A DNA stretch of 64,000 nucleotides from a virus. Both the position numbers and the translations under genes were made by a program. The stretch's first letter is position 1. Every line of letters begins with the position of its first letter. The notes below the pieces were generated by a model. The model was not told where the DNA came from, ran no database searches, and worked only from the letters and a program-made list of their open reading frames with translations. The stretch is from IMG/VR virus record IMGVR_UViG_3300045988_176028, one strand, 5' to 3'. This document shows, in pieces, positions 1 to 64,000 of this stretch.

Positions 1-172
1 TTTATCAGGTGGGCTAAAAGCTCATAAAAACCTCTTTTCAGAAGAAATCAACCTTATACTCCCCTAAGATGAGGTTGTAATACTAAAAAAGATTGTTCTC
101 CATATATTGGAGAACCACTTAAAAAGAGAAGACGCGACCCTCCTCTATCTCAACGCAAGGAGCGAAACAAAA

Positions 173-664
173 ATGACAATGCCGCAACAGCCTCAAGTCA
201 ACGTGAACATTAATCAACCGTCCATACCGCAACAGCCTATGGCTCAACCCCAAAACCCAATCCGGCAGAACAGTCTCCGAACCAAACGTGGACTGCTTAA
301 ATATCTTCTGCTTGGACTCGTCACCTTCGGCATTTACGACATTTGGCAAATGAGCGAAGTCGGCACCACGTTGAATCTCATCGCCACGCGACGTGACGGC
401 AAACGCACCATGCATTATTGTCTCATGTTCTTCCTGCTCGGCTGGCTGACCCTTGGCATCGGCTGGCTTGTCTGGTATCACAAGCTCAGCTCCCGTATCG
501 GCACAGAACAGGCCGCTCGTGGACTGCCGGTCACGGTCACTGCCGCAACCTACTGGCTGTGGAACATTCTCGGCTCTCTCATCATCGTCGGCCCATTCAT
601 TTACACGTACAAGCTTCTGCACGCCATGAACGACCTGTGCGCCGACTACAACGCGCGAGGCTGA
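173..664 (+). CDS. DUF4234-like multi-pass membrane protein with Q/P-rich N-terminus
   Basis: ORF 107..664. AAGGAG at 157-162 favours ATG 173. The LGLVTFGIYDIWQM motif plus several hydrophobic helices resemble DUF4234 proteins. Confidence 0.55.
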   Translation: MTMPQQPQVNVNINQPSIPQQPMAQPQNPIRQNSLRTKRGLLKYLLLGLVTFGIYDIWQMSEVGTTLNLIATRRDGKRTMHYCLMFFLLGWLTLGIGWLVWYHKLSSRIGTEQAARGLPVTVTAATYWLWNILGSLIIVGPFIYTYKLLHAMNDLCADYNARG

Positions 665-671
665 TACATAC

Positions 672-690
672 TAAACTGGATTTGTCCACA
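672..690 (+). promoter_or_regulatory. conserved promoter/leader motif copy (TAAACT-N6-GTCCACA)
   Basis: TAAACTGGATTTGTCCACA lies 19 nt upstream of ATG 709. It matches the window-wide motif TATAsT-GGnnnn-GTyCACA, but the -10 is weak. Confidence 0.45.
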
Positions 691-708
691 TAAGCAGAAA
701 GAAAAACG

Positions 709-861
709 ATGGCATCATTCATCATTGGACTTTTAGTCGGAGTGTTCATCGGCATGACTGTCATGAGCATGTGCGTAATTTCGAAGCAATCCGACAACAA
801 GCGTATCATCGACACCCACGCCGACAGTACAGAGGATTCCATTCCCATGGGGAAGGATTAA
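709..861 (+). CDS. small single-pass membrane protein (50 aa)
   Basis: ATG 709 to TAA 861, below the ORF-track cutoff. Sequence MASFIIGLLVGVFIGMTVMSMCV is a hydrophobic helix. The stop lies 2 nt before the next start. Confidence 0.4.
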   Translation: MASFIIGLLVGVFIGMTVMSMCVISKQSDNKRIIDTHADSTEDSIPMGKD

Positions 862-863
862 GC

Positions 864-1802
864 ATGTCCTGCTTGCGGAAAAACATCGGACAAGGCATCC
901 GACTGGTCATCCCCAGCATCCTCGTATTGTCGCTTCTGACCGTCGGCACGCCCGCATCCGCGAATCCGGCCACAGGAAGCATCCCCGTCGGACAGTCAGC
1001 CACACAAGTGTTGGACACGCTCACCGTCGGAGTGAAATCCAATGCGTCTTCCGACCGCAAGTCCCACCAGTGGAACAAGGTCGTTGGCAAAACCGGCAAT
1101 TACACGACCCGCGATTTGGTGTTGGAACGCGACATGGATAACGTGACCTACACGAGTCGAGGCAACGTGAACACCGGCATCCTATTGGAACCATACACGG
1201 GCAAGACCATCCACTTCCAACGCGGCACGTCGAACAAGACCGAGGGTGGAAGCGCGTCCAACCGTGACGGCGGCATCCAAATCGACCATGTGGTCGCCTA
1301 TGCGGAAGCGTATCGTTCCGGCTTGGACAAGCTCGACTTCGCCCAGCGAGACGCCTACTACAACGACCCCGACGTACTGCTCGCATCCCAAGCGGAAGCC
1401 AACAATGTGAAAAAGGACGGCACCATAGCCGAATGGGAACCTTCCAACCAAACGTTCCAATGCGATTACGCGAGCCTGCAAATCGGCATCAAAGCCAAAT
1501 ATGGGCTGATGGTAGACCAGAAGGAACATGATAAGCTGGCGCAAGTGTTGGCTTCCTGTCCGGCTGAAACCATTATTTCGACCAGTCAAGTGAAACAACG
1601 GTTAACCAGTGGGACATCAGAGGGGAACAATACAGGCACCGCTAACAATAATACGACCGGTGGCAACAGTCAGAACAGCCAATATAACGGTTCCACCAAC
1701 AGTAAGAACAATTCGCATACAACGAACAAACACCACACCACCACAACTAAGAAGAACTGGGTCAAAAACCTATTCAACGGACTCCTAAAACAATTCTTCT
1801 AG
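864..1802 (+). CDS. secreted DUF1524/HNH (His-Me finger) nuclease-like protein with N/T-rich tail
   Basis: In-frame ATG 864 of ORF 771..1802 gives signal peptide MSCLRKNIGQGIRLVIPSILVLSLLTVGTPASA. The core GGIQIDHVVAYAEAYRSG...EANNVKKDG resembles the DUF1524 nuclease domain. Confidence 0.6.
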   Translation: MSCLRKNIGQGIRLVIPSILVLSLLTVGTPASANPATGSIPVGQSATQVLDTLTVGVKSNASSDRKSHQWNKVVGKTGNYTTRDLVLERDMDNVTYTSRGNVNTGILLEPYTGKTIHFQRGTSNKTEGGSASNRDGGIQIDHVVAYAEAYRSGLDKLDFAQRDAYYNDPDVLLASQAEANNVKKDGTIAEWEPSNQTFQCDYASLQIGIKAKYGLMVDQKEHDKLAQVLASCPAETIISTSQVKQRLTSGTSEGNNTGTANNNTTGGNSQNSQYNGSTNSKNNSHTTNKHHTTTTKKNWVKNLFNGLLKQFF

Positions 1803-1818
1803 AACAGCCGTAACACAA

Positions 1819-1854
1819 GTAGTCCCGCCATTCACTTTCGGATGGTGGGACTAC
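1819..1854. terminator. hairpin between convergent genes
   Basis: GTAGTCCCGCCAT-N10-ATGGTGGGACTAC forms a 13 bp stem with one G-U. There is no clear U-tract. Confidence 0.35.
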
Positions 1855-1969
1855 TCATATATCAACTATGTTCTTCGTCCCATTTGTCCAAGGTTTCCAA
1901 CAGGTTAGGCAAGCCGAAATAGTCGTATGATTGCCCGTATTGTTTCCCACCTTTGGTCTCATATATAAT

Positions 1970-2005
1970 GTTGACTTCCTCACGGGGTTGAAATCCCGTG
2001 ATTCC
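1970..2005 (-). ncRNA. 3' terminal hairpin of predicted omega-RNA (reRNA) of TnpB copy 1
   Basis: Minus strand reads GGAATC-ACGGG-ATTTCAA-CCCCGT-GAGGAAGTCAAC, about 75 nt downstream of the tnpB stop. The same architecture recurs at 8846, 40841 and 55686. The 5' limit of the RNA is unknown. Confidence 0.45.
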
Positions 2006-2080
2006 TGTTGCCGGTTGGACGTGTCTTTCTTAATGTTTTTAATGGAAGAGATTCCGACCGGTATTGCAGGGGTTTGAGTT

Positions 2081-3499
2081 TCATCGACGTTGCTCCCCAC
2101 TGGTTTTCACCAGTGTGGAAGCTTGTTGTCTCCACTCTTCGGCATCGTCCATGCCGTTCGTTCCTAACGCGCGGTCGAGAATGTTCTTGGACGCGTTCAC
2201 GTCGGCGTTCGTCTCATGCCCGCAATTGTGGCAGTGGAACACCGCTTGGCTTTCACGGTTGTTCTTGCCGCAGTATCCGCAGACGTTGCAAATGCGTGAC
2301 GTGTCATAGGCGGGTACCTGAACGAGTCGGGTTCCCGCAAGCTTGGTTTTGTATTCGAGACAATGCAGGATGCCAGTCCAACGGTTGGCGAGGACGCTAC
2401 GGTTCAAACCGCTTTTCCTCTTCCGCCCGTTGTGCAGATAATGTCCCGGATTGTCGGGGTCTGGTTTCGGCCGGACGCTTCGGCTCATGGCCTTCACGTT
2501 CAACCGTTCCATGGCGATGAAATCGTATTCCCGGACGAGCGTGGTGGTCGTCTTGGCTATCCAATCGTCCTTGCGATTGTCTATCCGACGTTGGATGCGC
2601 CGCATGGCTTGGAGGGTGCGCTTGCGGCTTTTGGACGTGAATTTGGCGTTCCTGCCGCCACGCTTCTCGTTCGTCCTGTCCTGTCGGGCAAGCTTGCGTT
2701 GCAGACGCTTATACTCGTCCATCTCTTTGACGGACGGTTGGGGAATGTCGAGGAAAATGTTATCGGAGGTGGCGAGGGTATGCACGCAACCCCTATCCAA
2801 GCCGACCATCATGCCCGTATCGGTTCGGCTGATGGGGAGTGGACTATTGGTGAACACGAGTGTCCTGTTAGTCCAGTTCACCGCCACACTCGTATATTCA
2901 CGAACGGGTTGACTCACCCGCACATGAATGGCGATACGCCAACGAGCCTCGTTCTCACCCTCACGACGATACTGTCTCGGCACACTGCCAGTGATGACGA
3001 CCACACCGGTACGCTTGCCCGTCCGACGATACAAGGCGTTACCGGTCTTCGACTGGTTACGCCAGCACACGAAATACTGAGGAGCCTTATGGCGGGAACG
3101 GAACCCCGGAACCCGACCACCATTGGTCTTCTTCCGTTTCAATCCGGCGAACCAACCCGTGTTCTCGACACGTTCACATGAGGAGAGGATAGGCGAGGGA
3201 ATGCACGCCAGCCAAAGACAATCCAATCGCGCCTGACTGTCCTTGACGGCGGGCTTCACATCCGCGCCACCCAAAGGCACATCCACCCAAATACGCTCAC
3301 GGGTTTCAACATCCTCCACAAGCCTACGCTGGGGACGATGCGCCCGATGCTGGTTGTACCGGCTTCTCCACCCGTCGCACAGCCAGTCCATGATACGTTC
3401 CGGATTACGAGTCCACATACGATTCCCGTAAGAGTCCAAGCCGAGGAACACGCTGCACCCCGTATGCCGGACTTTCAGGATTCGTACTTTCTGACTCAT
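2081..3499 (-). CDS. tnpB: TnpB-like RNA-guided nuclease (IS605 OrfB family) with atypical N-terminus
   Basis: 472 aa. RuvC-like residues in GLDRG, AMERL and NADVNASKN. Zinc finger CNVCGYCG...CHNCGH. Paralogue of 7363..8820. Confidence 0.85.
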   Translation of the reverse strand: MSQKVRILKVRHTGCSVFLGLDSYGNRMWTRNPERIMDWLCDGWRSRYNQHRAHRPQRRLVEDVETRERIWVDVPLGGADVKPAVKDSQARLDCLWLACIPSPILSSCERVENTGWFAGLKRKKTNGGRVPGFRSRHKAPQYFVCWRNQSKTGNALYRRTGKRTGVVVITGSVPRQYRREGENEARWRIAIHVRVSQPVREYTSVAVNWTNRTLVFTNSPLPISRTDTGMMVGLDRGCVHTLATSDNIFLDIPQPSVKEMDEYKRLQRKLARQDRTNEKRGGRNAKFTSKSRKRTLQAMRRIQRRIDNRKDDWIAKTTTTLVREYDFIAMERLNVKAMSRSVRPKPDPDNPGHYLHNGRKRKSGLNRSVLANRWTGILHCLEYKTKLAGTRLVQVPAYDTSRICNVCGYCGKNNRESQAVFHCHNCGHETNADVNASKNILDRALGTNGMDDAEEWRQQASTLVKTSGEQRR

Positions 3500-3536
3500 G
3501 CCTATAATGATACCATATTATTGAGTAATCAACAAT

Positions 3537-3791
3537 ATGAGAAGGCGTGCAGACCCGGCATTGAAATACCGGGCTTACACGCCAAAAATCAGTCAACAAG
3601 AGGAACTATTGGCTATCCGGCACGGTGACTTCGACCCCAAACAGTACGATTTGAAGCTTCTGGACGCCAAGTCCCGGTTCGAGGAAGCCGCCGAACACAC
3701 CCGGCTCCCCCAGCCTGTAAGCGATACGGAATTGCAGGATATGGTATTGCCTATCATCCACGAATATACTGAACGCCTGTTCAAGGAGTGA
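3537..3791 (+). CDS. hypothetical protein (84 aa)
   Basis: The ORF has protein-like composition but no clear RBS. It lies just outside the IS left end. Confidence 0.35.
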   Translation: MRRRADPALKYRAYTPKISQQEELLAIRHGDFDPKQYDLKLLDAKSRFEEAAEHTRLPQPVSDTELQDMVLPIIHEYTERLFKE

Positions 3792-4059
3792 GAACATCAG
3801 CCCACAACAAGCCTGAAAAACGAAGGTTGATAGCGTGAAACCCCAATGATTCCAACGGTTTCGACACGCATACAGGTTTGACCAAACAGCCGTATCCCGT
3901 ATACTTGATGTTGCGTTCAGCCGGTGGGTTGAACGCCTCATAATTTGGCGACTAAGTTCAAAAAGACTTTTGGTCTTTTTCTCCTTTTGGTCTGGCTTTT
4001 TATGTGTGGACATTCGAAGGCCCCGCCACTGTGCGGGGTCTTCGTTTAACTAAAATCGG

Positions 4060-4965
4060 TCAGAACGGGTTGCCGTCCGGCTTGCCGCTGGTCTTGGTCG
4101 GCTGAGTCGGGGACTCCAGCATCGGAACCCCGCCAATAGCGCGTTGCTTCGATTCCAACGACTTCCGGCACGGATACACCTTCAGCCCCTCATCGACGGC
4201 CTCTACATGCAGTTCCGGCCAATTCTGCCGAACCATTTCCAACGCTTTCTTGAAACGTTCCTTGAATCTGCGGAGTGGAGTGTTCGACGCGTCGAACTGT
4301 ATTTGCAATCCGTTCCAAGGTATGAGAACCGGTTTAGAGATGTAATATGTTCTGCGGGCGAGCCACTGGTAGATGTCCAACGCTCTGGATGATTTCCCGA
4401 GATTCATCACTATCTCTCGGTTTAAAGGAACGGGATTCTCGTTGAGGATTCCCCACATAAGTTCGGAGAATCGAATATACGAACCTTCCTTGTATTCGTC
4501 GGAATTTCTGTCGAAGCAGATGTGAGTGCGGTCGGCCACCAGAACATTGATGGCATCATGGACAGTTCTGCCCTGTTCGTCCTTGAACCAATTGGTCACT
4601 TGAAAGACAGTGCTCCCCAGATTCTCCAACATGCGGGTCACCTGCTCCCGTTGTCCATTGGCCGCGATTCCCGTGTTCTTGCAGAACGAATTAAATGTTT
4701 CGTCCAAATGGATTGTCCTGTTTTCGAAATCAACCATCGGGGACACCTCTTTTATGAGGGTTTGGGCATACAGAAGGAATAGACGGGGGATTTTTCCGTA
4801 AGCCCACTGCCCTTTCCTCGGGGTCGTCGTTATGGACACGATTCCGTTGCTCCGGTTCAGATAAGGTACATCAGGCTCCTCCACTGGAAGCAGGGAGACC
4901 ACTGATGAGAGGGTGGCCGCATAGGTTATTGTCTTCTTGCTGGGGTTGATGATATCCTTGTTCAT
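4060..4965 (-). CDS. repA: plasmid replication initiator, RepA_C (PF04796)-like
   Basis: 301 aa. WAYGKIPRLFLLYAQTLI matches the family hallmark (Y)G.(Y/I)PRLLL.W. Later motif ALDIYQWLARRTYY. Iterons lie directly upstream of the start. Confidence 0.7.
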   Translation of the reverse strand: MNKDIINPSKKTITYAATLSSVVSLLPVEEPDVPYLNRSNGIVSITTTPRKGQWAYGKIPRLFLLYAQTLIKEVSPMVDFENRTIHLDETFNSFCKNTGIAANGQREQVTRMLENLGSTVFQVTNWFKDEQGRTVHDAINVLVADRTHICFDRNSDEYKEGSYIRFSELMWGILNENPVPLNREIVMNLGKSSRALDIYQWLARRTYYISKPVLIPWNGLQIQFDASNTPLRRFKERFKKALEMVRQNWPELHVEAVDEGLKVYPCRKSLESKQRAIGGVPMLESPTQPTKTSGKPDGNPF

Positions 4966-5103
4966 GTTATCGGGATTCCTTTACTGTTGACTGATACTAA
5001 CCTCATCTCGGTACATACGGGATGAGGTTTTTATTTTTATCCTAATGGGTTTTTGGAATATTTTTTTATAAATCAGATTTTTCTGTTCACATTCTCAGTC
5101 AAG

Positions 5104-5166
5104 AGTCTTACATTCTCGGGCAGAAGTCTTACATTCTCAGGCAGAAGTCTTACATTCTCAGGCACT
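5104..5166. repeat. three tandem 21-bp iterons (candidate oriV-1)
   Basis: AGTCTTACATTCTCrGGCAGA repeated three times at 5104, 5125 and 5146, plus a half-site GTTCACATTCTCAG at 5087. An AT-rich stretch (5030-5085) with the DnaA-box-like TTATCCTAA precedes them. Confidence 0.75.
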
Positions 5167-5370
5167 TGGATGCTCTAATCCCTTGTGGGAGTAGGTCTAA
5201 GAGCACTGGTAATAGTATACAATAGATACAATAGTATACATAAGTATTTGTGGTACCGAATTTCTAAATGCTCTAAAAAACGAAAAATCGTTTGATTCAA
5301 AAAACATGGAATGATTTTTTACGATTTTTCTCCGACGCGTCTCAATGCTTTCGAAACCAGATACTTCGTA

Positions 5371-5392
5371 TGCTATAGTGGAATAGTTTACA
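5371..5392 (+). promoter_or_regulatory. conserved promoter/leader motif copy
   Basis: TGCTATAGT-GGAATA-GTTTACA, with an extended -10 followed by the conserved downstream box. Confidence 0.6.
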
Positions 5393-5511
5393 CAAGAAAA
5401 AGAGCTTTTCGCCAAACCATAAAAAACGGTTTCGCTCAAAGTCCTCACCCCAAAAAACCAGCTAAACTGGATATGTCCGCAACGAACCAAAACTGTCAAA
5501 GGAACGAAAGC

Positions 5512-6699
5512 ATGGAAAACGGCTCCCCGAACAGGCTGCCCGACTGGACTGAAATCATCGACGGGAAACCCCCAAAACCCGACAATGGTCCCAACCATGT
5601 AGGCAGACACAGCAAAGGAAGCCACGCCCGACACGGAAGCCAACCAGCCAACACAACGTCCACTGGCGAACATGTCCTCCAATGCTCCATCGGAATCATA
5701 TTCACCGTCGTCATAATCCTCATCGCCCAAATCGGTTGGATGTTCTTCGGACATGACTTGGATTCCATCCACACTCAGGTCGCAAACTCGAAAAGGGTCA
5801 GCCTGAACCAGAACATCGACTTGGATACGACCCGCATAGCCAAACCACAGTCGGGCGAAGTGCCGGTAGATGGCACGCCCACCCACATGCAGGTAATCGG
5901 ATGGATGTACATTCCTAAAATCGAATCCGGTTGGAAGCGTGCAATCCAACAGGGAACCGACCAAATCGTGTTGGACAATCAGGGCATAGGCCATTACGAG
6001 CAGACCGTCATGCCCGGTGCCGTAGGCAACAGCGCCTATGCCGGGCATCGCACCGGCGGCGACTTGGGTTACATCGACCGGTTGCAGACGGGTGACGCCA
6101 TCGTCATCCAAACTGCCGAACACTGGTACGTGTACAAGATGACCGAAGGTTGGGTCACTACTCCGACCGACGTGAGCGTGTTGAACAATGACGGCGCGAA
6201 CCCGGACTCCCGCGAATTGACGTTGACGACCTGCCATCCTATGAGCGTATGGGCAGACCAGAGCATCAAACACAGGTATATCGTCCGAGCGCAATTCTCC
6301 TATTGGGCGAACGTTTCCGACGGTATTCCGGCTGAGTTGAGCACCGCCAACGGGAACGTCGTCCAGAAGACCGCATACAAGTGGCAGAAGACCGTCCGAA
6401 CCGTCAGCGCCTACGCTCCCGCGAGCATGATGTTCGCCGTGATTCTGCTTGTCGCGTGGATGGTCATGAACGGACTGTGCTGGCTGTTGTGGCGTGGGGA
6501 GCGGGAACGCAAGCCGGTGTCTTGGAACGTGCTCGTATTGTCTTGGCGTCTGCAACAGGGCGTCCTGCCGTTGCGCCTGTTGAACATGCTGTTGTTCTGG
6601 GGTGGTTTGGTTCTGCTGTTCTGGTGGTCTGTCAGCCCGCATTTCGACAGTTGGTTCCCGTTCCTGCAATCGGTGGGATTGCCGAACGTCACGTTCTGA
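5512..6699 (+). CDS. class E-type sortase (transpeptidase)
   Basis: AAAGGA RBS precedes ATG 5512 inside ORF 5311..6699. There is an N-terminal TM helix. Catalytic order is H (YAGHRTGG), C (LTLTTCHP), R (HRYIVRAQF). C-terminal TM helices are present. Confidence 0.75.
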   Translation: MENGSPNRLPDWTEIIDGKPPKPDNGPNHVGRHSKGSHARHGSQPANTTSTGEHVLQCSIGIIFTVVIILIAQIGWMFFGHDLDSIHTQVANSKRVSLNQNIDLDTTRIAKPQSGEVPVDGTPTHMQVIGWMYIPKIESGWKRAIQQGTDQIVLDNQGIGHYEQTVMPGAVGNSAYAGHRTGGDLGYIDRLQTGDAIVIQTAEHWYVYKMTEGWVTTPTDVSVLNNDGANPDSRELTLTTCHPMSVWADQSIKHRYIVRAQFSYWANVSDGIPAELSTANGNVVQKTAYKWQKTVRTVSAYAPASMMFAVILLVAWMVMNGLCWLLWRGERERKPVSWNVLVLSWRLQQGVLPLRLLNMLLFWGGLVLLFWWSVSPHFDSWFPFLQSVGLPNVTF

Positions 6700-6746
6700 C
6701 CCATTCCCTGAAACATATTTTCCGCAAAAACTAGGAGGTAGCCGTC

Positions 6747-7256
6747 ATGCGGCAAACATATCTGACCAGCGACAATCCGACCGTGGTGAACCGACTGCGC
6801 AAGGACTGCCGTGAATACGCGCGTCAACGCGAACTGGAGGAATGGTTCGAAAACATCCACCATGTCCGTCTGGCGTGGAAGGAGGACGCGGATGGCAAGC
6901 GAACCGTCGAAGGAGTTGAAGCCGTCATGTCCAAGGAGACCCTGACCATCCAAGGCAAAGGTGATTTGAAAGGCTACTGGCTCATGCCCATGAACGGCAT
7001 ATACAAGCCATGCAAGAACAATGTTGAAGTATGGAGGATGCTCCGCCAATTCGAATGGCGTCCCGACCCTCTGCCGGGCATCGTCAGCTCATACACGTAT
7101 ACGCCATACGTGGACATGTTTATCGAAGACGACAAAGCATATCTTTCCATGCCGGTGGAAAGCTGGGATGACTCTTTGTGGCATAAGAGCACGAAGGGGA
7201 CATTCCGTAAGGCCGAGGAACGTTTCAACGACGGCGCTTCGGGAGATGACCGTTGA
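6747..7256 (+). CDS. hypothetical protein (169 aa)
   Basis: AGGAGG RBS 7 nt upstream of the ATG, with protein-like composition. Confidence 0.6.
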   Translation: MRQTYLTSDNPTVVNRLRKDCREYARQRELEEWFENIHHVRLAWKEDADGKRTVEGVEAVMSKETLTIQGKGDLKGYWLMPMNGIYKPCKNNVEVWRMLRQFEWRPDPLPGIVSSYTYTPYVDMFIEDDKAYLSMPVESWDDSLWHKSTKGTFRKAEERFNDGASGDDR

Positions 7257-7331
7257 TGCTTCATGTCTTGACCGTATTGGCGGCGCAAGCCCTGTTTTTT
7301 TAAGACTGGGGTGAGTCGCCACTTCTTTGAT

Positions 7332-8882
7332 TAATCACTGTTTCCGTGGTAAGGTTTTCAGTATGAGCCAGAAGGTACGAATCATCAAAGTCAGGCATGC
7401 GGGCGCATCCGTGTACCTTGGCGACGATTCATGCCGCAACCACTGCTGGACGCGCAATCCCGAACGCATCATGGACTGGCTGTGCGACGGGTGGAGAAGC
7501 CGTTTCAACCAACATCGGGAGCATAGGACAATCCGCCGCTACATGGAGGACATGGAATCCCATGAACGCATGTGGGTGGACGTCCCGTTGGGCGGCGCGA
7601 CCGTCGGGGAACCTTTCAAGGACAGCGAGGCTCGAATCCGGTGTTCTTGGCTCGCATGCATCCCCTCCGCTATTCTCGCCAGTCCCATGCGCGTGGAGAA
7701 TTCGGAATGGTATGCCGCGTTGAAGCGCAAGAAAATCAATGGCGGTCGTGTCCCGGGATTCAAGTCCCGCAAACGCAGCCCCCAGTATTTCGTATGCTGG
7801 CGCAACCAGAACAAGACCGGCAACGCCATCTACCATCAGGTGTCACGCAAGCGCGGCGTGGTCGTCATCACCGGAACCGTGAAAAAGGAATTCCGCAAGC
7901 CGGACGAAACGGGATGCCGTTGGACGCTCTCCATCCACGTGCGCGTCAGCCAACCCATCAGGGATTATACGAGTGTGGCGGTGAATTGGACGGAACGTAC
8001 TCTGGCGTTCACCAACGAACCGTCGCCCATCCGACGGAATACCACCGGCAAGCAGACCGGTATCGACCGTGGCTGCGTCCACACGTTGGCCTTGTCGAAT
8101 GGAACCATGCTAGACATGCCGCAACCGTCCGAACGGGAGAGAAAAGAGTATCTGCGATTGCAACGCAAACTCTCCCGACAGGACAGAACCAACGAGAAGC
8201 GTGGCGGCAAAACCGCGAAATTCCAGTCGAAACGGCGTATGCTCACGTTGAAGCGTATGAACTCGTTACGTCGCCGTATCAACAATCGTAAGGACGATTG
8301 GGTGGCGAAAACCACGACACAGCTTGTCGAAGACTACGACCTTATAGCCTTGGAAGCGTTGAAGACCCGGCAGATGACGCGTAGGCCAAAGCCGAAGCAG
8401 GACCCCAACCATCAGGGGTGCTACCTGCATAATAGTGCAACATCCAAAGCCGGATTGAACCGTAGCATCCTCAACAACCGTTGGACGGATATTCAGAACA
8501 AACTCGAATACAAGACCCGACTCGCCGGAACCCAGCTCATACTGGTTGACCCGGCCTACACGTCCCAAACCTGCAACCGTTGCGGCCATGTCGCATTGGA
8601 GAACCGTGAGAGTCAAGCGGTCTTCCAATGCGTTAACTGCGGGAACAAGGATAATGCGGACGTGAACGCGGCTAAGAACATTCTCAACCGCGCGATACAT
8701 ACAACCGGCATGGACGATGCCGAGGGCGTGGAGGAACACGCATCCTATGGAACCCATGTTCCACAGGAGAGTTCCGGTGAAACGCCAACCCCTGCTACAC
8801 GTATGGGAAGACTTCTCTAATGGGAAGCATGTCTCATATGCGACAGGAATCCCCCGGCTTCAGCCGTGGGGAGGAATTCAAA
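7332..8882 (+). mobile_element. tnpB-only IS200/IS605-family element, copy 2
   Basis: TTGAT at 7327..7331 is followed by TAATCA, the same left-end junction as copy 1. The right-end hairpin ends near 8882. Confidence 0.6.
7363..8820 (+). CDS. tnpB: TnpB-like RNA-guided nuclease, paralogue of 2081..3499
   Basis: ATG 7363 (MSQKVRIIKVRH) aligns with the copy 1 N-terminus. Motifs GIDRG, ALEAL, CNRCGH...CVNCGN and NADVNAAKN. Confidence 0.85.
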   Translation: MSQKVRIIKVRHAGASVYLGDDSCRNHCWTRNPERIMDWLCDGWRSRFNQHREHRTIRRYMEDMESHERMWVDVPLGGATVGEPFKDSEARIRCSWLACIPSAILASPMRVENSEWYAALKRKKINGGRVPGFKSRKRSPQYFVCWRNQNKTGNAIYHQVSRKRGVVVITGTVKKEFRKPDETGCRWTLSIHVRVSQPIRDYTSVAVNWTERTLAFTNEPSPIRRNTTGKQTGIDRGCVHTLALSNGTMLDMPQPSERERKEYLRLQRKLSRQDRTNEKRGGKTAKFQSKRRMLTLKRMNSLRRRINNRKDDWVAKTTTQLVEDYDLIALEALKTRQMTRRPKPKQDPNHQGCYLHNSATSKAGLNRSILNNRWTDIQNKLEYKTRLAGTQLILVDPAYTSQTCNRCGHVALENRESQAVFQCVNCGNKDNADVNAAKNILNRAIHTTGMDDAEGVEEHASYGTHVPQESSGETPTPATRMGRLL

Positions 8883-8883
8883 G
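8846..8883 (+). ncRNA. 3' terminal hairpin of predicted omega-RNA of TnpB copy 2
   Basis: GGAATCCCCCGGC-TTCA-GCCGTGGGGAGGAATTCAAAG lies 26 nt after the tnpB stop. Confidence 0.45.
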
Positions 8884-8933
8884 CCGTCGTGGAGTTCCTT
8901 CGGTGCTTCCGGTTCGATAGCGTAAGCTCCGGC

Positions 8934-9044
8934 ATGTGCGGACTCGTTTGGATTGTCACCGCGTTAATCTGGCTGTTTCTTATCCGCTGGGATGATAAGC
9001 CCGACGGTTTGGACGGTTCCGACTTGGAAGACTCGTCGGAATGA
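8934..9044 (+). CDS. possible small membrane protein (36 aa)
   Basis: Internal ATG of ORF 8820..9044 (MCGLVWIVTALIWLFLI). ATGA overlap with the next gene. The 5' part of the ORF overlaps the omega-RNA hairpin. Confidence 0.3.
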   Translation: MCGLVWIVTALIWLFLIRWDDKPDGLDGSDLEDSSE

Positions 9045-9355
9045 GCGAGCAGGGTGTCTTCGACGTGTTGACGGCTCTGTACGTGGTTGCGTTCTTCCTG
9101 TTCGTCGTTGGGACGATAGTCTGGACGGGGAACAGAAGACGTGCCCGCAAACATCCCGGCAAAGGGTATGCTCCCCGATGGATTCGCTTGGGGACGATAG
9201 TATGCTCACTGTTGGTCGCCTTGTTGGAAATCTGCCTGTTCATAGGCAAATGGGGTTTCCTTGACGGACTGTCATGCGTATTGTGGATTGTGGTGTCGGC
9301 GTTGTGGATTGCCGAATACCGTTTGGAAAGAAGCCAAGAAAGGAAGGCGGGCTGA
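9041..9355 (+). CDS. membrane protein (104 aa, 3 TM helices)
   Basis: Hydrophobic helices. Its stop is adjacent to the next start. Confidence 0.55.
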   Translation: MSEQGVFDVLTALYVVAFFLFVVGTIVWTGNRRRARKHPGKGYAPRWIRLGTIVCSLLVALLEICLFIGKWGFLDGLSCVLWIVVSALWIAEYRLERSQERKAG

Positions 9356-9730
9356 ATGCTTCCATTCCGTAGGTTCAAAGACGACGCGAACGTGCTCGAC
9401 CAGTGCGTGACGATGATTGAGGACACCATTCACGACATTGAGGAATACGTCAACAAGGACGAGCGTAAGACCGAGTCCTTGACGGAGACGCTTTCTTACT
9501 TGATGGACGTGTATAGCGAGATGTTGGACGTGTTGGAAGACGATGACATGACCGTGAATCCGCGACTGCACTATCGCATGTATCCAACGGTTCGCGCCTA
9601 TATTCGGGACTCATGCAACCGTTGCCAGTCGGCAGTGGGACGGTTGGCGCAGTTGGCGAGCGTTCAGGGCGAGTTGGATGGCATCGAATGTTATGCGAAC
9701 GGTGAATTGGATTTCGGTGGTGATTTCTGA
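9356..9730 (+). CDS. hypothetical acidic protein (124 aa)
   Basis: The ATG directly follows the upstream TGA. Confidence 0.5.
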   Translation: MLPFRRFKDDANVLDQCVTMIEDTIHDIEEYVNKDERKTESLTETLSYLMDVYSEMLDVLEDDDMTVNPRLHYRMYPTVRAYIRDSCNRCQSAVGRLAQLASVQGELDGIECYANGELDFGGDF

Positions 9731-9744
9731 AACAAAATCACCGA

Positions 9745-9766
9745 TGTTATACTGAGATTGTTCACA
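9745..9766 (+). promoter_or_regulatory. conserved promoter/leader motif copy
   Basis: TGTTATACT-GAGATT-GTTCACA, 29 nt upstream of ATG 9795. Confidence 0.65.
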
Positions 9767-9794
9767 TAAAAAGTTTTGGAGGAAGGAAGACGAT

Positions 9795-10169
9795 ATGGGC
9801 GCACCATGCGTCATCGCCATGCGAAACGGCGAAGACTTGTACCGTTGGATATTCAGCCCTTACGACGGGAATATCCAATCCGCGGGACGTATGCTTTTCG
9901 ACCATTACGACACTAGAGAGAAAGTAGAACGATTGCTGGATAACGGCGACATCGACCTGCTTGCCCCCGCCGTCGAGGAATGCGAGCCGTTAAGCGAACG
10001 AAGCCCCTACTATTCCGGCGGGCAAGGTTCCACGGACGAACTTCCGATGTTCGGTGAACTGCACACGTACATCTGGCGCGACGGATACGGGTGGGGTTGC
10101 AAACCTATGCTGTGGGAGGCTGTAATGCCCTTGAATCTGTTGCTGGGTGTGGAGAACCCTTGGGTCTGA
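9795..10169 (+). CDS. hypothetical protein (124 aa)
   Basis: GGAGGAAGGAAG RBS. Bounded by motif promoters on both sides. Confidence 0.6.
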   Translation: MGAPCVIAMRNGEDLYRWIFSPYDGNIQSAGRMLFDHYDTREKVERLLDNGDIDLLAPAVEECEPLSERSPYYSGGQGSTDELPMFGELHTYIWRDGYGWGCKPMLWEAVMPLNLLLGVENPWV

Positions 10170-10180
10170 CAGCCAGATTA

Positions 10181-10202
10181 TGCTATAGTGGGCATGTTCA
10201 CA
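10181..10202 (+). promoter_or_regulatory. conserved promoter/leader motif copy
   Basis: TGCTATAGT-GGGCAT-GTTCACA, 21 nt upstream of ATG 10223. Confidence 0.65.
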
Positions 10203-10222
10203 TATTTTGAAAGGCCAAAAAC

Positions 10223-11200
10223 ATGCTCAATTTCGAATCCGTCAACTGTGACGGCAAGCACATCAATTGGGAGTTCAACACGCCCAACGAAGTACATCGA
10301 TTGTTCTGGTCGGATACCTGTCCACTTCCATCCAATGACGACCCAATCGTTCATGCCGAACTAGACGGCAAACCACTGCCGCAATGCAAAGCGTTCCTCG
10401 ACCTTTTACACATGCTTGGATTGGACGAGGAACAATATCCGCCCGAAAAAGGGAAAACCCATAAGCTTATCGCCATCGACTTGGACAACACTCTCGTAGA
10501 CTATACGACAGCGTTCAAGGATTGCATCAGCCAATTACAGAAGAAACCGTTCAACGCTCCCGAACCAACCGACTACGGTTTCGCCTGTGAAGGCTGGTTC
10601 GAAACCCATGCGGAATTCCGTGAATGGCATCATTGGTCGGTGAACGCGGGACTCTATTTACGTGAACACATGTATCCACATGCTATGGAAGCGTTGGTGA
10701 AGCTAATCGGCATGTCGGAAGACAATCGTCTCCTATTCGTCACCTCCCGTGACGACGACCGTGATGATACACGCCGGTGGATGATAGCCATGAATTTCGA
10801 CACAAGCCAGAACCATAACCTGTGTCCCCGCCGTAATCCGGACGACCTGCGACGCACGGAAGGTGACGCCGTATTCGCCTCGGACATCAGGCGAATGGCC
10901 GAAAAAGACTGGTATGAGAAAGACCCCATTACCAGCATCGGATACACTTACACGCCGTCACATCGAGATATCCCTTACTGTCATCTCAAGCAGAAGAACC
11001 TGCTCAAAGCCGACCTGTACATTGAGGACAATCCCATAATGTTGGACACTCTCATACGAGAAGGACTCCCCGTCTTGGCGAAACGCCACGGCTACAACGT
11101 GGAACAGTGCGAACGATTGGAGCATGAGGGCGGTGGAGCTGTGTTCGACTCGTGGAGCGAAGTGCCCGAACTGGTTGACCGGATTTTGGGAAAGGAATGA
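10223..11200 (+). CDS. HAD-superfamily hydrolase, 5'(3')-deoxyribonucleotidase-like, with ~80 aa N-terminal extension
   Basis: HAD motif I IAIDLDNTLVD (DxDxT), motif II FVTSRDD, and a distal K...DLYIEDN. Confidence 0.55.
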   Translation: MLNFESVNCDGKHINWEFNTPNEVHRLFWSDTCPLPSNDDPIVHAELDGKPLPQCKAFLDLLHMLGLDEEQYPPEKGKTHKLIAIDLDNTLVDYTTAFKDCISQLQKKPFNAPEPTDYGFACEGWFETHAEFREWHHWSVNAGLYLREHMYPHAMEALVKLIGMSEDNRLLFVTSRDDDRDDTRRWMIAMNFDTSQNHNLCPRRNPDDLRRTEGDAVFASDIRRMAEKDWYEKDPITSIGYTYTPSHRDIPYCHLKQKNLLKADLYIEDNPIMLDTLIREGLPVLAKRHGYNVEQCERLEHEGGGAVFDSWSEVPELVDRILGKE

Positions 11201-11700
11201 CGTTGAGAAAAAGAAAACCCGTGGTATACGGTTTCAGAGACCCCGCATTAAGCCTACTGCCGTTGGGTGCATGCCCGTACTGTGGAGGAAAAGTCACGTT
11301 CGACTTAGTGCAAGTGACATCCGACTCCAAGCTGTTCTCCCGCCCAGAGGGTTTTATCGTTTGGTGTGTGAAGTGCGAGAACGCGTGCGACTTGGAGCAT
11401 TTCGTCAGGCTTCACGGCGAATGGGATAGCCCATACAAGGATGATGCGGTCGGGATACTCCGCGAAGAATGGGCCGGAGCGTGCTCCAAGTTGAAGAATC
11501 TCAAACCCTGCGGTAGATGCGGAGTCAAACCGGTTTGGAGAATTCAACCCGACTCAGCCCGCGTGGAGTGTCCCAAATGTGGCAACGGATTCTCGGACGA
11601 CTCGGAATACTACGAGATAGGACGTCTGGCTCTGAAGTGGACCATGAGCCAGTCCGGACAGGGCGACGCGTACCGTTTGGAATCGATGCTGAACGGCTGA
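11197..11700 (+). CDS. double zinc-ribbon protein (Lar-like CPxCG modules)
   Basis: CPYCGGKV...CVKCENAC and CGRCGVKP...CPKCGNGF. ATGA overlap with the upstream gene. Confidence 0.5.
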   Translation: MTLRKRKPVVYGFRDPALSLLPLGACPYCGGKVTFDLVQVTSDSKLFSRPEGFIVWCVKCENACDLEHFVRLHGEWDSPYKDDAVGILREEWAGACSKLKNLKPCGRCGVKPVWRIQPDSARVECPKCGNGFSDDSEYYEIGRLALKWTMSQSGQGDAYRLESMLNG

Positions 11701-11730
11701 ATATCCTACTCAAGGGAAAGGACCGGGGGA

Positions 11731-12150
11731 ATGATAGAACAGGACAAGAAGCCCGTCATCAAGGCCGTGGCCTACGAGGTGAGGCATGAGCCGGAGGATG
11801 AATACGATTTCGGATATTCTGAAACCCGCTACCGGCTCGTGAACATGGACACGGGTGAGATTGTGGATGACGCGCAAGGCTACGGGTACAAGACCGCCGC
11901 CGGGGCGCATCGCGCGTACGGATACAAGAGCATGCCGAAGAGTCGGAAGAGGAAAATCGCTTCCGTCAAGGAACGTGCGCGCCGCTTCCGCGAGGACAAT
12001 CCGAGTTTCGTGGACGACTTGGAGTACGGCATGCTGAACGCGTGCAAGGAAGGCGTCGAATACACGTTCGAGGATTTCAAGGAACTGCTGGACGAGGAGA
12101 AGCCTGACTTGAAAGGACTGACGGCGGAGCAGTTGTTTCGATACATCTGA
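11731..12150 (+). CDS. hypothetical protein (139 aa)
   Basis: An ORF with a GGAAAGGACCGGGGGA purine-rich leader and charged composition. Confidence 0.5.
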   Translation: MIEQDKKPVIKAVAYEVRHEPEDEYDFGYSETRYRLVNMDTGEIVDDAQGYGYKTAAGAHRAYGYKSMPKSRKRKIASVKERARRFREDNPSFVDDLEYGMLNACKEGVEYTFEDFKELLDEEKPDLKGLTAEQLFRYI

Positions 12151-12180
12151 TTCTTCTTCGATTTTCTATTACGGTTAAAT

Positions 12181-12221
12181 GGGGTGTCTAAGAATATCTT
12201 TTTCAGGCACCCTTTGCTTTT
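12181..12221 (+). terminator. rho-independent terminator
   Basis: GGGTG...CACCC stem followed by TTTGCTTTT. Confidence 0.5.
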
Positions 12222-12243
12222 GATTGACTAGCGTCCTCTTTCT

Positions 12244-12265
12244 TGTTATACTGGTAGTGTCCACA
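12244..12265 (+). promoter_or_regulatory. conserved promoter/leader motif copy
   Basis: TGTTATACT-GGTAGT-GTCCACA ends 1 nt before ATG 12267, giving a near-leaderless arrangement. Confidence 0.6.
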
Positions 12266-12266
12266 T

Positions 12267-12848
12267 ATGGGCGTGGTTGGCCAACCGCCAATCCCGCCCC
12301 ACATCAATTACAACCAGAAGGAAACACCTGCATTGGGTATCGAAATCTACGAACAGGACAAGTACGCAACCCATGTCGTCACCAGCAAAGGTGAAATCAA
12401 ATACGAGTGCAGTGCCCGCAACGTGGCCGAAGCCATCGTCAAAGAACACAACAAGCACAACGACGGGGAACCGTGGCATGTCGGTACCACCGTCACCTTG
12501 GTCAGCGCCAAAAACATCACATGGCGTGCCGAAGCGCTCATCGACTGGGATAAGGTCAAGACCGGCAAGAACACTCCCAACAAGTGTGTGAAGGTCACTG
12601 CTTCGGAAACCCAGACGAACTTGCAGGAAAGCAAGCCGAAGGTCAGCGCCACCTATCTGTTGTCCGACGGTGACAAGCCGGAAAACTACATGCGTTGGCA
12701 TGCCACGGCGTCCGATAAGGATGTAGCCATGGTGTTGGCGAAACAGGCGGCTGTCAAGGCTTTGGAAGCCTATCTTGAGAAGATTGGCAAGACCGTCAAG
12801 ACTTCGGTCAAGCCGACCGTAAAGCCGTCCGGGAAGGTTGCTAAATGA
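12267..12848 (+). CDS. hypothetical protein (193 aa)
   Basis: ORF-track frame. Alternative TTG start at 12333 with a GAAGGAAA RBS. Confidence 0.5.
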   Translation: MGVVGQPPIPPHINYNQKETPALGIEIYEQDKYATHVVTSKGEIKYECSARNVAEAIVKEHNKHNDGEPWHVGTTVTLVSAKNITWRAEALIDWDKVKTGKNTPNKCVKVTASETQTNLQESKPKVSATYLLSDGDKPENYMRWHATASDKDVAMVLAKQAAVKALEAYLEKIGKTVKTSVKPTVKPSGKVAK

Positions 12849-13402
12849 GCGACCGGAACAAAGCTGACGAGAATCCGGATGACGAGTATTTGTTGGACGC
12901 GCTTCGAGACTTAGACCCCACGCCAATCGAGGAGCTTATCGACAAGTCCAACATGGATGACGGGTCGAAGAAACGGTTCCATGAATCACTGCGAGCGCAT
13001 GACTCCAATATCGCACGGGAACAGTCGGTGAAGATTGCCGTCGGTGAGGCGTTGCGGGAATTGGACAGGTTGAGTGAACGGTTGGATGAAATCAGCGCGT
13101 TGACCGTGTGGGATTCCAGCCGTCCGTTGTCCGATGCTATTCCTTCCGTCGAGGCAATCCGCGTCATCCTCAAGCAGATACGCGGACATGACAATGGTTG
13201 TGTGGATTCCGATTCTCGAATCCGTTATCGTCTGGTGTGTGATGTGGACGGTGGTGTCCTGCCGTTGCTCGGTCAAATGTCGGACGGGGCTGATGGGTTG
13301 GTGTATCTGAAGAACGTGCTTGACGCTTGCAAGTCTGCCAATATCGAGGGGAATCCGCGTATTCAGTACGCGTATGTGACCGGTTGGAGGGACTTGAACT
13401 GA
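12845..13402 (+). CDS. hypothetical protein (185 aa)
   Basis: ATGA overlap with the upstream gene. Confidence 0.55.
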   Translation: MSDRNKADENPDDEYLLDALRDLDPTPIEELIDKSNMDDGSKKRFHESLRAHDSNIAREQSVKIAVGEALRELDRLSERLDEISALTVWDSSRPLSDAIPSVEAIRVILKQIRGHDNGCVDSDSRIRYRLVCDVDGGVLPLLGQMSDGADGLVYLKNVLDACKSANIEGNPRIQYAYVTGWRDLN

Positions 13403-13403
13403 A

Positions 13404-14375
13404 ATGTCCAAGTTCGACAAGACGGCCGTGTATGGGAGGGAGAATCCGTTCATTCCCTCCCCTGAGACCATGGACGCTTTAAAGGACGCGCTCATCGAGG
13501 AGGCGGATGAACGTTCCGACATGCTTATCGGCATGACCACCGCGCCTGATGGGAGGAAGGTTCTTCGCCGTCAGAGCGCGGGACGCAACACCGGATGGCG
13601 TTCCCTTATCGGCTTGCGTTACCGTATCCAAACCAAGGAGGAGGCCGACGAACTCCGTTTGGATTATCGTCGTTTCTTCGAGGGGTACGTGGAGCGAACC
13701 GACAGAAGCGAGCGCCGCAACCTGTTGGATTTGGAGCATAAGACCGTGGACGGCACGTACCGTTACACGGTCGAGGGTCTGGTGGCCGACTGTGACGAGA
13801 GCAGTGTGTCGAACGGGTATGTGTCGCGCCTGTGTCTGATGTTTCCTCATGTGGTGAATTCGGATGGTTCGCAGACGCTTATCGACTCGCATATTTGGCT
13901 TGCCACGTTCGTGAAGAACACTATTATCCGTCCCGACCGTATCGAACCTCATAATGGTTCCGCCGACCGGCTGATGACGATTCGGTTGGGTGACACGTTG
14001 CGTGTGGACGCCGGATTGTGCGCGTACACGGATAAGCGTGGCCGTCACCGTTTCGGCTTGGCGGATTGGACTCCGTTGGACTCGCATTTGAGGTATCTGC
14101 AACTCCGTTCGGATGGTACCACCACTCCGCGTGTGGTCAGCGAGCGCCTGTGTGGGCGTGAGTATGATATCTGCTGGTTGGAGCGGGATGGTAGGCCGGG
14201 TTTCCGTTCGGTGATGTTGGATGGGTTGAATGCTCGCGTGAAGGCGGGTTGGAGTTCGTATGATTGGCGTCATCGTCCGTTTCTGTCGGATGGTGATGGG
14301 TTCCCGTCCGTTTGTCTTGACCAGTATTTGACGCTTGACCCGTATAAGGGTGAGGCTCACGTGGTGTCCCGGTAG
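13404..14375 (+). CDS. hypothetical protein (323 aa)
   Basis: Starts 2 nt after the upstream stop. No family recognised. Confidence 0.6.
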   Translation: MSKFDKTAVYGRENPFIPSPETMDALKDALIEEADERSDMLIGMTTAPDGRKVLRRQSAGRNTGWRSLIGLRYRIQTKEEADELRLDYRRFFEGYVERTDRSERRNLLDLEHKTVDGTYRYTVEGLVADCDESSVSNGYVSRLCLMFPHVVNSDGSQTLIDSHIWLATFVKNTIIRPDRIEPHNGSADRLMTIRLGDTLRVDAGLCAYTDKRGRHRFGLADWTPLDSHLRYLQLRSDGTTTPRVVSERLCGREYDICWLERDGRPGFRSVMLDGLNARVKAGWSSYDWRHRPFLSDGDGFPSVCLDQYLTLDPYKGEAHVVSR

Positions 14376-14394
14376 TTGGATTGAGAGGATTTTT

Positions 14395-15039
14395 GTGTTG
14401 AGGAATTGTCTTAAAAAGGGTTTCCGTCCGGTGGCCGTGCTGGTTGTGGCGGTTCTGATGTGTTCGCTCGGCGGATGTTCGGATAGTGAGTCGGGTTGGT
14501 TGGAGGGCAGAGCGTTCACCATGAACGCGTATAGCAACACCGGTGAGCTGACGTTGACGAGTCATGCCGAGAAAATCGGGTTGGACGGCAATGTGACCAC
14601 CGACTCCCGTTACTACGGCATCGGCACCAATGGTTCGGTTTCCTCCGGCTCGACCGATTCCCTGTCTTCGGTCATTACCGTGACCCTTGACGGCAGGGAG
14701 TTGGATTCCTGTGGGGATACGCTCATCTTCACCGAGGATGGGTTGGAACCGGTCAAGGATTTCGCCGCCGACGCTCTCAAATCTCAGGACACGGAGAAGA
14801 CGACCGGTACCGGTTCAACGTCGCAATTGTTGAACCGGTATAAGGATTCTTTTGCCAAGAAGCATGTCGTGGTCATCAAAAGCCAGATGGGAACGCCGAT
14901 TGAAGTGTTCAACGGTGACACCATCAAATGGGATATAGACGACAATCTGCCTAAAACAACAAGGCTCATGGTCGATGGTAAAACGCTATACATTCATCGG
15001 GCGAACTTCCAAATCTTGGACAAGGATTCGTTGCAGTGA
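14395..15039 (+). CDS. lipoprotein (214 aa)
   Basis: GTG 14395 gives MLRNCLKKGFRPVAVLVVAVLMCSLGGC, with lipobox LGGC. Confidence 0.6.
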   Translation: MLRNCLKKGFRPVAVLVVAVLMCSLGGCSDSESGWLEGRAFTMNAYSNTGELTLTSHAEKIGLDGNVTTDSRYYGIGTNGSVSSGSTDSLSSVITVTLDGRELDSCGDTLIFTEDGLEPVKDFAADALKSQDTEKTTGTGSTSQLLNRYKDSFAKKHVVVIKSQMGTPIEVFNGDTIKWDIDDNLPKTTRLMVDGKTLYIHRANFQILDKDSLQ

Positions 15040-15410
15040 GCCACGATACCGAACCGGAGGAGGTCAAGTTGGTCAGCATCGTAGAGAGGGAGGCCGAGGA
15101 AGCGTATCCCGTCCAATACTGGGATGGTTCCGACATCAAGAAAACGTTCGAGGCCGACAGTGACTATTTGCAGGAAGCCTATATGAACGGGCGTCTCCAC
15201 CCCGCTTGCGGGGAGGAGGTGGAGGCCGTGGCGAAACATCTCATGTGGGCTGACGAAATCCCGCGATGGGAGAAGACCTACGGCGAGGCTCCCGATGAGG
15301 ATTTCTTCTGGAAGCGGGCCGAAACGGTCGGCGCACGCGACGGATATCTGACTCTAGCCAAGGAGCTTCTGGAAATCGCGCGGAAGAAAGTCGAGGAGGG
15401 ACTACTGTGA
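15036..15410 (+). CDS. hypothetical acidic protein (124 aa)
   Basis: Overlaps the upstream stop. Confidence 0.55.
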   Translation: MSHDTEPEEVKLVSIVEREAEEAYPVQYWDGSDIKKTFEADSDYLQEAYMNGRLHPACGEEVEAVAKHLMWADEIPRWEKTYGEAPDEDFFWKRAETVGARDGYLTLAKELLEIARKKVEEGLL

Positions 15411-15492
15411 TTCGACTGGCCGAGACACGGGGAAAACTCATCGCCGTCTACCGTGGAACGGAACCCAATGCGAACGGGCCGGACAATCCGAT

Positions 15493-15654
15493 ATGCGAGC
15501 CGCCATGGTCTTGTACCGATGCGAGAACGATTGGCCCGACGGCAAGCCCGACGACCGTGGACTCCTGTTGCGGTGGAATGGGATGTCCGAGGATGAGCGC
15601 GACGAGTATACGAATCGTGTCCTTCCGGTGTTGGAGGCTTTTCTGGACTACTAG
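15493..15654 (+). CDS. possible small protein (53 aa); frame uncertain
   Basis: MRAAMVLYRCENDWPDGKPDDRGLLLRWNGMSEDERDEYTNRVLPVLEAFLDY ends before the next promoter. The competing ORF 15407..15691 runs through that promoter. Confidence 0.3.
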   Translation: MRAAMVLYRCENDWPDGKPDDRGLLLRWNGMSEDERDEYTNRVLPVLEAFLDY

Positions 15655-15664
15655 ACGCAAACTA

Positions 15665-15686
15665 TGCTATAGTGGATGTGTTCACA
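15665..15686 (+). promoter_or_regulatory. conserved promoter/leader motif copy
   Basis: TGCTATAGT-GGATGT-GTTCACA, 36 nt upstream of ATG 15722. Confidence 0.65.
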
Positions 15687-15721
15687 CATAAAGAGTTTTC
15701 AGGCAAAGAAGGAAATAAACC

Positions 15722-16237
15722 ATGGACACGTCCGCCACCTTGAAGGAACAGATACAGGCTTTGATGGACTCGCTGGCCGACACCGCACTATCCGCCGCCG
15801 AGTCGCGCCATCAAAGTCAGGCCGGAGAAGCCCACCTGCTGTATGCGCTTTACCGGAACGATGGACTCGTAGGCTCGATGCTCCGGGGACACGGGTTGGA
15901 ATCCTCGGAAATCCGGCTCCTCATGTCCGATATTCCGAACCGTCCATTGAAAATGGGAGAAGACCCGGTATTGTCCGCTTCCAGCCGTCACATACTGCAC
16001 GACGCCCACGACGCGGTGGAAGTGTTACGCCAAGTGCAACGTGATAGTCATGTCGAACTCCTGCTCCGCGCCCATGGCATCGAACTGCCCGAACGTCAAC
16101 CCACTCGGGAGCAGGTCGAGGCGGCGTCAAGAACCGGCGTCAACCTAGCCCAGACCGTCAGCCCCAACCGTGGACGTCAGGTCGGTGTGGACTATCTCTC
16201 CTACACTCGGCTCATGCTCGAAGCCGCGTTGAACTGA
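15722..16237 (+). CDS. Clp_N (Clp R-domain)-like protein
   Basis: AGEAHLLYALYRNDGLVGSMLRGHGL resembles a Clp N-terminal repeat. The C-terminus RLMLEAALN is shared with 16646..17206. Confidence 0.5.
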   Translation: MDTSATLKEQIQALMDSLADTALSAAESRHQSQAGEAHLLYALYRNDGLVGSMLRGHGLESSEIRLLMSDIPNRPLKMGEDPVLSASSRHILHDAHDAVEVLRQVQRDSHVELLLRAHGIELPERQPTREQVEAASRTGVNLAQTVSPNRGRQVGVDYLSYTRLMLEAALN

Positions 16238-16262
16238 ACGAAACCAGCCGGAAGGAATACCC

Positions 16263-16649
16263 ATGGAAAACACTGAGATGAAAAACGGGGAGACGGACGC
16301 CGTGGATGCAATCATCGCATGGTTGGACGAGTGGATAGACAGGACGGAAAAGACCATGTCCGCCGGTGAGGACGATTTTTCATGGCTTGCCGACCGTGAA
16401 TACCTGCAAGCCTACCGAAACGCCCGCTCGCACATGACAGCCCTGCGCGGCACGGACGAATGCACGGTGCGGCATCTGGCCGAATGGTGCGGGATTCGTA
16501 AGAGGGAGGCGAAGAACAGTCTGCAACGACTGTTGAAATCGAACATCCCGTATGGAGATGATTCCATCACCTGCGCCGATTCGAGAAGGTTCGCCTACCA
16601 ACTGATAATCGACCGTTGCGAAGAAGAAGACAAGGAGGTTCGGAAGTGA
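16263..16649 (+). CDS. hypothetical protein (128 aa)
   Basis: GGAAGGAATACCC RBS. GTGA overlap with the next gene. Confidence 0.5.
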   Translation: MENTEMKNGETDAVDAIIAWLDEWIDRTEKTMSAGEDDFSWLADREYLQAYRNARSHMTALRGTDECTVRHLAEWCGIRKREAKNSLQRLLKSNIPYGDDSITCADSRRFAYQLIIDRCEEEDKEVRK

Positions 16650-17206
16650 CCAATACGACAATCAGCGACATCGTCCGGTACGCGGACAAGACCGCCCGCG
16701 AACGGAACGTGAAGTGGATGGACACGACCATCCTGCTCAAGTCCCTCCTCTGGTCGGCCAGTGAAGCCTATCGCATTCTCCAACGTGGCGGACTGGGATA
16801 TTCGGAAGACAACCCCGACTATCTGGCGAGATTCGACCGAGAGCTGGTGAGATTCGACAACGAACCGTTGGAGGAAGGCGAGAAGCCACGGTTCACTCCG
16901 GTCGCCTTACGGTTGGTCGAGCATGCGAACAGTCCACTCGCACTGTTGAGGGCGATGCAACACACCGACTGCGAGGGCAATCTGATTCTCAAAGAACATT
17001 GGATATGGCCCCCCGAACATGAGCCGACGGACGAGCAGGTGGAACGCGCCGCCGAAGCCGGATACTTCCTTTCCGCCCGCTCCTACTTCTCCTACGGAAA
17101 CCTGAAACCATGGGGCAAGGTGAAGCAAACGTCCAAGGAGAAGTGGCGGGAATGGGCGCGGCTCATGCTCGAAGCCACACTCAACGGAACGGAAGAACCA
17201 TGTTGA
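16646..17206 (+). CDS. Clp_N-like protein, paralogue of 15722..16237
   Basis: AAGGAGG RBS precedes GTG 16646. The C-terminal EQVERAAEAG...RLMLEATLNG parallels the paralogue. Confidence 0.5.
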   Translation: MTNTTISDIVRYADKTARERNVKWMDTTILLKSLLWSASEAYRILQRGGLGYSEDNPDYLARFDRELVRFDNEPLEEGEKPRFTPVALRLVEHANSPLALLRAMQHTDCEGNLILKEHWIWPPEHEPTDEQVERAAEAGYFLSARSYFSYGNLKPWGKVKQTSKEKWREWARLMLEATLNGTEEPC

Positions 17207-17802
17207 ACATCAACGGCGTGAATATCGAATACCAGTACGACGGCGCTCACGACGCGCGTCCAACCGAACATACGTTGCACGGCTTGGACGGGTTGAATCT
17301 GTCAGGCTTGGATTGGATGCGCCTGTCACACGTATGTCGTCTCATGGCCGCACGCGACCGTAAGCCGGAGCGGACGTTCGTACGCGTATCCGGTTGGACG
17401 GCGGACAGGCCGAACATGAGGCTCATCATGGACGTGATTCAAGACGACGACGGTACGGACAGCGTGCCACTGCCGCTCACATCCGACTGTCTACTGGTTG
17501 ATTCCGCCGAATGCGACAACCGATGCCAATACGGATGGTTGAGCGTGCTGGAACAGCTGCCCGAACATGTGGACTACGGTCGGTTGGACGAGACCGGCAT
17601 GCAGGTCGTGGACTGGCTGAACGGCATGGCCGACCCGTCACCGGAAATCTTCGAGGATTGGGAGGCCATCAGCCTTATACGACAGAACGTCTATGAGGAC
17701 GAACCGACCGAACTGGCGGACCTATTGCGTTCCACCACCCGGACGGAACGCGACGAATGCTTCGAAATGCTGGAACAGGTGGAAACGGGGAGGCCATTGT
17801 GA
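17200..17802 (+). CDS. hypothetical protein (200 aa)
   Basis: ATG 17200 within ORF 17110..17802. Overlaps the upstream stop. Confidence 0.5.
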   Translation: MLNINGVNIEYQYDGAHDARPTEHTLHGLDGLNLSGLDWMRLSHVCRLMAARDRKPERTFVRVSGWTADRPNMRLIMDVIQDDDGTDSVPLPLTSDCLLVDSAECDNRCQYGWLSVLEQLPEHVDYGRLDETGMQVVDWLNGMADPSPEIFEDWEAISLIRQNVYEDEPTELADLLRSTTRTERDECFEMLEQVETGRPL

Positions 17803-18164
17803 TGAACGACTGGCTGCGCGTCAAAACCATTGGCGGCGACGACTACGAATGCCGCATGACCATTCTGAAAACGGACGATACGACCATCACCGTCACCCGC
17901 CCTTGGCATCACCATTGGACGGACGGCTGGGATTGGAAGACCATCATCCGCCAATGGCTGTCCGACGCGCCGGAAACATTCGAACCATACGACGGATTGG
18001 CTGAATGGCTCAGCGACGCGGATTCGGAACGTATCGACTGCTGGCAGTGCCTGAGTTGGCTCGCCAACCGACGGCGGTCGGCCGTCGAATTCCTATCGGA
18101 TGAGGAAAAGAAACGGCTTGCGTCCAGATTGGGTTTCGAGCGGATTGCGGGGCAGGAACGTTGA
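17802..18164 (+). CDS. hypothetical protein (120 aa)
   Basis: TGATG start/stop overlap. Trp-rich. Confidence 0.5.
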   Translation: MNDWLRVKTIGGDDYECRMTILKTDDTTITVTRPWHHHWTDGWDWKTIIRQWLSDAPETFEPYDGLAEWLSDADSERIDCWQCLSWLANRRRSAVEFLSDEEKKRLASRLGFERIAGQER

Positions 18165-18826
18165 GCGGTTTTCGCAAGAGATTGCTGATATTCTTGTCCG
18201 CATTGCCAGCCCTCGTGTTGCTCATTGTCTTGACGGGCAGTTGGCGAATACTGTTGACGCCAGCCGTGATAGCGTTCCTGAAGGATGTGATACGCACGCT
18301 GTGGTGTGGGCTGCTCTTCGGCGTGGGGATGTCCGTATTTCTTTTCGTGGCGTCCACCATGTTCGACCATGCGAAGGATTCGCTTGAATCATGGAAGTGC
18401 GTCCCCTACCTGACCGTGAGCCTCCTGCTGCCGGTCGTCGGCTTGTGGGCTGCGTGCAGGCTTGCGGACCAGCCTTCGTCGGGTAATGGTGTCGGCCTGC
18501 TACTGGGCGTCGTGCTGGGTGTGCTGTTGTTTGAGCAGGTGTGGCCTTGGCTATCGCCCGCATGGGTGTCCAATTACCTGACGTTAGAGGAACGGTATTC
18601 GGAACCGTCCGACTGGAAACCCAAGGACGGACTACTTCCTCCCTACTGGATGCGCGCATACAAAATCGCCTATCCGACCGTCCAAGGCACGAACGACACC
18701 CGCCCGCACCCGGAATGGGTCGAACAGCACGCTGACGACCTGCGGTTCCTACACGACCATCATGCGGATATGTACTGGAAGCTCGAAGATGCGATTTGGT
18801 GGATTGAAAAGGCGGACAAATCGTAA
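18161..18826 (+). CDS. multi-pass membrane protein (221 aa)
   Basis: TTG start overlapping the upstream stop. At least 4 hydrophobic helices. Confidence 0.55.
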   Translation: MSGFRKRLLIFLSALPALVLLIVLTGSWRILLTPAVIAFLKDVIRTLWCGLLFGVGMSVFLFVASTMFDHAKDSLESWKCVPYLTVSLLLPVVGLWAACRLADQPSSGNGVGLLLGVVLGVLLFEQVWPWLSPAWVSNYLTLEERYSEPSDWKPKDGLLPPYWMRAYKIAYPTVQGTNDTRPHPEWVEQHADDLRFLHDHHADMYWKLEDAIWWIEKADKS

Positions 18827-18935
18827 CCGACCCGTATGTTCGCCGCGCCAACGGCATCAGACCGAAGCGCATGTGGCGACCGTACTGGCGCAACGGCTTC
18901 GTCGAACCCGAAGAATCGAAAGGAAAAGATAACCA

Positions 18936-19388
18936 ATGAACAAGCAACCGACCATTGGTGAAGTCTATAAACGGCCTGAATATTTTGACGCAGTGTGGTC
19001 AGAAAGCATTGAATGTTACGGCGTGACCAAGCAGAGCATCGTCTGCATGGAGGAGTGCGCCGAGCTTATCGAAGCATACGATGTCCGACGGCGTGACGGG
19101 CTGACGGACGGGACACACTCCCACATAGTTGAGGAGATGGCGGACGTACTCATCTGCCTATGGCTACTCGAACACATGTACGACATCAAAGGACGCGACA
19201 AACGCAAGCGCCACCCGTCTCCGGTCGGAGCGTGCGCAGCGCTCATCAAAGCGGTCAGCAAAATCCTGCGCTACGGCACCGAAAAGGAGCGTCTGGATGG
19301 GCTTGCCGACGCGGTGGAGGACGTGCGACGCTGGGTGATGCGGCTCGAAAAAGAAAACGGCATCATGGACGAGGAACTAGGCGAATAG
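18936..19388 (+). CDS. MazG-like nucleotide pyrophosphohydrolase
   Basis: CMEECAELIEA...HIVEEMADVLICLWLL fits the EExxE...ExxD metal-binding helices of MazG/NTP-PPase proteins. Confidence 0.6.
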   Translation: MNKQPTIGEVYKRPEYFDAVWSESIECYGVTKQSIVCMEECAELIEAYDVRRRDGLTDGTHSHIVEEMADVLICLWLLEHMYDIKGRDKRKRHPSPVGACAALIKAVSKILRYGTEKERLDGLADAVEDVRRWVMRLEKENGIMDEELGE

Positions 19389-19435
19389 GTGGAACGCAAG
19401 ACAGTCAGACAACAGCGGCGAAATGAGGACGACAA

Positions 19436-19651
19436 GTGAGCGTGCGAAGCGAAACATTGGGCGAGGTCATTGAATGGCTCGGAGACGAGGCGGACAGGGA
19501 ATGGGAGCGCGCCAAAGACGGCCTGAGCGACGGATACGACGGGTTCGACGCCTACACGCGGGCAATCCAGCACTGTCAGGACATGCTCATGGACGATACG
19601 GCGGAACACGGAAAGCCCGATGAAGGTGGAAAAAATGAACAAGCAGAATGA
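19436..19651 (+). CDS. hypothetical acidic protein (71 aa)
   Basis: GTG start with a GAGGACGACAA leader. Confidence 0.45.
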   Translation: MSVRSETLGEVIEWLGDEADREWERAKDGLSDGYDGFDAYTRAIQHCQDMLMDDTAEHGKPDEGGKNEQAE

Positions 19652-19823
19652 GACCGTTCTATTGGAACACTTGGCCGACACGTTCGAAACCAAGCTCCGC
19701 GAGGCCGACCGGTCTATCGGAACCGACATTCCGAACCAGTACCGGGAGGGATGGATGGACGCGTTCGGATGGGCGGCCACCTACTGCCGCCTATTGGCGG
19801 AACGGAAGTGGACCCATGCTTGA
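19635..19823 (+). CDS. hypothetical protein (62 aa)
   Basis: GAAGGTGGA RBS precedes ATG 19635 within ORF 19620..19823. Confidence 0.45.
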   Translation: MNKQNETVLLEHLADTFETKLREADRSIGTDIPNQYREGWMDAFGWAATYCRLLAERKWTHA

Positions 19824-20343
19824 CTTCTCCAAATGGGAGGCAATGTGGGACGCCTACAACCGGATGGGCGAAGCCGTGTCCGGCAGTCCCGCAAGCATAT
19901 GCCAAGACATCGGCGTGACATTGATGATGGTCTTCGGTTTCGTCGGGCTCATCGCGGTGGCCGTCATCAGTGGCGTGGGCGACGACCCCGAGAAAAGCCC
20001 GTTCTTCCGCTTGACCACGGCGATAGCCGTCATAGGCGGTGTGCTGGCGCTCACATCGTTCGTCATGCCATCTCACAACGACGCCCACGTATCCGAACCA
20101 CCCGCGCTCTCCACGCAAATCGAGAGAACGTGGGGGCTGGACGAAATGGGCGATTGCAAAAACACGAGCCACGGGCTTACCGACAGCCCAAGCCTACCCA
20201 AGTCGAGCCTTGACGACGGCGACTGGAAGTGCGTCGCCTACACCGACAGTCAACGCACCGAACTGACCGTCCACATCAAAGGAAACAAGGTCGGCCTGTA
20301 CAAGGCAGACGGCAAGGCGTTGAAACTAGTAGGAAAGGACTAG
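19816..20343 (+). CDS. 2-TM paralogue family member A (DFSxW...GLY..DGK.LK)
   Basis: MLDFSKWEAMW, two TM helices, conserved Cys pair, C-terminal KVGLYKADGKALK. Confidence 0.6.
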   Translation: MLDFSKWEAMWDAYNRMGEAVSGSPASICQDIGVTLMMVFGFVGLIAVAVISGVGDDPEKSPFFRLTTAIAVIGGVLALTSFVMPSHNDAHVSEPPALSTQIERTWGLDEMGDCKNTSHGLTDSPSLPKSSLDDGDWKCVAYTDSQRTELTVHIKGNKVGLYKADGKALKLVGKD

Positions 20344-20802
20344 ATGGTGAAGGACTTCTCTGCTTGGGCCAATGCGTGGAACGACTACAGCAGGTCGGAT
20401 GTCAATTATCTCGTTTTCGTCGTGGGTGGCACGGCGGCTCTCGTCGTCCTTGCTCTTTCCCTCTTATTGGAAAGCAACGGCACCGTTCTGACCTTTTTCT
20501 GCGGTTTAGCCGTCATCGTAACCCTAGCTGGCATATGGGTTGTGAACTTCTACCCGATTTGGATGGAGGATTCCCCTGAGCCAGCCGTCTTCACCACTCA
20601 GGTCGAGAAGGAGTTCGGCGTGCATGATTTCTCGTGCCCACCCGACGTCATGTCCGTCAAGGACGCTCTGCCCGATGCGGGCGCCTACCAGTGCACCATC
20701 ACCGACGGCAAGGACGATTCGACAGTAAGGGACGTGAGGCTCATCGTGACGGCGGACAACAAGGTCGGACTCTACGACGCTGACGGAAAGGCATTGAAAT
20801 GA
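20344..20802 (+). CDS. 2-TM paralogue family member B
   Basis: MVKDFSAWANAW...NKVGLYDADGKALK. Confidence 0.6.
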   Translation: MVKDFSAWANAWNDYSRSDVNYLVFVVGGTAALVVLALSLLLESNGTVLTFFCGLAVIVTLAGIWVVNFYPIWMEDSPEPAVFTTQVEKEFGVHDFSCPPDVMSVKDALPDAGAYQCTITDGKDDSTVRDVRLIVTADNKVGLYDADGKALK

Positions 20803-21284
20803 TAGACATGAGCGAATGGGCCTCCAATCACCACGGTCTGTCGGACTGCATATACATGGCGGCATTGTCCACGGTGCTGGTTTTCGCCGTGCTGGGCGTC
20901 GTCTGGCGGGCGGGCAGACGCTTGGTGCTTCGCGCGACGCATCGTATCCCACGGGACGCCCAGCCATTGCTGGAGGACACCAAATTCGTCATATGTCTGG
21001 CCCTTGTGGGCGGCTTCGGACTGCTCCTGACGTTGAACCCCGGTCTTCTCGTTCTCCCGAAGGACACCACGTTCACCGAACAGGTGGCACGACAGGCCGG
21101 ATTGGAGGCGTTGTCTTGCCCGACCATCCCTGATTCCAAGTACATGCCCGGTCAGGGCAGGTACGAGTGCGAATACGTGGACGCGAAAGGAAAGGCCCAC
21201 GACCTGAGCCTGCTGGTCGCATCCGGCGACAGGGTATGGCTTTACGACCACAACGGCAAGCCGATGAAGGTGACGACGAAATGA
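20799..21284 (+). CDS. 2-TM paralogue family member C
   Basis: MIDMSEWASNHH...DRVWLYDHNGKPMK. Confidence 0.6.
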   Translation: MIDMSEWASNHHGLSDCIYMAALSTVLVFAVLGVVWRAGRRLVLRATHRIPRDAQPLLEDTKFVICLALVGGFGLLLTLNPGLLVLPKDTTFTEQVARQAGLEALSCPTIPDSKYMPGQGRYECEYVDAKGKAHDLSLLVASGDRVWLYDHNGKPMKVTTK

Positions 21285-21487
21285 ACCCAGAAGACAATCC
21301 GATGCCGCTCGTCTCCGAATGTAATCCGGTGGATGCGGTCGAATGCCCATGCTGCTTGACCGTGTTCCGCGTGCGCACGCTCATGACCGACGGGAACGGG
21401 CAGCTCATGGGCGACGGATACGAGGCCATCCCCATGTTCTGCCCCATGTGTGGCGGACGGCTCGAACAGTCGGAAAGAAAGGAATAG
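21281..21487 (+). CDS. zinc-ribbon protein (68 aa)
   Basis: ATGA overlap. Motif CPCC...CPMCGG. Confidence 0.5.
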   Translation: MNPEDNPMPLVSECNPVDAVECPCCLTVFRVRTLMTDGNGQLMGDGYEAIPMFCPMCGGRLEQSERKE

Positions 21488-21491
21488 GATA

Positions 21492-21758
21492 ATGGCCGAC
21501 CCGAAGTACATGAGGAAAATACAGGACATGTGCCGCTGTCAGGATTGCGGTCTCATGGCCGACAATGCGGACATCGACGTGGAATTGGATTGTGACGAAA
21601 TCGTGTTTGAGTGGAGCGACGCGGACGACAGCCAGACATGTAACCTACCGCCCTGCTACGGCGGACACAGGCTTCAGACCGATATGACCGCCTACGACCT
21701 GTTGCTGGAGCTTGGCGTCATAGACGACCCCTACGCGCGAAACAAGGAGCGAGATTGA
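21492..21758 (+). CDS. hypothetical Cys-containing protein (88 aa)
   Basis: MADPKYMRKIQDMCRCQDCG. A truncated paralogue lies at 62250..62363 (-). Confidence 0.5.
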   Translation: MADPKYMRKIQDMCRCQDCGLMADNADIDVELDCDEIVFEWSDADDSQTCNLPPCYGGHRLQTDMTAYDLLLELGVIDDPYARNKERD

Positions 21759-22054
21759 GAAGACTATTGGCATTACTGCTGGTACCCATGTGCCTGATGT
21801 GCGCCGGATGCGACGAAGTGGCCGACGAATCGGAACAGGAAACGGACACCACACCGGCATCCCAGTCGGAGAAGACCGTCACCGGCTGCGCCGACTACGA
21901 CACCAGAAACTCCGCCGTTGATAGTGGCGGTATCGGTGAATGCGAACTCACGCTGCACGACGGGCGGCACGTCACATGCGCGGTAATGTCCGACTATAGG
22001 AAAGGCGGACTGTCCTGCGACTGGGCAAACGCCGCCAAGGAGGCGTCCAATTGA
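21755..22054 (+). CDS. lipoprotein (99 aa)
   Basis: MRRLLALLLVPMCLMCAGC, with a lipobox. Confidence 0.55.
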   Translation: MRRLLALLLVPMCLMCAGCDEVADESEQETDTTPASQSEKTVTGCADYDTRNSAVDSGGIGECELTLHDGRHVTCAVMSDYRKGGLSCDWANAAKEASN

Positions 22055-23028
22055 CTCAACACATCGAACTCAAAACCCCATGCCCGGACTGCCGGGGTCG
22101 GCTGACACTGTCAGTACGTCACACGCCGCTATTGGGCTGGCATGCGGTGCGACTGGCATGCGAGAACGGTTGCGACCTCCACTGGTACTACTACGACCTG
22201 CCGAACGGGCGGGCATGGTTTTCGACCGTCGAACAATGCGCCGACTATCACGACGGCGTCATCCGCAGGGAGGGGGAGGAGAACGAACGGATACTGGCGT
22301 TCGAATGCCCAAACTGCGGGGAGTGCCCGCACGTGTCAAGCAAAAGCATCGGACGCCAGACGTTCCCCACCGCCACATGCCGGTGCGCATCCTGTTGGGA
22401 CGTGGACCTGCACTCAGCGCTCTGCGAATGGCTGACGGAGACCAAGAACAAGAAGAACGCGGACATCCTCGAAAAAATCGGCCGTTCCACGACGTTTCAG
22501 GCGGAACCCGATTGCCCGTTCTGCGGCGGGCCGGTGTTTGTCCGCATCATCGAGACCGGCGATGACCGACGCTGGGGCTTCACCGTACACCATGCCAGTC
22601 CATGCAATCTCGAACCATTGCTACAGGGGCTACGCCCATGCGACAGAGCGCAGGAGATGGCGGACGACTTCGACAGGCACTGGCGCAAGACCGTGGCCGC
22701 CGTCAAGGACACGCCCGACTGTCCACACTGCGGCAGGCCGCCCGAATGCGCATGGGACCATACGTCCGGCCTATGGTCCGTCGGCTGCGGAAAATGCGAC
22801 AAACCGAACAACGGCGTATCCGACGACATCTTGACTGCGATGGCATCATGGCGTGAACATACGGACGCCTACCGACGCAACCACGACGGCGAAGGATTGC
22901 AAAACCAACTGACCGAATACTGGAGAAAAACAAGACAGGTGACAGCCTACCCCTCCCTTACGGAAGGGGATTGCGGCCTAAAATCCGTTCGACCGACTTT
23001 CCGCAAAACTTGTCGCAACCTCAACTAA
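22051..23028 (+). CDS. protein with four tandem zinc-ribbon (Lar-like) modules
   Basis: CPDCRG...CENGC, CPNCGEC...CASC, CPFCGG...SPC and CPHCGR...CGKC. Confidence 0.6.
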   Translation: MTQHIELKTPCPDCRGRLTLSVRHTPLLGWHAVRLACENGCDLHWYYYDLPNGRAWFSTVEQCADYHDGVIRREGEENERILAFECPNCGECPHVSSKSIGRQTFPTATCRCASCWDVDLHSALCEWLTETKNKKNADILEKIGRSTTFQAEPDCPFCGGPVFVRIIETGDDRRWGFTVHHASPCNLEPLLQGLRPCDRAQEMADDFDRHWRKTVAAVKDTPDCPHCGRPPECAWDHTSGLWSVGCGKCDKPNNGVSDDILTAMASWREHTDAYRRNHDGEGLQNQLTEYWRKTRQVTAYPSLTEGDCGLKSVRPTFRKTCRNLN

Positions 23029-23109
23029 ACCCCTTACCATGAAGGTAACAACCTCAAACAAATCCGGTTGCAAACTCGAAGCATCCATCCCAAAAAAAGG
23101 GGAAACAAC

Positions 23110-23745
23110 ATGGTCGAAGCGGAAACCCAGTCCATATACGATTTAGAACACCTGCCCGGGCATAGGGAAATCCGAAGACCAAAATATGCGGTGAAATATT
23201 GGCCACAATCGGAAACCTGCCAACGCAATCCCCGCAAATACGTGCTTGTCGCCAAATCTGACAGCCAACGGACAATCCGTAACATCATGCGTCGTATCGA
23301 CACGCAGGACGGCAATCATCAATACTCCTCGTTCCGCGTCCGCTCACTGGTCGATTCGGACGAATATCCGGAGGGCGTTTTCTCGACTGAAATCCGTCAG
23401 GATGATGACGGTAATTTTCTCCTCTACGTCGCATACATTCCCGCCGAAGACGAGCCGGAACCGAACCCGCGCAACGAGGATGTGGTGAAGACAATCCGCT
23501 ACGGTGCGGAATGCACTCTCGCAGGTGACATGAAAGCGGCACTGCGAGGCAACGGCAACAAGCCAAAAGACATCGTCCAAGTGACCGGAACAGTGGAACA
23601 GTGGAAATGCCGGTTCGATGACCCGAACGTGGCATTCCATTCCGAACAGCTCCACCTGTGGACGGAAGACCGCGTGTACGGGTTCATGCAGTCGGACGGG
23701 TGCGCCGTGGTTGTAGACATGCCGAGAAATCCAGCCTCGGATTAG
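23110..23745 (+). CDS. hypothetical protein (211 aa)
   Basis: AAAGGGGAAAC RBS precedes ATG 23110 within ORF 23068..23745. Confidence 0.6.
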   Translation: MVEAETQSIYDLEHLPGHREIRRPKYAVKYWPQSETCQRNPRKYVLVAKSDSQRTIRNIMRRIDTQDGNHQYSSFRVRSLVDSDEYPEGVFSTEIRQDDDGNFLLYVAYIPAEDEPEPNPRNEDVVKTIRYGAECTLAGDMKAALRGNGNKPKDIVQVTGTVEQWKCRFDDPNVAFHSEQLHLWTEDRVYGFMQSDGCAVVVDMPRNPASD

Positions 23746-23837
23746 CTTCCTCCAAGCCGGTCGATGTGCGAAAAACGGATTGCCTCCGGCTTTAGATGTC
23801 GAAAGCAATCCGATAACCCTCTTCCTATCGGGAAGGA

Positions 23838-26800
23838 TTAATGCTTCCTACCCGTCTTTTGCGGCCTCAACAAGACGAGGCCGACAACAAGCGACAGACT
23901 GGAGATGGCGGCAAGAACCAACAACAATCGGCCTCCCGTAAACGGCATGGATGCTATGGGAGTTTCCAAGTACGGCATCACAACGCGGATGATGCCGCAA
24001 TTCTCGTACACATCCTCATATACCGGGCTTGCCATCTGAGAGGGTGATGGGAAGTCGTTCAGATTGATATAAGCGCCTTTCATGCCGGAAGTATCCGAAA
24101 TCGGGTCTGCGGCACTGTTGGTCGCTTTTGTCGAGCCTTTGGCGTTCTTGGCCGTGACCTTCAATTTCAACCAAGAATCTCTTCTGCCGGGAGAGAACCG
24201 AACCTGATATCCGCTACCGGCGGGAATGCCGACGATACGGTAGGTTCCGTCTTTGCCCGTCGTGTCGGCCAATGGTTTTCCATCGTATCCCAAAACGGGG
24301 GTTCCGTTGGAATCGGTCAGAGTGACGGTCACATTGGAGGCGAGCGCGTCGGTATCCTCGCGGATGCCGTTTCCGTCCTTGTCGTACCATACGATGCCTG
24401 AAACGACTCGTTGGACTACGGTGACGTCGGCGTCGGTTTTGTTGTATCCGTCTCCCCAACGGATGCTGTACAGGTCGGCGGGACGGTTGTTGGAAGGTTG
24501 GATGGTGATGTCGAACATGAGGCTTGAGCCTCCCGGCAGTGGTTTGTCTCCCACCCATGCCCAAGCTGTTGGATGCAGGTTTTGCGGGATGGCGGCTATG
24601 CCTGTCGTACTGTCGAACGGTAGTGTCTTCCAATCTTTTACGTCAGTGGTTTTGATGTTGCTTGGGTCTGTGGTCAGGTATTTGCTGTCGGTGGAGTAGA
24701 CAAGATGCCCGTCTCCAAGTTGGGAGCCGTTTCGGGGGCTAATGTGGATGCCTGCCAAAACCCAGTCGCCATGATAGGAGCTGAGTGTGTTGGCGGTGTT
24801 CGGCATGATGGCCGTGGCTATCGGATTGGACAACGGTGTTTCGAGATTGTTGGTTTTGATACTCTTCCAATGCAATGCCGAGTTGACCTCATTTACCAAC
24901 GGGTCAGCCTTGATAGCCAAAGTGGTCAGTTCCAAACGACTGATTTTGATGGTGTACTCGGAATGTGTCAAATCCATTTTCGGTCTGACTGGAGAACGAT
25001 AAGTGGAAACGGAAACCTTGTTCGTCAACTGTTCCGCGTTAACCACATCATTGTCCGGGTCGGTTGCGTCACCGATGCTGGTCGAATAGTGGATTGTATA
25101 CTGTTTGGACGTGTCGATATTGTCCAAATGCCAGACAAGAGTGGTGGTTCCGTCTGCGTTGAGTGTGGCGTTCGGTTCGATTCTCGTGCCATTGGCTACG
25201 CTTCCCTGACTTGGAGTGTTCTCCTTGTAGTCTCCGCCCAAATATGCGGTCGATGGAAGATAATGGAGTTTTGACGGGAGTGTGTCGGTGACCGTCATAT
25301 CCGTTTTGGTATCGACGGTATCCCGCCCATACAGGTTGGATGCCATGTTTAAATCCAGTTTCCAGTCCACGTAGCGTTGTCCGTTGTCGATGTCGTAGGT
25401 TTGTTTGGAGCCTTTGTTCCCGTCGCTTTGGTCTGTGCTTTTGGAGACTTGGGCGATTTCCGCCACGATGTGGAGGCTGTCACCGTAATGCCTGTCGGCT
25501 GTGTCTCCGCCCACATATCCTTGGACGTCATCCCATTTTGCCTTCTGATATGGGGTGCTGTCCACTCGTCCGGTCGGAGCGACTTGTTTGACGAGTTCTG
25601 CCGGGTCAAGTTTGTTTTTGCTAATCCAATTGGCCCAATCCTTATTGGATGCGTTGTCGGCGTCGAGACCGGCTTTTGCGGCCAAGTCTTTACGTGTCCA
25701 CATGAGGCTTTGCACAGTATATTGGGCGGTCTTGTTGATGATTTCACGTCCGGTTTTGACTTGGACGTCCAGTCCGAAAAAATCACGTCCAATACCTTCG
25801 TTGCCTTCCATCCAAGACGAGTTATATGGTGCGGCATTGTATGACGTGGCGAGAATGGCTACGATTTCGCCGTGTTTCTTTGCCTCGCTGATGGAATTGT
25901 AATAGTTCAGGTAGCCGATTCCAGCTTTTGCCTGTTCAGTGTCGGAAGACCATGCTTTCCCGTCTTTTTTGACACCATAAGCCAAGGTGCTTTCGGAGAA
26001 GATGTTCTTTCCATCACCCAAACTCGCACGATTCCATGTGGAAGCATTCTCATAGGGTTCAAGCACTGTTGAATCGATTTTCATGAGTCGGGTTCTGATG
26101 ACGGGCAGATTGGTTTTGTTTTGAGTGTAGCTTATGCGGGAGGCCAGCATGACTTTTTGGCCGCGCACGGCAATGTCGGAACCATCGTGAACACTGGAAC
26201 CTTTTTGCTGGAACAGTATACAGGAGGAATCCCTTGTCTGAGTGTCCTGCCATTCCCATCCGGCGCACCCATACTCTATACCTTGATTATATTCGGAGGC
26301 CATTCCGGACACGTAAAGAGGAATACTCACCCCAGTCTCATCATCTGAGATTATCGACTGATTGGAAGAGTCCGACGGCGCCGATTTGGCTTTAATGCCA
26401 CTGACACTGGATGCTTGAAGGTTCATATCCCAAACATCCTGTTGAAGGTTCAGGTCGCTTCCGTACTGGTCGGCCAGATTCTTATTGTTGATTTTAGTGG
26501 GATTCACGAGGTCGATGCCTGCGGACGCCCAATTGAGGATGCCGTTCTGCTGGTCTTTGTTGTTGGGGTTGTAATATTGGTCTAGATGGGATACGGTGAG
26601 ATGCAGGATGATGTAGCCGTTTTTGGTTTCCTGCGTCATTTTCCATTCGCTGGCATTGTCGTTTTTCTTTCGGGAGTTGAAAGTTTCGGCTTCTTTCGTA
26701 TTGCTTCTGTCCGACGGGTATTTGTGGAATATTGCCATCCAGCTGTTGCTGCCGTTGGCGATGCTCCAAGCTAATGGCTGCAAAGAATTCGGCTGGTTGG

Positions 26801-27572
26801 CTATAGGCGTGGAAGCGCCTTGCCTCCTCCACTGGTTTGAGATTTTAACGTCGAACGTGACCGGCTCATTAGTGGCCTCCAAGCCTTTGACGCCTTTTGC
26901 ATGGTCGGTGGAGGTGTTCGCCACGTTGATGGTCAGATGGGAGAGGACTCCGGTCACTTTGCCCGCTGTCTTGTTTATCGCATCATCATCCTTGGATTCT
27001 CCGAAATCGTAGGTGCCGGATTGGATTCGTTTCAAGCTCGCCAATTCGATGTTCCATCGTGGCGCGGCGCTAACGGTGACGGTTTCCAACTGTTTGGTGA
27101 CTGCCTCGCTATCAGTATTGTGTTCCATACTGGCTTGGACAGTCGGATGAATCTTGGTTCCATTAGGTGCGCCATACACGTTGATGGGCAGATTGACGGT
27201 AGCCGCGCCCGGAACGACGGTCGGATTATCCTTTGTCCCATTGATGTGACGCCAGCATGTCAACGTCTGGTATTTAGCACCTTTGACATCCTCATATCCT
27301 ACCTTGTATCCGTATCCTGCGGCTGTGTCCATCCAAAGCATTTCCTTGGTGGAGAACTCAGCCACGCTTGTATTGAATGTCATGGAGAATTTGAATTTGA
27401 TTCTGGCGTCCTTGTAGTAATCTTTACTGTTCTTTGACGCCATGGTGTAGGAGATGGTGTAGTTCAAGGAATCGTAGGAGCGGACGATGCTGTTATCGAT
27501 GCTTGAATCGTCTCCGGGATTGTCGTCTTTGTCGAATGGTGCTGTTCCCGTGGTCTTCGAGACTGTGGACAC
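23838..27572 (-). CDS. large cell-wall-anchored adhesin-like protein (main reading frame)
   Basis: 1244 aa. SdrD/Cna-B-type fold near the C-terminus (VSGIVWYDKDGNGIRED...TYRIVGIPAGSGY). Sorting signal MPFTGG, then a TM helix and RKH tail. The frame stays open upstream to the G-tract at 27709. Confidence 0.8.
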   Translation of the reverse strand: MSTVSKTTGTAPFDKDDNPGDDSSIDNSIVRSYDSLNYTISYTMASKNSKDYYKDARIKFKFSMTFNTSVAEFSTKEMLWMDTAAGYGYKVGYEDVKGAKYQTLTCWRHINGTKDNPTVVPGAATVNLPINVYGAPNGTKIHPTVQASMEHNTDSEAVTKQLETVTVSAAPRWNIELASLKRIQSGTYDFGESKDDDAINKTAGKVTGVLSHLTINVANTSTDHAKGVKGLEATNEPVTFDVKISNQWRRQGASTPIANQPNSLQPLAWSIANGSNSWMAIFHKYPSDRSNTKEAETFNSRKKNDNASEWKMTQETKNGYIILHLTVSHLDQYYNPNNKDQQNGILNWASAGIDLVNPTKINNKNLADQYGSDLNLQQDVWDMNLQASSVSGIKAKSAPSDSSNQSIISDDETGVSIPLYVSGMASEYNQGIEYGCAGWEWQDTQTRDSSCILFQQKGSSVHDGSDIAVRGQKVMLASRISYTQNKTNLPVIRTRLMKIDSTVLEPYENASTWNRASLGDGKNIFSESTLAYGVKKDGKAWSSDTEQAKAGIGYLNYYNSISEAKKHGEIVAILATSYNAAPYNSSWMEGNEGIGRDFFGLDVQVKTGREIINKTAQYTVQSLMWTRKDLAAKAGLDADNASNKDWANWISKNKLDPAELVKQVAPTGRVDSTPYQKAKWDDVQGYVGGDTADRHYGDSLHIVAEIAQVSKSTDQSDGNKGSKQTYDIDNGQRYVDWKLDLNMASNLYGRDTVDTKTDMTVTDTLPSKLHYLPSTAYLGGDYKENTPSQGSVANGTRIEPNATLNADGTTTLVWHLDNIDTSKQYTIHYSTSIGDATDPDNDVVNAEQLTNKVSVSTYRSPVRPKMDLTHSEYTIKISRLELTTLAIKADPLVNEVNSALHWKSIKTNNLETPLSNPIATAIMPNTANTLSSYHGDWVLAGIHISPRNGSQLGDGHLVYSTDSKYLTTDPSNIKTTDVKDWKTLPFDSTTGIAAIPQNLHPTAWAWVGDKPLPGGSSLMFDITIQPSNNRPADLYSIRWGDGYNKTDADVTVVQRVVSGIVWYDKDGNGIREDTDALASNVTVTLTDSNGTPVLGYDGKPLADTTGKDGTYRIVGIPAGSGYQVRFSPGRRDSWLKLKVTAKNAKGSTKATNSAADPISDTSGMKGAYINLNDFPSPSQMASPVYEDVYENCGIIRVVMPYLETPIASMPFTGGRLLLVLAAISSLSLVVGLVLLRPQKTGRKH

Positions 27573-27657
27573 GTCGGCGATTTTCGCATCATCGCCTGTA
27601 AGCGAATCATGTATGGTCGCGTCGCTTGGCGGGTTCCAGCTTTGCTGGGAAACCCCA

Positions 27658-27783
27658 TTATCGGTAGATTGTGTGGCGGGGGTTTCTTCGGCATTGGCCG
27701 AGGAGACACCCCCCCCCCGCTAGGATTAGCGTTGCGGCGATAAAGGCGGACAGCGTTGCTCCCGCTCTATGAAGCATTCTCAT
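27658..27783 (-). pseudogene. 5' fragment of the adhesin gene (RBS, start, signal peptide), out of frame with the main ORF
   Basis: GGAG RBS and ATG 27783 give MRMLHRAGATLSAFIAATLILAGGG. The frame is +1 relative to 23838..27572 after the G10 tract and stops at 27658. Confidence 0.6.
27709..27718 (-). repeat. homopolymeric G10 tract (C10 on the + strand) at the signal-peptide/mature junction
   Basis: Counted directly as ten C at 27709..27718. G9 or G12 would fuse the two frames. Confidence 0.9.
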
Positions 27784-27996
27784 ACCACTTACTCCAATCG
27801 GATTCCTTAGATGTTTCCTTTCCTAAAATACCTTGAAATGTCAGTTAAAAACCGTTCTGCGGGGATTTTGGGACAGGAAACCGAAAGACCCGAATGCAGT
27901 GGTGCGGCATTCTTCCCCGTCCGATAGAGGCGGGCGAACCTCGGCAAAATCAGCTGAAAATCCCATCCACGGCGTCGAAGACGCCGGAGACGCGCG

Positions 27997-28854
27997 TCAG
28001 ACGGCTACGGGAGCTTTGATTGACGGCCACGGGGTGTAGTCGATGAGATGGAACATGTCCGGCTTGTAGTCGAACAGGCTATCCGCCTTGTCGATTTCCA
28101 TATGCGGCCACGGGCGTGGCTCGCGCGACAATTGTTCGCACACTTGTTCCAGATGGTTCAAATACACGTGCGTGTCGCCGCCGACCCAAATGAACCGTCC
28201 CGGCTCCAATCCGGCCTGTTGGGACATCATCATGGTCAGCAGCGAGTAGGACGCGATGTTGAACGGCACGCCCAAGAACATGTCCGCCGAACGCTGATAC
28301 AGTTGGCAGTCCAAAAACTTGTTGCCGCGCACGTGGAATTGGAACAGGGCGTGGCATGGCGGTAATGCCATTTCGTCCAATTCTCCCGCGTTCCATGCGG
28401 ATACGATGATTCGACGGCTGGACGGGTTATGTCGGATAAGGTCGAGCGCGTTCGACAATTGGTCTACCGTGGTGCCGTCGGTTTTATGCCATGAACGCCA
28501 TTGGACGGGATACCCTTTGCCAATTGTTCCGTCCGGCAACACCCATTCATCCCAAATGTGGACGTTCTGCTTTTGCAGAGTGTTGACCTTGTTGTCTCCG
28601 GCAATGAACCACAACAGTTCCGCGATGATGCCACGCAGGAACACTTTTTTCGTGGTCACGAGCGGGAAACCGTCTTGCAGGTTGAATTCCATACGCGTGC
28701 CAAACATGGACAACGTTCCCACTCCGGTACGGTCGTGAGTCAGCTCGCCTTCCAGTACGACTTGTCGTAACAGTCTCTCATATGGCTGGTCGCGTTCCAA
28801 TGTTCCGGCAACATAATTTTTGGCTTCTTCAGGTGTCATACGTTTTCCTTTCAT
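27997..28854 (-). CDS. thyA: thymidylate synthase ThyA
   Basis: [25 protein letters not shown], active-site [11 protein letters not shown], and [22 protein letters not shown]. Confidence 0.92.
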
Positions 28855-29159
28855 CAGCCCATTAAATGGGTCAAGTCTTGGTCGGTTTCTATTTTCAGAT
28901 TATCGTTCCGTTCTTTGCGACGACGATTATGAGTGCCCTCCAACCGGTCGGCTTTCTCCCGGCAATACCATTGGCCGAGAGGGAGAAGAACACTCACGAG
29001 CAGAGCCGCGATAAGCGCCAAACATTCCCAAGCACATGCCGTTCCCATAGAATCCCTATTGGCAGCGGAAGTATGTAACTCCAACCTAATATCGTGTTGG
29101 CCTTGTCCAGTCGGCTTATCTTTTTTCTGACTGTCGGGCGATGATTCTTTTTCAACCAA
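28854..29159 (-). CDS. small membrane protein (101 aa)
   Basis: TTG start, one TM helix ([16 protein letters not shown]). Its stop overlaps the thyA start. Confidence 0.4.
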
Positions 29160-29190
29160 TCTTGTTAAGCCCTCCGAATCGGTAGGAGAA

Positions 29191-30894
29191 CTACAGCATA
29201 CATCCTCGACTCAGCAAGTCACCGACATACTCCATGTCCACTCCACGCTCATTGAACGCCTTACGAGTGTAGACAAGACGATTCATGTTCGCATGGGACA
29301 GAACCCAACGTGCCAGCTCCGCACGTTCTGAATGGTCATTGTCGGCAATCGGCTTGTTACGTAACACAGCACGCTCCAACAGGTTGCGAAGACTCTTGAC
29401 CTCAAGGTAATAGTCCGACTTCAACTTGAACATGTAGCCGTCAGCGTCATAAACCACCACACCCTCACGGTCAGACCAGCGGCGTTCCTCGTCCAACATA
29501 TGCCACAGGCTATCCCGCTGTTCCTCAGTCGAAAAAACAGCCAGAACCTCGGGGCGGGTGAAGAATCTGTCAGTATCAATCAAATCGTCGGCGTCATAGT
29601 CGATATGGAAGTCGGCGGTGTTTTTGATGGCGTGCAGGAACACAAGCCGTGACGTATCATACCTGATGATATGACGGTCGGAATCTTGGTCGATGACTTC
29701 GAAAGCCAAGGTGACGTTAGCGTCATGGGCGATGTTCCACAACGCTTCCTCCTGACCGATGTCCAACGTTTGTTTGAAAAGACGTTGGATAAGATACGAA
29801 TAGTCGGTCTGGCCGCTCTTCGACCAGAAACGCCAAGAACCGTCCTCACGCGCGGACACCAAGCCGAGGAAACCGTTCTCCTTGCGTTCCACGCGCACTG
29901 GAAACTTGAGACGCCTATCAATGTTCTCACGAGTGGTCTGCTCGTTCTCCCCAAGGTTGAAGAACTTCTCGAAACCTCGTGCGACAACCTTACCGTTCCC
30001 GTCAAGGAACAGTCCGCGAGCCTTGCTGGAATACTTGTCCCAACGCTGGTTTTTGAAAGCGTCACGGCTGAAATTGCAAGCGTATACGTCGTTCTCGCCC
30101 TTGACTGGGCGGACGTTCACGTTGTCGGAGTCGCGCATGAGTTCGAGCAGGTTCCTTCCATCCGTGGAGAAGTCGGCAAACCCGTCATTGGCCTTATGCG
30201 CACCCTGCTCCAACCACTTCGAGTAACGGTCGAGAGTCCACTTCCTACCATCTCTGAGCGGCGGCATATCCAACTGGATGGCACCGGTCAAATCACGTCC
30301 CTTTGCCGGTACGGCGGTATAACCGAACTCGGCATTGTCGGGAACACGGGTCTTGTCGTTCCACAGCAATCCCACGTCCACCAGTGCGAGGTCTCCGGAC
30401 GGATTCATATGGTAGGTTCCGTCAACCTTCCTTACATGGATGTTGACCCAACGGCTTTCATGGTCAAGATTCTCATGACAAGTCTCATACTGGGTGCGCA
30501 GATACTCCTCCGGCACACGGTCGTTTTCCGGACGGGTCTGGTTGCGTTCCAGTAGAACGTCCAATGACGTGTTGAACGTCATGGTTTCCACATGTGCCTT
30601 ATGACGGACGGCAATCTGCACCTCGTTCACGCAGAAACGCGGGTTGACGTGCTGGGAGTCGCTGATGACGTTCACACCCTTGGCAAGCAGGTCGCTGATG
30701 ATGGTATGCGCCTGACGGACGAGAATCCTGTTCAACTGTGGATTCATGGTTTCATGCCATGCCTGACGACCTCCCGCCATCATTTCACGCAAACCGTCCA
30801 AGCTGACGATTACCGTATTGGAATCGACATGCTTACGTGCCCAAGTGCTCTTTCCTGAGCCGGGCAATCCTCTGAGAATGGTCAAAGTAGTCAT
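29191..30894 (-). CDS. polynucleotide 5'-kinase (P-loop) fused to Rnl1-like RNA ligase
   Basis: N-terminal LRGLPGSGKSTWARK P-loop. The central VERKENGFLG resembles the T4 Rnl1 KxDG adenylylation motif. 567 aa. Confidence 0.65.
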   Translation of the reverse strand: MTTLTILRGLPGSGKSTWARKHVDSNTVIVSLDGLREMMAGGRQAWHETMNPQLNRILVRQAHTIISDLLAKGVNVISDSQHVNPRFCVNEVQIAVRHKAHVETMTFNTSLDVLLERNQTRPENDRVPEEYLRTQYETCHENLDHESRWVNIHVRKVDGTYHMNPSGDLALVDVGLLWNDKTRVPDNAEFGYTAVPAKGRDLTGAIQLDMPPLRDGRKWTLDRYSKWLEQGAHKANDGFADFSTDGRNLLELMRDSDNVNVRPVKGENDVYACNFSRDAFKNQRWDKYSSKARGLFLDGNGKVVARGFEKFFNLGENEQTTRENIDRRLKFPVRVERKENGFLGLVSAREDGSWRFWSKSGQTDYSYLIQRLFKQTLDIGQEEALWNIAHDANVTLAFEVIDQDSDRHIIRYDTSRLVFLHAIKNTADFHIDYDADDLIDTDRFFTRPEVLAVFSTEEQRDSLWHMLDEERRWSDREGVVVYDADGYMFKLKSDYYLEVKSLRNLLERAVLRNKPIADNDHSERAELARWVLSHANMNRLVYTRKAFNERGVDMEYVGDLLSRGCML

Positions 30895-30926
30895 TATCTT
30901 TTTTTCTTTCGTTTCGTCTGTTTAAA

Positions 30927-31217
30927 TTATTGAACCTGAACGTCGTACAGTTTTTCCAGTATTTCTTCGGTGGATTCTTCCCCACGGTATTCAGTCCGGT
31001 CTGACGTGTAGATGCCGTCCATAATCTCGTAAAGGGAGACTATGGTTTCGTCGGTCAGATTGGAGAGACGGCCTTCGATGTACGCTTTTTTCATGGCGGC
31101 TCTCGTTTTTCCGTCGGACACCTTCTGCTGGTCGAGCCATTCGTCGGCGTCTTTTTTCGTCTTGCGGACAATCGCCATGCGTAAGGCGTTTGCGTATTGC
31201 TTCTGGTAGCTATTCAT
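30927..31217 (-). CDS. hypothetical protein (96 aa)
   Basis: AAGGAG RBS. First gene after the promoter at 31249. Confidence 0.55.
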   Translation of the reverse strand: MNSYQKQYANALRMAIVRKTKKDADEWLDQQKVSDGKTRAAMKKAYIEGRLSNLTDETIVSLYEIMDGIYTSDRTEYRGEESTEEILEKLYDVQVQ

Positions 31218-31248
31218 TTTTTTCTCCTTATGGTTTAAGACTTGTTTG

Positions 31249-31267
31249 TGTGAACAGTTCCAGTATA
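31249..31267 (-). promoter_or_regulatory. conserved promoter/leader motif copy
   Basis: Minus strand reads TATACT-GGAACT-GTTCACA. Confidence 0.65.
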
Positions 31268-31362
31268 GCTATTGTTTGGACAAAAAGCAAACCATGACGC
31301 AAACCAAAAAACGCCCGCCAATCCAACAAGGAAAAAGACGGACGTTTCAAAAACGCTCAGAC

Positions 31363-32058
31363 TCAACCCTCACGGAACATGCGAACCAGTTCAACCTCGG
31401 AAACTGGTCTCATATCCCAAGCGTCCAAGCCCACGTTGATTTCATTACGATTCTCAAACTCGCGTGGCATGTTCGCATGAGTGTGTCCGTGCAACAATCG
31501 CATGTTCTCCCCCACTTGCGGGATGGCATATGGGCGAAGCTCCGGCTTCGCCCAAGCTGCCACCCCATCCAAAGCGGGAAGGTCGAAGTCCTCACGCCAT
31601 TGGAAGTGGCAGAGGAACACGGGCATGACGGTTTCGCCATCCGTAATGTCAGTCATACCGATACGCCCGATTTCCCCGAACGCTTCGGTCAAATCCTTGA
31701 AGCCCTTGCTCTTACCGTACAGCACGTCATCATGGTTCCCGAGAATCAAATGCCGGTTATTACGAGGGCAACGCAGACCCTTAATATGCATAAGCGCCTG
31801 ATGAAGACTCCAAGCACCGCCACTGCACAAGTCCCCGAGAATGTAGAGTTCATCATTCGGCCCTACGATTTCGTTGATACGGTCAGTCACGTCCATATCA
31901 TGCCGATACCAGTTGACGCAGTCCTTGACCTGCATGTGGGCTTCGTTCGCCTGTTGCTTGATGGTATTGTCCGAAGTGAAACCGGGCTTCGCATATCCCC
32001 GTAATGCGGCCACAAACGGGTGGGCGAAGTGAGTGTCAGAAGTAAAGTATTTGGTCAT
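31363..32058 (-). CDS. calcineurin-like metallophosphoesterase
   Basis: SDTHFAH, ILGDLCSGG, LGNHD and HGHTH motifs. Confidence 0.75.
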   Translation of the reverse strand: MTKYFTSDTHFAHPFVAALRGYAKPGFTSDNTIKQQANEAHMQVKDCVNWYRHDMDVTDRINEIVGPNDELYILGDLCSGGAWSLHQALMHIKGLRCPRNNRHLILGNHDDVLYGKSKGFKDLTEAFGEIGRIGMTDITDGETVMPVFLCHFQWREDFDLPALDGVAAWAKPELRPYAIPQVGENMRLLHGHTHANMPREFENRNEINVGLDAWDMRPVSEVELVRMFREG

Positions 32059-32118
32059 TGTCTTTTCCTTAAAAAAGATAAGGAGATAGGATTGGCCCCT
32101 ATCCCCTAGAATTACGAA

Positions 32119-32532
32119 CTACTTGATGGGAACAGGAACAGCCAACAGCTCATTATTGGCGTTCTGCACGAGAATTTCCGGCGAGTGGAACCGCTTTGCC
32201 CAGTGGTCGAACTGTTCCTCTGTAAGACCGGTGTCCTCTCCGCTTTCGGGGTCGAACCCTGAGATGAAGAACGTGCCCGCCATCATTTCCACGATTTGCG
32301 AACCGGCCCTGTTATCGAGGTCGTATGCCCTGATTGCACGGTTGAGGCTCCAACTGCCGAGTTTGCCTTCCTCGTTGCAGTAGATGGTGGCTCCGTTTTT
32401 GAGGCCGTATGGTTCGATGTAACCGCCTACCTCATGCTGTTTCGCTTCGAGGGTGTTGGGGATGGTTTTGCGAATGGGTTTATCGTCCTGCTTGATGACG
32501 AGGATTTCGATGGTTTCCTGCCTGTCGCTCAT
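32119..32532 (-). CDS. DUF3846-like protein
   Basis: AGGAG RBS precedes ATG 32532 (the ORF track starts at GTG 32538). VGGYIEPY...IYCNEEGKLGSWSLNRA fits DUF3846, a family common on conjugative elements. Confidence 0.55.
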   Translation of the reverse strand: MSDRQETIEILVIKQDDKPIRKTIPNTLEAKQHEVGGYIEPYGLKNGATIYCNEEGKLGSWSLNRAIRAYDLDNRAGSQIVEMMAGTFFISGFDPESGEDTGLTEEQFDHWAKRFHSPEILVQNANNELLAVPVPIK

Positions 32533-32552
32533 TTTCACTCCTAGCTTGTTTG

Positions 32553-32574
32553 TGTGAACGATTCCACTATATCA
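32553..32574 (-). promoter_or_regulatory. conserved promoter/leader motif copy
   Basis: Minus strand reads TGATATAGT-GGAATC-GTTCACA. Confidence 0.65.
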
Positions 32575-32847
32575 CATCGTGAGAAAGAAGCAAAATCCCG
32601 CAAAACCATAAAACACAAACGCCCCTCAATGCCGTGGAAAATACAAAAACCTCCAACAAACGAAAGGGGCAAAACGTTGAAAACCAAAGAATTCAAGGAA
32701 GTAACCGTCTGCGAGGACGAAAGCGAAGCATACGAATACTGAAACCACCATTCCGACCCGAACCCATACGATTGTTGCAACCTACACAAAACAGGTGTCC
32801 CGCCATTAGGTGACAGTAATAGATTTAGAAAGACAGAAGCCAACTGA

Positions 32848-32903
32848 CAAAAAGAAAGAGTCCGGCTGGTGCTCAAAATCCGCAAAACACCTACCGGACT
32901 CTT
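32848..32903 (-). terminator. rho-independent terminator
   Basis: Minus strand AGAGTCCGG-N29-CCGGACTCT followed by TTCTTTTTGTC. Confidence 0.55.
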
Positions 32904-33010
32904 CTTAGAGGGTAATCTATTCCAAGGTTCGATACTTATATGTGGGACTAACTGTTCCAAGAGTTAGAACCGGCGAACATGGCAATCATTACCGCCATTC
33001 GTTTCCTTGT

Positions 33011-34102
33011 TCAGCTTATCTTCGTGATACCGACAAGATGATTGCCATTCCCGTTGCAAGTCTGCATCCAGTCACCGGAGTCGGGAGCATACTGGGCACC
33101 CTGAACGCTCTGTCCGTTAACCCGATAGGTGGAGCCGTTCATGGTGAACGTCTGACCCGCTTGCAGATTGTTAATCCACGCGCCACCCGTATTGTTGTGT
33201 TGCGCATACACGTGGCCGTTGCCATAGTTCAAGTCCACGATGCCGCCGCCGTCAACCGCGCCTTGGCAGTGGTCTGCGGCAGAAGTCAAATTGCAGGACA
33301 TGGAACTGTAGTAGCCGCGCGGAGTGGACTGGATTGGAGTGTAGGAACCATAGTTGGAACGGGTAGTCGCATAGTTTCCGTTCGTAGTGTCGGACGCCTG
33401 AGAATAGGACGCCGCCACTACGCTCTGCTGACGTTCCTGTCCGATACGGGACTGACGTGCGTTCATATCGTCGGACACCTTGTTAATCAGCTTGTCCAAT
33501 TCGGACACGTCCACGCTCATGGTTTTCACGTCCGTGGATTCCATCAGATACTTGGCCTTCTCCAACAGGTCAGACAGTTTATCGCGATTGTTTTCATCGT
33601 CCACGTTGCCGTTGGATGATTCCAAAATTCTCTTACCCTTATCAACCATATCGGCAAGCTTCTTCCTCATATCATTAAGCTTGTGGGAGGCGATGGCGGT
33701 ATCCACAGATTTGGCCGTCCGGTCGATGGAACGGATAAGAGAGTGAATGCGATTATTGGACTCGACCGTCTTGTCGGTCAGGGATGAAACGGTGAAGACA
33801 GTAGCCTTCTCTTTTTGCGACATGTGGATTTTAGTCGCTTCCGTTAATTGGGATTGCAATGCCTCACGGGCAATACGGGTAGCGTCATCATCGTCACGAG
33901 TGACAATGGTCTTGTTTTGAACGTTTTCCGTATCCTGTTTCAAACGTGCAGTCAGAGTGACTGTATGGTTCAATGCCGTCTCATATTCTTTCCGATTCTG
34001 CATGAACTCATTGGCGGTAGCCGTGTTGGCGGGAATAAGAACCATTGCGATAACCAGTGAGATGAACATGATGGTTCTCATGGTCTTGGTGTTGGTTTTC
34101 AA
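33011..34102 (-). CDS. secreted coiled-coil protein with C-terminal His/Cys domain
   Basis: Signal peptide MKTNTKTMRTIMFISLVIAMVLIPANTATA. The C-terminus HVYAQHNNTGG...STYRV...WMQTCNG has a sortase-like H...TC order, but no family is assigned. Confidence 0.55.
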   Translation of the reverse strand: MKTNTKTMRTIMFISLVIAMVLIPANTATANEFMQNRKEYETALNHTVTLTARLKQDTENVQNKTIVTRDDDDATRIAREALQSQLTEATKIHMSQKEKATVFTVSSLTDKTVESNNRIHSLIRSIDRTAKSVDTAIASHKLNDMRKKLADMVDKGKRILESSNGNVDDENNRDKLSDLLEKAKYLMESTDVKTMSVDVSELDKLINKVSDDMNARQSRIGQERQQSVVAASYSQASDTTNGNYATTRSNYGSYTPIQSTPRGYYSSMSCNLTSAADHCQGAVDGGGIVDLNYGNGHVYAQHNNTGGAWINNLQAGQTFTMNGSTYRVNGQSVQGAQYAPDSGDWMQTCNGNGNHLVGITKIS

Positions 34103-34162
34103 TTTTTTGCTTTCTTTTTCTTTTTGATTTGGTTTCTTTTTGTGGAATATGTTTTTAAGGCT

Positions 34163-34417
34163 TTAACCTAGGAAAGCCATTTCGTCGGCTAGTTCGTCTT
34201 CGCCTTTTTCTCTGAGTAGGTTTGCCACACCATATCGTTGATTCCAACAACGCACTATGGTGTCCGCTTTTATGTTGGGCGCTCCCCAGACGGTTGGTAG
34301 GATGGAACATTCGTCCGGCTTGTGGCTGATGCCGTAGCATGTTCCGTTTACGGTATTGTCATAGACGAGTCGAACCGGCTTACCGCAGAATGGGCATGGG
34401 GCTAGATGGAAACTCAA
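34163..34417 (-). CDS. Lar-family restriction-alleviation-like zinc-ribbon protein
   Basis: MSFHLAPCPFCGKPV...DECS...VRCWNQRY fits the Lar pattern (CPFCG ... WN.R). Confidence 0.5.
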   Translation of the reverse strand: MSFHLAPCPFCGKPVRLVYDNTVNGTCYGISHKPDECSILPTVWGAPNIKADTIVRCWNQRYGVANLLREKGEDELADEMAFLG

Positions 34418-34508
34418 AGAAGCTCTCCTAATATCTCTTCGATTGGGATGTCTTCTTCCACGTCGATAGTCTTATACAAGGAACGTAGAAATAAGGCAGT
34501 ATTCCAAT

Positions 34509-34727
34509 TTAGGTTTCTTTCGTGTGGACACTTCTAGTATAACACGTCTTTGGTTTAGTTTTACCGCACCTAGTTCCACTCTGCCGTTGCATGTCGATTA
34601 GTCGAAATACTTCCTCCTCATCCAAATCGACCCAACGCCCGTCGAACGGACTTTGATAGAACTCGTTTTGCGGCAGTGGACGAATCTCACCATCTTTCAA
34701 ACGGATTCCTCCCTCTGTTTTCGACAT
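34509..34727 (-). CDS. hypothetical protein (72 aa)
   Basis: The ORF overlaps the upstream gene by 31 nt and its 3' end covers the next promoter. Confidence 0.3.
   Translation of the reverse strand: MSKTEGGIRLKDGEIRPLPQNEFYQSPFDGRWVDLDEEEVFRLIDMQRQSGTRCGKTKPKTCYTRSVHTKET
34523..34544 (-). promoter_or_regulatory. conserved promoter/leader motif copy
   Basis: Minus strand reads TGTTATACT-AGAAGT-GTCCACA. Confidence 0.6.
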
Positions 34728-35287
34728 TCACGGAAGACGCGCAGAAGAATCCGCGTAGCCGCCTGTTCCGGAGTCAAACCCTTCAAGTCCAATACCGGAA
34801 TAATGGTGGAACCAACATTCACATGCAGTCCGCCGATAATGCCGTAACAGTAGTCATTATAGGTTCTTAATTCGGCATGGACTCCACGGTACGGCATGGA
34901 AATGTTTTCCACGTCCCCGTTGCAATCCCAGTGGGACCCGCCATGCCGTTCTATCAAATCCAACAATGCGTCTTTGACCTGCGAGCCGAACGTGGAAGCC
35001 GAATATGTGATTTTAGGCGTCACATAGTTCATGCATCCGCAGTTCGGACAAGGATACGGCTGCTGTTGCCCGATTGTTCCACCGTACAGCCGGGTGATAG
35101 GAGTGGAACAGTATCCGCAATCCAGCCTGCCGTTGATAACCATTTTGATACTAACTCCTCTATTCGGTTCCATATTTTTTTTGACGGCTTCACTCGGCGG
35201 CATTCCCGCATATTCGAATACAGGAAGCCCCTCATGGTTGACGTTCACATGCAATCCGTCAGTCCTTCTTCTGTAATCTTTTTGCAC
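34697..35287 (-). CDS. hypothetical protein with CxxC...CPNCGC zinc ribbon (196 aa)
   Basis: ORF-track frame, within the operon. Confidence 0.5.
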   Translation of the reverse strand: MQKDYRRRTDGLHVNVNHEGLPVFEYAGMPPSEAVKKNMEPNRGVSIKMVINGRLDCGYCSTPITRLYGGTIGQQQPYPCPNCGCMNYVTPKITYSASTFGSQVKDALLDLIERHGGSHWDCNGDVENISMPYRGVHAELRTYNDYCYGIIGGLHVNVGSTIIPVLDLKGLTPEQAATRILLRVFRECRKQREESV

Positions 35288-35849
35288 GTCGTTCTTCGGG
35301 AGTGCCGAAACGCTTGTAGTAGCATTCCTTGGAGCAGATGTCGTAGGCTTTCATGCCGGAATAGTAGGGGTATTTTCGACCGCATTCGGCACATGTTCTG
35401 GTGGCCGTAGCCATCATGTTTTTGGCGAAGGCGATGCCCTCCGGAGTTCCAGTTGCGATATACTTGTCACCGCGCTTGACGTAGGTGACGCACCCGTAGT
35501 GGCGGAGCCGTTCCATGCTGGCTTTGGCTGTAGGCTGGGAGACGTAGTTCCAGCCGTATCCTTTGCGGGAGATTTCCTCAAGAATGTTGAACATGTCGTA
35601 TTGGAGGTACTTGCGTTCAGGCTTGTACTGTCCGACATGTGTTTCAACGAACTCGCTGATAGCATCCATGTCGGGGATGAACCAGTCTCCGATGGTGGAG
35701 TAGTGTTCGATTCTTCCGAAGTCTTTCCGGACTAGGGATTCGAGGATTTTCTTGGTTTGCTCCAAGAGGATTCGACTGTTGTCTTCCCGCTTGTCGCGGG
35801 ATGAAATGAATTCCAAGAGACTGTATTCGTCTGCTGTGATGTTGTTCAT
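35259..35849 (-). CDS. hypothetical protein, C-terminal CxxC...C..C zinc motif (196 aa)
   Basis: AAGGAG RBS precedes ATG 35849. The longer track ORF (to 35969) would run through its own promoter. Confidence 0.55.
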   Translation of the reverse strand: MNNITADEYSLLEFISSRDKREDNSRILLEQTKKILESLVRKDFGRIEHYSTIGDWFIPDMDAISEFVETHVGQYKPERKYLQYDMFNILEEISRKGYGWNYVSQPTAKASMERLRHYGCVTYVKRGDKYIATGTPEGIAFAKNMMATATRTCAECGRKYPYYSGMKAYDICSKECYYKRFGTPEERRAKRLQKKD

Positions 35850-35875
35850 GTTCGTCTCCTTTATGAAAGATTTTG

Positions 35876-35894
35876 TGTGAACAGTTCCAGTATA
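35876..35894 (-). promoter_or_regulatory. conserved promoter/leader motif copy
   Basis: Minus strand reads TATACT-GGAACT-GTTCACA. Confidence 0.65.
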
Positions 35895-35913
35895 GTGCAT
35901 GTTGGCTGAAATG

Positions 35914-35962
35914 CAAAAAACAAAAAGCCCCAACCCTCCTATCAGGAAGGTCAGGGCTTCTA
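35914..35962 (-). terminator. rho-independent terminator
   Basis: Minus strand AGCCCTGACC...GGTTGGGGCT followed by TTTTTGTTTTTT. Confidence 0.65.
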
Positions 35963-36084
35963 ATCTCAAAGAGATATCAGTCGTCGTTGCGGCGGACAGA
36001 ACGCTTCACTCCAATGAAACCGACACCCATCATTCACAGCCTTCGCCGCCGCCAATCGTCTTATCGACACACGCACGAACGCTT

Positions 36085-37842
36085 TTACAGGGCGAGTATG
36101 GTGACACGCGGATACGGCCTTGCCTTCAACGCGCCGCGGTCGCCCGCGTTGAACCGTTTCATCATCTCCCCGTACCGGTCGGACAGCGCACCCCTCACCG
36201 GCATGTCCACGTGCTCAAGGGAGACGCAGTTGGAGAACATGGCCGGCCCCCTGTCGTCCATCTCTACGTCGGAGGGAAGCTCCAGATTGGAGATGTCCAG
36301 CCTGCGAAGCCGCTCGCAATGCATGAACATGCGATTGATGTCCTTGACCTGCGGCAGCCGCAGTTCCGACAGGTCCAGTTCGGTAATCCGATTCCCCCAC
36401 GAGGCGAACATCTCACGGGCGACCTCCGCGCCGCTCACATCCAATCCGGGCACCTTCAGGCTCGTCACGTCGGGGCCAAGTCGGAACAGACGCTCGCAGT
36501 CCTTCGCGTCCGGGGCCTTCAGGTTGACGATTTCAACGTCCCCGAAGCCCGAATTGTTGAACATCCATGCCAGACTGACGGTCTTCGACATGTCCAGATT
36601 CGTGAAGTCCACCCGGCGCAATGCCCACATGTCCTCGAAGAAGACGCTCATGTCCTCCGGTGCCTTGGAACCCGGCACGAAGCGGATTCCCTCAATCCTG
36701 TTACGGTTGCCTATGTCCGCCCATTTCGGATTGTGGGCAAGCGTGCGCGGTTCGGGGCATCCGTCGCGCCAGTCGAAGGTAAGCACGTAGGTAAGAGCAC
36801 CCGGACGATAGTTCAGCTTCCAGCCGTCCCCTTGGGCTATGAGACTGTTGTCACGATAATGGTTGACGAACCCTCCGGGAAGAGTGCTCCCCTTTGTCTT
36901 CGTGTTCTCGAAGAACATGCTCCCCGCCCCGTAGGCTTGACCGAAATCCACTCGACGGACATTGCTATTATGGGAACGGAGACTCTGCACGCTCGCTCCG
37001 CTTACTGTCGCGTCGGACATCACCGTCTTGTTCAGGAATGCCCTGTCCATCGTCGCGCCGGTCAGATTCACCTTCCGCAGGTCGATGCCTCCCATGTTGG
37101 CTCCGGTCAAATCGGCTCCGGCAAGGTTCACGCGCTCCATGTTCGTGCATTCGAAGACGGCGTTTCGTAGTATCGCATCCGACATGTCTGCCCCGTTGAA
37201 TTGGAACCAGCTTACCTTGGCACGGCTGAAGTCGGCTTCGCGCAGGTCGGCGTTCTCCAGATAGACGGGACGCCCCGCTTTCAGCGTCCCAAGGAACCTC
37301 ATGCGCCGCATGTCGGCGTCGCGGAAAACGGTGTGGCCTAGAGGGGTGCCTGAGTCGATTAGCGAACCCCTCAAATCAGCCCCCGACATGTCTACGTCGC
37401 AAAGGTCAACGCCGGAGAAGTCGAGGTATCGCAGGTCAAGCCCACTCAGGTCACGGCCGCGAAGAACGTTCCCCAAGCGGTAAAGCTCGGTTTCCACGAC
37501 GACGCCCGGACTCGGCCTGCCGACGCGCATGTATCGCGTCAGCCTGATGTCTTCCGGCAGGCCGCGTCCATCGTCCCGGATGTCGGGTGCGTACAGGCGG
37601 ATACCAAGCCCCAGCTTCGTCCCATCGGGGATGCGGCCAATGACCTTGTCGGCGTTCTTTCCGTCGTTCGCAAAAAGTTCCACCAGACGTTGTGCCGTCC
37701 GTCGCACGTTTTCCACGATGCCGGGGGTTTCCGCCCATTCGACCAGCGAAGGCAGTGTTTGGTCGGTGATTTCCCTGTCGGAGAGGTCTCCGTATTCTCT
37801 CACGGAGACTTCCATCGTCTCCGTTCCGTCTGTGATTCTCAT
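36085..37842 (-). CDS. pentapeptide-repeat protein fused to BspA/DUF285-type leucine-rich repeats, no signal peptide
   Basis: AAAGGAG RBS precedes ATG 37842. Runs of A(D/N)LxG pentapeptides (GADLTGANMGGIDLRKVNLTGATM). C-terminus has MFxxC...L..LD(L/I)S repeats. Confidence 0.7.
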   Translation of the reverse strand: MRITDGTETMEVSVREYGDLSDREITDQTLPSLVEWAETPGIVENVRRTAQRLVELFANDGKNADKVIGRIPDGTKLGLGIRLYAPDIRDDGRGLPEDIRLTRYMRVGRPSPGVVVETELYRLGNVLRGRDLSGLDLRYLDFSGVDLCDVDMSGADLRGSLIDSGTPLGHTVFRDADMRRMRFLGTLKAGRPVYLENADLREADFSRAKVSWFQFNGADMSDAILRNAVFECTNMERVNLAGADLTGANMGGIDLRKVNLTGATMDRAFLNKTVMSDATVSGASVQSLRSHNSNVRRVDFGQAYGAGSMFFENTKTKGSTLPGGFVNHYRDNSLIAQGDGWKLNYRPGALTYVLTFDWRDGCPEPRTLAHNPKWADIGNRNRIEGIRFVPGSKAPEDMSVFFEDMWALRRVDFTNLDMSKTVSLAWMFNNSGFGDVEIVNLKAPDAKDCERLFRLGPDVTSLKVPGLDVSGAEVAREMFASWGNRITELDLSELRLPQVKDINRMFMHCERLRRLDISNLELPSDVEMDDRGPAMFSNCVSLEHVDMPVRGALSDRYGEMMKRFNAGDRGALKARPYPRVTILAL

Positions 37843-37920
37843 GTTCTCTCCTTTTAGCGTTTCTCTAGCACGTCCGGTAAGCCGTCCGAGCAGGATGGGT
37901 TTGCCGACTGATTGATTTTG

Positions 37921-37939
37921 TGTAGACAATCCCAGTATA
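37921..37939 (-). promoter_or_regulatory. conserved promoter/leader motif copy (GTCTACA variant)
   Basis: Minus strand reads TATACT-GGGATT-GTCTACA. Confidence 0.6.
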
Positions 37940-37989
37940 GATGTTTTTGGAAGAATCGTCAAAAACTATAACGCCAAGCAGACTACAGA

Positions 37990-38037
37990 TACAGAAACCC
38001 CGGCCAACTAATCAAAAGAAAGGAAGGCCGGGGTCTC
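37990..38037 (-). terminator. terminator hairpin
   Basis: Minus strand GAGACCCCGGCC-N20-GGCCGGGGTTTC forms a 12 bp stem. The U-tail is weak. Confidence 0.5.
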
Positions 38038-38053
38038 TAAGGTCAAAAGCCCA

Positions 38054-40717
38054 TCAGGCGTCATTCCGACTGATGGAACGCTCCACTCCAACGAAGCCAA
38101 CACCCATCATCAGAGCGACGATGGACACTGCGGCGATACCCGCCACATCCACGCCGGTGGCGGCAAGATTATCCTCGCCAGTGGCCGTGACGGTCTTATT
38201 GTCGGCGTCCACCTTATATGTGGTGGTCTTATGAGCCTTCTTATCGGCGGTCTCGACCTTGGACTCGTTCTTCTTCGCGGAAATGGTAGCGACCGTCTGC
38301 GAGGAACCATTATCCTTGCCGGTATCGGTCTTGCCAGTGTCCCCCTTGGAAGTTCCAGTGGATGTCGAACCGTTTGGCTTGTCCGAATCATCCGGAGTGG
38401 AAGGCTTGGAAGAATCATCATCGACCGAGAAACCGGGGTCGACGATATCACCCTCGCCCGGCTTGGTGGCGATGCCGTCAAGAGCGTTCTTCGCATCCGT
38501 CAGAGCGGCCTCGGTCTGCTTCTTGTCGGCCTTGGCCTTGTCCAGCTTCGCGTTCGCGTCGGCCAGCGTCTTGTCGGCGTCGGCCTTAGCGGCCTTGGCC
38601 TTGCCCAAGTTGGCTTGAGCGGTCTTCTGCTCGTCCTGCGCCTTGGACAACGTCTTCTCCGCTTCCGTCAGCTTCTTCTGGGCTTCGGCCAGCTTCGCGT
38701 TCGCGTCGGTGTATCCGTCCAGCTTGGCTTGGGCTTCCTTGACCTGCTTCTTGGCTTCGTCCACTGCGGCCTGAGCCTTGTCCACGTTCGACTGGGCGGT
38801 CTTCACCTGCTGGTTCGCGGAGTCGAATTCGCTCTGGGCTTTCTTGGTAGTGGACTGCTTCTGCTCGTACACGGTCTGCTTCGCGTCGGCCTCGTCCTTC
38901 GCCTGAGCGTAGGTGCTATCGGCGGTCTTACCGGCCTTGACTGCGGCATTGTATGCGTCGAGAGCCTTCTGGTAGGCTTCGTCCTTGGCCTTGGCGGTCT
39001 TGGCCGCTTCGCCGGCGGTCTGCTGTGCGGACTGCGCGCGTTCCTGTAGTTCGGCAAGCTCCTGCTGGGCCTGTTGCGCGGCCTTCTTCGCCTCGTTCGC
39101 CTTGTCGAGAGCCTTCTGGTACGTGTCGGCGGCGGAGTCCAGCGCGTTCTTGTAGGAGAGAATCTGCTGACGGTACTCGTCCACGGAAACGCCACTGGTG
39201 TACAGGTATTTCTGGCTGAAGTTCTGTGCGGCGGTCAGCGAACCTGTGATTGCGAAACCGGTGGTGTCGCAATCCGGGTCGATGATGTTCAGATAGTGTC
39301 CGGTCTGCTCGTAGATGTCCGGATACTTCATGTAGATTTCCACGGCGGTCATGTTGCGCAGTTCAGGATTCTTCTCCGCATACTGGTCGAACACGGCCTT
39401 CTCTTCCGTATACCAGCCGTCATACGGGTTCTCGTAACCCCAAGCGAGGTTCTGGGAGGTTCCAGTGAACACGTGCCCAGTATTCTGAGAATACGTATTG
39501 TAGTCGGCGGCAAGCTGCGCGTCGGCGGTGTCCGCATCGTTGACCGTCCACTCCCGCAGTCCGAGGCTACGGCGAATCTCATTGCCCTTGTCAATCATGT
39601 CGAGAGCATCGAGCATGTTCTGCAAGCTGGTTGCGGAGTTTTCCTCACCAATCTTCACCCAATCCTCGTTCTGATACTTGACGAGCTGGTCGAGGGCGAA
39701 CTGGGTGTCCTCGTTCTTGTAACTGGAGGCAAGCTTCCACTGGTAGAAGCCGATGGAGCCGGACGCCAGCTGCTTGTCCGCGTTGTCGGCGGCGGCTTTC
39801 TTCGAATCCGCGTCGGCTTGAGCGGTGTTGGCGGCCGTGTTCTTCGCGTCCGCGTCCTTCTGCTTCTCGCTGATGCCGTTCTTCGCGTCCGAAGCGTTCT
39901 TGTCGGCGGTGGTCTGCGCGGTGTCGGCGTCGTTCTTCGCGGCTAACGCGGCTTCGAGTTCGGCCTTGAGCTGGCTGATGGTCTTCTGGGATTCGTCGGA
40001 CTTGGCCTTGGCGTCCGAAGCGTTCTTGTCGGCCTTGTCCTTGTCGGATTTGGCGGCGGCTTCGTCCTTCTGAGCGGCGGTCAGACTATCGGCCTTCTTC
40101 TGGGCTTCCTGCTGGGCCTTCTTAACCTGCTGGTTGGCGGATTCCAACTGCTTGGTGGTCTGGTCGAGCTGGCTGTTCGCGTCGGAGAGCGCCTGTTGGG
40201 CTTTCTTCTGGTTTTCCGGATTGGTGGCTTCGCTGGCGTTCTGCCGTGCCTGATTCAGATTCGTCTGAGCCTGATTGACGGTGGTCTGCGCGTTCTGAAC
40301 CTGCTGATTGGCGGCGTCCAGAGTGGTCTGGGCGTTGTCCACCTGAGTCTGGGTCTGGTTGACGGTGGTCTGCGCGCTGTCAACGTTGGTCTGTGCCTGA
40401 TTCAGGTTTGTCTGTGCCTGATTGTCGTTGGCTTGGGCTTCGTCCACCTTGGCCTGTCCGTCGGACACGGGGTCTGACTGTGCGGGGGTCGTGGTGGCCG
40501 TAATGGTATTGTCCGGCGTAGTGGCGGTCTGGGAGGTTGCCTGTGTGGCCTGTGCCACGGTGTCCTGAGTCTGGGATACCGCGTTCTGCGCCTGTTCGAT
40601 AGCGCCGTTCACGTCCGGCTGGATATTGTTGCCGTCATCCGCGAACGCGGTGGCCGGTGCGGCGAGTGTCGCAACCGCCACGGTCGTGGCGATGAGCGTC
40701 TTCTTGACGTTTGCCAA
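38054..40717 (-). CDS. LAXTG-anchored coiled-coil surface protein with central CAP/SCP (PR-1-like) domain
   Basis: TTG start with AAAGGAG RBS. Signal peptide ...ATLAAPATAFA. AQTN/AQTT heptad-like repeats. CAP-like region ending GHYLNIIDPDC. C-terminal LAATG, TM helix and charged tail. Confidence 0.8.
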   Translation of the reverse strand: MANVKKTLIATTVAVATLAAPATAFADDGNNIQPDVNGAIEQAQNAVSQTQDTVAQATQATSQTATTPDNTITATTTPAQSDPVSDGQAKVDEAQANDNQAQTNLNQAQTNVDSAQTTVNQTQTQVDNAQTTLDAANQQVQNAQTTVNQAQTNLNQARQNASEATNPENQKKAQQALSDANSQLDQTTKQLESANQQVKKAQQEAQKKADSLTAAQKDEAAAKSDKDKADKNASDAKAKSDESQKTISQLKAELEAALAAKNDADTAQTTADKNASDAKNGISEKQKDADAKNTAANTAQADADSKKAAADNADKQLASGSIGFYQWKLASSYKNEDTQFALDQLVKYQNEDWVKIGEENSATSLQNMLDALDMIDKGNEIRRSLGLREWTVNDADTADAQLAADYNTYSQNTGHVFTGTSQNLAWGYENPYDGWYTEEKAVFDQYAEKNPELRNMTAVEIYMKYPDIYEQTGHYLNIIDPDCDTTGFAITGSLTAAQNFSQKYLYTSGVSVDEYRQQILSYKNALDSAADTYQKALDKANEAKKAAQQAQQELAELQERAQSAQQTAGEAAKTAKAKDEAYQKALDAYNAAVKAGKTADSTYAQAKDEADAKQTVYEQKQSTTKKAQSEFDSANQQVKTAQSNVDKAQAAVDEAKKQVKEAQAKLDGYTDANAKLAEAQKKLTEAEKTLSKAQDEQKTAQANLGKAKAAKADADKTLADANAKLDKAKADKKQTEAALTDAKNALDGIATKPGEGDIVDPGFSVDDDSSKPSTPDDSDKPNGSTSTGTSKGDTGKTDTGKDNGSSQTVATISAKKNESKVETADKKAHKTTTYKVDADNKTVTATGEDNLAATGVDVAGIAAVSIVALMMGVGFVGVERSISRNDA

Positions 40718-40840
40718 GATTATCTCCTTTGTTTGGTTTCTTTTCCACGTGTGGGGTGGACATTATATTATTTTATATTATCCCCCTTATTGAGGGTTCA
40801 TCCAACTCGCAAGGAAAACCCAAACGAGAGGAAAAGCGCC

Positions 40841-40878
40841 GTGACATTCTCCCCCCGCCTGTGGAGGCGGGGGCTTCC
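40841..40878 (-). ncRNA. 3' terminal hairpin of predicted omega-RNA of TnpB copy 3
   Basis: Minus strand reads GGAAGCCCCCGCC-TCCACA-GGCGGGGGGAGAATGTCAC. Confidence 0.45.
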
Positions 40879-40956
40879 TGCTCAAGAACCCCAGTGGGTT
40901 CAGTATCGACAGGCTATCCCCACATGCCCTGTGGTTCGCACGATTTATGAGTCGTG

Positions 40957-42126
40957 CTACTCGATGATTCTCATTGCCTCATCCCGAATGTTTCGGGCGG
41001 CGTTCACGTCACGGTCATGCAACACTCCGCATGATGGGCACGCCCATTCGCGGATACTTAAATCCTTGACCAGAGGATTCTTGCAACCGCAGTCGTGGCA
41101 TAGTTGGCTGGATGGATACCATTTGTCCACATGAACCAACTGTTTGCCTTGACGGGCGAGCTTGTATTCCAACATGGTGCAGAACATGCCATACCCGTTG
41201 TCCGACGTGCTTTTAGCCAAACCTTTTCTGGCTTTGCGACCATTGGGGAGATAATGTCCCGGATGTTCGTAGTCTGGTTTCGGCTTGGGTTTCTTCATCA
41301 TGCTTTTCATGTTCAGAGTCTCCACGCCGACCATATCGTATGATGCGACAATCCTGTTGGCTTTCTTACGCTGGTAGTCGCGTCTCTGATTGGAGGTCTT
41401 CTCATACAGTCGGCCGACCCGCTTGCACTGTTTACGCCAGTTGGCGGAACCTTTGACCATATGGGAGAGCTTGCGTTGCTCTCTGGCGAGCTTGTCCTGC
41501 ATTTTCCGATAGTATCCCGGATATTCGGCGTGCTCCCCGTCACTGGAAACATACAGGCCGTGAGACGCGTAGTCCAATCCGACAGTCTTCACCGGCTTCA
41601 CTTTTTCGGGTATTTGGGTCTCGTACTCGAAAAGGATTGTCGCGGTGTATCTTCCGGAAGGGCAATGCTCCACGGTGACGGATTTCAGTTTCCAATCGTC
41701 GGGGATGTGCTTGTGTTGGCGTACCGCCAACCATCCGAGCTTGGGTAGTTTCAACCTCCTTGTCTTGTCATCCAATCTGATGTTGCCGTGGGACAGATTC
41801 GTCGTGTATGTCTTCCTGCCCCGACGTTTCGACTTGTATTTCGGAAAACCTGTTTTCCTGTCCTCGAAGAACCTCTTGTACGCCTTCTCCAATGCGAGTT
41901 GCGCGTTGCAAAGAGCGAAGCCATCCACCTCGCGCAGGAACGGATACGTGTCCTTGTACAAGGCTGGGGTGGGATAGCATGACTCCCAAGTGGTCTGATA
42001 GTGGGCGATGCGGGTTTCGAGCATGAGGTTGTATACGAACCTGACGCAACCGATGGTACGGTTTATCCGCCGTGCCTGTTCTTCGGTGGGGTAGGCGCGG
42101 AATCTGACCGCCGTATGGGCTTTCAT
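40957..42126 (-). CDS. tnpB: TnpB (IS605 OrfB family) RNA-guided nuclease
   Basis: 389 aa. RFRAYPTEEQARRINRTIGCVRFVYN N-terminus, VGLDYAS, VGVETLN, CHDCGC...CPSCGV, DRDVNAARNI. Confidence 0.9.
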   Translation of the reverse strand: MKAHTAVRFRAYPTEEQARRINRTIGCVRFVYNLMLETRIAHYQTTWESCYPTPALYKDTYPFLREVDGFALCNAQLALEKAYKRFFEDRKTGFPKYKSKRRGRKTYTTNLSHGNIRLDDKTRRLKLPKLGWLAVRQHKHIPDDWKLKSVTVEHCPSGRYTATILFEYETQIPEKVKPVKTVGLDYASHGLYVSSDGEHAEYPGYYRKMQDKLAREQRKLSHMVKGSANWRKQCKRVGRLYEKTSNQRRDYQRKKANRIVASYDMVGVETLNMKSMMKKPKPKPDYEHPGHYLPNGRKARKGLAKSTSDNGYGMFCTMLEYKLARQGKQLVHVDKWYPSSQLCHDCGCKNPLVKDLSIREWACPSCGVLHDRDVNAARNIRDEAMRIIE

Positions 42127-42156
42127 ACTTATGCCAGTCCTTTCTCGCTTTGGCTT

Positions 42157-42615
42157 TCAGAAGATATCCTCAACCAAAGAAGTCAACGACTTGCTTGTCT
42201 GGTTCAACTCCCAGAAGCCACGTTCAAATTTCTTGGCCAATTCCATGACCTGTTCGACCTTGTCGAGAAGTATCTTGGCGGACTTGTCAACAGCCTTGAA
42301 AGTGGTGATAGGCACACCATCCCGATACATGGGGATTCGGGCAGTCTCCGTGGGGATTCCAGCCGCGCTTCCATTGTCTCCAGCGTATTGCAGTGAGAGA
42401 TTGTAAGTGAGAGAGAAAGTAGCCTCCTTGACGTATCCTTCTTCGCCCCACATGCATAAGGTCATCTTCCAAGAGCGAGAGAAGGAACGTTCGGGATTGC
42501 AGACATGGCTTTTCGTCCAAACGTACTTGCCTTCCTTGGTGTTCCTTTGAAGGTAGGAAAGGTTTTCTCGGTCATTCCTTTTTTCGAACTCTTCGAGAGT
42601 GGTCTGCTTGTTCAT
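42157..42615 (-). CDS. hypothetical protein (152 aa)
   Basis: AAAGGAG RBS. First gene after the promoter at 42647. Confidence 0.55.
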   Translation of the reverse strand: MNKQTTLEEFEKRNDRENLSYLQRNTKEGKYVWTKSHVCNPERSFSRSWKMTLCMWGEEGYVKEATFSLTYNLSLQYAGDNGSAAGIPTETARIPMYRDGVPITTFKAVDKSAKILLDKVEQVMELAKKFERGFWELNQTSKSLTSLVEDIF

Positions 42616-42646
42616 GGGTTTGCTCCTTTTTGATTTTCTGTTTTTG

Positions 42647-42668
42647 TGTGAACGATTTCAGTATAGCA
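42647..42668 (-). promoter_or_regulatory. conserved promoter/leader motif copy
   Basis: Minus strand reads TGCTATACT-GAAATC-GTTCACA. Confidence 0.65.
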
Positions 42669-42685
42669 TAAAACCTTGGAGCAAA

Positions 42686-43363
42686 TCAACCCAAAGAAGC
42701 CAACTCCACCTCAATCCCTGCCAACTCCTCCAACAAACGCTTACGACGAGCCAACAACAGTCGTTTCCTGCGGACGCCATCGAAAACAGGCTGACCGGAA
42801 GCCACATCATGGGAGTTCACCATATTCCTGCCGGTGGGACTCCCATCTCGATTGTTCCCCAACATGGTCAAATCAGCCACGGTCAGCGAACCATTCCGAA
42901 AACTGAACCCGTTCTCGAACATCACATGTTCAAGCCGTGCGATGTTCAACGCTCCGAACTGGGGAACCGTGGTTCCACTACCGTATTTGATACGACGGGA
43001 TTCACGCAGTCGGGCAAGATAATGCAGAAACTGGGCCAAAGTCAGTTTGGTTAGTTTAGCCAACGAGCCGACGCCAATCGAATACAGTCGAATACGGAAA
43101 TCGGCATCCACTACTCCCTCACGATATAAGACGGAATCCTCCACCGGTCGAAAATCCATTTCGTTCTTCCGTAGACGGTTTCCGACGATACGGGCGCTGT
43201 CGGAGCCAAAGGAACCGACGAACTGCTCTTCGGTCAACGAGGTAATATCCCCGATGATGCGGAGTTTCCTTTTCATCTTGTTGACTCGGAACTTGTCACA
43301 GATTTGACCCCGCGCGTTGGTGAAGAGTTTTTCTATCGGGTCTAGGACGGTTAGCTCGCTCAT
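42686..43363 (-). CDS. hypothetical protein (225 aa)
   Basis: Second gene of the leftward operon from the promoter at 44072. No family recognised. Confidence 0.55.
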   Translation of the reverse strand: MSELTVLDPIEKLFTNARGQICDKFRVNKMKRKLRIIGDITSLTEEQFVGSFGSDSARIVGNRLRKNEMDFRPVEDSVLYREGVVDADFRIRLYSIGVGSLAKLTKLTLAQFLHYLARLRESRRIKYGSGTTVPQFGALNIARLEHVMFENGFSFRNGSLTVADLTMLGNNRDGSPTGRNMVNSHDVASGQPVFDGVRRKRLLLARRKRLLEELAGIEVELASLG

Positions 43364-43432
43364 GGTTCTTCTTCTCTCGTTTTTTGCATGCGGTAGAGGG
43401 TTCCAAGATTGCGGCCGGAATCCTCTTTAATA

Positions 43433-44032
43433 TCACAGATTCGCACTGTCGATGTTGTCGGCAAGGCAATCAGACAATCGGGCGTTTCCGCCTTGGGTCA
43501 GACGATAATGCTTGAGGAATCTGATTGCATCGTTGACTGTTACCAGTTGAGATGGCTTTGCGTAGTCCTTGTCCAGCGTGCGTTCCAATTCGCAGGTCTT
43601 GCATTCTCCTGCATCTCCAAGGCAGTCCTTGCAGAGTGTGCTACCACAGGTGTCGCACGTGTGCCTACAGGTTTTGTCGATGTATTTGCCGCAGTGTTCG
43701 CAACGTTTCCAGCAGTGGGCGCATTCCAAGGTGCCCTCGCAGTCTTCGCAGCTTGCGGCGTCATCGTCGCAGCAGTATGCGTCGCACTTGTCGCAGGAGT
43801 TCAGGCAATCTTTGCAGAACGTGTTGCCGCAGATGTTGCATCGTTCCGCGTATTTGTCGCAGACGATGTTGTCGCACTTGTAGCACAGGTGGCAGTGGTC
43901 GCAGCAGAAGACGCCTTCGCAGTTGGAGCACTGGTATAGGCAGTCTTCGCAATAGTTTTTGTGGCAGTGGTCGCAGGTGCCGTTGGCTATTGGATTGTTG
44001 AGGACGCAGTAGGAGCATTCGCAGTTGCTCAT
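43433..44032 (-). CDS. extremely cysteine-rich (CxxC-array) protein, 199 aa
   Basis: AAGGAG RBS precedes ATG 44032. More than 40 Cys in the first 150 aa form repeated C-x2-C/C-x2-H pairs. The C-terminal ~45 aa are Cys-poor. Confidence 0.6.
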   Translation of the reverse strand: MSNCECSYCVLNNPIANGTCDHCHKNYCEDCLYQCSNCEGVFCCDHCHLCYKCDNIVCDKYAERCNICGNTFCKDCLNSCDKCDAYCCDDDAASCEDCEGTLECAHCWKRCEHCGKYIDKTCRHTCDTCGSTLCKDCLGDAGECKTCELERTLDKDYAKPSQLVTVNDAIRFLKHYRLTQGGNARLSDCLADNIDSANL

Positions 44033-44071
44033 TTTTTCTCCTTGTTGGGTGTGGATTTCGACCCTTGTTTG

Positions 44072-44093
44072 TGTGGACGATTCCAGCATACCA
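44072..44093 (-). promoter_or_regulatory. conserved promoter/leader motif copy (TATGCT -10)
   Basis: Minus strand reads TGGTATGCT-GGAATC-GTCCACA. Confidence 0.6.
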
Positions 44094-44138
44094 CATAAAT
44101 AAGAGAATTAAGACAGCATGCCAAACAAGTCCCATCAA

Positions 44139-44162
44139 TGATATATATTGGACATGTCCACA
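44139..44162 (+). promoter_or_regulatory. conserved promoter/leader motif copy upstream of tracrRNA/cas9
   Basis: TGATATATATT-GGACAT-GTCCACA. Confidence 0.55.
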
Positions 44163-44228
44163 AATAAAAAACCAAGCGCTGTTCGAAAAACGGAAACGAC
44201 ACGCCGGGGTTGCCAGAAGAACACTGTG

Positions 44229-44237
44229 TGTTATAGT
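44229..44237 (+). promoter_or_regulatory. extended -10 promoter of predicted tracrRNA
   Basis: TGTTATAGT followed by GGG, as in the motif promoters. The downstream box is replaced by the anti-repeat. Confidence 0.55.
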
Positions 44238-44243
44238 GGGAAC

Positions 44244-44331
44244 CACGGCATATAGTTTAAACAAGTCCGGTGACAGACCGGAATTGACCGTAGAGCGGCG
44301 ATAGGACGCAAGTCCCAATCGCCGCTTTTTT
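44244..44331 (+). ncRNA. tracrRNA: predicted tracrRNA
   Basis: Anti-repeat CACGGCATATAGTTTAAAC (44244..44262) pairs over 17 bp, with one bulge, to GTTTGAATATATGTCGT of the minus-strand repeat. AAG and hairpin TCCGG-TGACAGA-CCGGA follow. Terminator GCGGCGAT-N15-ATCGCCGC plus T6 ends at 44331. The 5' end is inferred. Confidence 0.6.
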
Positions 44332-44360
44332 AATGCAGTGCGGAAAGAGAACAACAGACC

Positions 44361-47300
44361 TTGACCGCAAAAACCAATATCCGCTATCGCGTGGGAGCTG
44401 ACGTAGGACTCAACAGTCTAGGATTCTCGGCAATCCAACTCGACGCCAACGGCAACCCAATCACACTACTCAAAACCCTCAGCTACATTCACGACGGCGG
44501 AGTAGACCCAACCCAAAACAAGTCCGGCACCACCCGCAAGGCCATGGCCGGAATCGCCCGACGTACCCGCAACATGCGCAAACGCCGCCGCCACCGTCTC
44601 AACCAACTCGACCGTCAGCTCTACCAACTGGGATATCCGGTGGACGAAGTGCCGGAAAGCGAACACGGACTCTACGAATACTGGAACGTCCGTTCCGCAT
44701 TGGCGACCGCCTACGTCCCCGACAAGGACAAGCGTGACCGGATGATGGTCATGGCTATCCGACATATCGCACGCCATCGCGGTTGGCGCAACTCCTATAG
44801 TCGGGTCGAAACCCTGTTCGAGGACGTGGAGCCGTCCGACCAGTACAAGGATTTGAAACAGCGAGTGGAGACCCGTCTTGGAATGAAACTAGACGAGGAT
44901 ATGACCCCGGCGCAACTCGTCGCATTGACGCTTTCAGACCGTGATGAGAACTTCATGAGGGTTCGTACCAGCACAAAATACGGTGAGGGTGTTCTGCCAA
45001 GCCGTCTCATGCAGTCCGACAATGCGCGTGAACTCCGACGCATCTTCACCGTCCAGCAAGTGCCCGAGGACGTTTGGAAGCCCATCCTGCGTACCGTGTT
45101 CCACTGCGCATCCCCCAAGGGTTCCGCAGAGAAGCATGTCGGAACAGACCCGCTCGACCAGACCCAGAAGAGAGCGTTGAAGGCCAGCATCGCCTTCCAG
45201 AAGTACCGTATCCTCAACGTCATCACCAACCTGCGTATCCGACGCAAAGGCGAAGCATCCCGACCGTTGACCGTCAACGAGAAACAGGATGTATACGAAC
45301 TGCTCACCACCGCCAAGGAAGACTTGGAATGGTTGGACGTGTGCGCCGTGCTTGACATCGAACGCAACGAACTCAAAGGCGTCGGCACCCTCACCCATGA
45401 CGGGGAGGAAAGAATCGGTAACAAGCCACCCGTCTTGGACACTGTCATCCGACTCCACGGCATCAAAAACACCAAGCTCCGCAAGATGATGGACGCATGG
45501 TGGAACACGGCCACCGAGACCGAACAGGCCGCGATGATTCGACTCCTGTCCAACACGGTTGACTTGGACAAGGTGCGCGACCTCATCGAATACGCCTCCC
45601 CCATCGAATTCATCGACGGGTTGGACGAAGACCTGCTCACCCCGTTGGACTCCATCAGTCTTCCAGTCGGACGTGCCGCCTACTCCGAAAAAACCCTCAC
45701 CCGACTGTCCAAACGCATGTTGGAAACGGAAGATGATTTGCATTATGCGATTCGCCACGAGTTCAACGTGCCCGCAGACTGGAAGCTTCCGGTTCCACCT
45801 GTTCAGGAGCCGACCGGCAATCCTGCCGTTGACCGAGTGTTGAAAGCGTTCAACCGTTTCCTCAGCCAGTGCGAACAACAGTATGGCATTCCGGAAAGCA
45901 TCGCCATCGAAACCACGAAGGAATCGTTCTCGTCCATCGCGTTCGGACGCACGCTCGACTATGAGCGCCGTCAACGTCGGGACAAGGACAATCAGACGCG
46001 TGCCGCAATCCGTGAGGATATGAGGAAGCAACTGTCCAACGGCGGAAGCTTCAAAGTCCACGACTACGACATTCGCCGTTGGGAAATCGTCCAATCGCAG
46101 AACAACACATGCCTGTACTGTGGTGCGACCAGTCCACGATTCAGTTTCGATAAGTCGGAACTCGACCATATCGTTCCCCGTCGTGGTGTCGGTTCGGACA
46201 GCAAACGCACCAACATGGCCGCAGTATGCCCCGAATGCAATGCCAACAAGTCGAACATTCCGTTCGCCGTCTGGGTGCATTCCGACTATGCGAAAGCGCA
46301 CGGCATCACCATGAATGATGTCATCGCACGAGTGAACCAGCTGATGTTCCCACCATCCATGAACCGCAAGCAGGTCAGTCAGGTGAAAAAGGCCATCATC
46401 AGCCGACTCAAGCAGACCGAACAGGACGAGCCGTTGGACAATCGTTCCATCGAATCCGTGGGCTGGATGGCCGACGAACTCCACCGCCGACTCGATGGAC
46501 GATACGCCAACAAAACGGTGAAAGTGTCCACGTTCCCCGGCTCCATCACCTATGAGGCGCGACGCGCTTCCGGCATCGACGGGCAAATCCACTTCATCGG
46601 CGCACAGTGGAAGACCCGACTCGACCGCCGACACCATGCGGTTGACGCTTCGGTCATCGCCATGATGAACCAGAGTGTCGCTCTCCGTCTTGCCGAACGC
46701 CACTATCTACGCGAATCCCAACGCCTGTGCGGGACCCCGTTCGGACAGGCGGACTGGAAGCAGTATCCGAATGAGAACACTCCCGGCTACGACCAATACC
46801 AGCAATGGAGCGGACAGATGAAGAATCTGCTCCACCTGTTGAACAAGGGTTTGGACGAGGACACCATTCCGGTCGTTCGGAGCCGCCGCCTCCGCTTGGG
46901 CAACAGCACGGCGCATGATGCGACGGTGAAACCGTTGCAATACGTGCGACTGGGAGACGCCATGCCGACCAGTCTCATCGACCATGCGCTCACCCCGCAA
47001 GTGTGGAAGGCATTGACCGGATTGTCGGATTATGACCCTCAGAATGGTCTGCCCGCTAATCCGAAACGTGTCATCACAGCCTTGGGTGAAGTATGCCATG
47101 CGAAGGATGAAATCGGTTTCCTTCCGGGCAACAATGCCCAATTGTTCGTCAACGGTGGAGCCGCCGATATTGGCGGAACCATCCATCATGCCCGTATCTA
47201 CCGTTGCGAACAGGTGTTGAAGAACGGGAAACGCAAGACGTTCTATGGCATGGTGCGCGTGTTCCAATGCGATTTGATGAAACGCAGGAAGAACACCGAC

Positions 47301-47687
47301 CTGTTCCGAACCCCGTTACATCCCGCCGACGTGTCCATCCGGTATGCGGACGGCAAGGTCAGGGACGCCATCCGACAGGGACACGCAACCTGCATCGCAC
47401 GACTCACCGTCAACGATGAAATCAAGTTGACACCTGAGATGATGAGGGACATGTGTCCTGAATATGCGAACATGTTCCACACAGATTCCGGCGTCGAACG
47501 ACGATTCATCGTGGCCGGCTTCCCCTCCCCTATCCAGTTCAGACTAGTTCCCTCCGTCATTGCAGAAGAAGGATTAAGTAAGATGGTTGAACAAGGTTTG
47601 GAGGTTCCCCCCAAGGTCGAGAAGATGTTCAAACTGCACACCTTCGTTCCAGTGGTCAATAAGATTGGACATGTTTTAGAGCAGTAA
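44361..47687 (+). CDS. cas9: Cas9, compact type II-C-like (1108 aa)
   Basis: RuvC-I VGADVGLNSLGF, Arg-rich bridge RRTRNMRKRRRHRL, HNH ELDHIVPRRG...CPECNANKSN, RuvC-III RRHHAVDASVIAM. TTG start. Confidence 0.92.
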   Translation: MTAKTNIRYRVGADVGLNSLGFSAIQLDANGNPITLLKTLSYIHDGGVDPTQNKSGTTRKAMAGIARRTRNMRKRRRHRLNQLDRQLYQLGYPVDEVPESEHGLYEYWNVRSALATAYVPDKDKRDRMMVMAIRHIARHRGWRNSYSRVETLFEDVEPSDQYKDLKQRVETRLGMKLDEDMTPAQLVALTLSDRDENFMRVRTSTKYGEGVLPSRLMQSDNARELRRIFTVQQVPEDVWKPILRTVFHCASPKGSAEKHVGTDPLDQTQKRALKASIAFQKYRILNVITNLRIRRKGEASRPLTVNEKQDVYELLTTAKEDLEWLDVCAVLDIERNELKGVGTLTHDGEERIGNKPPVLDTVIRLHGIKNTKLRKMMDAWWNTATETEQAAMIRLLSNTVDLDKVRDLIEYASPIEFIDGLDEDLLTPLDSISLPVGRAAYSEKTLTRLSKRMLETEDDLHYAIRHEFNVPADWKLPVPPVQEPTGNPAVDRVLKAFNRFLSQCEQQYGIPESIAIETTKESFSSIAFGRTLDYERRQRRDKDNQTRAAIREDMRKQLSNGGSFKVHDYDIRRWEIVQSQNNTCLYCGATSPRFSFDKSELDHIVPRRGVGSDSKRTNMAAVCPECNANKSNIPFAVWVHSDYAKAHGITMNDVIARVNQLMFPPSMNRKQVSQVKKAIISRLKQTEQDEPLDNRSIESVGWMADELHRRLDGRYANKTVKVSTFPGSITYEARRASGIDGQIHFIGAQWKTRLDRRHHAVDASVIAMMNQSVALRLAERHYLRESQRLCGTPFGQADWKQYPNENTPGYDQYQQWSGQMKNLLHLLNKGLDEDTIPVVRSRRLRLGNSTAHDATVKPLQYVRLGDAMPTSLIDHALTPQVWKALTGLSDYDPQNGLPANPKRVITALGEVCHAKDEIGFLPGNNAQLFVNGGAADIGGTIHHARIYRCEQVLKNGKRKTFYGMVRVFQCDLMKRRKNTDLFRTPLHPADVSIRYADGKVRDAIRQGHATCIARLTVNDEIKLTPEMMRDMCPEYANMFHTDSGVERRFIVAGFPSPIQFRLVPSVIAEEGLSKMVEQGLEVPPKVEKMFKLHTFVPVVNKIGHVLEQ

Positions 47688-47708
47688 CCACCGCTTCTAA
47701 TCGTTTCT

Positions 47709-47766
47709 AAAAAGGAAAGGGTCTACCAAAAACCATCTAAGGTTATCAGTAGACCCTTTCCTTTTT
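47709..47766 (+). terminator. 18-bp perfect inverted repeat (bidirectional terminator/attenuator) between cas9 and cas1
   Basis: AAAAAGGAAAGGGTCTAC-N22-GTAGACCCTTTCCTTTTT, immediately followed by AGGAGG and the cas1 ATG. Confidence 0.7.
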
Positions 47767-47777
47767 AGGAGGTTGAT

Positions 47778-48668
47778 ATGGCAAAAGGGTGGCGAGTCAT
47801 CGACTGCACCGCAATGACCGGCAGACTGACCTACAAGCGCGGACAACTCGTCGTGGAACACCACGATACGGAGACGCGGATACCGTTGGCCGATACGGCG
47901 GTGCTGCTGCTCGGTATACAAACAACCGTCTCCACAGCACTATTGCAGCAATTGGCGGTCTTCGACGTGGAAGTGCTCATCTGCCAATGGAATCAGACAC
48001 CAATCGCGGCAATGCAATCATGGAACAAACCCAACACCCGTTCCGCCGCCCGTCAGAACGCACAACAGGAAATGAGCCTACCGGCAAGAAAAGCCGCATG
48101 GCAGAAAATCATACGAGCGAAAATACTAGGACAATCCCACGTACTCGACAAACTCAACTTGGACGGAGGGGAACTCTTAAGAAGTCTAGCCGTCCAAGTC
48201 CACTCCGGCGACCCGAACAACATCGAAGGACAGGCGGCACGCGAATACTGGCATCACATGTTCTCTGAAGAACAATTCCGCCGATTCCCCGGATATGGCG
48301 AAGGGCACAACGCTCAACTCGATTACGCGTACACGGTACTGCGTGGATTCCTGATTAAGTCCATCTGCACAGCGGGACTCTCCCCCACCATCGGCATACA
48401 TCACCATTCAGCCAGCAACTATTTCTGTCTGGCAGACGATTTGATAGAACCGTTCCGACCGGCCATCGACTACCAGATAAGCCAACTACCGGACGGACCG
48501 TTGGACTCGGAAATGAAACAGCAGATAGTGCTGTCCGTCAACAGCCAATTCAACCCAAAAGAACTAACCATCCCATCACTGGTGGACGAATTTTGTGGAC
48601 AATACGCGCAATACTGCGAAGGCTGGCTGGACAAACTACCCGTCCCCGTCTTCGGAAAAAGGCGCTAA
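47778..48668 (+). CDS. cas1: Cas1 integrase (type II)
   Basis: 296 aa in the position after cas9. The N-terminal beta-domain and C-terminal helical domain pattern is typical of Cas1. AGGAGG RBS. Confidence 0.88.
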   Translation: MAKGWRVIDCTAMTGRLTYKRGQLVVEHHDTETRIPLADTAVLLLGIQTTVSTALLQQLAVFDVEVLICQWNQTPIAAMQSWNKPNTRSAARQNAQQEMSLPARKAAWQKIIRAKILGQSHVLDKLNLDGGELLRSLAVQVHSGDPNNIEGQAAREYWHHMFSEEQFRRFPGYGEGHNAQLDYAYTVLRGFLIKSICTAGLSPTIGIHHHSASNYFCLADDLIEPFRPAIDYQISQLPDGPLDSEMKQQIVLSVNSQFNPKELTIPSLVDEFCGQYAQYCEGWLDKLPVPVFGKRR

Positions 48669-48670
48669 AA

Positions 48671-49012
48671 ATGAAGAGAGATAAGGATAACGGCATGTGG
48701 ACGCTGGTCATGTACGACCTACCCATTACAACGAGAGAGGATGCGGGAGCCGCGAACAGATTCAACCATCTACTCTCTGATTTAGGTTTCGTTCGAGTGC
48801 AATATTCCGTCTATGCAAGATATACCCCCACCCAATCAGGCGGTCGTTCTGCGTTAAAGTATATTCAAGCCGGACTACCTCCCCACGGCAACGTGCGAGT
48901 ACTCTGCGTAACGGACAATCAATGGTCTGATTCACTGAAGTACATCGATAAAAAACAGCAGACCACAGACGAACAGCCGGGGTTACTGACGCTTTTTGAC
49001 GACGAAGAATAG
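48671..49012 (+). CDS. cas2: Cas2
   Basis: ATG 48671 lies 3 nt after the cas1 stop. MWTLVMYDLPITT...VQYSVYAR is the ferredoxin-like Cas2 core. Confidence 0.85.
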   Translation: MKRDKDNGMWTLVMYDLPITTREDAGAANRFNHLLSDLGFVRVQYSVYARYTPTQSGGRSALKYIQAGLPPHGNVRVLCVTDNQWSDSLKYIDKKQQTTDEQPGLLTLFDDEE

Positions 49013-49051
49013 TTTAAAAACGTTGATATGAAGCCTTTTGCCCAAACTCGT

Positions 49052-49716
49052 AGTTTGAGCAAAAGGTAATACGACATATATTCAAACCTGTTCGCCATAT
49101 GCTATCGTAAGAGTGAGTTTGAGCAAAAGGTAATACGACATATATTCAAACTGATGTCGCACGCGGATTAACGCTCTGGAGTTTGAGCAAAAGGTAATAC
49201 GACATATATTCAAACCACAAGCACACTGAATGTACGTCGTTGAAGTTTGAGCAAAAGGTAATACGACATATATTCAAACTTCAAAAATGGCTATTTTCCA
49301 ACGTTTTAGTTTGAGCAAAAGGTAATACGACATATATTCAAACTGTCCAGTGATTTCCCTCTCCTCACCGGAGTTTGAGCAAAAGGTAATACGACATATA
49401 TTCAAACTAAAAATGAAAGGATTGAAGAAAACATAAGTTTGATTAAAAGGCAATACAACATATATTCAAACCAAAACGGGAACAGGCATTGAACGGTGGG
49501 AGTTTGGGCAAAAGGTAATACGACATACATTCAAACTGCGAGTTTCCCTTCAGTGTGATTAAAAGGCAATACGACATATATTCAAACTGAAGCATTCAGT
49601 GCTTACGCGTCCGAAAAGTTTGAGCAAAAGGCAATACGACATATATTCAAATCAGGCTGCATATTTTCGTCAAAATCGACAAGTATAAATAAGGAAAATA
49701 CGACATATATTCAAAC
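49052..49716. CRISPR. CRISPR array: 10 full 36-bp repeats plus 1 degenerate terminal repeat, 10 spacers
   Basis: The + strand repeat is AGTTTGAGCAAAAGGTAATACGACATATATTCAAAC, starting at 49052, 49116, 49180, 49244, 49308, 49372, 49436, 49501, 49552, 49617 and ~49680. Spacers are 28-29 bp except one of 15 bp (49537..49551). Repeats 1-6 are identical and 7-11 are progressively mutated. The anti-repeat suggests minus-strand crRNA. Confidence 0.95.
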
Positions 49717-49797
49717 AAAAATTCAAACAAAATACCTAACAAAGAATAAGCCGGTGTTTCGCCACTCCCACCGGCGAGGAGCTGTTCACACAAAGAC

Positions 49798-49847
49798 GCG
49801 GAGTAGGAGAAGGGTGGAGAGAAAAACACCCGTAGACTCCGCTTTTT
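49798..49847 (+). terminator. rho-independent terminator separating the array from the tRNA block
   Basis: GCGGAGT...(inner GGGTG/CACCC)...ACTCCGC followed by TTTTTGTTT. Confidence 0.6.
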
Positions 49848-50053
49848 GTTTGGCGTTTGACATGGCTTGGTTGTTTCCCATCAGTGAGTTCATGTCGTGA
49901 ACACTGGCATGTATGCGTGAGTCAAGAGGGTGCAAGGCATACGGCTTGCTGACAGTCCTTCATGGATTTCAGGATTGTCGTCCATCGCGCATGTGAGAGT
50001 CATGCCATGGATTGTCCCACGAGCTTTAGGGGTATAAAAAGTGTGGGACTTTG

Positions 50054-50125
50054 TGCGGGAGACGAGATTCGAACTCGCGATACTTGCTTGGAGGGCAAGG
50101 GTGATGACCTTTTCACTACTCCCGC
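50054..50125 (-). tRNA. tRNA-Gly(UCC)-like, atypical C33
   Basis: Hand-folded cloverleaf, 72 nt. Acceptor GCGGGAG/CTCCCGC, T-loop TTCGAAT, anticodon loop CCTCCAA. No encoded CCA. Confidence 0.7.
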
Positions 50126-50244
50126 AATAGGAGGGGATGGATTGTGTTTGCGGGCTGGAAAGCACTACATGCAGAGAAAAAATGTTTACGACCATTCCAA
50201 ACTATTATGGGATGGAAGACTCGCAATCAGAAACCCATTCCCAG

Positions 50245-50332
50245 CGGAGTCGGAGGGATTCGAACCCTCGAACCGTATGAAACGGTTAACACCTTAGCAG
50301 GGTGCCCCTATCGGCCACTCAGGCACGACTCC
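50245..50332 (-). tRNA. tRNA-Ser(GCU)
   Basis: 88 nt with a long variable arm AACCG-TTTCATA-CGGTT. Anticodon loop CTGCTAA, T-arm GAGGG-TTCGAAT-CCCTC. Confidence 0.8.
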
Positions 50333-50371
50333 GAAGTTTCGACACGCCAAAAACAGCCGGTCGAAACTTAG

Positions 50372-50442
50372 CTCCCCATGATGGACTCGAACCACCTCTA
50401 AAGGTTCCAAAGACCCGTGTGCTGCCATTACACTAATGGGGA
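50372..50442 (-). tRNA. tRNA-Gln(UUG)
   Basis: 71 nt. U1-A72 and G73, anticodon loop CTTTGGA, T-loop TTCGAGT. One mismatch at the 27-43 pair. Confidence 0.65.
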
Positions 50443-50474
50443 ATGTGCAGACCGTTTTGACGGCCCGCGAATAA

Positions 50475-51320
50475 TTATTTGGATTTTGAAATCAGCTTGT
50501 CAATGTCCGCGCCCAACTGCCTTAACTGGGCGAAAGAGTTGGCGACGTTGTTTTGCGCCGTTTCCTCTCTCTGCTGAGCGGCTTCCATCAGCTTCTTGCT
50601 GTTCGCATCCAATTCGGCGGCATGCTGTTCAGCCTTCTTGGTTCGGAGGTCGATTTCCTGTGACGCCTTGTCCAAACGGTTGACTGCGTCAGCTTCCGCC
50701 TTGCTGATAATCTGTTCGGCTTGTTTCTTGGCCGCGTCCAACTGGATGGCAACCTTATCGTCGGTTTCCTTTTTCAGTTTGGCGCATTCCTGTTCAAGCT
50801 TCTGCTTCTTATCCTGTGCGGCGGTCATCATCTGTCTGGTGGTTTCCGTCGCGGAGTCGAGCCGCTTCTGGGATTCATCCTTGGCCTGTTGGAGAATCTG
50901 TTCGGCTTGCGTGCGGGCCTGTTCCAGCTCCTCACGTTTCTTCGACTCGTAAGTGTTTTTCAACGTTTGGAATTCTTTGCCGAGGCTGGTGCCTAATTCC
51001 TGCATCGGGTTTTCCGACGCTTGACGGGCGTCCTGCAAGTCGGCGTTCAACCGTTCAATCTGCTGGCGGAGGGATTCAGCTTCCTGCTCCCGTTTGCCGA
51101 GTTCGGATTGACGCTTGTCCAAGACCATGTTTTTTTCCGTTAACTGGCGTTGCAGATTCCAAATCTGTGTTTCCAACCCGTTCACGTACTGTTCAACGGA
51201 ATCCTTGCGATAACCGTTGAATCCGGTGGGGAGGTTGAGTGGTTGTACCTGTGGCTGGGTCATTCCTTCCACGGTGAGAGCGTGGGAGGAGATGACCCGT
51301 GTTTCATCAGACATGGTCAT
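50475..51320 (-). CDS. DivIVA-domain coiled-coil protein (281 aa)
   Basis: GAAGGA RBS precedes ATG 51320 (the track ORF extends spuriously over tRNAs). FNGYRKDSVEQYVNGLETQIWNL resembles the DivIVA N-terminal motif. The rest is K/E/Q-rich coiled coil. Confidence 0.65.
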   Translation of the reverse strand: MTMSDETRVISSHALTVEGMTQPQVQPLNLPTGFNGYRKDSVEQYVNGLETQIWNLQRQLTEKNMVLDKRQSELGKREQEAESLRQQIERLNADLQDARQASENPMQELGTSLGKEFQTLKNTYESKKREELEQARTQAEQILQQAKDESQKRLDSATETTRQMMTAAQDKKQKLEQECAKLKKETDDKVAIQLDAAKKQAEQIISKAEADAVNRLDKASQEIDLRTKKAEQHAAELDANSKKLMEAAQQREETAQNNVANSFAQLRQLGADIDKLISKSK

Positions 51321-51355
51321 TTTGAGTTCCTTCTTTTCTGGTTGAAAAACACGAG

Positions 51356-51428
51356 AGCCTAGAGCGGGGGTCGAACCCGCGACCTTCTGTTCCGGAGACA
51401 GACGCTCTATCCACTGAGCTATCAAGGC
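51356..51428 (-). tRNA. tRNA-Arg(CCG)
   Basis: 73 nt. D-arm GCTC-AGTGGATA-GAGC, anticodon loop CTCCGGA, T-arm GCGGG-TTCGACC-CCCGC. One U-U mismatch in the acceptor stem. Confidence 0.75.
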
Positions 51429-51485
51429 GATGGGGCGAAACCTATGGGGAATCGCCACTGTAAAGGAAGAACCATTCATGGTTCG

Positions 51486-51568
51486 TGCTTCGGGAGGGAA
51501 TCGAACCCTCACGTCAATATGACAAAGCTTTTTGAGAGCTTCGCGTTTACCTGTTTCGCCACCGAAGC
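51486..51568 (-). tRNA. tRNA-Leu(CAA)
   Basis: 83 nt with a long variable arm. Anticodon loop CTCAAAA, T-arm GAGGG-TTCGATT-CCCTC. Confidence 0.8.
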
Positions 51569-51686
51569 GGGATGAGCCTCCGCAGAGGCTCAGCAGACCG
51601 TTCCCGCGACTGGGCGGGTCGGCTGAAAACTGGAACCGCCATGAGACGGCTCCGAAGCCTTCTCGAACAACCTGTAAGAGAAGTAG

Positions 51687-51757
51687 TATGTCACGCTGGA
51701 ATCGAACCAACATCTACGGTTTTGGAGACCGTGGCTCTACCGTTGAGCTAGTGACAT
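51687..51757 (-). tRNA. tRNA-Trp(CCA)
   Basis: 71 nt. A1-U72, anticodon loop CTCCAAA, T-loop TTCGATT. Confidence 0.75.
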
Positions 51758-52022
51758 ATGGGGTGGGCTACCAACGTAGACGCCACCCTCTCGTTGTCCT
51801 GTAGTTAGCGTCCAAGTCCAACTCGATAGACGCGGCATGGCGGGTTGGATTTTACCGCCAACGGCAAGGTCGTGGGCTGCTAAGTACCCCGTTTCACCGT
51901 TCTTCCCCTTCGGTCATCAACCACCTGATTAAGGCAGGGAAACTCTTATCCTCCACAAGACCATGTAGGATTATTCGAGCAATGCCATCAGTTTCACGGA
52001 CAGCTACCTCCATGAAACCTAG

Positions 52023-52096
52023 CACCCAAGGTTGGAGTCGAACCAACGACGTCCGGTTTAGGAAACCGGCGCTCTATTCCGCTGAGCTACAAGGGT
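52023..52096 (-). tRNA. tRNA-Arg(CCU)-like with two U-U mismatches in the acceptor stem
   Basis: 74 nt. TAGCTCAGCGGAATAGAGC D-arm, anticodon loop TTCCTAA, T-arm GTTGG-TTCGACT-CCAAC. Acceptor ACCCTTG/CTTGGGT. Confidence 0.6.
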
Positions 52097-52316
52097 GTAT
52101 GTCTCCGTTCCGCGAGGACACCCGCAACGCGTCTTCCGGATTGGAGTCATTCACATCAGCCGTTCGCTACTTACCATTGTTGCGGGGCAATGGCTTTCTC
52201 TAATGGGATGATGGTGTTTTACGCGCATTCCACGCGGACGCTTTTAATTGCCCATCCAATACGACGAGCCACAGGATTACACTCCCGATTTCCCGCAGTT
52301 ACGCCAACTGCGGTCG

Positions 52317-52389
52317 TGCCCCCCGTGGGATTCGAACCCACAACCCACGACTTAAAAGGACGCTGCTCTAACCATTGAGCTAGAGGGGC
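52317..52389 (-). tRNA. tRNA-Lys(UUU)
   Basis: 73 nt. Anticodon loop CTTTTAA, T-arm GTGGG-TTCGAAT-CCCAC, acceptor GCCCCTC/GGGGGGC. Confidence 0.75.
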
Positions 52390-52459
52390 GGAACAGGAGG
52401 TGAAGGAACGAAAACCCACCTCCCGCTTGGATTAGTTAAAGGAGAACCATCAAGGTTCG

Positions 52460-52543
52460 TGCTCCGAGAGAGATTTGAACTCTCACACCTTTTCAGGTAA
52501 AGCATTTTGGGTGCTTCGCGTCTACCGATTTCGCCATCAGAGC
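52460..52543 (-). tRNA. tRNA-Leu(CAA)-like, atypical C33
   Basis: 84 nt with a long variable arm. Anticodon loop CCCAAAA, T-loop TTCAAAT. It has the same 3' flank, CGAACC, as the other Leu tRNA. Confidence 0.65.
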
Positions 52544-52808
52544 GTCGCGCGATTGAGGGACGTGCGTTTTCGTTCTTACAGAACGACCCATTGATTTTCG
52601 TACCACCCTCCCCGCTTACAAATCAACAAAAGTCAGAGATTGGAGGAAACTGATTTTTTGTTTACAAAGTTTTTCCTTCAAGTTTGGAGAGTCTGTTTTG
52701 CAGGAGTCGCTTAGCACGCACATCAGTTTCCTCTATTTAGAGTTTGGATAAAAGCCCGTAAGGCAATTATCCAAACATTGTTTTGAATACGGTATGCATT
52801 CAAAATCG

Positions 52809-53177
52809 TGGAGCCGGAGGGAATCGAACCCTCGTCCTTGAAAACGTTGATGATGTTTTCTACATGTTTAGCCATCTCATTTATATATGTTGAAAGTTCC
52901 AGTCGAAGAGGCACCCCGGAACAGTTTTGCAACTCAGTCATGAAACGATGAACAGTTGCCGTTCACCGAGTTTTTGCTGTCCTTTCTTTTTCAGAATCGC
53001 CTTACAGCAAATCAGTGACCCTGTTCTTCCTTCACCGTGTTTCAGGCGGCGAGCTGGAAGTTACGCGAAGAATTCGTCTTGGCGTTTATTGTTTGACATG
53101 GATTGATGACGGTTGTCCACGTCAGCCTCCGACATGCTTGCATTATCTTGATTTTCAAGTCGAAACCTGTCGGCCCC
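52809..53177 (-). ncRNA. ssrA: tmRNA (SsrA), tag AKTNSSRNFQLAA
   Basis: 5' end GGGGCCGACAGGTTTCGAC. 3' end GAGGG-TTCGATT-CCCTC-CGGCTCC-A. The acceptor stem has a G3-U70 pair. Internal frame GCC AAG ACG AAT TCT TCG CGT AAC TTC CAG CTC GCC GCC TGA lies at 53083..53042. Confidence 0.85.
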
Positions 53178-53228
53178 AAAATGCCGTCTTCCTTCCGGTT
53201 TTCCGTCCGAGCTTCCCATAGGTGTGGT

Positions 53229-53318
53229 TCAGAACCAATAGAATGGTTGGCTGGGATTTCCAGCCGGAAGGTTGACAGCGGTTTTGCCTGTCATGGTTTT
53301 GTCTTCAAGCGTTTTCAT
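53229..53318 (-). CDS. possible 29-aa micro-ORF upstream of the tmRNA
   Basis: AGGAGAAGC RBS and ATG 53318 give MKTLEDKTMTGKTAVNLPAGNPSQPFYWF. No other support. Confidence 0.25.
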   Translation of the reverse strand: MKTLEDKTMTGKTAVNLPAGNPSQPFYWF

Positions 53319-53624
53319 GCTTCTCCTAGAACTTCCAATTGAACTGGTTTTCTGGTTTTGGATAGGCGTGATAGTTCCTGAAGATTCGACCATGATGGGC
53401 AAGTCTTCATATCGAACATGATTTGATGGGCTTTAAGTCCTATCGAACCATGTTTCCTTATCTCTATTCATTTTTCAAACGGGCGGCAACATTCAGGGAG
53501 TGTTCCTTACTGGGTAAGGTCTTTACCCCGGTTGCCTTGGTGACTGTTCCAGTAGCGGGCTGGATATGAGAAGCGGTCTTCTCACAGTCTGTTCGCGCGT
53601 GATGTTTTTATTGAACCTCGTTTG

Positions 53625-53646
53625 TGTGAACACTGCCAGTATAGCA
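53625..53646 (-). promoter_or_regulatory. conserved promoter/leader motif copy facing the tmRNA/tRNA block
   Basis: Minus strand reads TGCTATACT-GGCAGT-GTTCACA. A degenerate second copy lies at 53541..53557. Confidence 0.6.
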
Positions 53647-53773
53647 GTTCTAGGAAACGTGTCAAATCAGAAACGAAAAACAAGGTTTTCCAAGGCGTGT
53701 CGCCCTCAAAAACCTTCCACACCAGCCTTGGAAACTTGGACAACAACGTCGCTCACAGGCTACACTCCCCTAC

Positions 53774-54046
53774 ATGCAGTCCAAGCAAATACGAGAAGCA
53801 ACCACAGTCGCATATATAGAAGACCAGCTCAAGTCGGAAGACCCCACTCTCATACAGTCGGCCACGGGGAATCTAGCCAGACTGTATGGAATGACCACGC
53901 TCTCCCAACTGACCGGTTTGGCGAGGCCATCCCTCTACCGAAGCCTATGCGGTCAAGGAAACCCATCCTTCCAAACCATGTGCAGGGTATTGGACGCCAT
54001 GGGGTACACAGTCACGGTGAAGCGTAAGGAGACGGAACATGAGTGA
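53774..54046 (+). CDS. HigA-family HTH 'addiction module antidote' protein (TIGR02684-like), no adjacent toxin
   Basis: ARLYGMTTLSQLTGLARPSLYRSLCGQGNPSFQTMCRVLDAMGYTV closely follows the family signature (...GLSRESLYKALSGEGNPSFDT...). It overlaps the repA start by 8 nt. Confidence 0.7.
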   Translation: MQSKQIREATTVAYIEDQLKSEDPTLIQSATGNLARLYGMTTLSQLTGLARPSLYRSLCGQGNPSFQTMCRVLDAMGYTVTVKRKETEHE

Positions 54047-55094
54047 CAGGCAAGTGGAACAGAACGCTCTAGACATTGACATACCCGGCATGGAGTTGGA
54101 TGTTCGACGGGTCAACCTGTTGGACGATATAGAAGCCCGCGAGCCGAACAGTATGGAAATATGGTATGGGCATTCCATTCTCACCGCCACACTGTTTCCA
54201 CCAGCCCAACCGTCCGATGATGTGGATTTCGTCAGCAAGTCGAACGGACGGTTGGAATACATGCTTGAAGCTGGCGTGACGGGTGATGGGGATGATAGGA
54301 AACGCCGGTTCCCGTTCGGCAAATATCCGAGACTGTTGATGGCTTGGATGGCTAAGCAGATTCGTGCGGCGAAAGGCCATAAGACGAGGAATGTTGACCC
54401 GGAGACGAAGACCATCACCATTCCAAGCATCTACCAGTTGTGTGAGGAAATGGGATTGCCGCATGGCGGGCGTACCGCGAAGAGCGTGCAGGAACAGTTG
54501 GAACTGTTGTTGGCTTGCCGTATCAGTATTCGCGCGTCCGGCACGGGCAAGGGGTTGAATGTGAGGGATACGGCCTATCTGCCTATCGTTCAGGCCGTGC
54601 GCATTATCAATGATGAGAAGAATGTGGGCTATTCCGGTGCCACGTTCCGTCTGACCGATGAAGTGTATGAACGGTTGAGTCGTGAGTCGGCTCCGTTCGA
54701 TACGAGAGTGTCCACTTACCTTTTGAAAGGCAGGTCGGTCATGCCTTACGACATTTACATTTGGCTGACTGGCAGTATGAAGAATCTTCGCCGTGACCTT
54801 CCGGTGAGTTGGGATTGGCTGTATGAACGGTTCGGAGACCAGATTGCGGTCAAGAAGTCTTTTCGGCGCATGTTCCGTCAATCGTTGGAGAAGGTCAAGA
54901 AGGTGTATCCGGGGTTGAATGTTGAGTGTCCAACGTATGAGGATTACATTATTCTGCATCCGAGTCCCACGTCGGTTCCTACCCGTGCTGTCCGTGAGGT
55001 TGAGGTGGGTGCTAATGGGGATGTGTTCGAGGTGGCTTTGCATTCGTTGCAATCGGTTCAACGGAAAGGTGTACGAAAGGCCACGTCAGATTGA
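54039..55094 (+). CDS. repA: plasmid replication initiator, RepA_C (PF04796)-like, second copy
   Basis: 351 aa. FPFGKYPRLLMAWMAKQI hallmark and later PYDIYIWLTGSM. Iterons lie immediately downstream. Confidence 0.7.
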   Translation: MSDRQVEQNALDIDIPGMELDVRRVNLLDDIEAREPNSMEIWYGHSILTATLFPPAQPSDDVDFVSKSNGRLEYMLEAGVTGDGDDRKRRFPFGKYPRLLMAWMAKQIRAAKGHKTRNVDPETKTITIPSIYQLCEEMGLPHGGRTAKSVQEQLELLLACRISIRASGTGKGLNVRDTAYLPIVQAVRIINDEKNVGYSGATFRLTDEVYERLSRESAPFDTRVSTYLLKGRSVMPYDIYIWLTGSMKNLRRDLPVSWDWLYERFGDQIAVKKSFRRMFRQSLEKVKKVYPGLNVECPTYEDYIILHPSPTSVPTRAVREVEVGANGDVFEVALHSLQSVQRKGVRKATSD

Positions 55095-55101
55095 GTTGAC
55101 C

Positions 55102-55519
55102 GTGGCCTTTCGGACACCTTGGAGAGTATTGGTGTCTGAAAGGCCATGTGTGGGCGGGTGTCTGCGTGGCTTTTCGGACACCTTTCGCATGGCTTTTCAA
55201 ACACCTCCCAACGGGTTGAACGGTTTCTCGACGTGGCCTTTCACGCACCCTCGTATACGCTACGGATTGCACGCGCCTTTCCAGCTTTAATTTATCCACT
55301 AGTTTTTCGTTGGAATTTCAACCATTCCACACGCTTATCCACATTTCCACAGGCAGAACGTCAAACATTCCGTGGACTAACAGGCACCTTTAGTGGCGTT
55401 TCAAACACCATGACGATTATGAATCATGCCGGACATGGACTATCAAACACCATCAGCATGGACTATCGAACACCCTTTTATGGGGTTTCCGACACCTTTC
55501 CGTGGACTAACAGGCACCT
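55102..55519. repeat. iteron field of candidate oriV-2
   Basis: At least 9 copies of rTGG(c/a)yTTTCrrACACC, for example at 55102, 55131 (inverted), 55165, 55188, 55232, 55393, 55434, 55457 and 55481. CGTGGACTAACAGGCACCT occurs twice (55371 and 55501). Confidence 0.7.
55292..55343. promoter_or_regulatory. two DnaA-box-like sites in the AT-rich core between iteron clusters
   Basis: TTATCCACT at 55292..55300 and consensus TTATCCACA at 55335..55343. Confidence 0.55.
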
Positions 55520-55606
55520 CGCATGGTAGAAAAACCGTTACGGGAGTAAGGCTCAACCGGCATGGTTATATATTATATGCTCATAGTTTCTTATAGTTTC
55601 TTATCA

Positions 55607-55723
55607 GGGGACCCTCGAACCGCCGAAGCGACACTTCGGTAGGCGGGGAACAAGTCCCTTCAGGAAACCCTTGCCGCGAGACAAGGGAATCCCCCGGCTT
55701 CGGCCGTGGGGAGGAAGTCAAAG
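55607..55723 (+). ncRNA. orphan omega-RNA-like element (no adjacent tnpB)
   Basis: GGGGACCC...CCGCCGAAG-CGACA-CTTCGGTAGGCGG...GTCCC stems are followed by GGAATCCCCCGGC-TTCG-GCCGTGGGGAGGAAGTCAAAG, nearly identical to 8846..8883. Confidence 0.45.
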
Positions 55724-55771
55724 TTCCGGTTTTCCGAGCCAAGGAATCAACCGGTGCGAAATACTGGAAAC

Positions 55772-56281
55772 ATGAGACTCCTATACAAAATCACAAGCTT
55801 ATATCGCAAAGCCCGTTGGCTCATGTGGCTGGCTGGAATGTTGCCCACCACGCTCATTCCCCTGCTGGGTTACGGAATGCACGCTTTGAACATCGCAAAG
55901 GATAGGCAGGAGTTGGCGACAGATAATCCGGAGCTTGCTTCGGAGGAGACGACTGGCTCCCTATTTGATTGGATGACCGGCGAGACGGTGGGAAGAATCA
56001 TTGGAATCATTACGATTCTTGGCATTATTTTCATCCTACTGTTGATTATATTGCAAATCTTCTCGTTCATTGGTGCCCGAACGTCAGTATCCGGAACAGA
56101 CCATGACACGGCCACCAAGGAGGCCAACCGTAGGCAAGCAGACTTGGGCGAAATGGACGTGGAGCCGAATGATGGGGACGTGGCCTTTCAAACACCTTCC
56201 CAATCGAAGCCAAAAAGGAAAGGCAAGCCGAAACCGGCTCCCGCCACTGAGGGCAACGAGGATGACTGGTTCATCGACTAG
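55772..56281 (+). CDS. membrane protein with K/P-rich C-terminus (169 aa)
   Basis: ATG 55772 within ORF 55706..56281. Three TM helices. Confidence 0.5.
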   Translation: MRLLYKITSLYRKARWLMWLAGMLPTTLIPLLGYGMHALNIAKDRQELATDNPELASEETTGSLFDWMTGETVGRIIGIITILGIIFILLLIILQIFSFIGARTSVSGTDHDTATKEANRRQADLGEMDVEPNDGDVAFQTPSQSKPKRKGKPKPAPATEGNEDDWFID

Positions 56282-56326
56282 TCTGAATGGTGTTTAAAAA
56301 GCCACGCGCCGACCGGCTCGTGCGGA

Positions 56327-56869
56327 CTATTTTCCTAGTTCGCTGAGCTTGGTCGGCGCTTTCTTATGTTTGAGCGGCAACGGTTTCCCGTCCGTCTGAT
56401 TATAGACGCAGTAGTTGCCGTTGTCGGTTTTGTGGATTACCACGTTGACCTGCCGGTTGTCCTTCGTGTAGACGGAGCATTCGGCGTCCACACCGTTCTC
56501 GATGTCCTTCATTGAGTCCACGGTGTATTCGCCCCGTCTCGCGGAATGTATTATCCCTTTGGTTGTTGGGATACTACTGTCTGTATCGGAGTACTCCTTG
56601 TGTGTGCAGTTGATGCTGGACAGTCCGTACACGTATTCCAAGCTTTGGTTGAGGGACGGGGCTTTCGGCATTTTCACCGTGGTCGCGGTGACGAACGAGA
56701 GGAAGAACACGAGAACGGAAACAGTCGAAACCAGTGTCCGACCCTTGTTCACAGCGAAAGCGCCGACAACAAGAGCAATGACACTAACGATAATGAGAGA
56801 ACTGATAATAAAATCGCCCGTACTCGCTTGGTCGGCAACCTCCTGCCAAGCGGAGAAATCCGCTGTCAC
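56327..56869 (-). CDS. 2-TM paralogue family member D
   Basis: MTADFSAWQEV, two TM helices, conserved Cys pair, NYCVYNQTDGKPLPLK. Confidence 0.6.
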   Translation of the reverse strand: MTADFSAWQEVADQASTGDFIISSLIIVSVIALVVGAFAVNKGRTLVSTVSVLVFFLSFVTATTVKMPKAPSLNQSLEYVYGLSSINCTHKEYSDTDSSIPTTKGIIHSARRGEYTVDSMKDIENGVDAECSVYTKDNRQVNVVIHKTDNGNYCVYNQTDGKPLPLKHKKAPTKLSELGK

Positions 56870-57645
56870 TTCTGAACCTTTTCCAGTCGGGTGGACAGTT
56901 CCGCCAATCCGTCGATGATTTTATTCTCCTCCACGGTTTTCCTCCCACCGGCTCGACCGTCACGGAAGCGTTTCTCGCACTCGCCCATACCCCTGCGGAT
57001 ATCCTCATTGGTGATGCCATAGGCGATAGCGAACGTTCCCAACGCTTCCACCACGTCGCAATACTCTTCGACCAACCGACTGTAAATCCGCTTGTCGGAA
57101 GTGCCGTCGGCAACCCAATCCATTCCCACTGCGGCGAGTTCAGCAGACTCCTCCAACAGTTTCCGCCCCTGCCGGTCGGATGGTTCCGCATATTCCGGAG
57201 CGAATGTTCTGACGGTGCCAAGACTAGCCAACCCGTGTTCAGTCATTTCCACGCCACGCCCGATGAACTTGTAGCCGGGATTCTGTTCGCAATAGTCGCG
57301 CACGTCACGCAACCATTGGATAGCATTGGGGATACTCCCCCAGCGGATGACCTTCCCCGTGTTGTCGAGGAAGTATTTCTGTTCCAATTCGTTGATGGAT
57401 TTTTTTTCGATTTCATCCAACGCTTCGTCAATAATGTCCTTGACCACGATGGCGGACTTGCCGTGCAGGTCTGTGGTGGGGCGCACATGGAACGCTTGGA
57501 AGAAATCGGAATAGTTGAAGGTCGGATTACAGGAAGTGCCTACCATATCCAAATTTTCCAGTCCACGGTCTTGCCAATCGCAAGCGACCATGAACACCAT
57601 ATCGTCCGGAATGTCGGAACGGACTATCGCAATATCGTAACTCAA
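56866..57645 (-). CDS. hypothetical protein with C-terminal MazG-like helices (259 aa)
   Basis: LLEESAELAAV...LVEEYCDVVEAL. Confidence 0.55.
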   Translation of the reverse strand: MSYDIAIVRSDIPDDMVFMVACDWQDRGLENLDMVGTSCNPTFNYSDFFQAFHVRPTTDLHGKSAIVVKDIIDEALDEIEKKSINELEQKYFLDNTGKVIRWGSIPNAIQWLRDVRDYCEQNPGYKFIGRGVEMTEHGLASLGTVRTFAPEYAEPSDRQGRKLLEESAELAAVGMDWVADGTSDKRIYSRLVEEYCDVVEALGTFAIAYGITNEDIRRGMGECEKRFRDGRAGGRKTVEENKIIDGLAELSTRLEKVQK

Positions 57646-57941
57646 ATCGCACCTATTCTTTCAAAGAGTGCCCAACAGAACATGATAAAAAGGATTGTCG
57701 CCATGATGATGAACGCCACCATCAGGGCGACGGCCAAATGATAAAGGAACCGCCAGCCGTAGATTCGTACTCCCAGCCAACGTTTCTGCCCCGAAGTGTA
57801 GGAGTGTTCCAAAAACGCTTTTTCCAAGAGCGTGACGGAACGGTCGAACAATACCGCCATCGTGTGCGACATGAGCACACCGGCTATACAACCTATGCTC
57901 AATACCAGTCGGACGAGTATGCCAGCCATGATTCCATTCAT
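57642..57941 (-). CDS. membrane protein (99 aa)
   Basis: ATG 57941 in an ATGA overlap with the upstream stop. Three TM helices. Confidence 0.45.
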   Translation of the reverse strand: MNGIMAGILVRLVLSIGCIAGVLMSHTMAVLFDRSVTLLEKAFLEHSYTSGQKRWLGVRIYGWRFLYHLAVALMVAFIIMATILFIMFCWALFERIGAI

Positions 57942-58204
57942 TCCTCTAAGTTCAGTACCGCCAGCTCGCAATCCAATCGTCGGGCAATGTCCAGTTTGGT
58001 ACCGGAGAGTCGGAATTGCGTGCCGACGGCGGTTCCGTTTCGATACTTTTGGGCGACCATATTCGACTGGATGTGAATGATGTTCCGTGCATGCTTGTAA
58101 CGCCACACGTTGCCTCCACCATCACTGTCGAGGTTCATTCTCATGTTACGGTAGAAGTCCACGTTGTCGTACAGGTCTCGGGGGGTTAACGGGTCAGTCT
58201 GCAT
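57938..58204 (-). CDS. hypothetical protein (88 aa)
   Basis: Operon context with overlapping stops and starts. Confidence 0.45.
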   Translation of the reverse strand: MQTDPLTPRDLYDNVDFYRNMRMNLDSDGGGNVWRYKHARNIIHIQSNMVAQKYRNGTAVGTQFRLSGTKLDIARRLDCELAVLNLEE

Positions 58205-58391
58205 CGAGCATTTCCTTCCACTTTTCCAATTCGTTCAAATCGATAGAGAATTGTTTATGTTCGGTGCAGTCGGAAAAGTCGATGGTCAGATACGGTTTTC
58301 CACGGAAAGTGTCACTGGACACGATGACGGTGTCACTGCCCAGTCCGCCCTTCTCATGTAACAGTTTGTAATATTTTTTATCCGGAACCAT
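58194..58391 (-). CDS. hypothetical protein (65 aa)
   Basis: Operon context. Confidence 0.45.
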   Translation of the reverse strand: MVPDKKYYKLLHEKGGLGSDTVIVSSDTFRGKPYLTIDFSDCTEHKQFSIDLNELEKWKEMLDAD

Positions 58392-58415
58392 CGGCTTTCC
58401 CTTTCTAATATCAGG

Positions 58416-58646
58416 TCAGGAGAGTTTGACCAGAATTCCGTAAGCGATGATGAGAACGAACCAGACGACAGCCGCCACTACCGTCCAACGGTTCAGGTTC
58501 TTTTCCGCCACGCCCGAGCTTCCCGCCGAACCTGTCAACGATTCAGCGAAATTCGAGAAACCGCCTCCCTCGCCTTTGTGCATGAGAATGAGGGGAACGA
58601 GCATGAGACTCAACACGGCGATGAATCCAAGAAGGATATGTTTCAT
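58416..58646 (-). CDS. secG: SecG-like preprotein translocase subunit (76 aa)
   Basis: AAAGGAG RBS precedes ATG 58646. LMLVPLILMHKGEGGGFS...GVAEKNLNRWTVVAAVVWFVL parallels actinobacterial SecG (..LLH..KGGGLS...EKNLDR.T..). Confidence 0.7.
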   Translation of the reverse strand: MKHILLGFIAVLSLMLVPLILMHKGEGGGFSNFAESLTGSAGSSGVAEKNLNRWTVVAAVVWFVLIIAYGILVKLS

Positions 58647-58648
58647 AA

Positions 58649-59065
58649 TTACTGCTCCTTTGTTTTGTTGTAGAAGACCAGACTTTTCCATCCGCTCGCA
58701 AGCCGCCAATGTTCGCCCGGCAACCGCATAAGCAACGGTTGCAGGATGCCTTCGACGATGAGCTGGTCTAGTGACCCGTGTACGGCGACCGTCCGTCCTC
58801 GCACGATGGTGCCGTCCACGGTGACGGCCTTGACCATGCGGCTGTCCAAAACCTTCGGTTCGACGTTCTCCCAGTCGAGGTCGGCGGGCTGGTCTTCCTG
58901 CGAGTCCAAGGCGGCTTTAGCGAGACGGCGGAACGAGTCATGTATCGCGTCCATCTGCCCGTCCCACAAGTCTCGTATCTGTTCTTCGCTCGGATTGAAG
59001 TCGGCCCAGTTGGTTTGCGCGGCGAAGACCGCAATTGCGGTTTTTTCGATGCGTTCATCCGGCAT
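58649..59065 (-). CDS. hypothetical protein (138 aa)
   Basis: Lies between the SecE-like and SecG-like genes. Confidence 0.5.
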   Translation of the reverse strand: MPDERIEKTAIAVFAAQTNWADFNPSEEQIRDLWDGQMDAIHDSFRRLAKAALDSQEDQPADLDWENVEPKVLDSRMVKAVTVDGTIVRGRTVAVHGSLDQLIVEGILQPLLMRLPGEHWRLASGWKSLVFYNKTKEQ

Positions 59066-59327
59066 AGAATTTTCCTTCCTTACTGCAATCCAACACCTGC
59101 AATGCGCTCACATGGTCGGCTTCCTCCAATAGGCCGGACGGGGCTTTCATGATGATGGGCACCATGACTCCCATGTAGACGCCTATCGCCCCACCGGGAG
59201 CTATGATGATGGTTCCGTCCACGACGGTGCCGTTGTCGAATCGGGCGATGACGCGTTGCCCTTCGAGTTCGGTCGTTGTGGCATGCCGCCAGTCCACGGG
59301 ATTGTAGACGATGCCTTCGCCGCCCAT
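59055..59327 (-). CDS. hypothetical protein (90 aa)
   Basis: ATG 59327 in a TGATG junction with the SecE-like stop. Confidence 0.45.
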   Translation of the reverse strand: MGGEGIVYNPVDWRHATTTELEGQRVIARFDNGTVVDGTIIIAPGGAIGVYMGVMVPIIMKAPSGLLEEADHVSALQVLDCSKEGKFYAG

Positions 59328-59578
59328 CAGCCGAACACCCACAATGTCAGCTTGCCCAGTCCGAAGTCCATTCCTGAGACAAGCGCCATGAGCAGCAGCA
59401 CGAAGATTCCGGACGCGACGCACCAGCCCGCCCATTCGCGGACGGTGGGCGTGACTACCTTGCGGATTTCGGCCACAACCTGTTTGACGAAACGGATGAC
59501 GCCGAGGAATCCTTGACCGATTCTGACGAACGGATTGTTTTTCCCATCGGCAATGACGGGCGTGGCTTTCTCAACCAT
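59327..59578 (-). CDS. secE: SecE-like preprotein translocase subunit (83 aa)
   Basis: GGAAGGA RBS. VVAEIRKVVTPTVREWAGWCVASGIFVLLLMALVSGMDFGLGKLTLWVFG parallels actinobacterial SecE (..ELRKV.WP.R.E......VV........D......LWVFG). Confidence 0.7.
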   Translation of the reverse strand: MVEKATPVIADGKNNPFVRIGQGFLGVIRFVKQVVAEIRKVVTPTVREWAGWCVASGIFVLLLMALVSGMDFGLGKLTLWVFG

Positions 59579-59789
59579 AGATTTCCTTCCATTGAATCAG
59601 ACCGTCGATAATTTTCGCGGCGGTTCGATTGTCCAAATATTTCTTATTCAAGTCTTCCTTATAGCGGACTACGGGAGGGCAGTTTTCGAGGTTTTTCACG
59701 TTATTAAGGTCGGACTGGTCGGTGAGTTTGAGAATTAGTCGAATCTGAGCTTCCGTGGCCTTGCGTTTCTGTCCCGCGTAAATCATCAT
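59571..59789 (-). CDS. hypothetical protein (72 aa)
   Basis: Operon context. Confidence 0.45.
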   Translation of the reverse strand: MMIYAGQKRKATEAQIRLILKLTDQSDLNNVKNLENCPPVVRYKEDLNKKYLDNRTAAKIIDGLIQWKEIYG

Positions 59790-60271
59790 TGCTCTCCCCG
59801 GCCAGAGTGGTGGACGTTTGTCGTTCGGAAGTGTTCCGATAACAGGTCTTTCGTGTTTTTTCTTAATTGGGCTGACGCGAGTTCCTGCACTTGAGAGACC
59901 GCTATCACATAGTCGGTCAGCTGGCTGGCGAATTCCTTATCATGATGGCGTCGAGCCAGTTCGCAGACAGCGTCGATTGCCGAAGTGTGGAAAATGTCCG
60001 ATACTGGTTCGATGTAGTCACCGTCTGCCATGAGGGCACGGTATTCGAATCGGTTTCCGCAGTTGATTTCCCGAACCATGCCGTAGTCCTTACCGTCAAC
60101 CACGACTTGATAGTCTTTAGTTTTGCTGGAGGATTGCGTGTAGCAGGGGAAGTTGATGGCAGACAGTGTTGCCGAATACTGGTCTTGTACCATCGCCAGT
60201 TCTTCGTCCACCCAGCCGAGTGAACGTAGTTGGATGGGGTTTGCCGGTTTTTTGGGGTTTTGTTTTTCCAA
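59786..60271 (-). CDS. hypothetical protein (161 aa)
   Basis: TTG start with GGGAGGAAAGC RBS. First gene after the promoter at 60297. Confidence 0.55.
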   Translation of the reverse strand: MEKQNPKKPANPIQLRSLGWVDEELAMVQDQYSATLSAINFPCYTQSSSKTKDYQVVVDGKDYGMVREINCGNRFEYRALMADGDYIEPVSDIFHTSAIDAVCELARRHHDKEFASQLTDYVIAVSQVQELASAQLRKNTKDLLSEHFRTTNVHHSGRGEQ

Positions 60272-60296
60272 GCTTTCCTCCCAAAGACTGCTTATG

Positions 60297-60318
60297 TGTG
60301 GACTTATCCAGTATAGCA
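60297..60318 (-). promoter_or_regulatory. conserved promoter/leader motif copy
   Basis: Minus strand reads TGCTATACT-GGATAA-GTCCACA. Confidence 0.65.
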
Positions 60319-60346
60319 GAGTTTTCTTCGGAAGGAAAGCCGACGT

Positions 60347-60610
60347 TCAGGCGAGAATGTTCAACGACTTGAAAAGCGTGTCCGCCAGATGATTGCCTCC
60401 ACCGTTGAGGCAAACCACCACATATTGGGGCAGGTTCACGAAATTCAGGCTTTCCACACGTAGACCATCCTCGGTCTTTTCCATACGGTATTCCAATTCG
60501 CCGTCGATGGTGGTTCCGCTTACGGTGATGGCGATAGCCCTTTTACCGGCCAGTTCCTCGATAGGCTTGTCCATCCAATCGGAAATGGTCTCGTGTACGT
60601 CAGTATGCAT
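60347..60610 (-). CDS. hypothetical protein (87 aa)
   Basis: GGAGG RBS precedes ATG 60610 within ORF 60347..60670. Confidence 0.5.
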   Translation of the reverse strand: MHTDVHETISDWMDKPIEELAGKRAIAITVSGTTIDGELEYRMEKTEDGLRVESLNFVNLPQYVVVCLNGGGNHLADTLFKSLNILA

Positions 60611-60626
60611 ATAATCCTCCAAGACT

Positions 60627-61184
60627 CTACTTATTACTCGCGTCCGCGAACAGTATGGCACTGCCTTCATTATGAAGCTTGTCCGCTTGGCGTTTGATAT
60701 CGCTCGTCGTATACCAGAAAGTGAATTCGGTCGGGTCGGTTCCGGTAATCAATTCCTCAACCATGTTGATTCCCCAAGATGGAATGGTGTCGTATACGCG
60801 GTACAAGTCAAGTTTCTTCACATCCTTGTCCACGATGCCGCCGACGTGGATGCCGTGGGGCGCATCCCCCAACGGATGATAGTCAGCGAGCACGCTGATG
60901 GCGTGTGCGACTTCGTCCCGAATCTCCTCAAGGGTTTCCAATTTCAGTGGACATTCCTCGCTGAACAGTGGAAGGTAATGTTCTTGGGCGAGCCAGAATG
61001 GGAACTCCTCCAAATCGTACTTGTCCATGTCGTGACGACTCAACGGCTTCTCATAGTCGATGATTGCGGTGAGCTTGCCGGTCGGGTCAGCCAGTGGACG
61101 CTCGTGAATGGAGATGAGTTTTTCGTCGGGATACTGATGGTCGTATAGCGACTTGGTGTAGGCGTATGAGTATTTTTTGGTCAA
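60627..61184 (-). CDS. hypothetical protein (185 aa)
   Basis: TTG start with GAAGGA RBS. First gene after the promoter at 61209. Confidence 0.55.
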   Translation of the reverse strand: MTKKYSYAYTKSLYDHQYPDEKLISIHERPLADPTGKLTAIIDYEKPLSRHDMDKYDLEEFPFWLAQEHYLPLFSEECPLKLETLEEIRDEVAHAISVLADYHPLGDAPHGIHVGGIVDKDVKKLDLYRVYDTIPSWGINMVEELITGTDPTEFTFWYTTSDIKRQADKLHNEGSAILFADASNK

Positions 61185-61208
61185 CGATTGTCCTTCACTC
61201 TTGTATGA

Positions 61209-61230
61209 TGTGAATGTTTCCAGTATAGCA
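61209..61230 (-). promoter_or_regulatory. conserved promoter/leader motif copy (ATTCACA variant)
   Basis: Minus strand reads TGCTATACT-GGAAAC-ATTCACA. Confidence 0.6.
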
Positions 61231-61247
61231 GAGGGAACGGTGAAACG

Positions 61248-61529
61248 TCAGCGGTCAGTGACCTTGACTTTGTTATACGCAAGAATCGACTCGAACAGTC
61301 GGAGTGGATTGCGGGAGTCCAGCTTGTACTGATGGTGATTCCTCGCGGTTTCCGTTTCGAGGAATCGTCCGCTCTCGGACGGCTCTTCCACAATCATGGG
61401 AACCCAACGCCATTTCTCACGGCCTTTGCTGTTCTCCCAGACGATTTCCCCGTTTTCCAATACCCGCTTGTAGGCGGTCTTGTCGGGGAATGACGAGTCT
61501 ATTCGTGCGACTAGATTCAATCGGCTCAT
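61248..61529 (-). CDS. hypothetical protein (93 aa)
   Basis: ATGA overlap with the upstream zinc-ribbon ORF. Confidence 0.5.
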   Translation of the reverse strand: MSRLNLVARIDSSFPDKTAYKRVLENGEIVWENSKGREKWRWVPMIVEEPSESGRFLETETARNHHQYKLDSRNPLRLFESILAYNKVKVTDR

Positions 61530-61681
61530 GGTTTAATTCCTTCTTCTCTCAGTTCTTCATAGTCTTGCGGCGTGAGGAAAAGCCAAGCTCCACAGTAGGG
61601 ACACTTGACCCTATTGGCATCGACGGTGTTCTTGCAATACCAGCAGGTGACGTACCATCCGTTTACATATCGGTTTTGCAT
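61526..61681 (-). CDS. zinc-ribbon protein (51 aa)
   Basis: MQNRYVNGWYVTCWYCKNTVDANRVKCPYCGAW. Below the track cutoff. Confidence 0.4.
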   Translation of the reverse strand: MQNRYVNGWYVTCWYCKNTVDANRVKCPYCGAWLFLTPQDYEELREEGIKP

Positions 61682-61842
61682 TGTTGCTCCTTTTTCTTGA
61701 AATCAGAAGACAGTGGTCTTCTAATTTTCGCAAAGAAGTCGATGACTTCGATAAGATAGAGGAACATTTCAAGCAGGACAAAGAAAACGAATCCCAGTAC
61801 GTCAAAAGTCCAGTTTTTCAGTTTTTTGAATATGTTGGACAT
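61663..61842 (-). CDS. small membrane protein (59 aa)
   Basis: AAGGAGAGCA RBS precedes ATG 61842. The longer track ORF would include its own promoter. Confidence 0.4.
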   Translation of the reverse strand: MSNIFKKLKNWTFDVLGFVFFVLLEMFLYLIEVIDFFAKIRRPLSSDFKKKEQQCKTDM

Positions 61843-61866
61843 TGCTCTCCTTGTCTTAATAGATTG

Positions 61867-61885
61867 TGTGAACAACCCCAGTATA
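61867..61885 (-). promoter_or_regulatory. conserved promoter/leader motif copy
   Basis: Minus strand reads TATACT-GGGGTT-GTTCACA. Confidence 0.65.
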
Positions 61886-61958
61886 ACCAAAAAAAGCAAG
61901 ACTGGCAATCACGCCAAAAACCGGAAAACAAACAGGCTAATCGTATCTTCAGGCAACA

Positions 61959-62189
61959 TCAGCGGATTACTTTCTCGCTCTGATTTGGCACTTCCAACGG
62001 CATAGAACCCGAATATCCCAACTGTTCCTCGCAGTGTGCGATGACGGCTTGCAACGCGAACCGTTCCCCTACAAGAAAATTCTCGTCCGAAGCGGTGGGA
62101 ATCATCTCGTTGATTCGGGCTATCTGTTCCTTGCACCAGTCTATGGTGTCATGCAGGGTTTTGTCTTTCTGAGTGACGTTCACCGCCAT
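61959..62189 (-). CDS. hypothetical protein (76 aa)
   Basis: GAAAGGAAAACAAG leader before the ATG. Confidence 0.5.
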   Translation of the reverse strand: MAVNVTQKDKTLHDTIDWCKEQIARINEMIPTASDENFLVGERFALQAVIAHCEEQLGYSGSMPLEVPNQSEKVIR

Positions 62190-62249
62190 CTTGTTTTCCT
62201 TTCTTCTGTTAACGGGGCTAAAATCGACTTTTTGTTGAAAATGACCCCG

Positions 62250-62363
62250 TTAACTTTCATTTTTCTGACGATAGGGGTCAATGTCGGCGTTTTCGACCAT
62301 GCGTCCGTAGTCTTGACAACGGCACATGGATTGGATTTTTCGCATGTACTTTGGGTCTGCCAT
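62250..62363 (-). CDS. truncated paralogue (37 aa) of 21492..21758
   Basis: MADPKYMRKIQSMCRCQDYGRMVENADID matches MADPKYMRKIQDMCRCQDCGLMADNADID. Confidence 0.35.
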   Translation of the reverse strand: MADPKYMRKIQSMCRCQDYGRMVENADIDPYRQKNES

Positions 62364-62367
62364 TGAT

Positions 62368-62811
62368 TCAGTCCTTCTTGGACGGGGCTTTCGTCAAGAC
62401 CGGCTTGACCAGATTCCCTTGAGAATCGTACACTCTGACGGTGTTCTTCTCCGAGTCGCCTACCACGGTGATGACCTGCCTCTTACGACCATGATTGGAG
62501 TAAGCCACGCACGGGGTGTCTCCGTCCCGCACGTCACCAACCCCTTTGCATTGTACGGATTCGTACCCGTAGGATGTAGCCAATGCTTCCTCGAAGGTCG
62601 GGTGCTGGGTCTTCTCCGCTCCCAGCGTCATAATCAACGCCACTACACTGATAATGCATCCTACTTCTAACAGTCCGCCTACGATTTTCTTAATCTTTTT
62701 ATCGTTAAATAAAAAGATAATTCCGGAAATGAAGGTCACTGTTATAACCAAGGTAAGAAACGCCGCAAAAAGAGCGAAAGGGTCTTGACTCCACTCGTTG
62801 AAATCTACCAT
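62368..62811 (-). CDS. 2-TM paralogue family member E
   Basis: MVDFNEWSQDP, two TM helices, conserved Cys pair, VRVYDSQGNLVK. Confidence 0.6.
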   Translation of the reverse strand: MVDFNEWSQDPFALFAAFLTLVITVTFISGIIFLFNDKKIKKIVGGLLEVGCIISVVALIMTLGAEKTQHPTFEEALATSYGYESVQCKGVGDVRDGDTPCVAYSNHGRKRQVITVVGDSEKNTVRVYDSQGNLVKPVLTKAPSKKD

Positions 62812-62817
62812 GTTTTA

Positions 62818-63198
62818 CTACTCCTTCTGATTTTGGTTTTGTTGAGGTGGAACCACTTCCAATCGGAAGGTTCTCTTGACGTTTGCCTTAATCTTGTATC
62901 TGCCGTTCTTGTCGGTGACGCTTCTGGCGGGATTGCCGACACTATCTTTGTAGGGAGTGCCATCGTCATGGACGACCGTGACCGTCACGTTGGGAACGGG
63001 ATTGCCCTGCCAGTCGGTGACGGTGGCCTCTAAGGTGATTGACCGTCCCCAGATTTCGGTTTTCAACCGATTGAGTCCATTTGTCAATGGTGGTGCGACG
63101 ATTAGTCCGATAACGCTTAATGCCACGACCAGTTGAGCTAGGCTCAAAACCAGTCGTGTCCAGAGTAGGATACCGTCGGTTCTATCATTTTCGTTCAC
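62818..63198 (-). CDS. TM-anchored protein with carboxypeptidase-regulatory/Cna-B-like Ig fold (126 aa)
   Basis: One TM helix, then VTDWQGNPVPNVTVTVVHDDGTPY...TDKNGRYKI. Confidence 0.5.
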   Translation of the reverse strand: MNENDRTDGILLWTRLVLSLAQLVVALSVIGLIVAPPLTNGLNRLKTEIWGRSITLEATVTDWQGNPVPNVTVTVVHDDGTPYKDSVGNPARSVTDKNGRYKIKANVKRTFRLEVVPPQQNQNQKE

Positions 63199-63683
63199 TT
63201 CCGGCCTGTCCTGCTCAACTCGAAACCGTCGAGATACAACTGGAACAGGCTCACATATTGGCCGTCTTCTATATCATCCTCCGGTTTTGCGTACAGTTGA
63301 GTGTTCAGAACCGCGACCGGCAGACCGGTATGCTCCTCCTGTTCGATGTGGAAGGGTATTTCCTCCTGACCGTGAGCGTTCTCGCGGACTGCCACACCGT
63401 AATCACCCACCTGTGGTTGGGTGGATGAACTGCTATCGTCAATATCCTCATAGGTGAGATAGAACGGCAGAAGCAGTGGATTGGGAACATTCTTCAACGG
63501 GATAAATTCTATACCGGCCTGTTGGGAGTGCTGTTGGCAGACGCCACTGTAACTGTCCCCTTCACCGTAATCCGGCCAGTGGCGGATTGCCACGATGGGT
63601 TTACTGCACGGGTATATTTGACCGTCCGAGTCAACCATGGTTTGGGCGCAACCTACGTCAATGAGTTCCTTAAGATTCAACAT
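63195..63683 (-). CDS. hypothetical protein (162 aa)
   Basis: Overlapping stop/start with both neighbours. Confidence 0.55.
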   Translation of the reverse strand: MLNLKELIDVGCAQTMVDSDGQIYPCSKPIVAIRHWPDYGEGDSYSGVCQQHSQQAGIEFIPLKNVPNPLLLPFYLTYEDIDDSSSSTQPQVGDYGVAVRENAHGQEEIPFHIEQEEHTGLPVAVLNTQLYAKPEDDIEDGQYVSLFQLYLDGFELSRTGRK

Positions 63684-64000
63684 GATTCGTCTTCTTCCAA
63701 GAGTTTTTCGCAGATGTGAATTATGTCGCCGTAGGAATTGTGGCCTCCTTGTTCGTCGGGTGACGGTGACTCGTCTGGGGAGGTGAGGTTCCGTATCATA
63801 CGGTTGTAGCGGAGTTCTTTTTTCTTCTTGTTCGCATAGTCGATGATTTCCATGAGTGCGGCTGTCCGACTGTCTGTGGTCGGTTGGACTCCATACTGTT
63901 TGACGCGGGCGATGGTGAATTCGTAGGCTGTGGTGAGGCCGTCGTAGAAAGTGTATTTTTCCAGCAGTTCCCCGTCCGGGGTTTCGGAATCTTTGACGGC
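63677..64000 (-). CDS. hypothetical protein, 5'-truncated by the window edge
   Basis: Open minus-strand frame ending ...ICEKLLEEDESC-TGA. Its stop (63677..63679) overlaps the next ATG in an ATGTTGA junction. Confidence 0.4.
   Translation of the reverse strand, partial: AVKDSETPDGELLEKYTFYDGLTTAYEFTIARVKQYGVQPTTDSRTAALMEIIDYANKKKKELRYNRMIRNLTSPDESPSPDEQGGHNSYGDIIHICEKLLEEDESC

Follow-up and report, generated by a model that had tools for sequence, protein, structure and literature searches.

The window, by which we mean the whole 64,000-nucleotide stretch of DNA that was analysed, carries on its minus strand a tmRNA gene with a tRNA array on one side and a plasmid-type replication initiator gene on the other (Table 1). 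ARAGORN called a tmRNA on the minus strand at positions 52808-53177 with the tag AKTNSSRNFQLAA* at gene positions 95-136, which correspond to window positions 53083-53042. The Rfam model RF00023 matched positions 52806-53177 of the same strand over its full length (model positions 1-374 of 374) with 118.7 bits, far above the gathering score of 47 (E = 9e-46). These calls, together with the covariation described below, confirm that the window RNA is a one-piece tmRNA and that it is structurally intact. An earlier note, made from the sequence alone, had placed the gene at 52809-53177; the 5' end given there stands but the 3' end is off by 1 to 3 nt when compared with ARAGORN and Rfam. Reading of the strand sequence bears out all that it had listed, namely, the 5' end GGGGCCGACAGGTTTCGAC, the G3-U70 pair in the acceptor stem (the identity pair for alanine), the T-arm, and the frame of the tag. 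The gene does not encode CCA and its 3' end reads ...CTCCA-CGA. The tag frame (GCC AAG ACG AAT TCT TCG CGT AAC TTC CAG CTC GCC GCC TGA) opens with an alanine resume codon, has no start codon, and ends in L-A-A with the stop codon in a hairpin.

Table 1. Coordinates, strands and basis of the features discussed in the text (positions are those of the window)
Feature	Position	Strand	Basis and remarks
One-piece tmRNA gene (ssrA)	52806..53177	-	372 nt including 3 nt past the discriminator; ARAGORN, RF00023 and covariation
Acceptor stem, 5' strand GGGGCCG	53171..53177	-	Pairs with CGGCTCC at 52810-52816; discriminator A at 52809
T-arm GAGGG-UUCGAUU-CCCUC	52817..52833	-	Sequence and RF00023 match
Tag frame: GCC resume codon, AKTNSSRNFQLAA, UGA stop	53042..53083	-	ARAGORN; preceded by AAUAAAC
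Pseudoknot PK1: CGG/CCG and 9-bp stem UGACGUGGA/UCCAUGUCA	53094..53131	-	Hand-built structure, helices 5 and 6; two double-changed pairs
Hairpin H5, tag stop codon in loop	53035-53050	-	One compensatory pair
Pseudoknots PK2, PK3 and PK4	53023-52975, 52965-52929 and 52922-52871 (all within 52871..53023)	-	Helices 8-11
Leader upstream of tmRNA	53178..53327	-	150 nt, including an ORF of 21-29 aa; sequence conservation
Nine tRNA genes	50053..52543	-	Directly downstream of tmRNA, same strand; ARAGORN and Rfam
manA-like RNA motif inside tRNA array	51829..52000	-	RF01745, 39.6 bits, below the gathering score of 55.2; E 7e-8, full-length model
ORF of 281 aa, coiled coil, no assigned function	50475-51320		Inside tRNA array
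Replication initiator, RepA_C family, orthologue of pMP7017 RepB	54039..55094	+	PF04796; 860 nt from tmRNA
Iteron-like repeats of about 20 nt (CGTGGnnTTTCnnACACCTT), ten direct and two inverted	55068..55520	.	Presumed replication origin
Second RepA_C gene	4060-4965		35% identical to the other pMP7017 rep gene
Polynucleotide kinase/T4-type RNA ligase fusion	29191..30894	-	Pfam AAA_33 and RNA_lig_T4_1; PHROG RNA ligase and polynucleotide kinase

Homologues were taken from metagenome and IMG/VR contigs that belong to this element or to relatives of it, and two lineages can be told apart. The window has type A, further copies of which have tmRNAs that are 96%, 84-85%, and 80% identical to that of the window; type B occurs on pMP7017 and B. 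longum plasmids. The tmRNAs of the two types are about 50% identical in the multiple alignment and about 64% identical in an optimised pairwise alignment. RNAalifold alone missed the long-range H2 helix and the pseudoknots. A structure of 74 pairs in 12 helices was written by hand from the Rfam alignment and was scored on six type A sequences, the helices being the acceptor stem, H2 in three segments, both stems of PK1, H5, stem 1 of PK2, both stems of PK3, stem 1 of PK4, and the T-arm. Two more stems were recognised by eye in the alignment, stem 2 of PK2 (UGCUGU/ACAGCA) and stem 2 of PK4 (GCC-UCU/AGAUGGC, with CCCUAU/AUAGGG in L046 and L047); as the automatic alignment does not line them up correctly, they were left out of the count. 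In the six diverged type A copies 95.9% of the cells are standard pairs, and 11 pairs have changed on both sides as against 4.3 ± 1.5 in shuffled alignments, none of the 500 shuffles being as high. When, as a control, the 3' partners were slid by 1-3 columns, at most one pair had changes on both sides. Stem 1 of PK2, both stems of PK3, and stem 1 of PK4 together hold four of the pairs changed on both sides, and the window copy has a single A-C mismatch in PK2. All seven acceptor-stem pairs are invariant in the six type A copies and the G3-U70 pair is invariant in all 11 plasmid copies of types A and B. Between the two types, acceptor pair 6-67 changes from C-G in type A to U-A in type B, and compensation is also seen at two pairs of H2 and at three of the five in the T-arm; the column-based pair counts between types A and B cover three helices only, H2a and PK1 being one register out of step in the alignment. 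The RNA has the long helix H2 and the four pseudoknots that join the two domains of a tmRNA, the second stems of PK2 and PK4 being judged by eye.

The tag is identical in 14 of 14 near-identical copies, 12 of them metagenome contigs and two IMG/VR contigs. In the diverged type A copies the tag carries synonymous changes (ACG to ACU and CGU to CGC) and the only replacements are N to D or A to V, giving the tags AKTDSSRNFQLAA and AKTNSSRNFQLVA with a single replacement each. Type B tags also have 13 codons (ANTVSSSRFTL[A/V/T]A and ANTVSSQRFMLAA) and the penultimate residue of the tag varies among relatives, the ends being LAA, LVA, and LTA. Judged by these changes, the tag frame evolves like a coding sequence. 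The compensatory changes and the tag changes together indicate that both the fold and the tag frame of the plasmid tmRNA are under purifying selection and that this copy is not decaying.

[quoted passage not shown] A search of IMG/VR with this core led to a prophage contig (L147) on which 337 nt of the host gene are left, the tag among them, and a search of IMG/VR with the tag region gave nine full-length chromosomal-type genes of 395 nt in DNA of 57-63% GC. The chromosomal-type contigs were tentatively assigned to Bifidobacterium by an exact match to the att core and by composition, and they stand here for the genus. The only full-length tmRNA from the att-core search was on another contig (L148), which was rejected as the host gene as it is from an organism of 65-69% GC that was judged not to be Bifidobacterium. 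All nine chromosomal-type genes encode the tag AKSNRTEFALAA, none of them encodes CCA, and the nine variants are 85-100% identical to each other. They are 57-64% identical to either plasmid type, which is about the same as the distance between plasmid types A and B. Because the plasmid tmRNAs are about as far from each other as they are from the chromosomal gene, they most probably represent an old plasmid lineage and not a recent capture or the scar of an integration.

The plasmid gene is like chromosomal ssrA in its architecture, in the T-loop GGUUCGAUUCC, in the G3-U70 pair, in having AAUAA before the resume codon, and in not encoding CCA. It differs in length, the chromosomal gene being 395 nt and the plasmid gene 372 nt, and in the sequences of the acceptor and T stems. 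The tags of both begin with AK[S/T]N and end with F-x-L-A-A, which bears out the description of the tag in the earlier note as actinobacterial in style, but the chromosomal tag has 12 residues and that of the plasmid has 13, and most of the internal positions differ. Among the blocks that are common to the tmRNAs of the window and of pMP7017 and are absent from the chromosomal gene are CGGAGGC..GGACAACCGTCATCAA in the region of PK1 and the resume codon, and the 13-codon tag. Since these blocks are found only in the plasmid types and since the gene order around the tmRNA is also common to them, the evidence favours a single old acquisition by the plasmid backbone over repeated capture.

The initiator next to the tmRNA is, by tblastn, 56% identical to the pMP7017 rep that flanks the tmRNA of that plasmid and 53% identical to the corresponding proteins of five B. 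longum megaplasmids. It has been shown that the tRNA-flanked rep of pMP7017 is RepB, an essential initiator that binds iterons downstream of its own gene (PMC8313286), and the iteron-like repeats of the window sit where the RepB-bound iterons sit in pMP7017 (PMC8313286). Other genes in the window code for three TnpB proteins of insertion sequences, a sortase, a large SdrD_B surface protein, and thymidylate synthase, and a complete cas9-cas1-cas2 locus is present, its array of 11 repeats lying directly next to the tRNA array. The CRISPR spacers had no match in the phage records or in the collected loci, their own arrays excepted. Also nearby are genes for a YafQ-type toxin, which is in the flank, a GmrSD-like nuclease, and a Lar-like anti-restriction protein.

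Exact look-ups of six window proteins found them in hundreds to thousands of blocks of the collection, mostly on contigs from human gut metagenomes, and the longest contigs were 214-230 kb; no contig longer than 1 Mb carried an identical protein. The identical initiator alone is indexed in 1,547 collection blocks and on at least 1,000 contigs. The name given to the identical proteins by NCBI and UniRef is Bifidobacterium adolescentis. A look-up of the identical TnpB matched only the element itself and no chromosome. In species-representative genomes relatives of RepA were found in Bifidobacteriaceae only, and the conserved tmRNA pattern had no match in 185,579 such genomes, from which it follows that the element is absent from these representatives. 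A nucleotide search of plasmids gave only a 115-nt TnpB match, and the kinship with pMP7017 is visible at the protein level only, with about 18-20 window genes having pMP7017 homologues at 27-64% identity in the part of the element examined, beyond which the conjugation and partition genes of pMP7017 fall. The cut-off for plasmids related to pMP7017 has been set at 70% identity (PMC10832533), and since the window initiator at 56% falls below it, the lineage is a distant one. The sequence evidence places the window on a B. adolescentis megaplasmid of about 220 kb that is a distant relative of pMP7017. We found no description of a B. adolescentis megaplasmid in the searchable literature. The claim that the tmRNA is element-encoded is therefore upheld by the RepA_C initiator, the iterons, the second Rep paralogue, the TnpB insertion sequences, the CRISPR-Cas9 locus, and the lack of contigs over 1 Mb.

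The leader upstream of the tmRNA gene is 93-97% identical in copies whose tmRNAs are 80-86% identical, that is, the leader is more conserved than the tmRNA itself, and its fold has a z-score of -3.1. Neither a sigma-70-like promoter nor an intrinsic terminator was found adjoining the tmRNA gene, the nearest promoter-like site being about 460 nt upstream. The tRNAs in the array downstream are Leu-CAA (two genes), Lys-UUU, Arg-CCU, Trp, Arg-CCG, Gln-UUG, Ser-GCU, and Gly-UCC, and this set changes between copies of the element. A manA RNA motif has also been found in the tRNA array of pMP7017 (PMC10832533). When relatives of RepA with 53-63% identity were looked at in seven other Bifidobacteriaceae species, no tRNA or tmRNA was found within 10 kb of them. 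Because these seven relatives do without the tRNA-tmRNA block, it is not essential to this type of replicon, and the block is evidently an accessory of the lineages from the human gut and not a part of the basic replicon.

It had been suggested in the earlier note that an smpB gene be looked for elsewhere on the replicon, and none was found in the part searched. No smpB was found in the window by tblastn, or in the Pfam calls of every gene called in the window together with about 6 kb on its left and about 10 kb on its right, which is about 80 kb of the approximately 220-kb element; the complete sequence of pMP7017 also has none, and there was no Bifidobacterium plasmid among the PLSDB smpB matches. 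Since smpB was not found in the window, its flanks, or the sequenced relatives, the RNA presumably uses the SmpB of the host. A scan of IMG/VR for smpB was dominated by prophage-end contigs among the matches listed (80 of 278).

The explanation that we favour, with a probability of roughly 0.6, is that this is a functional plasmid-encoded tmRNA that is part of a translation-support block beside the basic replicon and that the most likely benefit is extra or independent ribosome rescue in plasmid-bearing cells. The block would consist of the conserved leader, the tmRNA, the nine tRNAs, and the manA-like RNA, and the basic replicon would consist of the RepB-type initiator and the iterons. The tmRNA would be transcribed with or ahead of the tRNA array, processed by the RNase P of the host, given its CCA by the CCA-adding enzyme of the host, and charged by the host AlaRS by way of the G3-U70 pair. 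Host SmpB and EF-Tu would then bring it to stalled ribosomes, where it would add AKTNSSRNFQLAA, and the LAA end would direct the product to the proteases of the host. Such extra rescue may make up for the burden that about 220 kb of foreign genes places on translation, the element being 53% GC compared with about 57-63% around the chromosomal tmRNA loci. It may also offset the non-stop mRNAs that would be made by the plasmid's own toxin-antitoxin nucleases, such as the YafQ-type toxin in the flank. The same benefit, extra ribosome rescue, was proposed by the authors of the pMP7017 study (PMC10832533), and for us as for them a fitness benefit of the plasmid tmRNA is speculation. The suggestion in the earlier note that the element may back up or manipulate ribosome rescue agrees with all of the evidence.

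Another explanation, which overlaps with the favoured one and does not exclude it, is that the tRNA array, the tmRNA, and the kinase/RNA ligase sustain translation when tRNAs and mRNAs are cut, as a form of counter-defence or self-protection. The cutting would be done by anticodon nucleases of the host or of competitors, or by toxin-antitoxin RNases during entry of the plasmid or during conflict with phages or plasmids. The tmRNA would clear the ribosomes that have stalled on cleaved messages, and its benefit would lie in the conflict and not in relieving translational load. The presence in the block of nine tRNAs whose set varies from copy to copy speaks for such a role, and so does the company of the YafQ toxin, the GmrSD-like nuclease, Cas9, and the Lar-like anti-restriction gene. 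The polynucleotide kinase/T4-type RNA ligase fusion may serve the translation module as a partner in RNA repair, and next to the arrays of pMP7017 and B. longum p1 there is likewise an RNA ligase. In the window, however, 22 kb separate the RNA ligase from the tmRNA, and neither an anticodon nuclease nor a specific target was identified. The tRNA arrays of mycobacterial plasmids have been discussed as putative anti-defence systems (PMC12803027). Taking both sides together, we consider this conflict-centred version a rival to be taken seriously, though one of low probability.

A bolder form of this proposal, which we put forward only tentatively and hold to be somewhat less likely still, is that the block next to the origin is a self-contained "translation island" without its own SmpB that was inherited by two deeply split lineages of Bifidobacterium megaplasmids. 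Its job would be in conflict, the leader would be a regulatory switch for the whole block, and its carrier would be a hitherto undescribed and very common Cas9 megaplasmid of B. adolescentis. If this is true, then the island would keep ribosomes running when tRNAs and mRNAs are cleaved, whether on entry of the plasmid, on activation of toxins, or on attack by phages.

It could also be that the role lies in the tag itself. The plasmid tmRNA would compete with the chromosomal one and the products would carry AKTNSSRNFQLAA instead of AKSNRTEFALAA, which might alter recognition by adaptors or the rate of degradation, or might regulate particular proteins. In E. coli, changes of this kind at the end of the tag tune the rate of degradation. 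The plasmid tag is one residue longer than the chromosomal tag and differs from it at most of the internal positions, and the relatives vary the penultimate residue, all of which speaks for this explanation. On the other hand, the tag in the window retains the canonical L-A-A end of the host tag and no adaptor gene was seen in the part of the element examined. We hold such a tag-specific role to be improbable.

That the element is a huge phage and its tmRNA a phage gene, as in the jumbo phages, is very improbable, even though contigs of the element of up to 204,736 bp are filed as viral genomes in IMG/VR and huge phages are known to carry tmRNAs, tRNAs, and CRISPR-Cas systems (PMC7162821). A comparison of 15 window proteins with PHROGs gave no capsid, portal, terminase, or tail family, and no virion structural or packaging family was found in the Pfam calls over about 80 kb of the approximately 220-kb element. 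Neither the tmRNA nor the 24 kb around it had a nucleotide match in 50,697 phage records, barring a 67-nt tRNA match. The replication module is of the plasmid type with iterons, the nearest relatives are pMP7017, which is conjugative by experiment, and the related B. longum megaplasmids, and the flanks carry genes for cell-wall hydrolases, SSB, and sortase and pilin proteins that are typical of conjugative plasmids of Gram-positive bacteria. We therefore regard the viral filing as a classification artefact, about 80 of the approximately 220 kb having been inspected. Least probable of all is that the gene is a functionless passive relic, be it a fragment of the chromosome or an old attB of tmRNA-integrating prophages, or, as the earlier note had put it, a former integration target carried along: tmRNA 3' ends do serve as integration sites for Bifidobacterium prophages (PMC6109161), but no integrase family adjoins the gene in the Pfam lists of the neighbourhood, the window has no second tmRNA 3' end (with up to three mismatches the sole further matches were in the T-arm of a tRNA-Ser and in a coding region), several positions of the published 26-nt att core do not agree with the plasmid tmRNA at its 3' end, identity to the chromosomal-type gene is only 57-64%, the position is conserved in two plasmid lineages although their tmRNAs differ by about 40-50%, and the gene is of full length with a fold that is kept by compensatory changes and is under purifying selection.

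Returning to the functional plasmid-encoded tmRNA that we favour, its significance is that tmRNA is normally encoded by a single chromosomal gene and stable second copies on plasmids are rare. The tmRNA on bifidobacterial plasmids is not a one-off; it is old and has been kept under purifying selection by two lineages at about 50-64% identity, with no partner smpB found, and the element described here is on very many human gut assemblies. With two natural variants of the tag, a host genus that can be cultured, and a conjugative relative that can be manipulated, these plasmids offer a tractable system for asking what extra ribosome rescue does. The analysis also draws attention to a B. adolescentis megaplasmid that is widespread and has a Cas9 system of its own.

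There are other elements with which this one can be compared. The tmRNA of the cluster C mycobacteriophages occurs together with a tRNA array. Huge phages are likewise mobile elements that carry a tmRNA, a tRNA array, and CRISPR-Cas (PMC7162821), as the window element does. The phages with a tmRNA form virions and some of them encode SmpB, whereas in the part examined the window element shows the replication features of a plasmid and has no structural genes. Clusters of tRNA genes, as in the window, are also described for mycobacterial plasmids, which again are large and actinobacterial (PMC12803027). The Curtobacterium plasmids pCPAA3 and pS16 are large actinobacterial plasmids with a RepA_C initiator that is about 31% identical to that of the window, and pCPAA3 carries a tmRNA (PMC10832533). 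Unlike the window element, these plasmids are 545-567 kb and have their own smpB. No tRNA or tmRNA was found adjoining the rep gene of pS16.

The closest known system is pMP7017. Dineen et al. (2024) reported from RNA-seq a highly transcribed tmRNA at the same position of pMP7017 and called it the first tmRNA on a Bifidobacterium plasmid (PMC10832533). When we scored these genes again with the Rfam model, the pMP7017 tmRNA gave 78 bits and the B. longum tmRNA gave 87 bits. The order of tRNA array, tmRNA, rep, iterons, and SecG/SecE is common to the window and pMP7017, and that of tRNA array, tmRNA, rep, and SecG/SecE is found in the B. longum megaplasmids as well; in the window as in pMP7017 the tmRNA has the RepB-type initiator on one side and, on the other, a tRNA array of its own strand, and SecG/SecE paralogues lie past rep. 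Both tmRNAs are in one piece, have a tag of 13 codons that ends in L-A-A, and do not encode CCA. The two plasmids differ in the tag itself, which is AKTNSSRNFQLAA in the window and ANTVSSSRFTLAA in pMP7017, in the number of tRNAs, which is nine in the window and 18-24 in pMP7017 and the B. longum megaplasmids, and in the CRISPR system, which is type II with Cas9 in the window and type I-E in pMP7017. They also differ in size (about 220 kb for the window element and 190 kb for pMP7017), in GC content (53% and 57%), and in host, which by name is B. adolescentis for the window element and B. breve or B. longum for the others. The window tmRNA is the orthologue of the pMP7017 tmRNA in another plasmid lineage. 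A tmRNA at this position was already known from pMP7017, and what is new is a second and very common megaplasmid lineage with a conserved tmRNA.

The leader of the tmRNA is more conserved than the tmRNA itself: by sequence comparison, the leaders are 93-97% identical among copies whose tmRNAs share only 80-86% identity. It folds better than shuffled sequences do (z -3.1) and carries a 21-aa ORF, MTGKTAVNLPAGNPSQPFYWF, that is present in five of five variants; in the window the ORF is 29 aa long with a putative ribosome-binding site, AGGAGA. Comparison with the type-B plasmids, namely, pMP7017 of B. breve and the B. longum megaplasmids, showed that this conservation is absent from them. The stretch may serve as a promoter or leader, encode a small protein, or give rise to a further RNA.

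The window's tmRNA also has differences that are minor and strain-specific. At 53015 (tmRNA position 162, in stem 1 of the second pseudoknot, PK2) it carries an A, and four of the five remaining copies of its own lineage, type A, show a G there. This A leaves an A-C mismatch in PK2. The fifth copy, L048, has the A as well but with a compensating U opposite. Two U residues that are present in the other copies 3' of H5, the hairpin around the tag stop codon, are missing in the window (H5 3' strand, 53034-53035).

The iteron-like repeats next to the RepB-type initiator gene are presumed to be the replication origin, and several copies fit the core GGnCnAnnR that was defined for RepB binding in pMP7017. 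Initiators with 53-63% identity to that of the window were found at seven loci (L020-L026) in Bifidobacterium callitrichidarum, B. miconisargentati, B. rousetti, B. santillanense, B. aerophilum, B. callitrichos, and Pseudoscardovia suis. The names of these Bifidobacteriaceae suggest that they came from other animals, presumably primates and a bat. No tRNA or tmRNA lies within 10 kb of the initiator in any of the seven and, therefore, the translation block is limited to the human-gut lineages seen here.

Features of the window and of comparison loci
Feature	Position	Strand	Remark
Leader, 150 nt	53178-53327	-	immediately upstream of tmRNA
Iteron-like repeats, ~20 nt	55068-55520		10 direct, 2 inverted; directly 3' of initiator
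manA-like RNA motif (RF01745)	51829-52000	-	between tRNA-Trp and tRNA-Arg(CCU)
Coiled-coil ORF, 281 aa	50475-51320	-	mid tRNA array, same strand as tRNAs
Type II CRISPR-Cas locus, complete	44361-49716		plasmid-borne; cas9, cas1, cas2, repeat array
cas2	48695-49012
TnpB (IS200/IS605 OrfB) 1	2081-3499	-
TnpB (IS200/IS605 OrfB) 2	7327-8820	+
TnpB (IS200/IS605 OrfB) 3	40957-42126	-
Thymidylate synthase	27997-28854	-
Polynucleotide-kinase/T4-type RNA-ligase fusion	29191-30894	-
SecG and SecE paralogues, small	58400-59600	-	plasmid-encoded
CUA-anticodon tRNA, B. longum	L016 7986-8060; L029 3529-3603; L034 6579-6653		type-B arrays
smpB, Curtobacterium sp. plasmid pS16	L060 5968-6441		also CP018784.1

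The CRISPR-Cas locus encodes a Cas9 of 1108 aa and has an array of 11 repeats of 36 nt each. Since the cas2-proximal spacers vary among metagenome copies while the distal ones are common to them, the array suggests that spacer acquisition is still ongoing. No match was found in the phage records searched with the spacers. The 389-aa TnpB occurs in identical sequence only on this element and never on chromosomal-size contigs. The kinase/RNA-ligase fusion and thymidylate synthase genes adjoin on the plasmid.

Within the tRNA array, the manA-like motif scores 39.6 bits, below the gathering score of 55.2, with an E value of 7e-8 and the full-length model covered. The coiled-coil ORF has weak matches only, which are DivIVA-like.

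Compared with known megaplasmids, the array has the manA motif in common with that of pMP7017, for which it has also been reported. It differs from the B. longum arrays in lacking their CUA-anticodon tRNA, which ARAGORN labels 'Pyl' and which is possibly an amber suppressor. The SecG and SecE paralogues are shared with pMP7017 and the B. longum megaplasmids at about 50% identity. The CRISPR system is type I-E in pMP7017 and type II here. Curtobacterium megaplasmids combine a distantly related RepA_C initiator with an smpB gene of their own, whereas none was found on the bifidobacterial megaplasmids in the sequences covered.

Follow-up and report, generated by a model that had tools for sequence, protein, structure and literature searches.

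The SecYEG channel is essential and is usually treated as fixed, single-copy core machinery, yet here a plasmid family has long kept a SecE and a SecG of its own. The question raised by this locus is what such subunits do on a mobile replicon, and with which SecY they would work. The stretch of DNA analysed (64,000 nucleotides, hereafter "the window") carries two ORFs that an earlier note had read as SecE-like and SecG-like, placed about 700 bp apart in a long operon of small ORFs. The relevant features are:

56327..63683, minus strand: co-directional array of small, mostly unannotatable ORFs containing secE and secG
59571..59789, minus strand: 72-aa ORF upstream of secE, its stop codon overlapping the secE start (ATGGTTGA)
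59327..59578, minus strand: secE paralogue, 83 aa (profiles PF00584 and TIGR00964)
59055..59327, minus strand: 90-aa ORF between secE and secG, its ATG overlapping the secE stop (TGATG)
58649..59065, minus strand: 138-aa ORF, the second insert between secE and secG, with an 11-nt overlap with the preceding ORF
58416..58646, minus strand: secG paralogue, 76 aa (profiles PF03840 and TIGR00810)

Both assignments were borne out, as each ORF contains the peptides quoted for it and scores above the curated Pfam and NCBIfam cut-offs. SecE matches Pfam PF00584 with 43.5 bits (cut-off 22.7) over profile positions 1-55 of 55, and TIGR00964 of NCBIfam with 40.0 bits (cut-off 27.55). It has the minimal architecture of a bacterial SecE, i.e. 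a cytoplasmic amphipathic/hinge segment (EIRKVVTPTVREWAGW) that follows a variable N-terminal tail and leads into one C-terminal transmembrane helix; the hydropathy profile accordingly shows one hydrophobic segment at about residues 48-77, with EIRKVVTPTVRE before it. Residues 27-82 are colinear with the solved Geobacillus/Bacillus-type SecE chains 7xha_E and 5eul_E, with a single-sequence E-value of only 0.25-0.4. The length of the N-terminal tail differs among plasmid lineages, and the exact window protein is present on at least 1000 public contigs, under the NCBI name SecE [Bifidobacterium].

For SecG, the match to Pfam PF03840 (54.9 bits, cut-off 29.2) covers profile positions 1-69 of 70, and TIGR00810 gives 55.5 bits (cut-off 30.85). 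The length of 76 aa is counted from an ATG with a Shine-Dalgarno sequence before it (AAGGAG, 8 nt 5' of the ATG and 2 nt 3' of the stop codon of the preceding ORF). The protein displays the two transmembrane helices around a Gly-rich cytoplasmic loop, HKG(E)GGGFSNFAESLTGSAGSSGVAEKNLNRWT, that characterize SecG: the loop HKGEGGGFSNFAESLTGSAGSSG separates hydrophobic stretches spanning roughly residues 1-26 and 50-76. Its residues 5-70 are colinear with E. coli SecG (2akh_X). One loop residue sets the window copy apart: the nearly invariant K of the motif HKGKGGG, found in 101 of 109 homologues, is replaced by E (K26E). Because the window protein is the sole homologue among the 109 with E in this motif, this particular copy may be impaired.

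The distance between secE and secG is 681 bp, in good agreement with the earlier estimate, and is filled by the 90-aa and 138-aa ORFs. Coupling is tight: stop and start codons overlap or nearly abut at every junction from secE through both inserts to secG, and no consensus terminator was found between 59.6 and 58.4 kb. A 70-71-aa gene overlaps the secE start in the same manner in loci L002-L007, L020 and L021. Gene calls on six metagenome contigs include the 90-aa ORF, which weakly matches phrog_21331 (a phrog of unknown function); it is missing from L019, L020 and L021, where secE adjoins secG. Searches of Pfam and PHROGs returned no match for the 138-aa ORF and yielded no function for the small ORFs near secE and secG.

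The mobile replicon postulated earlier is a Bifidobacterium adolescentis-type relative of the megaplasmid pMP7017, with a plasmid size of about 205-230 kb. This follows from a set of features located 3-4 kb from secE and secG, whose flanks otherwise comprise hypothetical ORFs:

54039..55094, plus strand: RepA, replication initiator, 56% identical to pMP7017 RepA
55101..55519, no strand assigned: about 10 direct repeats of 20 nt resembling iterons (CGTGGCCTTTCGGACACCTT), probably the origin of replication
52806..53177, minus strand: plasmid-borne tmRNA (Rfam RF00023, 118.7 bits; ARAGORN)
50053..52543, minus strand: tRNA array of 9 genes

The replicon thus combines a RepA homologue and adjoining iterons with a tmRNA and a tRNA array placed as in pMP7017, a size above 100 kb and a Bifidobacterium host. 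Metagenome contigs of 205-230 kb carry the exact window SecE protein, and the NCBI names attached to the exact SecE and RepA proteins are Bifidobacterium or B. adolescentis (RepA is WP_254883520.1, named B. adolescentis). The RepA_C domain is present on contigs related to the window, and the tmRNA homologue on pMP7017 is highly transcribed (PMC10832533). Window positions 56-62 kb have no megablast match among PLSDB plasmids and phages, and relatives are detectable at the protein level only. A phage origin of the two genes was rejected: in a tblastn search, 50,697 phage records yielded no match to SecG, and the one match to SecE was weak (38% identity) and lay in an unannotated faecal "Bacteriophage sp." record.

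How do the plasmid genes relate to those of the host? In chromosomal Bifidobacterium controls secE precedes nusG-rplK-rplA and secG follows tpiA, each single-copy and in its own conserved context, whereas the plasmid copies neighbour each other and have neither nusG-rplK-rplA nor tpiA alongside. The earlier note had let its proposal depend on significant profile matches and on a locus other than captured chromosomal DNA; the matches are significant, no chromosomal neighbours lie at the locus, and the synteny controls rule out a captured chromosomal segment, the plasmid genes sitting among hypothetical ORFs. A match on Tsukamurella "plasmid 23" proved to be a chromosomal-type block, secE-nusG-rplK-rplA, and serves as a contrast. 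The chromosomal proteins belong to the same families and have the same topology as the plasmid ones, with about 60% overall identity, and the plasmid copies evolve faster. In a neighbour-joining tree, the comparison with host copies that had been suggested earlier, the plasmid SecE proteins group together as a clade whose sister is the SecE of Bifidobacterium chromosomes. These relationships are best explained by old, diverged genes derived from an ancestor in the Bifidobacterium lineage.

The divergence is unevenly distributed. In the transmembrane and C-terminal segment of SecE, identity to the chromosomal copy is 93% for the protein but only 47% at third codon positions. The corresponding values for the SecG segment AGSSGVAEKNLNRWTV are 100% and 47%, and the second half of the SecG loop is nearly identical to that of the host. 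High protein identity at so low a third-position identity indicates constraint and not recent gene conversion, which was therefore rejected as the source of the host-identical segments. The host-like SecE segment is also consistent with pairing of plasmid SecE with SecY, and the two would be predicted to form a complex. Plasmid-specific conserved residues fall in the cytoplasm-facing parts, while the membrane-embedded parts are host-like. In SecE the conserved plasmid-versus-host differences are R29, R47, W49 and V54. Every plasmid sequence has W49 where every host sequence has L; the host also has K for R47, L for R29 and F-F for A50-G51. The plasmid SecG loop has F30, N32, A34, E35, G39 and S40 where the host has L, D, G, G, Q and N. 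This SecG signature is clade-specific, since SecG of pMP7017 and of the B. longum plasmids retains the chromosomal-type GGGLSDMFGG.

Both genes occur in 6/6 PLSDB Bifidobacterium megaplasmids having this RepA, and the secE-secG pair was found also in five metagenomic lineages (L019-L022 among them). Their order and strand are constant in all lineages, with 0 to 3 ORFs inserted between them, and both ORFs are intact and above the family cut-offs in every lineage, despite synonymous sites near saturation. In pairwise comparisons, secE shows dN/dS values of 0.21-0.43 and secG of 0.08-0.41, with dS around 0.7-2, and the two genes are under purifying selection across diverged plasmid lineages. Their dN/dS is 3-5 times that of RepA, hence the constraint is only moderate. 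A RepA-anchored scan of one genome per species found RepA-related loci in seven other Bifidobacteriaceae species, none with secE or secG within the at most 10 kb of flank on each side of repA; several of the contigs are short, and the missing genes therefore say little about absence. The secE-secG module may therefore not be universal in the wider family.

The excess of dN/dS over RepA, the variable length of the SecE N-tail, the variable ORFs between the genes and the unique K26E in an otherwise invariant loop motif would suit decaying or neutral hitchhikers left from an old chromosomal capture, or else dominant-negative subunits directed against the host or rival elements. We regard either as very improbable, given that both reading frames have stayed intact and above cut-offs while synonymous sites approached saturation, that segments contacting SecY are 93-100% identical in protein to those of the host, that the pair is present in all six isolate megaplasmids, and that the exact SecE protein recurs on so many contigs; toxicity finds no support.

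If the proteins are functional, they need a SecY. A tblastn search gave no SecY match in the 64-kb window, in the flanks of L002-L007 or in pMP7017, which leaves a SecY-free stretch of 59 kb on one side of secE and about 10 kb on the other (4.4 kb of the window plus about 5.6 kb from L002-L007). Comparison of the 78 window ORFs with Pfam revealed no Sec-related family besides SecE and SecG; SecA, YidC and signal peptidase were found neither in the window nor in the annotation of pMP7017, whose only sec genes are secE and secG. The secY or secA2 for which a search of the replicon had been proposed earlier is thus missing from the window and pMP7017, but relatives in B. longum did yield a secY: four B. 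longum megaplasmids carry one, at a distance of 23-33 kb from secE and secG. With 98-99% identity to the SecY of the B. longum chromosome, this is a recently captured, unmodified host channel gene. Because it repeats a chromosomal sequence, metagenome contigs end about 50-130 nt inside it. When the 160-aa protein preceding secY in the B. longum plasmids was used to scan metagenome contigs, solely B. longum-type and pMP7017-type loci were returned. A candidate for a diverged plasmid SecY, P0259 (456 aa), proved to belong to the chromosome, within a ribosomal-protein operon.

These results bear on whether the plasmid encodes a complete accessory SecYEG, with its own SecY elsewhere on the ~220-kb plasmid, outside the window. 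Our SecY/SecA search of the window plasmid covered the window plus about 5.6 kb, and the approximately 150 kb of the replicon beyond could hold a diverged SecY or SecA. Such an arrangement has parallels in the B. longum plasmids, in the adjacent secG-secY genes of Arthrobacter, Pseudarthrobacter and Paenarthrobacter megaplasmids and in the SecY-SecG-SecE operon of Hodor plasmids (PMC12934698). Nevertheless we find it improbable: no SecY lies in the stretch described above, pMP7017 and CP084013 are wholly without secY, and the B. longum gene is a recent, contig-breaking host copy. The window lineage assembles as contigs of 205-230 kb, a weak argument against a chromosomal repeat of the secY type.

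What remains to be explained is the benefit. The sortase and the two large wall-anchored proteins mentioned in the earlier note are indeed encoded in the window:

5311..6699, plus strand: sortase (PF04203, 95.3 bits)
23838..27572, minus strand: 1244-aa SdrD_B-domain surface protein with a C-terminal MPFTGG, hydrophobic stretch and charged tail
38054..40717, minus strand: 887-aa predicted secreted, sortase-anchored protein with a signal-peptide-like N-terminus

The 887-aa protein, a candidate translocon client, carries a C-terminal LAATG sorting signal, then a hydrophobic stretch and a charged tail. pMP7017 encodes two sortases plus giant InlB-repeat and SpaA proteins.

The explanation that we favour, and hold to be somewhat probable, is that plasmid SecE and SecG are functional accessory subunits that assemble, most likely, with host SecY and confer an export benefit. 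Since the window contains no SecY and none is annotated on pMP7017, the chromosomal SecY is the most likely partner. The plasmid subunits would insert in the host membrane and join the chromosomally encoded SecY, giving extra or hybrid SecYEG channels. In E. coli, SecY without SecE is degraded by FtsH, and the supply of SecE can therefore limit the number of stable channels. The likely benefit would be more, or tuned, export capacity for the Sec-dependent cargo of the plasmid (sortases, large wall-anchored surface proteins and membrane proteins of conjugation), which could be made without starving host secretion. The neighbouring tRNAs and tmRNA may follow the same "bring your own housekeeping" logic. 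Uptake of an unmodified host secY by the B. longum plasmids points to dosage rather than altered specificity. The earlier proposal that the element remodels or supplements SecYEG for its own secretome is consistent with the conservation patterns and gene content.

The cytoplasm-facing differences at conserved positions, on the other hand, fit specialisation better than a pure dosage effect. They suggest a specialised hybrid translocon, in which plasmid SecE and SecG would replace the host subunits on host SecY and, through an altered cytosolic face or gating, favour particular plasmid clients, such as very large sortase-anchored adhesins or conjugation surface factors. It would be comparable to the accessory Sec system, where SecY2 has Asp4 and Asp5 as companions. 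The clustering of the conserved-but-different sites in cytoplasmic parts of SecE and in the SecG loop, with membrane parts remaining host-like, speaks for it, as do the sortase and large wall-anchored proteins found both here and on pMP7017, and the same link has been proposed for the SecYGE operon of Hodor (PMC12934698). A mobile element would in that case reprogram an essential host machine by a subunit swap: R47, W49, A50 and G51 of SecE together with the SecG loop FSNFAESLTGS might alter coupling to SecA or the ribosome, or gating, so as to favour export of giant sortase-anchored proteins or conjugation factors. The missing plasmid SecY would then be a feature, a host-range-limited parasitism of the host channel, from which some B. 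longum plasmids would later have become self-sufficient via a captured host secY. We consider a swap of this kind unlikely, though less so than a complete plasmid translocon, and the hybrid channel with its preferred clients stands no higher in our estimation. The window showed neither a SecA2 nor a glycosyltransferase-Asp set, and no signal peptide of an unusual kind, the signal-peptide-like N-terminus of the 887-aa protein being ordinary; the SecG signature is confined to one clade; the SecY captured by the B. longum plasmids is unmodified; and secE-secG lies 19-54 kb from the surface-protein genes of the window, not adjacent to them.

Should the favoured pairing with host SecY hold, two genes of about 240 bp would be a compact means to raise or retune host export, and the view of megaplasmids as carriers of housekeeping functions that compensate for the burden they impose would be extended. 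The plasmid family is extremely common in the human gut. In Bifidobacterium, surface proteins, pili and conjugation are all Sec-dependent, and pMP7017 is being developed into a tool for genetic work. B. longum plasmids, in which a fresh, host-identical secY contrasts with old, diverged secE and secG, offer a natural experiment as to which subunits limit the translocon.

The earlier note knew of no described example of such genes on a mobile element. Here it has to be corrected, as RefSeq already names SecE and SecG on pMP7017 (B. breve) and on B. longum plasmids, Micrococcaceae plasmids carry secG-secY and, in pACHL01, secE, and a preprint on Hodor plasmids is available (PMC12934698). The pMP7017 and B. 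longum megaplasmids are relatives in the same plasmid family: they share the secE-secG order and the RepA/tmRNA/tRNA neighbourhood with the window, and their proteins are 53-56% (RepA), 56-59% (SecE) and 57-61% (SecG) identical to those of the window. The window lineage has diverged from them, is hosted by B. adolescentis, has two unrelated ORFs between secE and secG, and carries a type II CRISPR instead of type I-E. The names on these plasmids are automatic annotation. Two papers on pMP7017 make no mention of secE or secG, nor are the genes listed in the supplement to the transcriptome paper.

The Micrococcaceae megaplasmids, namely pACHL01 of Pseudarthrobacter chlorophenolicus A6 and those of Arthrobacter caoxuetaonis, Arthrobacter sp. 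zg-Y1110 and Paenarthrobacter sp. YJN-5, are likewise actinobacterial; their diverged Sec subunit genes have hypothetical ORFs as neighbours and are not located near ribosomal-protein operons. They differ in having an adjacent secG-secY pair, with secE of pACHL01 39 kb away. Their SecY proteins are 71-87% identical among themselves and therefore old and plasmid-specific; their SecG is 43-50% and pACHL01 SecE 37% identical to the window proteins. A tblastn search of PLSDB with RepA revealed no homologue of the window family on them.

In the accessory Sec system of Gram-positive cocci, SecA2/SecY2 work with Asp4 and Asp5, small SecE-like and SecG-like partners of a second translocon for large surface adhesins (PMC5076819). 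That system is defined by SecY2 and SecA2, glycosylation and Asp1-3, none of which was found in the window: Pfam detected no SecA2, SecY2, Asp1-5 or glycosyltransferase among the 78 ORFs, and no SecY-like sequence was seen. The window proteins are true members of the SecE and SecG families, not Asp4/Asp5.

A close parallel in concept is provided by the "Hodor" conjugative megaplasmids of gut Bacillota (Yuan et al., bioRxiv 2026 preprint, PMC12934698). These exceed 300 kb and have a Rep_3 replicon and Bacillota hosts, whereas the host of the window plasmid is an actinobacterium. Their sec genes form a co-transcribed SecY-SecG-SecE operon with trigger factor, beside genes for sortase B and giant proteins (PMC12934698); the window has secE and secG alone, in the order E to G, without SecY or trigger factor, and near RepA, tmRNA and tRNAs rather than near surface genes. 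Both are gut megaplasmids that combine SecE and SecG with sortases and very large secreted or anchored proteins (PMC12934698). The Hodor authors suggest a role for the sec genes of the plasmid in exporting its surface module (PMC12934698), which is essentially the same idea as that of the earlier note.

The earlier note had recognised SecE and SecG in two open reading frames (ORFs) of the window, and the identification proved right, with all four Pfam and TIGR profile scores above their cut-offs. Both frames contain the peptides quoted in that note; they are listed together with two further ORFs of the same region:

58416-58646, minus strand: secG, 76 aa
59055-59327, minus strand: 90-aa ORF between secE and secG
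59327-59578, minus strand: secE, 83 aa
60347-60670, minus strand: 107-aa ORF, 1 kb upstream of the 90-aa ORF

SecE matches PF00584 with 43.5 bits (gathering score 22.7; profile positions 1-55 of 55) and TIGR00964 with 40.0 bits (cut-off 27.55), while SecG matches PF03840 with 54.9 bits (gathering score 29.2; positions 1-69 of 70) and TIGR00810 with 55.5 bits (cut-off 30.85). By hydropathy SecE has a single transmembrane segment, at its C-terminus, and SecG has two; solved SecE and SecG chains align colinearly with both window proteins, with marginal single-sequence E-values. The distance between the genes, put at about 700 bp in the earlier note, is 681 bp and accommodates the 90-aa ORF and a 138-aa ORF, which overlap by 11 nt. 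The start of secE is overlapped by an upstream 72-aa ORF (ATGGTTGA), the secE stop overlaps the start of the next ORF (TGATG), and the secG ATG, preceded by AAGGAG, lies 2 nt past the preceding stop. The secE-secG stretch thus has the predicted organisation of a translationally coupled operon within a long co-directional series of small ORFs. The 90-aa and 107-aa ORFs both match phrog_21331 (function unknown) and appear to be small paralogues inside this operon.

The earlier note had named two findings that would speak against its reading, a lack of significant profile matches and capture of chromosomal DNA. Neither was found, because the profiles match significantly and the window pair lacks the chromosomal neighbour genes: in the chromosomal Bifidobacterium control loci nusG, rplK and rplA come after secE (L030) and tpiA precedes secG (L031), and none of these lies near the window's secE and secG, so that a captured chromosomal segment can be ruled out. 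A Tsukamurella sequence that is recorded as a plasmid does, unlike the window, have secE within exactly this chromosomal nusG-rplK-rplA block.

The replicon itself carries the following features:

27997-28854, minus strand: thymidylate synthase (Pfam E-value 8e-110), a housekeeping-type gene
29191-30894, minus strand: kinase fused to a T4-type RNA ligase, a housekeeping-type gene
44361-47687: Cas9, in a type II CRISPR-Cas region spanning 44361-49537
47778-48668: Cas1, type II CRISPR-Cas
49052-49537: CRISPR array with 36-nt repeats (AGTTTGAGCAAAAGGTAATACGACATATATTCAAAC)
50053-52543: nine tRNA genes
52806-53177: tmRNA with the tag peptide AKTNSSRNFQLAA, beside RepA
54039-55094: RepA, sharing 56% identity with its counterpart on megaplasmid pMP7017 of Bifidobacterium breve
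55101-55519 and 56179-56198: some ten 20-nt direct repeats that resemble iterons (CGTGGCCTTTCGGACACCTT with variants), directly downstream of repA

The window further encodes three TnpB genes and a sortase. The repeats 3' of repA are the likely replication origin, and the kinase-ligase fusion suggests a role in RNA repair. A 412-aa ORF (50475-51713) that overlaps tRNA genes is probably spurious. The RepA-tmRNA-tRNA arrangement is the same as that described for pMP7017 (PMC10832533), whereas the CRISPR-Cas system is of type II instead of the type I-E found in pMP7017 and the B. longum plasmids. Proteins identical to RepA and SecE are listed in NCBI under the names Bifidobacterium adolescentis or "MULTISPECIES Bifidobacterium", each of the two occurs on at least 1000 public contigs, and the exact SecE is found on 205-230 kb metagenome contigs from human-gut cohorts. 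There is no nucleotide-level match to the window in PLSDB or among phages. On the grounds of RepA, the tmRNA/tRNA layout, the names, the contig data and the missing nucleotide match, we place the window in the pMP7017 megaplasmid family, as a member of B. adolescentis type that is diverged and very prevalent. More remote RepA homologs (27-31% identity) occur in PLSDB on Curtobacterium/Frondihabitans megaplasmids (CP126255, CP081962, CP126274, CP018784, i.e. pCPAA3, and AP027733), and pCPAA3 is cited in the pMP7017 paper as the other tmRNA-carrying plasmid (PMC10832533), which gives a hint of a larger superfamily of actinobacterial megaplasmids.

With tblastn we located both genes, which already bear the names secE and secG in the PGAP annotation, on pMP7017 and five B. 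longum megaplasmids, and the pair is present in 6/6 PLSDB Bifidobacterium megaplasmids with this RepA. It also occurs, secE first and on the same strand, in all four further metagenomic lineages examined (L019, L020, L021 and L022), where the SecE of L019 carries a B. adolescentis name. In those contigs that are long enough to show it (L020-L022 and those of the window lineage), RepA is encoded 2-4.5 kb downstream of the pair, on the other strand. What separates secE from secG is a 17-nt or 31-nt spacer (L019, L020, L021), one small ORF (pMP7017), two ORFs (window) or three ORFs (L022 and L007, a contig of the window's own lineage), and the simplest reading is that secE and secG were ancestrally adjacent and variable ORFs were inserted later. 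Pairwise Nei-Gojobori estimates across six lineages put dN/dS at 0.21-0.43 in secE and 0.08-0.41 in secG (dS ~0.7-2), as compared to 0.06-0.11 in repA inside the window's own clade (dS being saturated against pMP7017), which indicates purifying selection on secE and secG, more relaxed than on repA. Neither gene is a pseudogene in any lineage, and we consider decay or interference highly improbable.

Outside plasmids, the closest relatives are the SecE and SecG of Bifidobacterium chromosomes (about 60% identity). Neighbour-joining groups all plasmid SecE sequences in one clade, with the chromosomal Bifidobacterium sequences as its sister clade; resolution is poorer for the SecG tree, with SecG of pMP7017 and the B. 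longum type nearer the chromosomal type, and both trees, calculated from about 70 aligned residues, are indicative only. Particular segments are nearly identical to their chromosomal counterparts at the protein level (93% for FVLLLMALVSGMDFGLGKLTLWVFG in SecE, 100% for AGSSGVAEKNLNRWTV in SecG), while third codon positions agree in only 47% in each, a pattern that rules out recent gene conversion and points to selection on the protein. In cytoplasm-facing parts, on the other hand, there are residues conserved within the plasmid clade, but different from the conserved chromosomal ones: R29/L, R47/K, W49/L, V54/L and A50-G51/F-F (plasmid/chromosomal) in SecE (101 vs 13 sequences), and F30/L, N32/D, A34/G, E35/G, G39/Q and S40/N in SecG (40 vs 34). 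Such plasmid-specific cytosolic residues speak for a specialised hybrid translocon, the main rival explanation, but the SecG signature is clade-specific and secE and secG are not linked to surface-protein genes, and we regard this explanation as rather unlikely.

Codon 26 of the window secG (58569-58571, minus strand) yields HKGEGGG in place of the motif HKGKGGG; SecG of the same-lineage contigs L002-L007 is one residue different from that of the window. Among 109 homologs this position has K 101 times, R 6 times and Q once, and E only in the window sequence, the closest homologs (P0121 and P0122) having K, so E26 may be a strain mutation affecting function or a sequencing error. We also found SecG sequences that are half plasmid-type and half chromosomal-type on either side of an identical AGSSGVAEKNLNRWTV (P0126, P0128, P0130, P0133, P0154-P0156, P0190 and P0200); they come from metagenome contigs under about 4 kb and are most likely assembly chimeras, while P0132, whose contig measures 15.7 kb, may be a genuine recombinant of plasmid types.

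No match to the SecY, SecA, YidC, signal peptidase, SRP or SecDF families was found among the ten largest and 66 further ORFs of the window, and two SecY queries gave no tblastn match in the window, the flanks represented by L002-L007 or the whole of pMP7017, roughly 150 kb of the window's plasmid lying outside the sequence read. In the full pMP7017 annotation secE and secG are the only Sec genes. In four B. longum megaplasmids, in turn, we found secY, flanked by a gene for a 160-aa hypothetical protein and a WhiB gene, 23-33 kb from secE/secG (L027 7983-9353 in CP065398; also CP065396, CP143940 and CP146883; loci L033-L072), and in pMP7017-type loci a 95-aa ORF occupies its position. This SecY is 98-99% identical to that of the B. 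longum chromosome (P0247), and is thus a recent capture of the host gene, by plasmids whose secE and secG are old. Many metagenome contigs break ~50-130 nt inside this secY, as expected of a repeat shared by chromosome and plasmid. A complete plasmid SecYEG, with SecY encoded outside the window, appears improbable; assembly of the window's plasmid into 205-230 kb contigs speaks, weakly, against a host-identical secY repeat.

By sequence criteria, then, the plasmid carries true SecE and SecG, conserved as a pair over the long term, host-like in their membrane parts and with no channel or motor gene nearby. We consider it fairly probable that they supplement the export capacity of the host SecYEG, in that both subunits would enter the host membrane and form a complex with the SecY of the host. 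In E. coli, SecY that is not in complex with SecE is broken down by FtsH, and SecG stimulates translocation, so that additional copies of the two subunits could raise the number or activity of channels at the cost of ~0.5 kb of DNA. Supplementation would fit the fact that the B. longum plasmids captured secY unmodified from the host, the Sec-dependent cargo (the sortase and large LAATG- or MPFTG-anchored proteins), and the tRNAs and tmRNA nearby, a feature that the authors of the pMP7017 work read as translational support (PMC10832533).

The earlier note knew of no described example, but described examples do exist. "Hodor" megaplasmids of gut Bacillota (2026 preprint) carry a co-transcribed SecY-SecG-SecE operon together with trigger factor, sortases and giant secreted proteins, and the plasmid translocon has been proposed to export the plasmid's surface module (PMC12934698). 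According to public annotation, Micrococcaceae megaplasmids of 375-440 kb possess adjacent secG-secY following a DUF2637 gene (loci L024 and L025, from pACHL01, NC_011879 11238-12836, and A. caoxuetaonis CP099467; also CP104273 and CP053545), with SecY proteins 71-87% identical among themselves; pACHL01 also has secE, adjoining a Bax-inhibitor-like gene. Among 50,697 phage records SecG has no match and SecE one weak unannotated match (MT835589.1 3335-3496, a 30.6-kb "Bacteriophage sp." from human faeces; 38% identity over 73% of the query, E = 4e-6). We found no mention of SecE or SecG in the pMP7017 papers covered, the original 2015 paper not among them. The accessory Sec system (SecA2/SecY2/Asp1-5) is only a functional analogy, its defining components being absent from the window. 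The plasmid SecE/SecG finding is real. It stands out in that secE and secG are present as subunit genes alone, with no secY in either the window or pMP7017, by the age and conservation of the pair in an extremely prevalent gut Bifidobacterium plasmid family, by its placement near the replication, tmRNA and tRNA genes, and in that one sub-lineage has, independently and recently, added the secY of its host.
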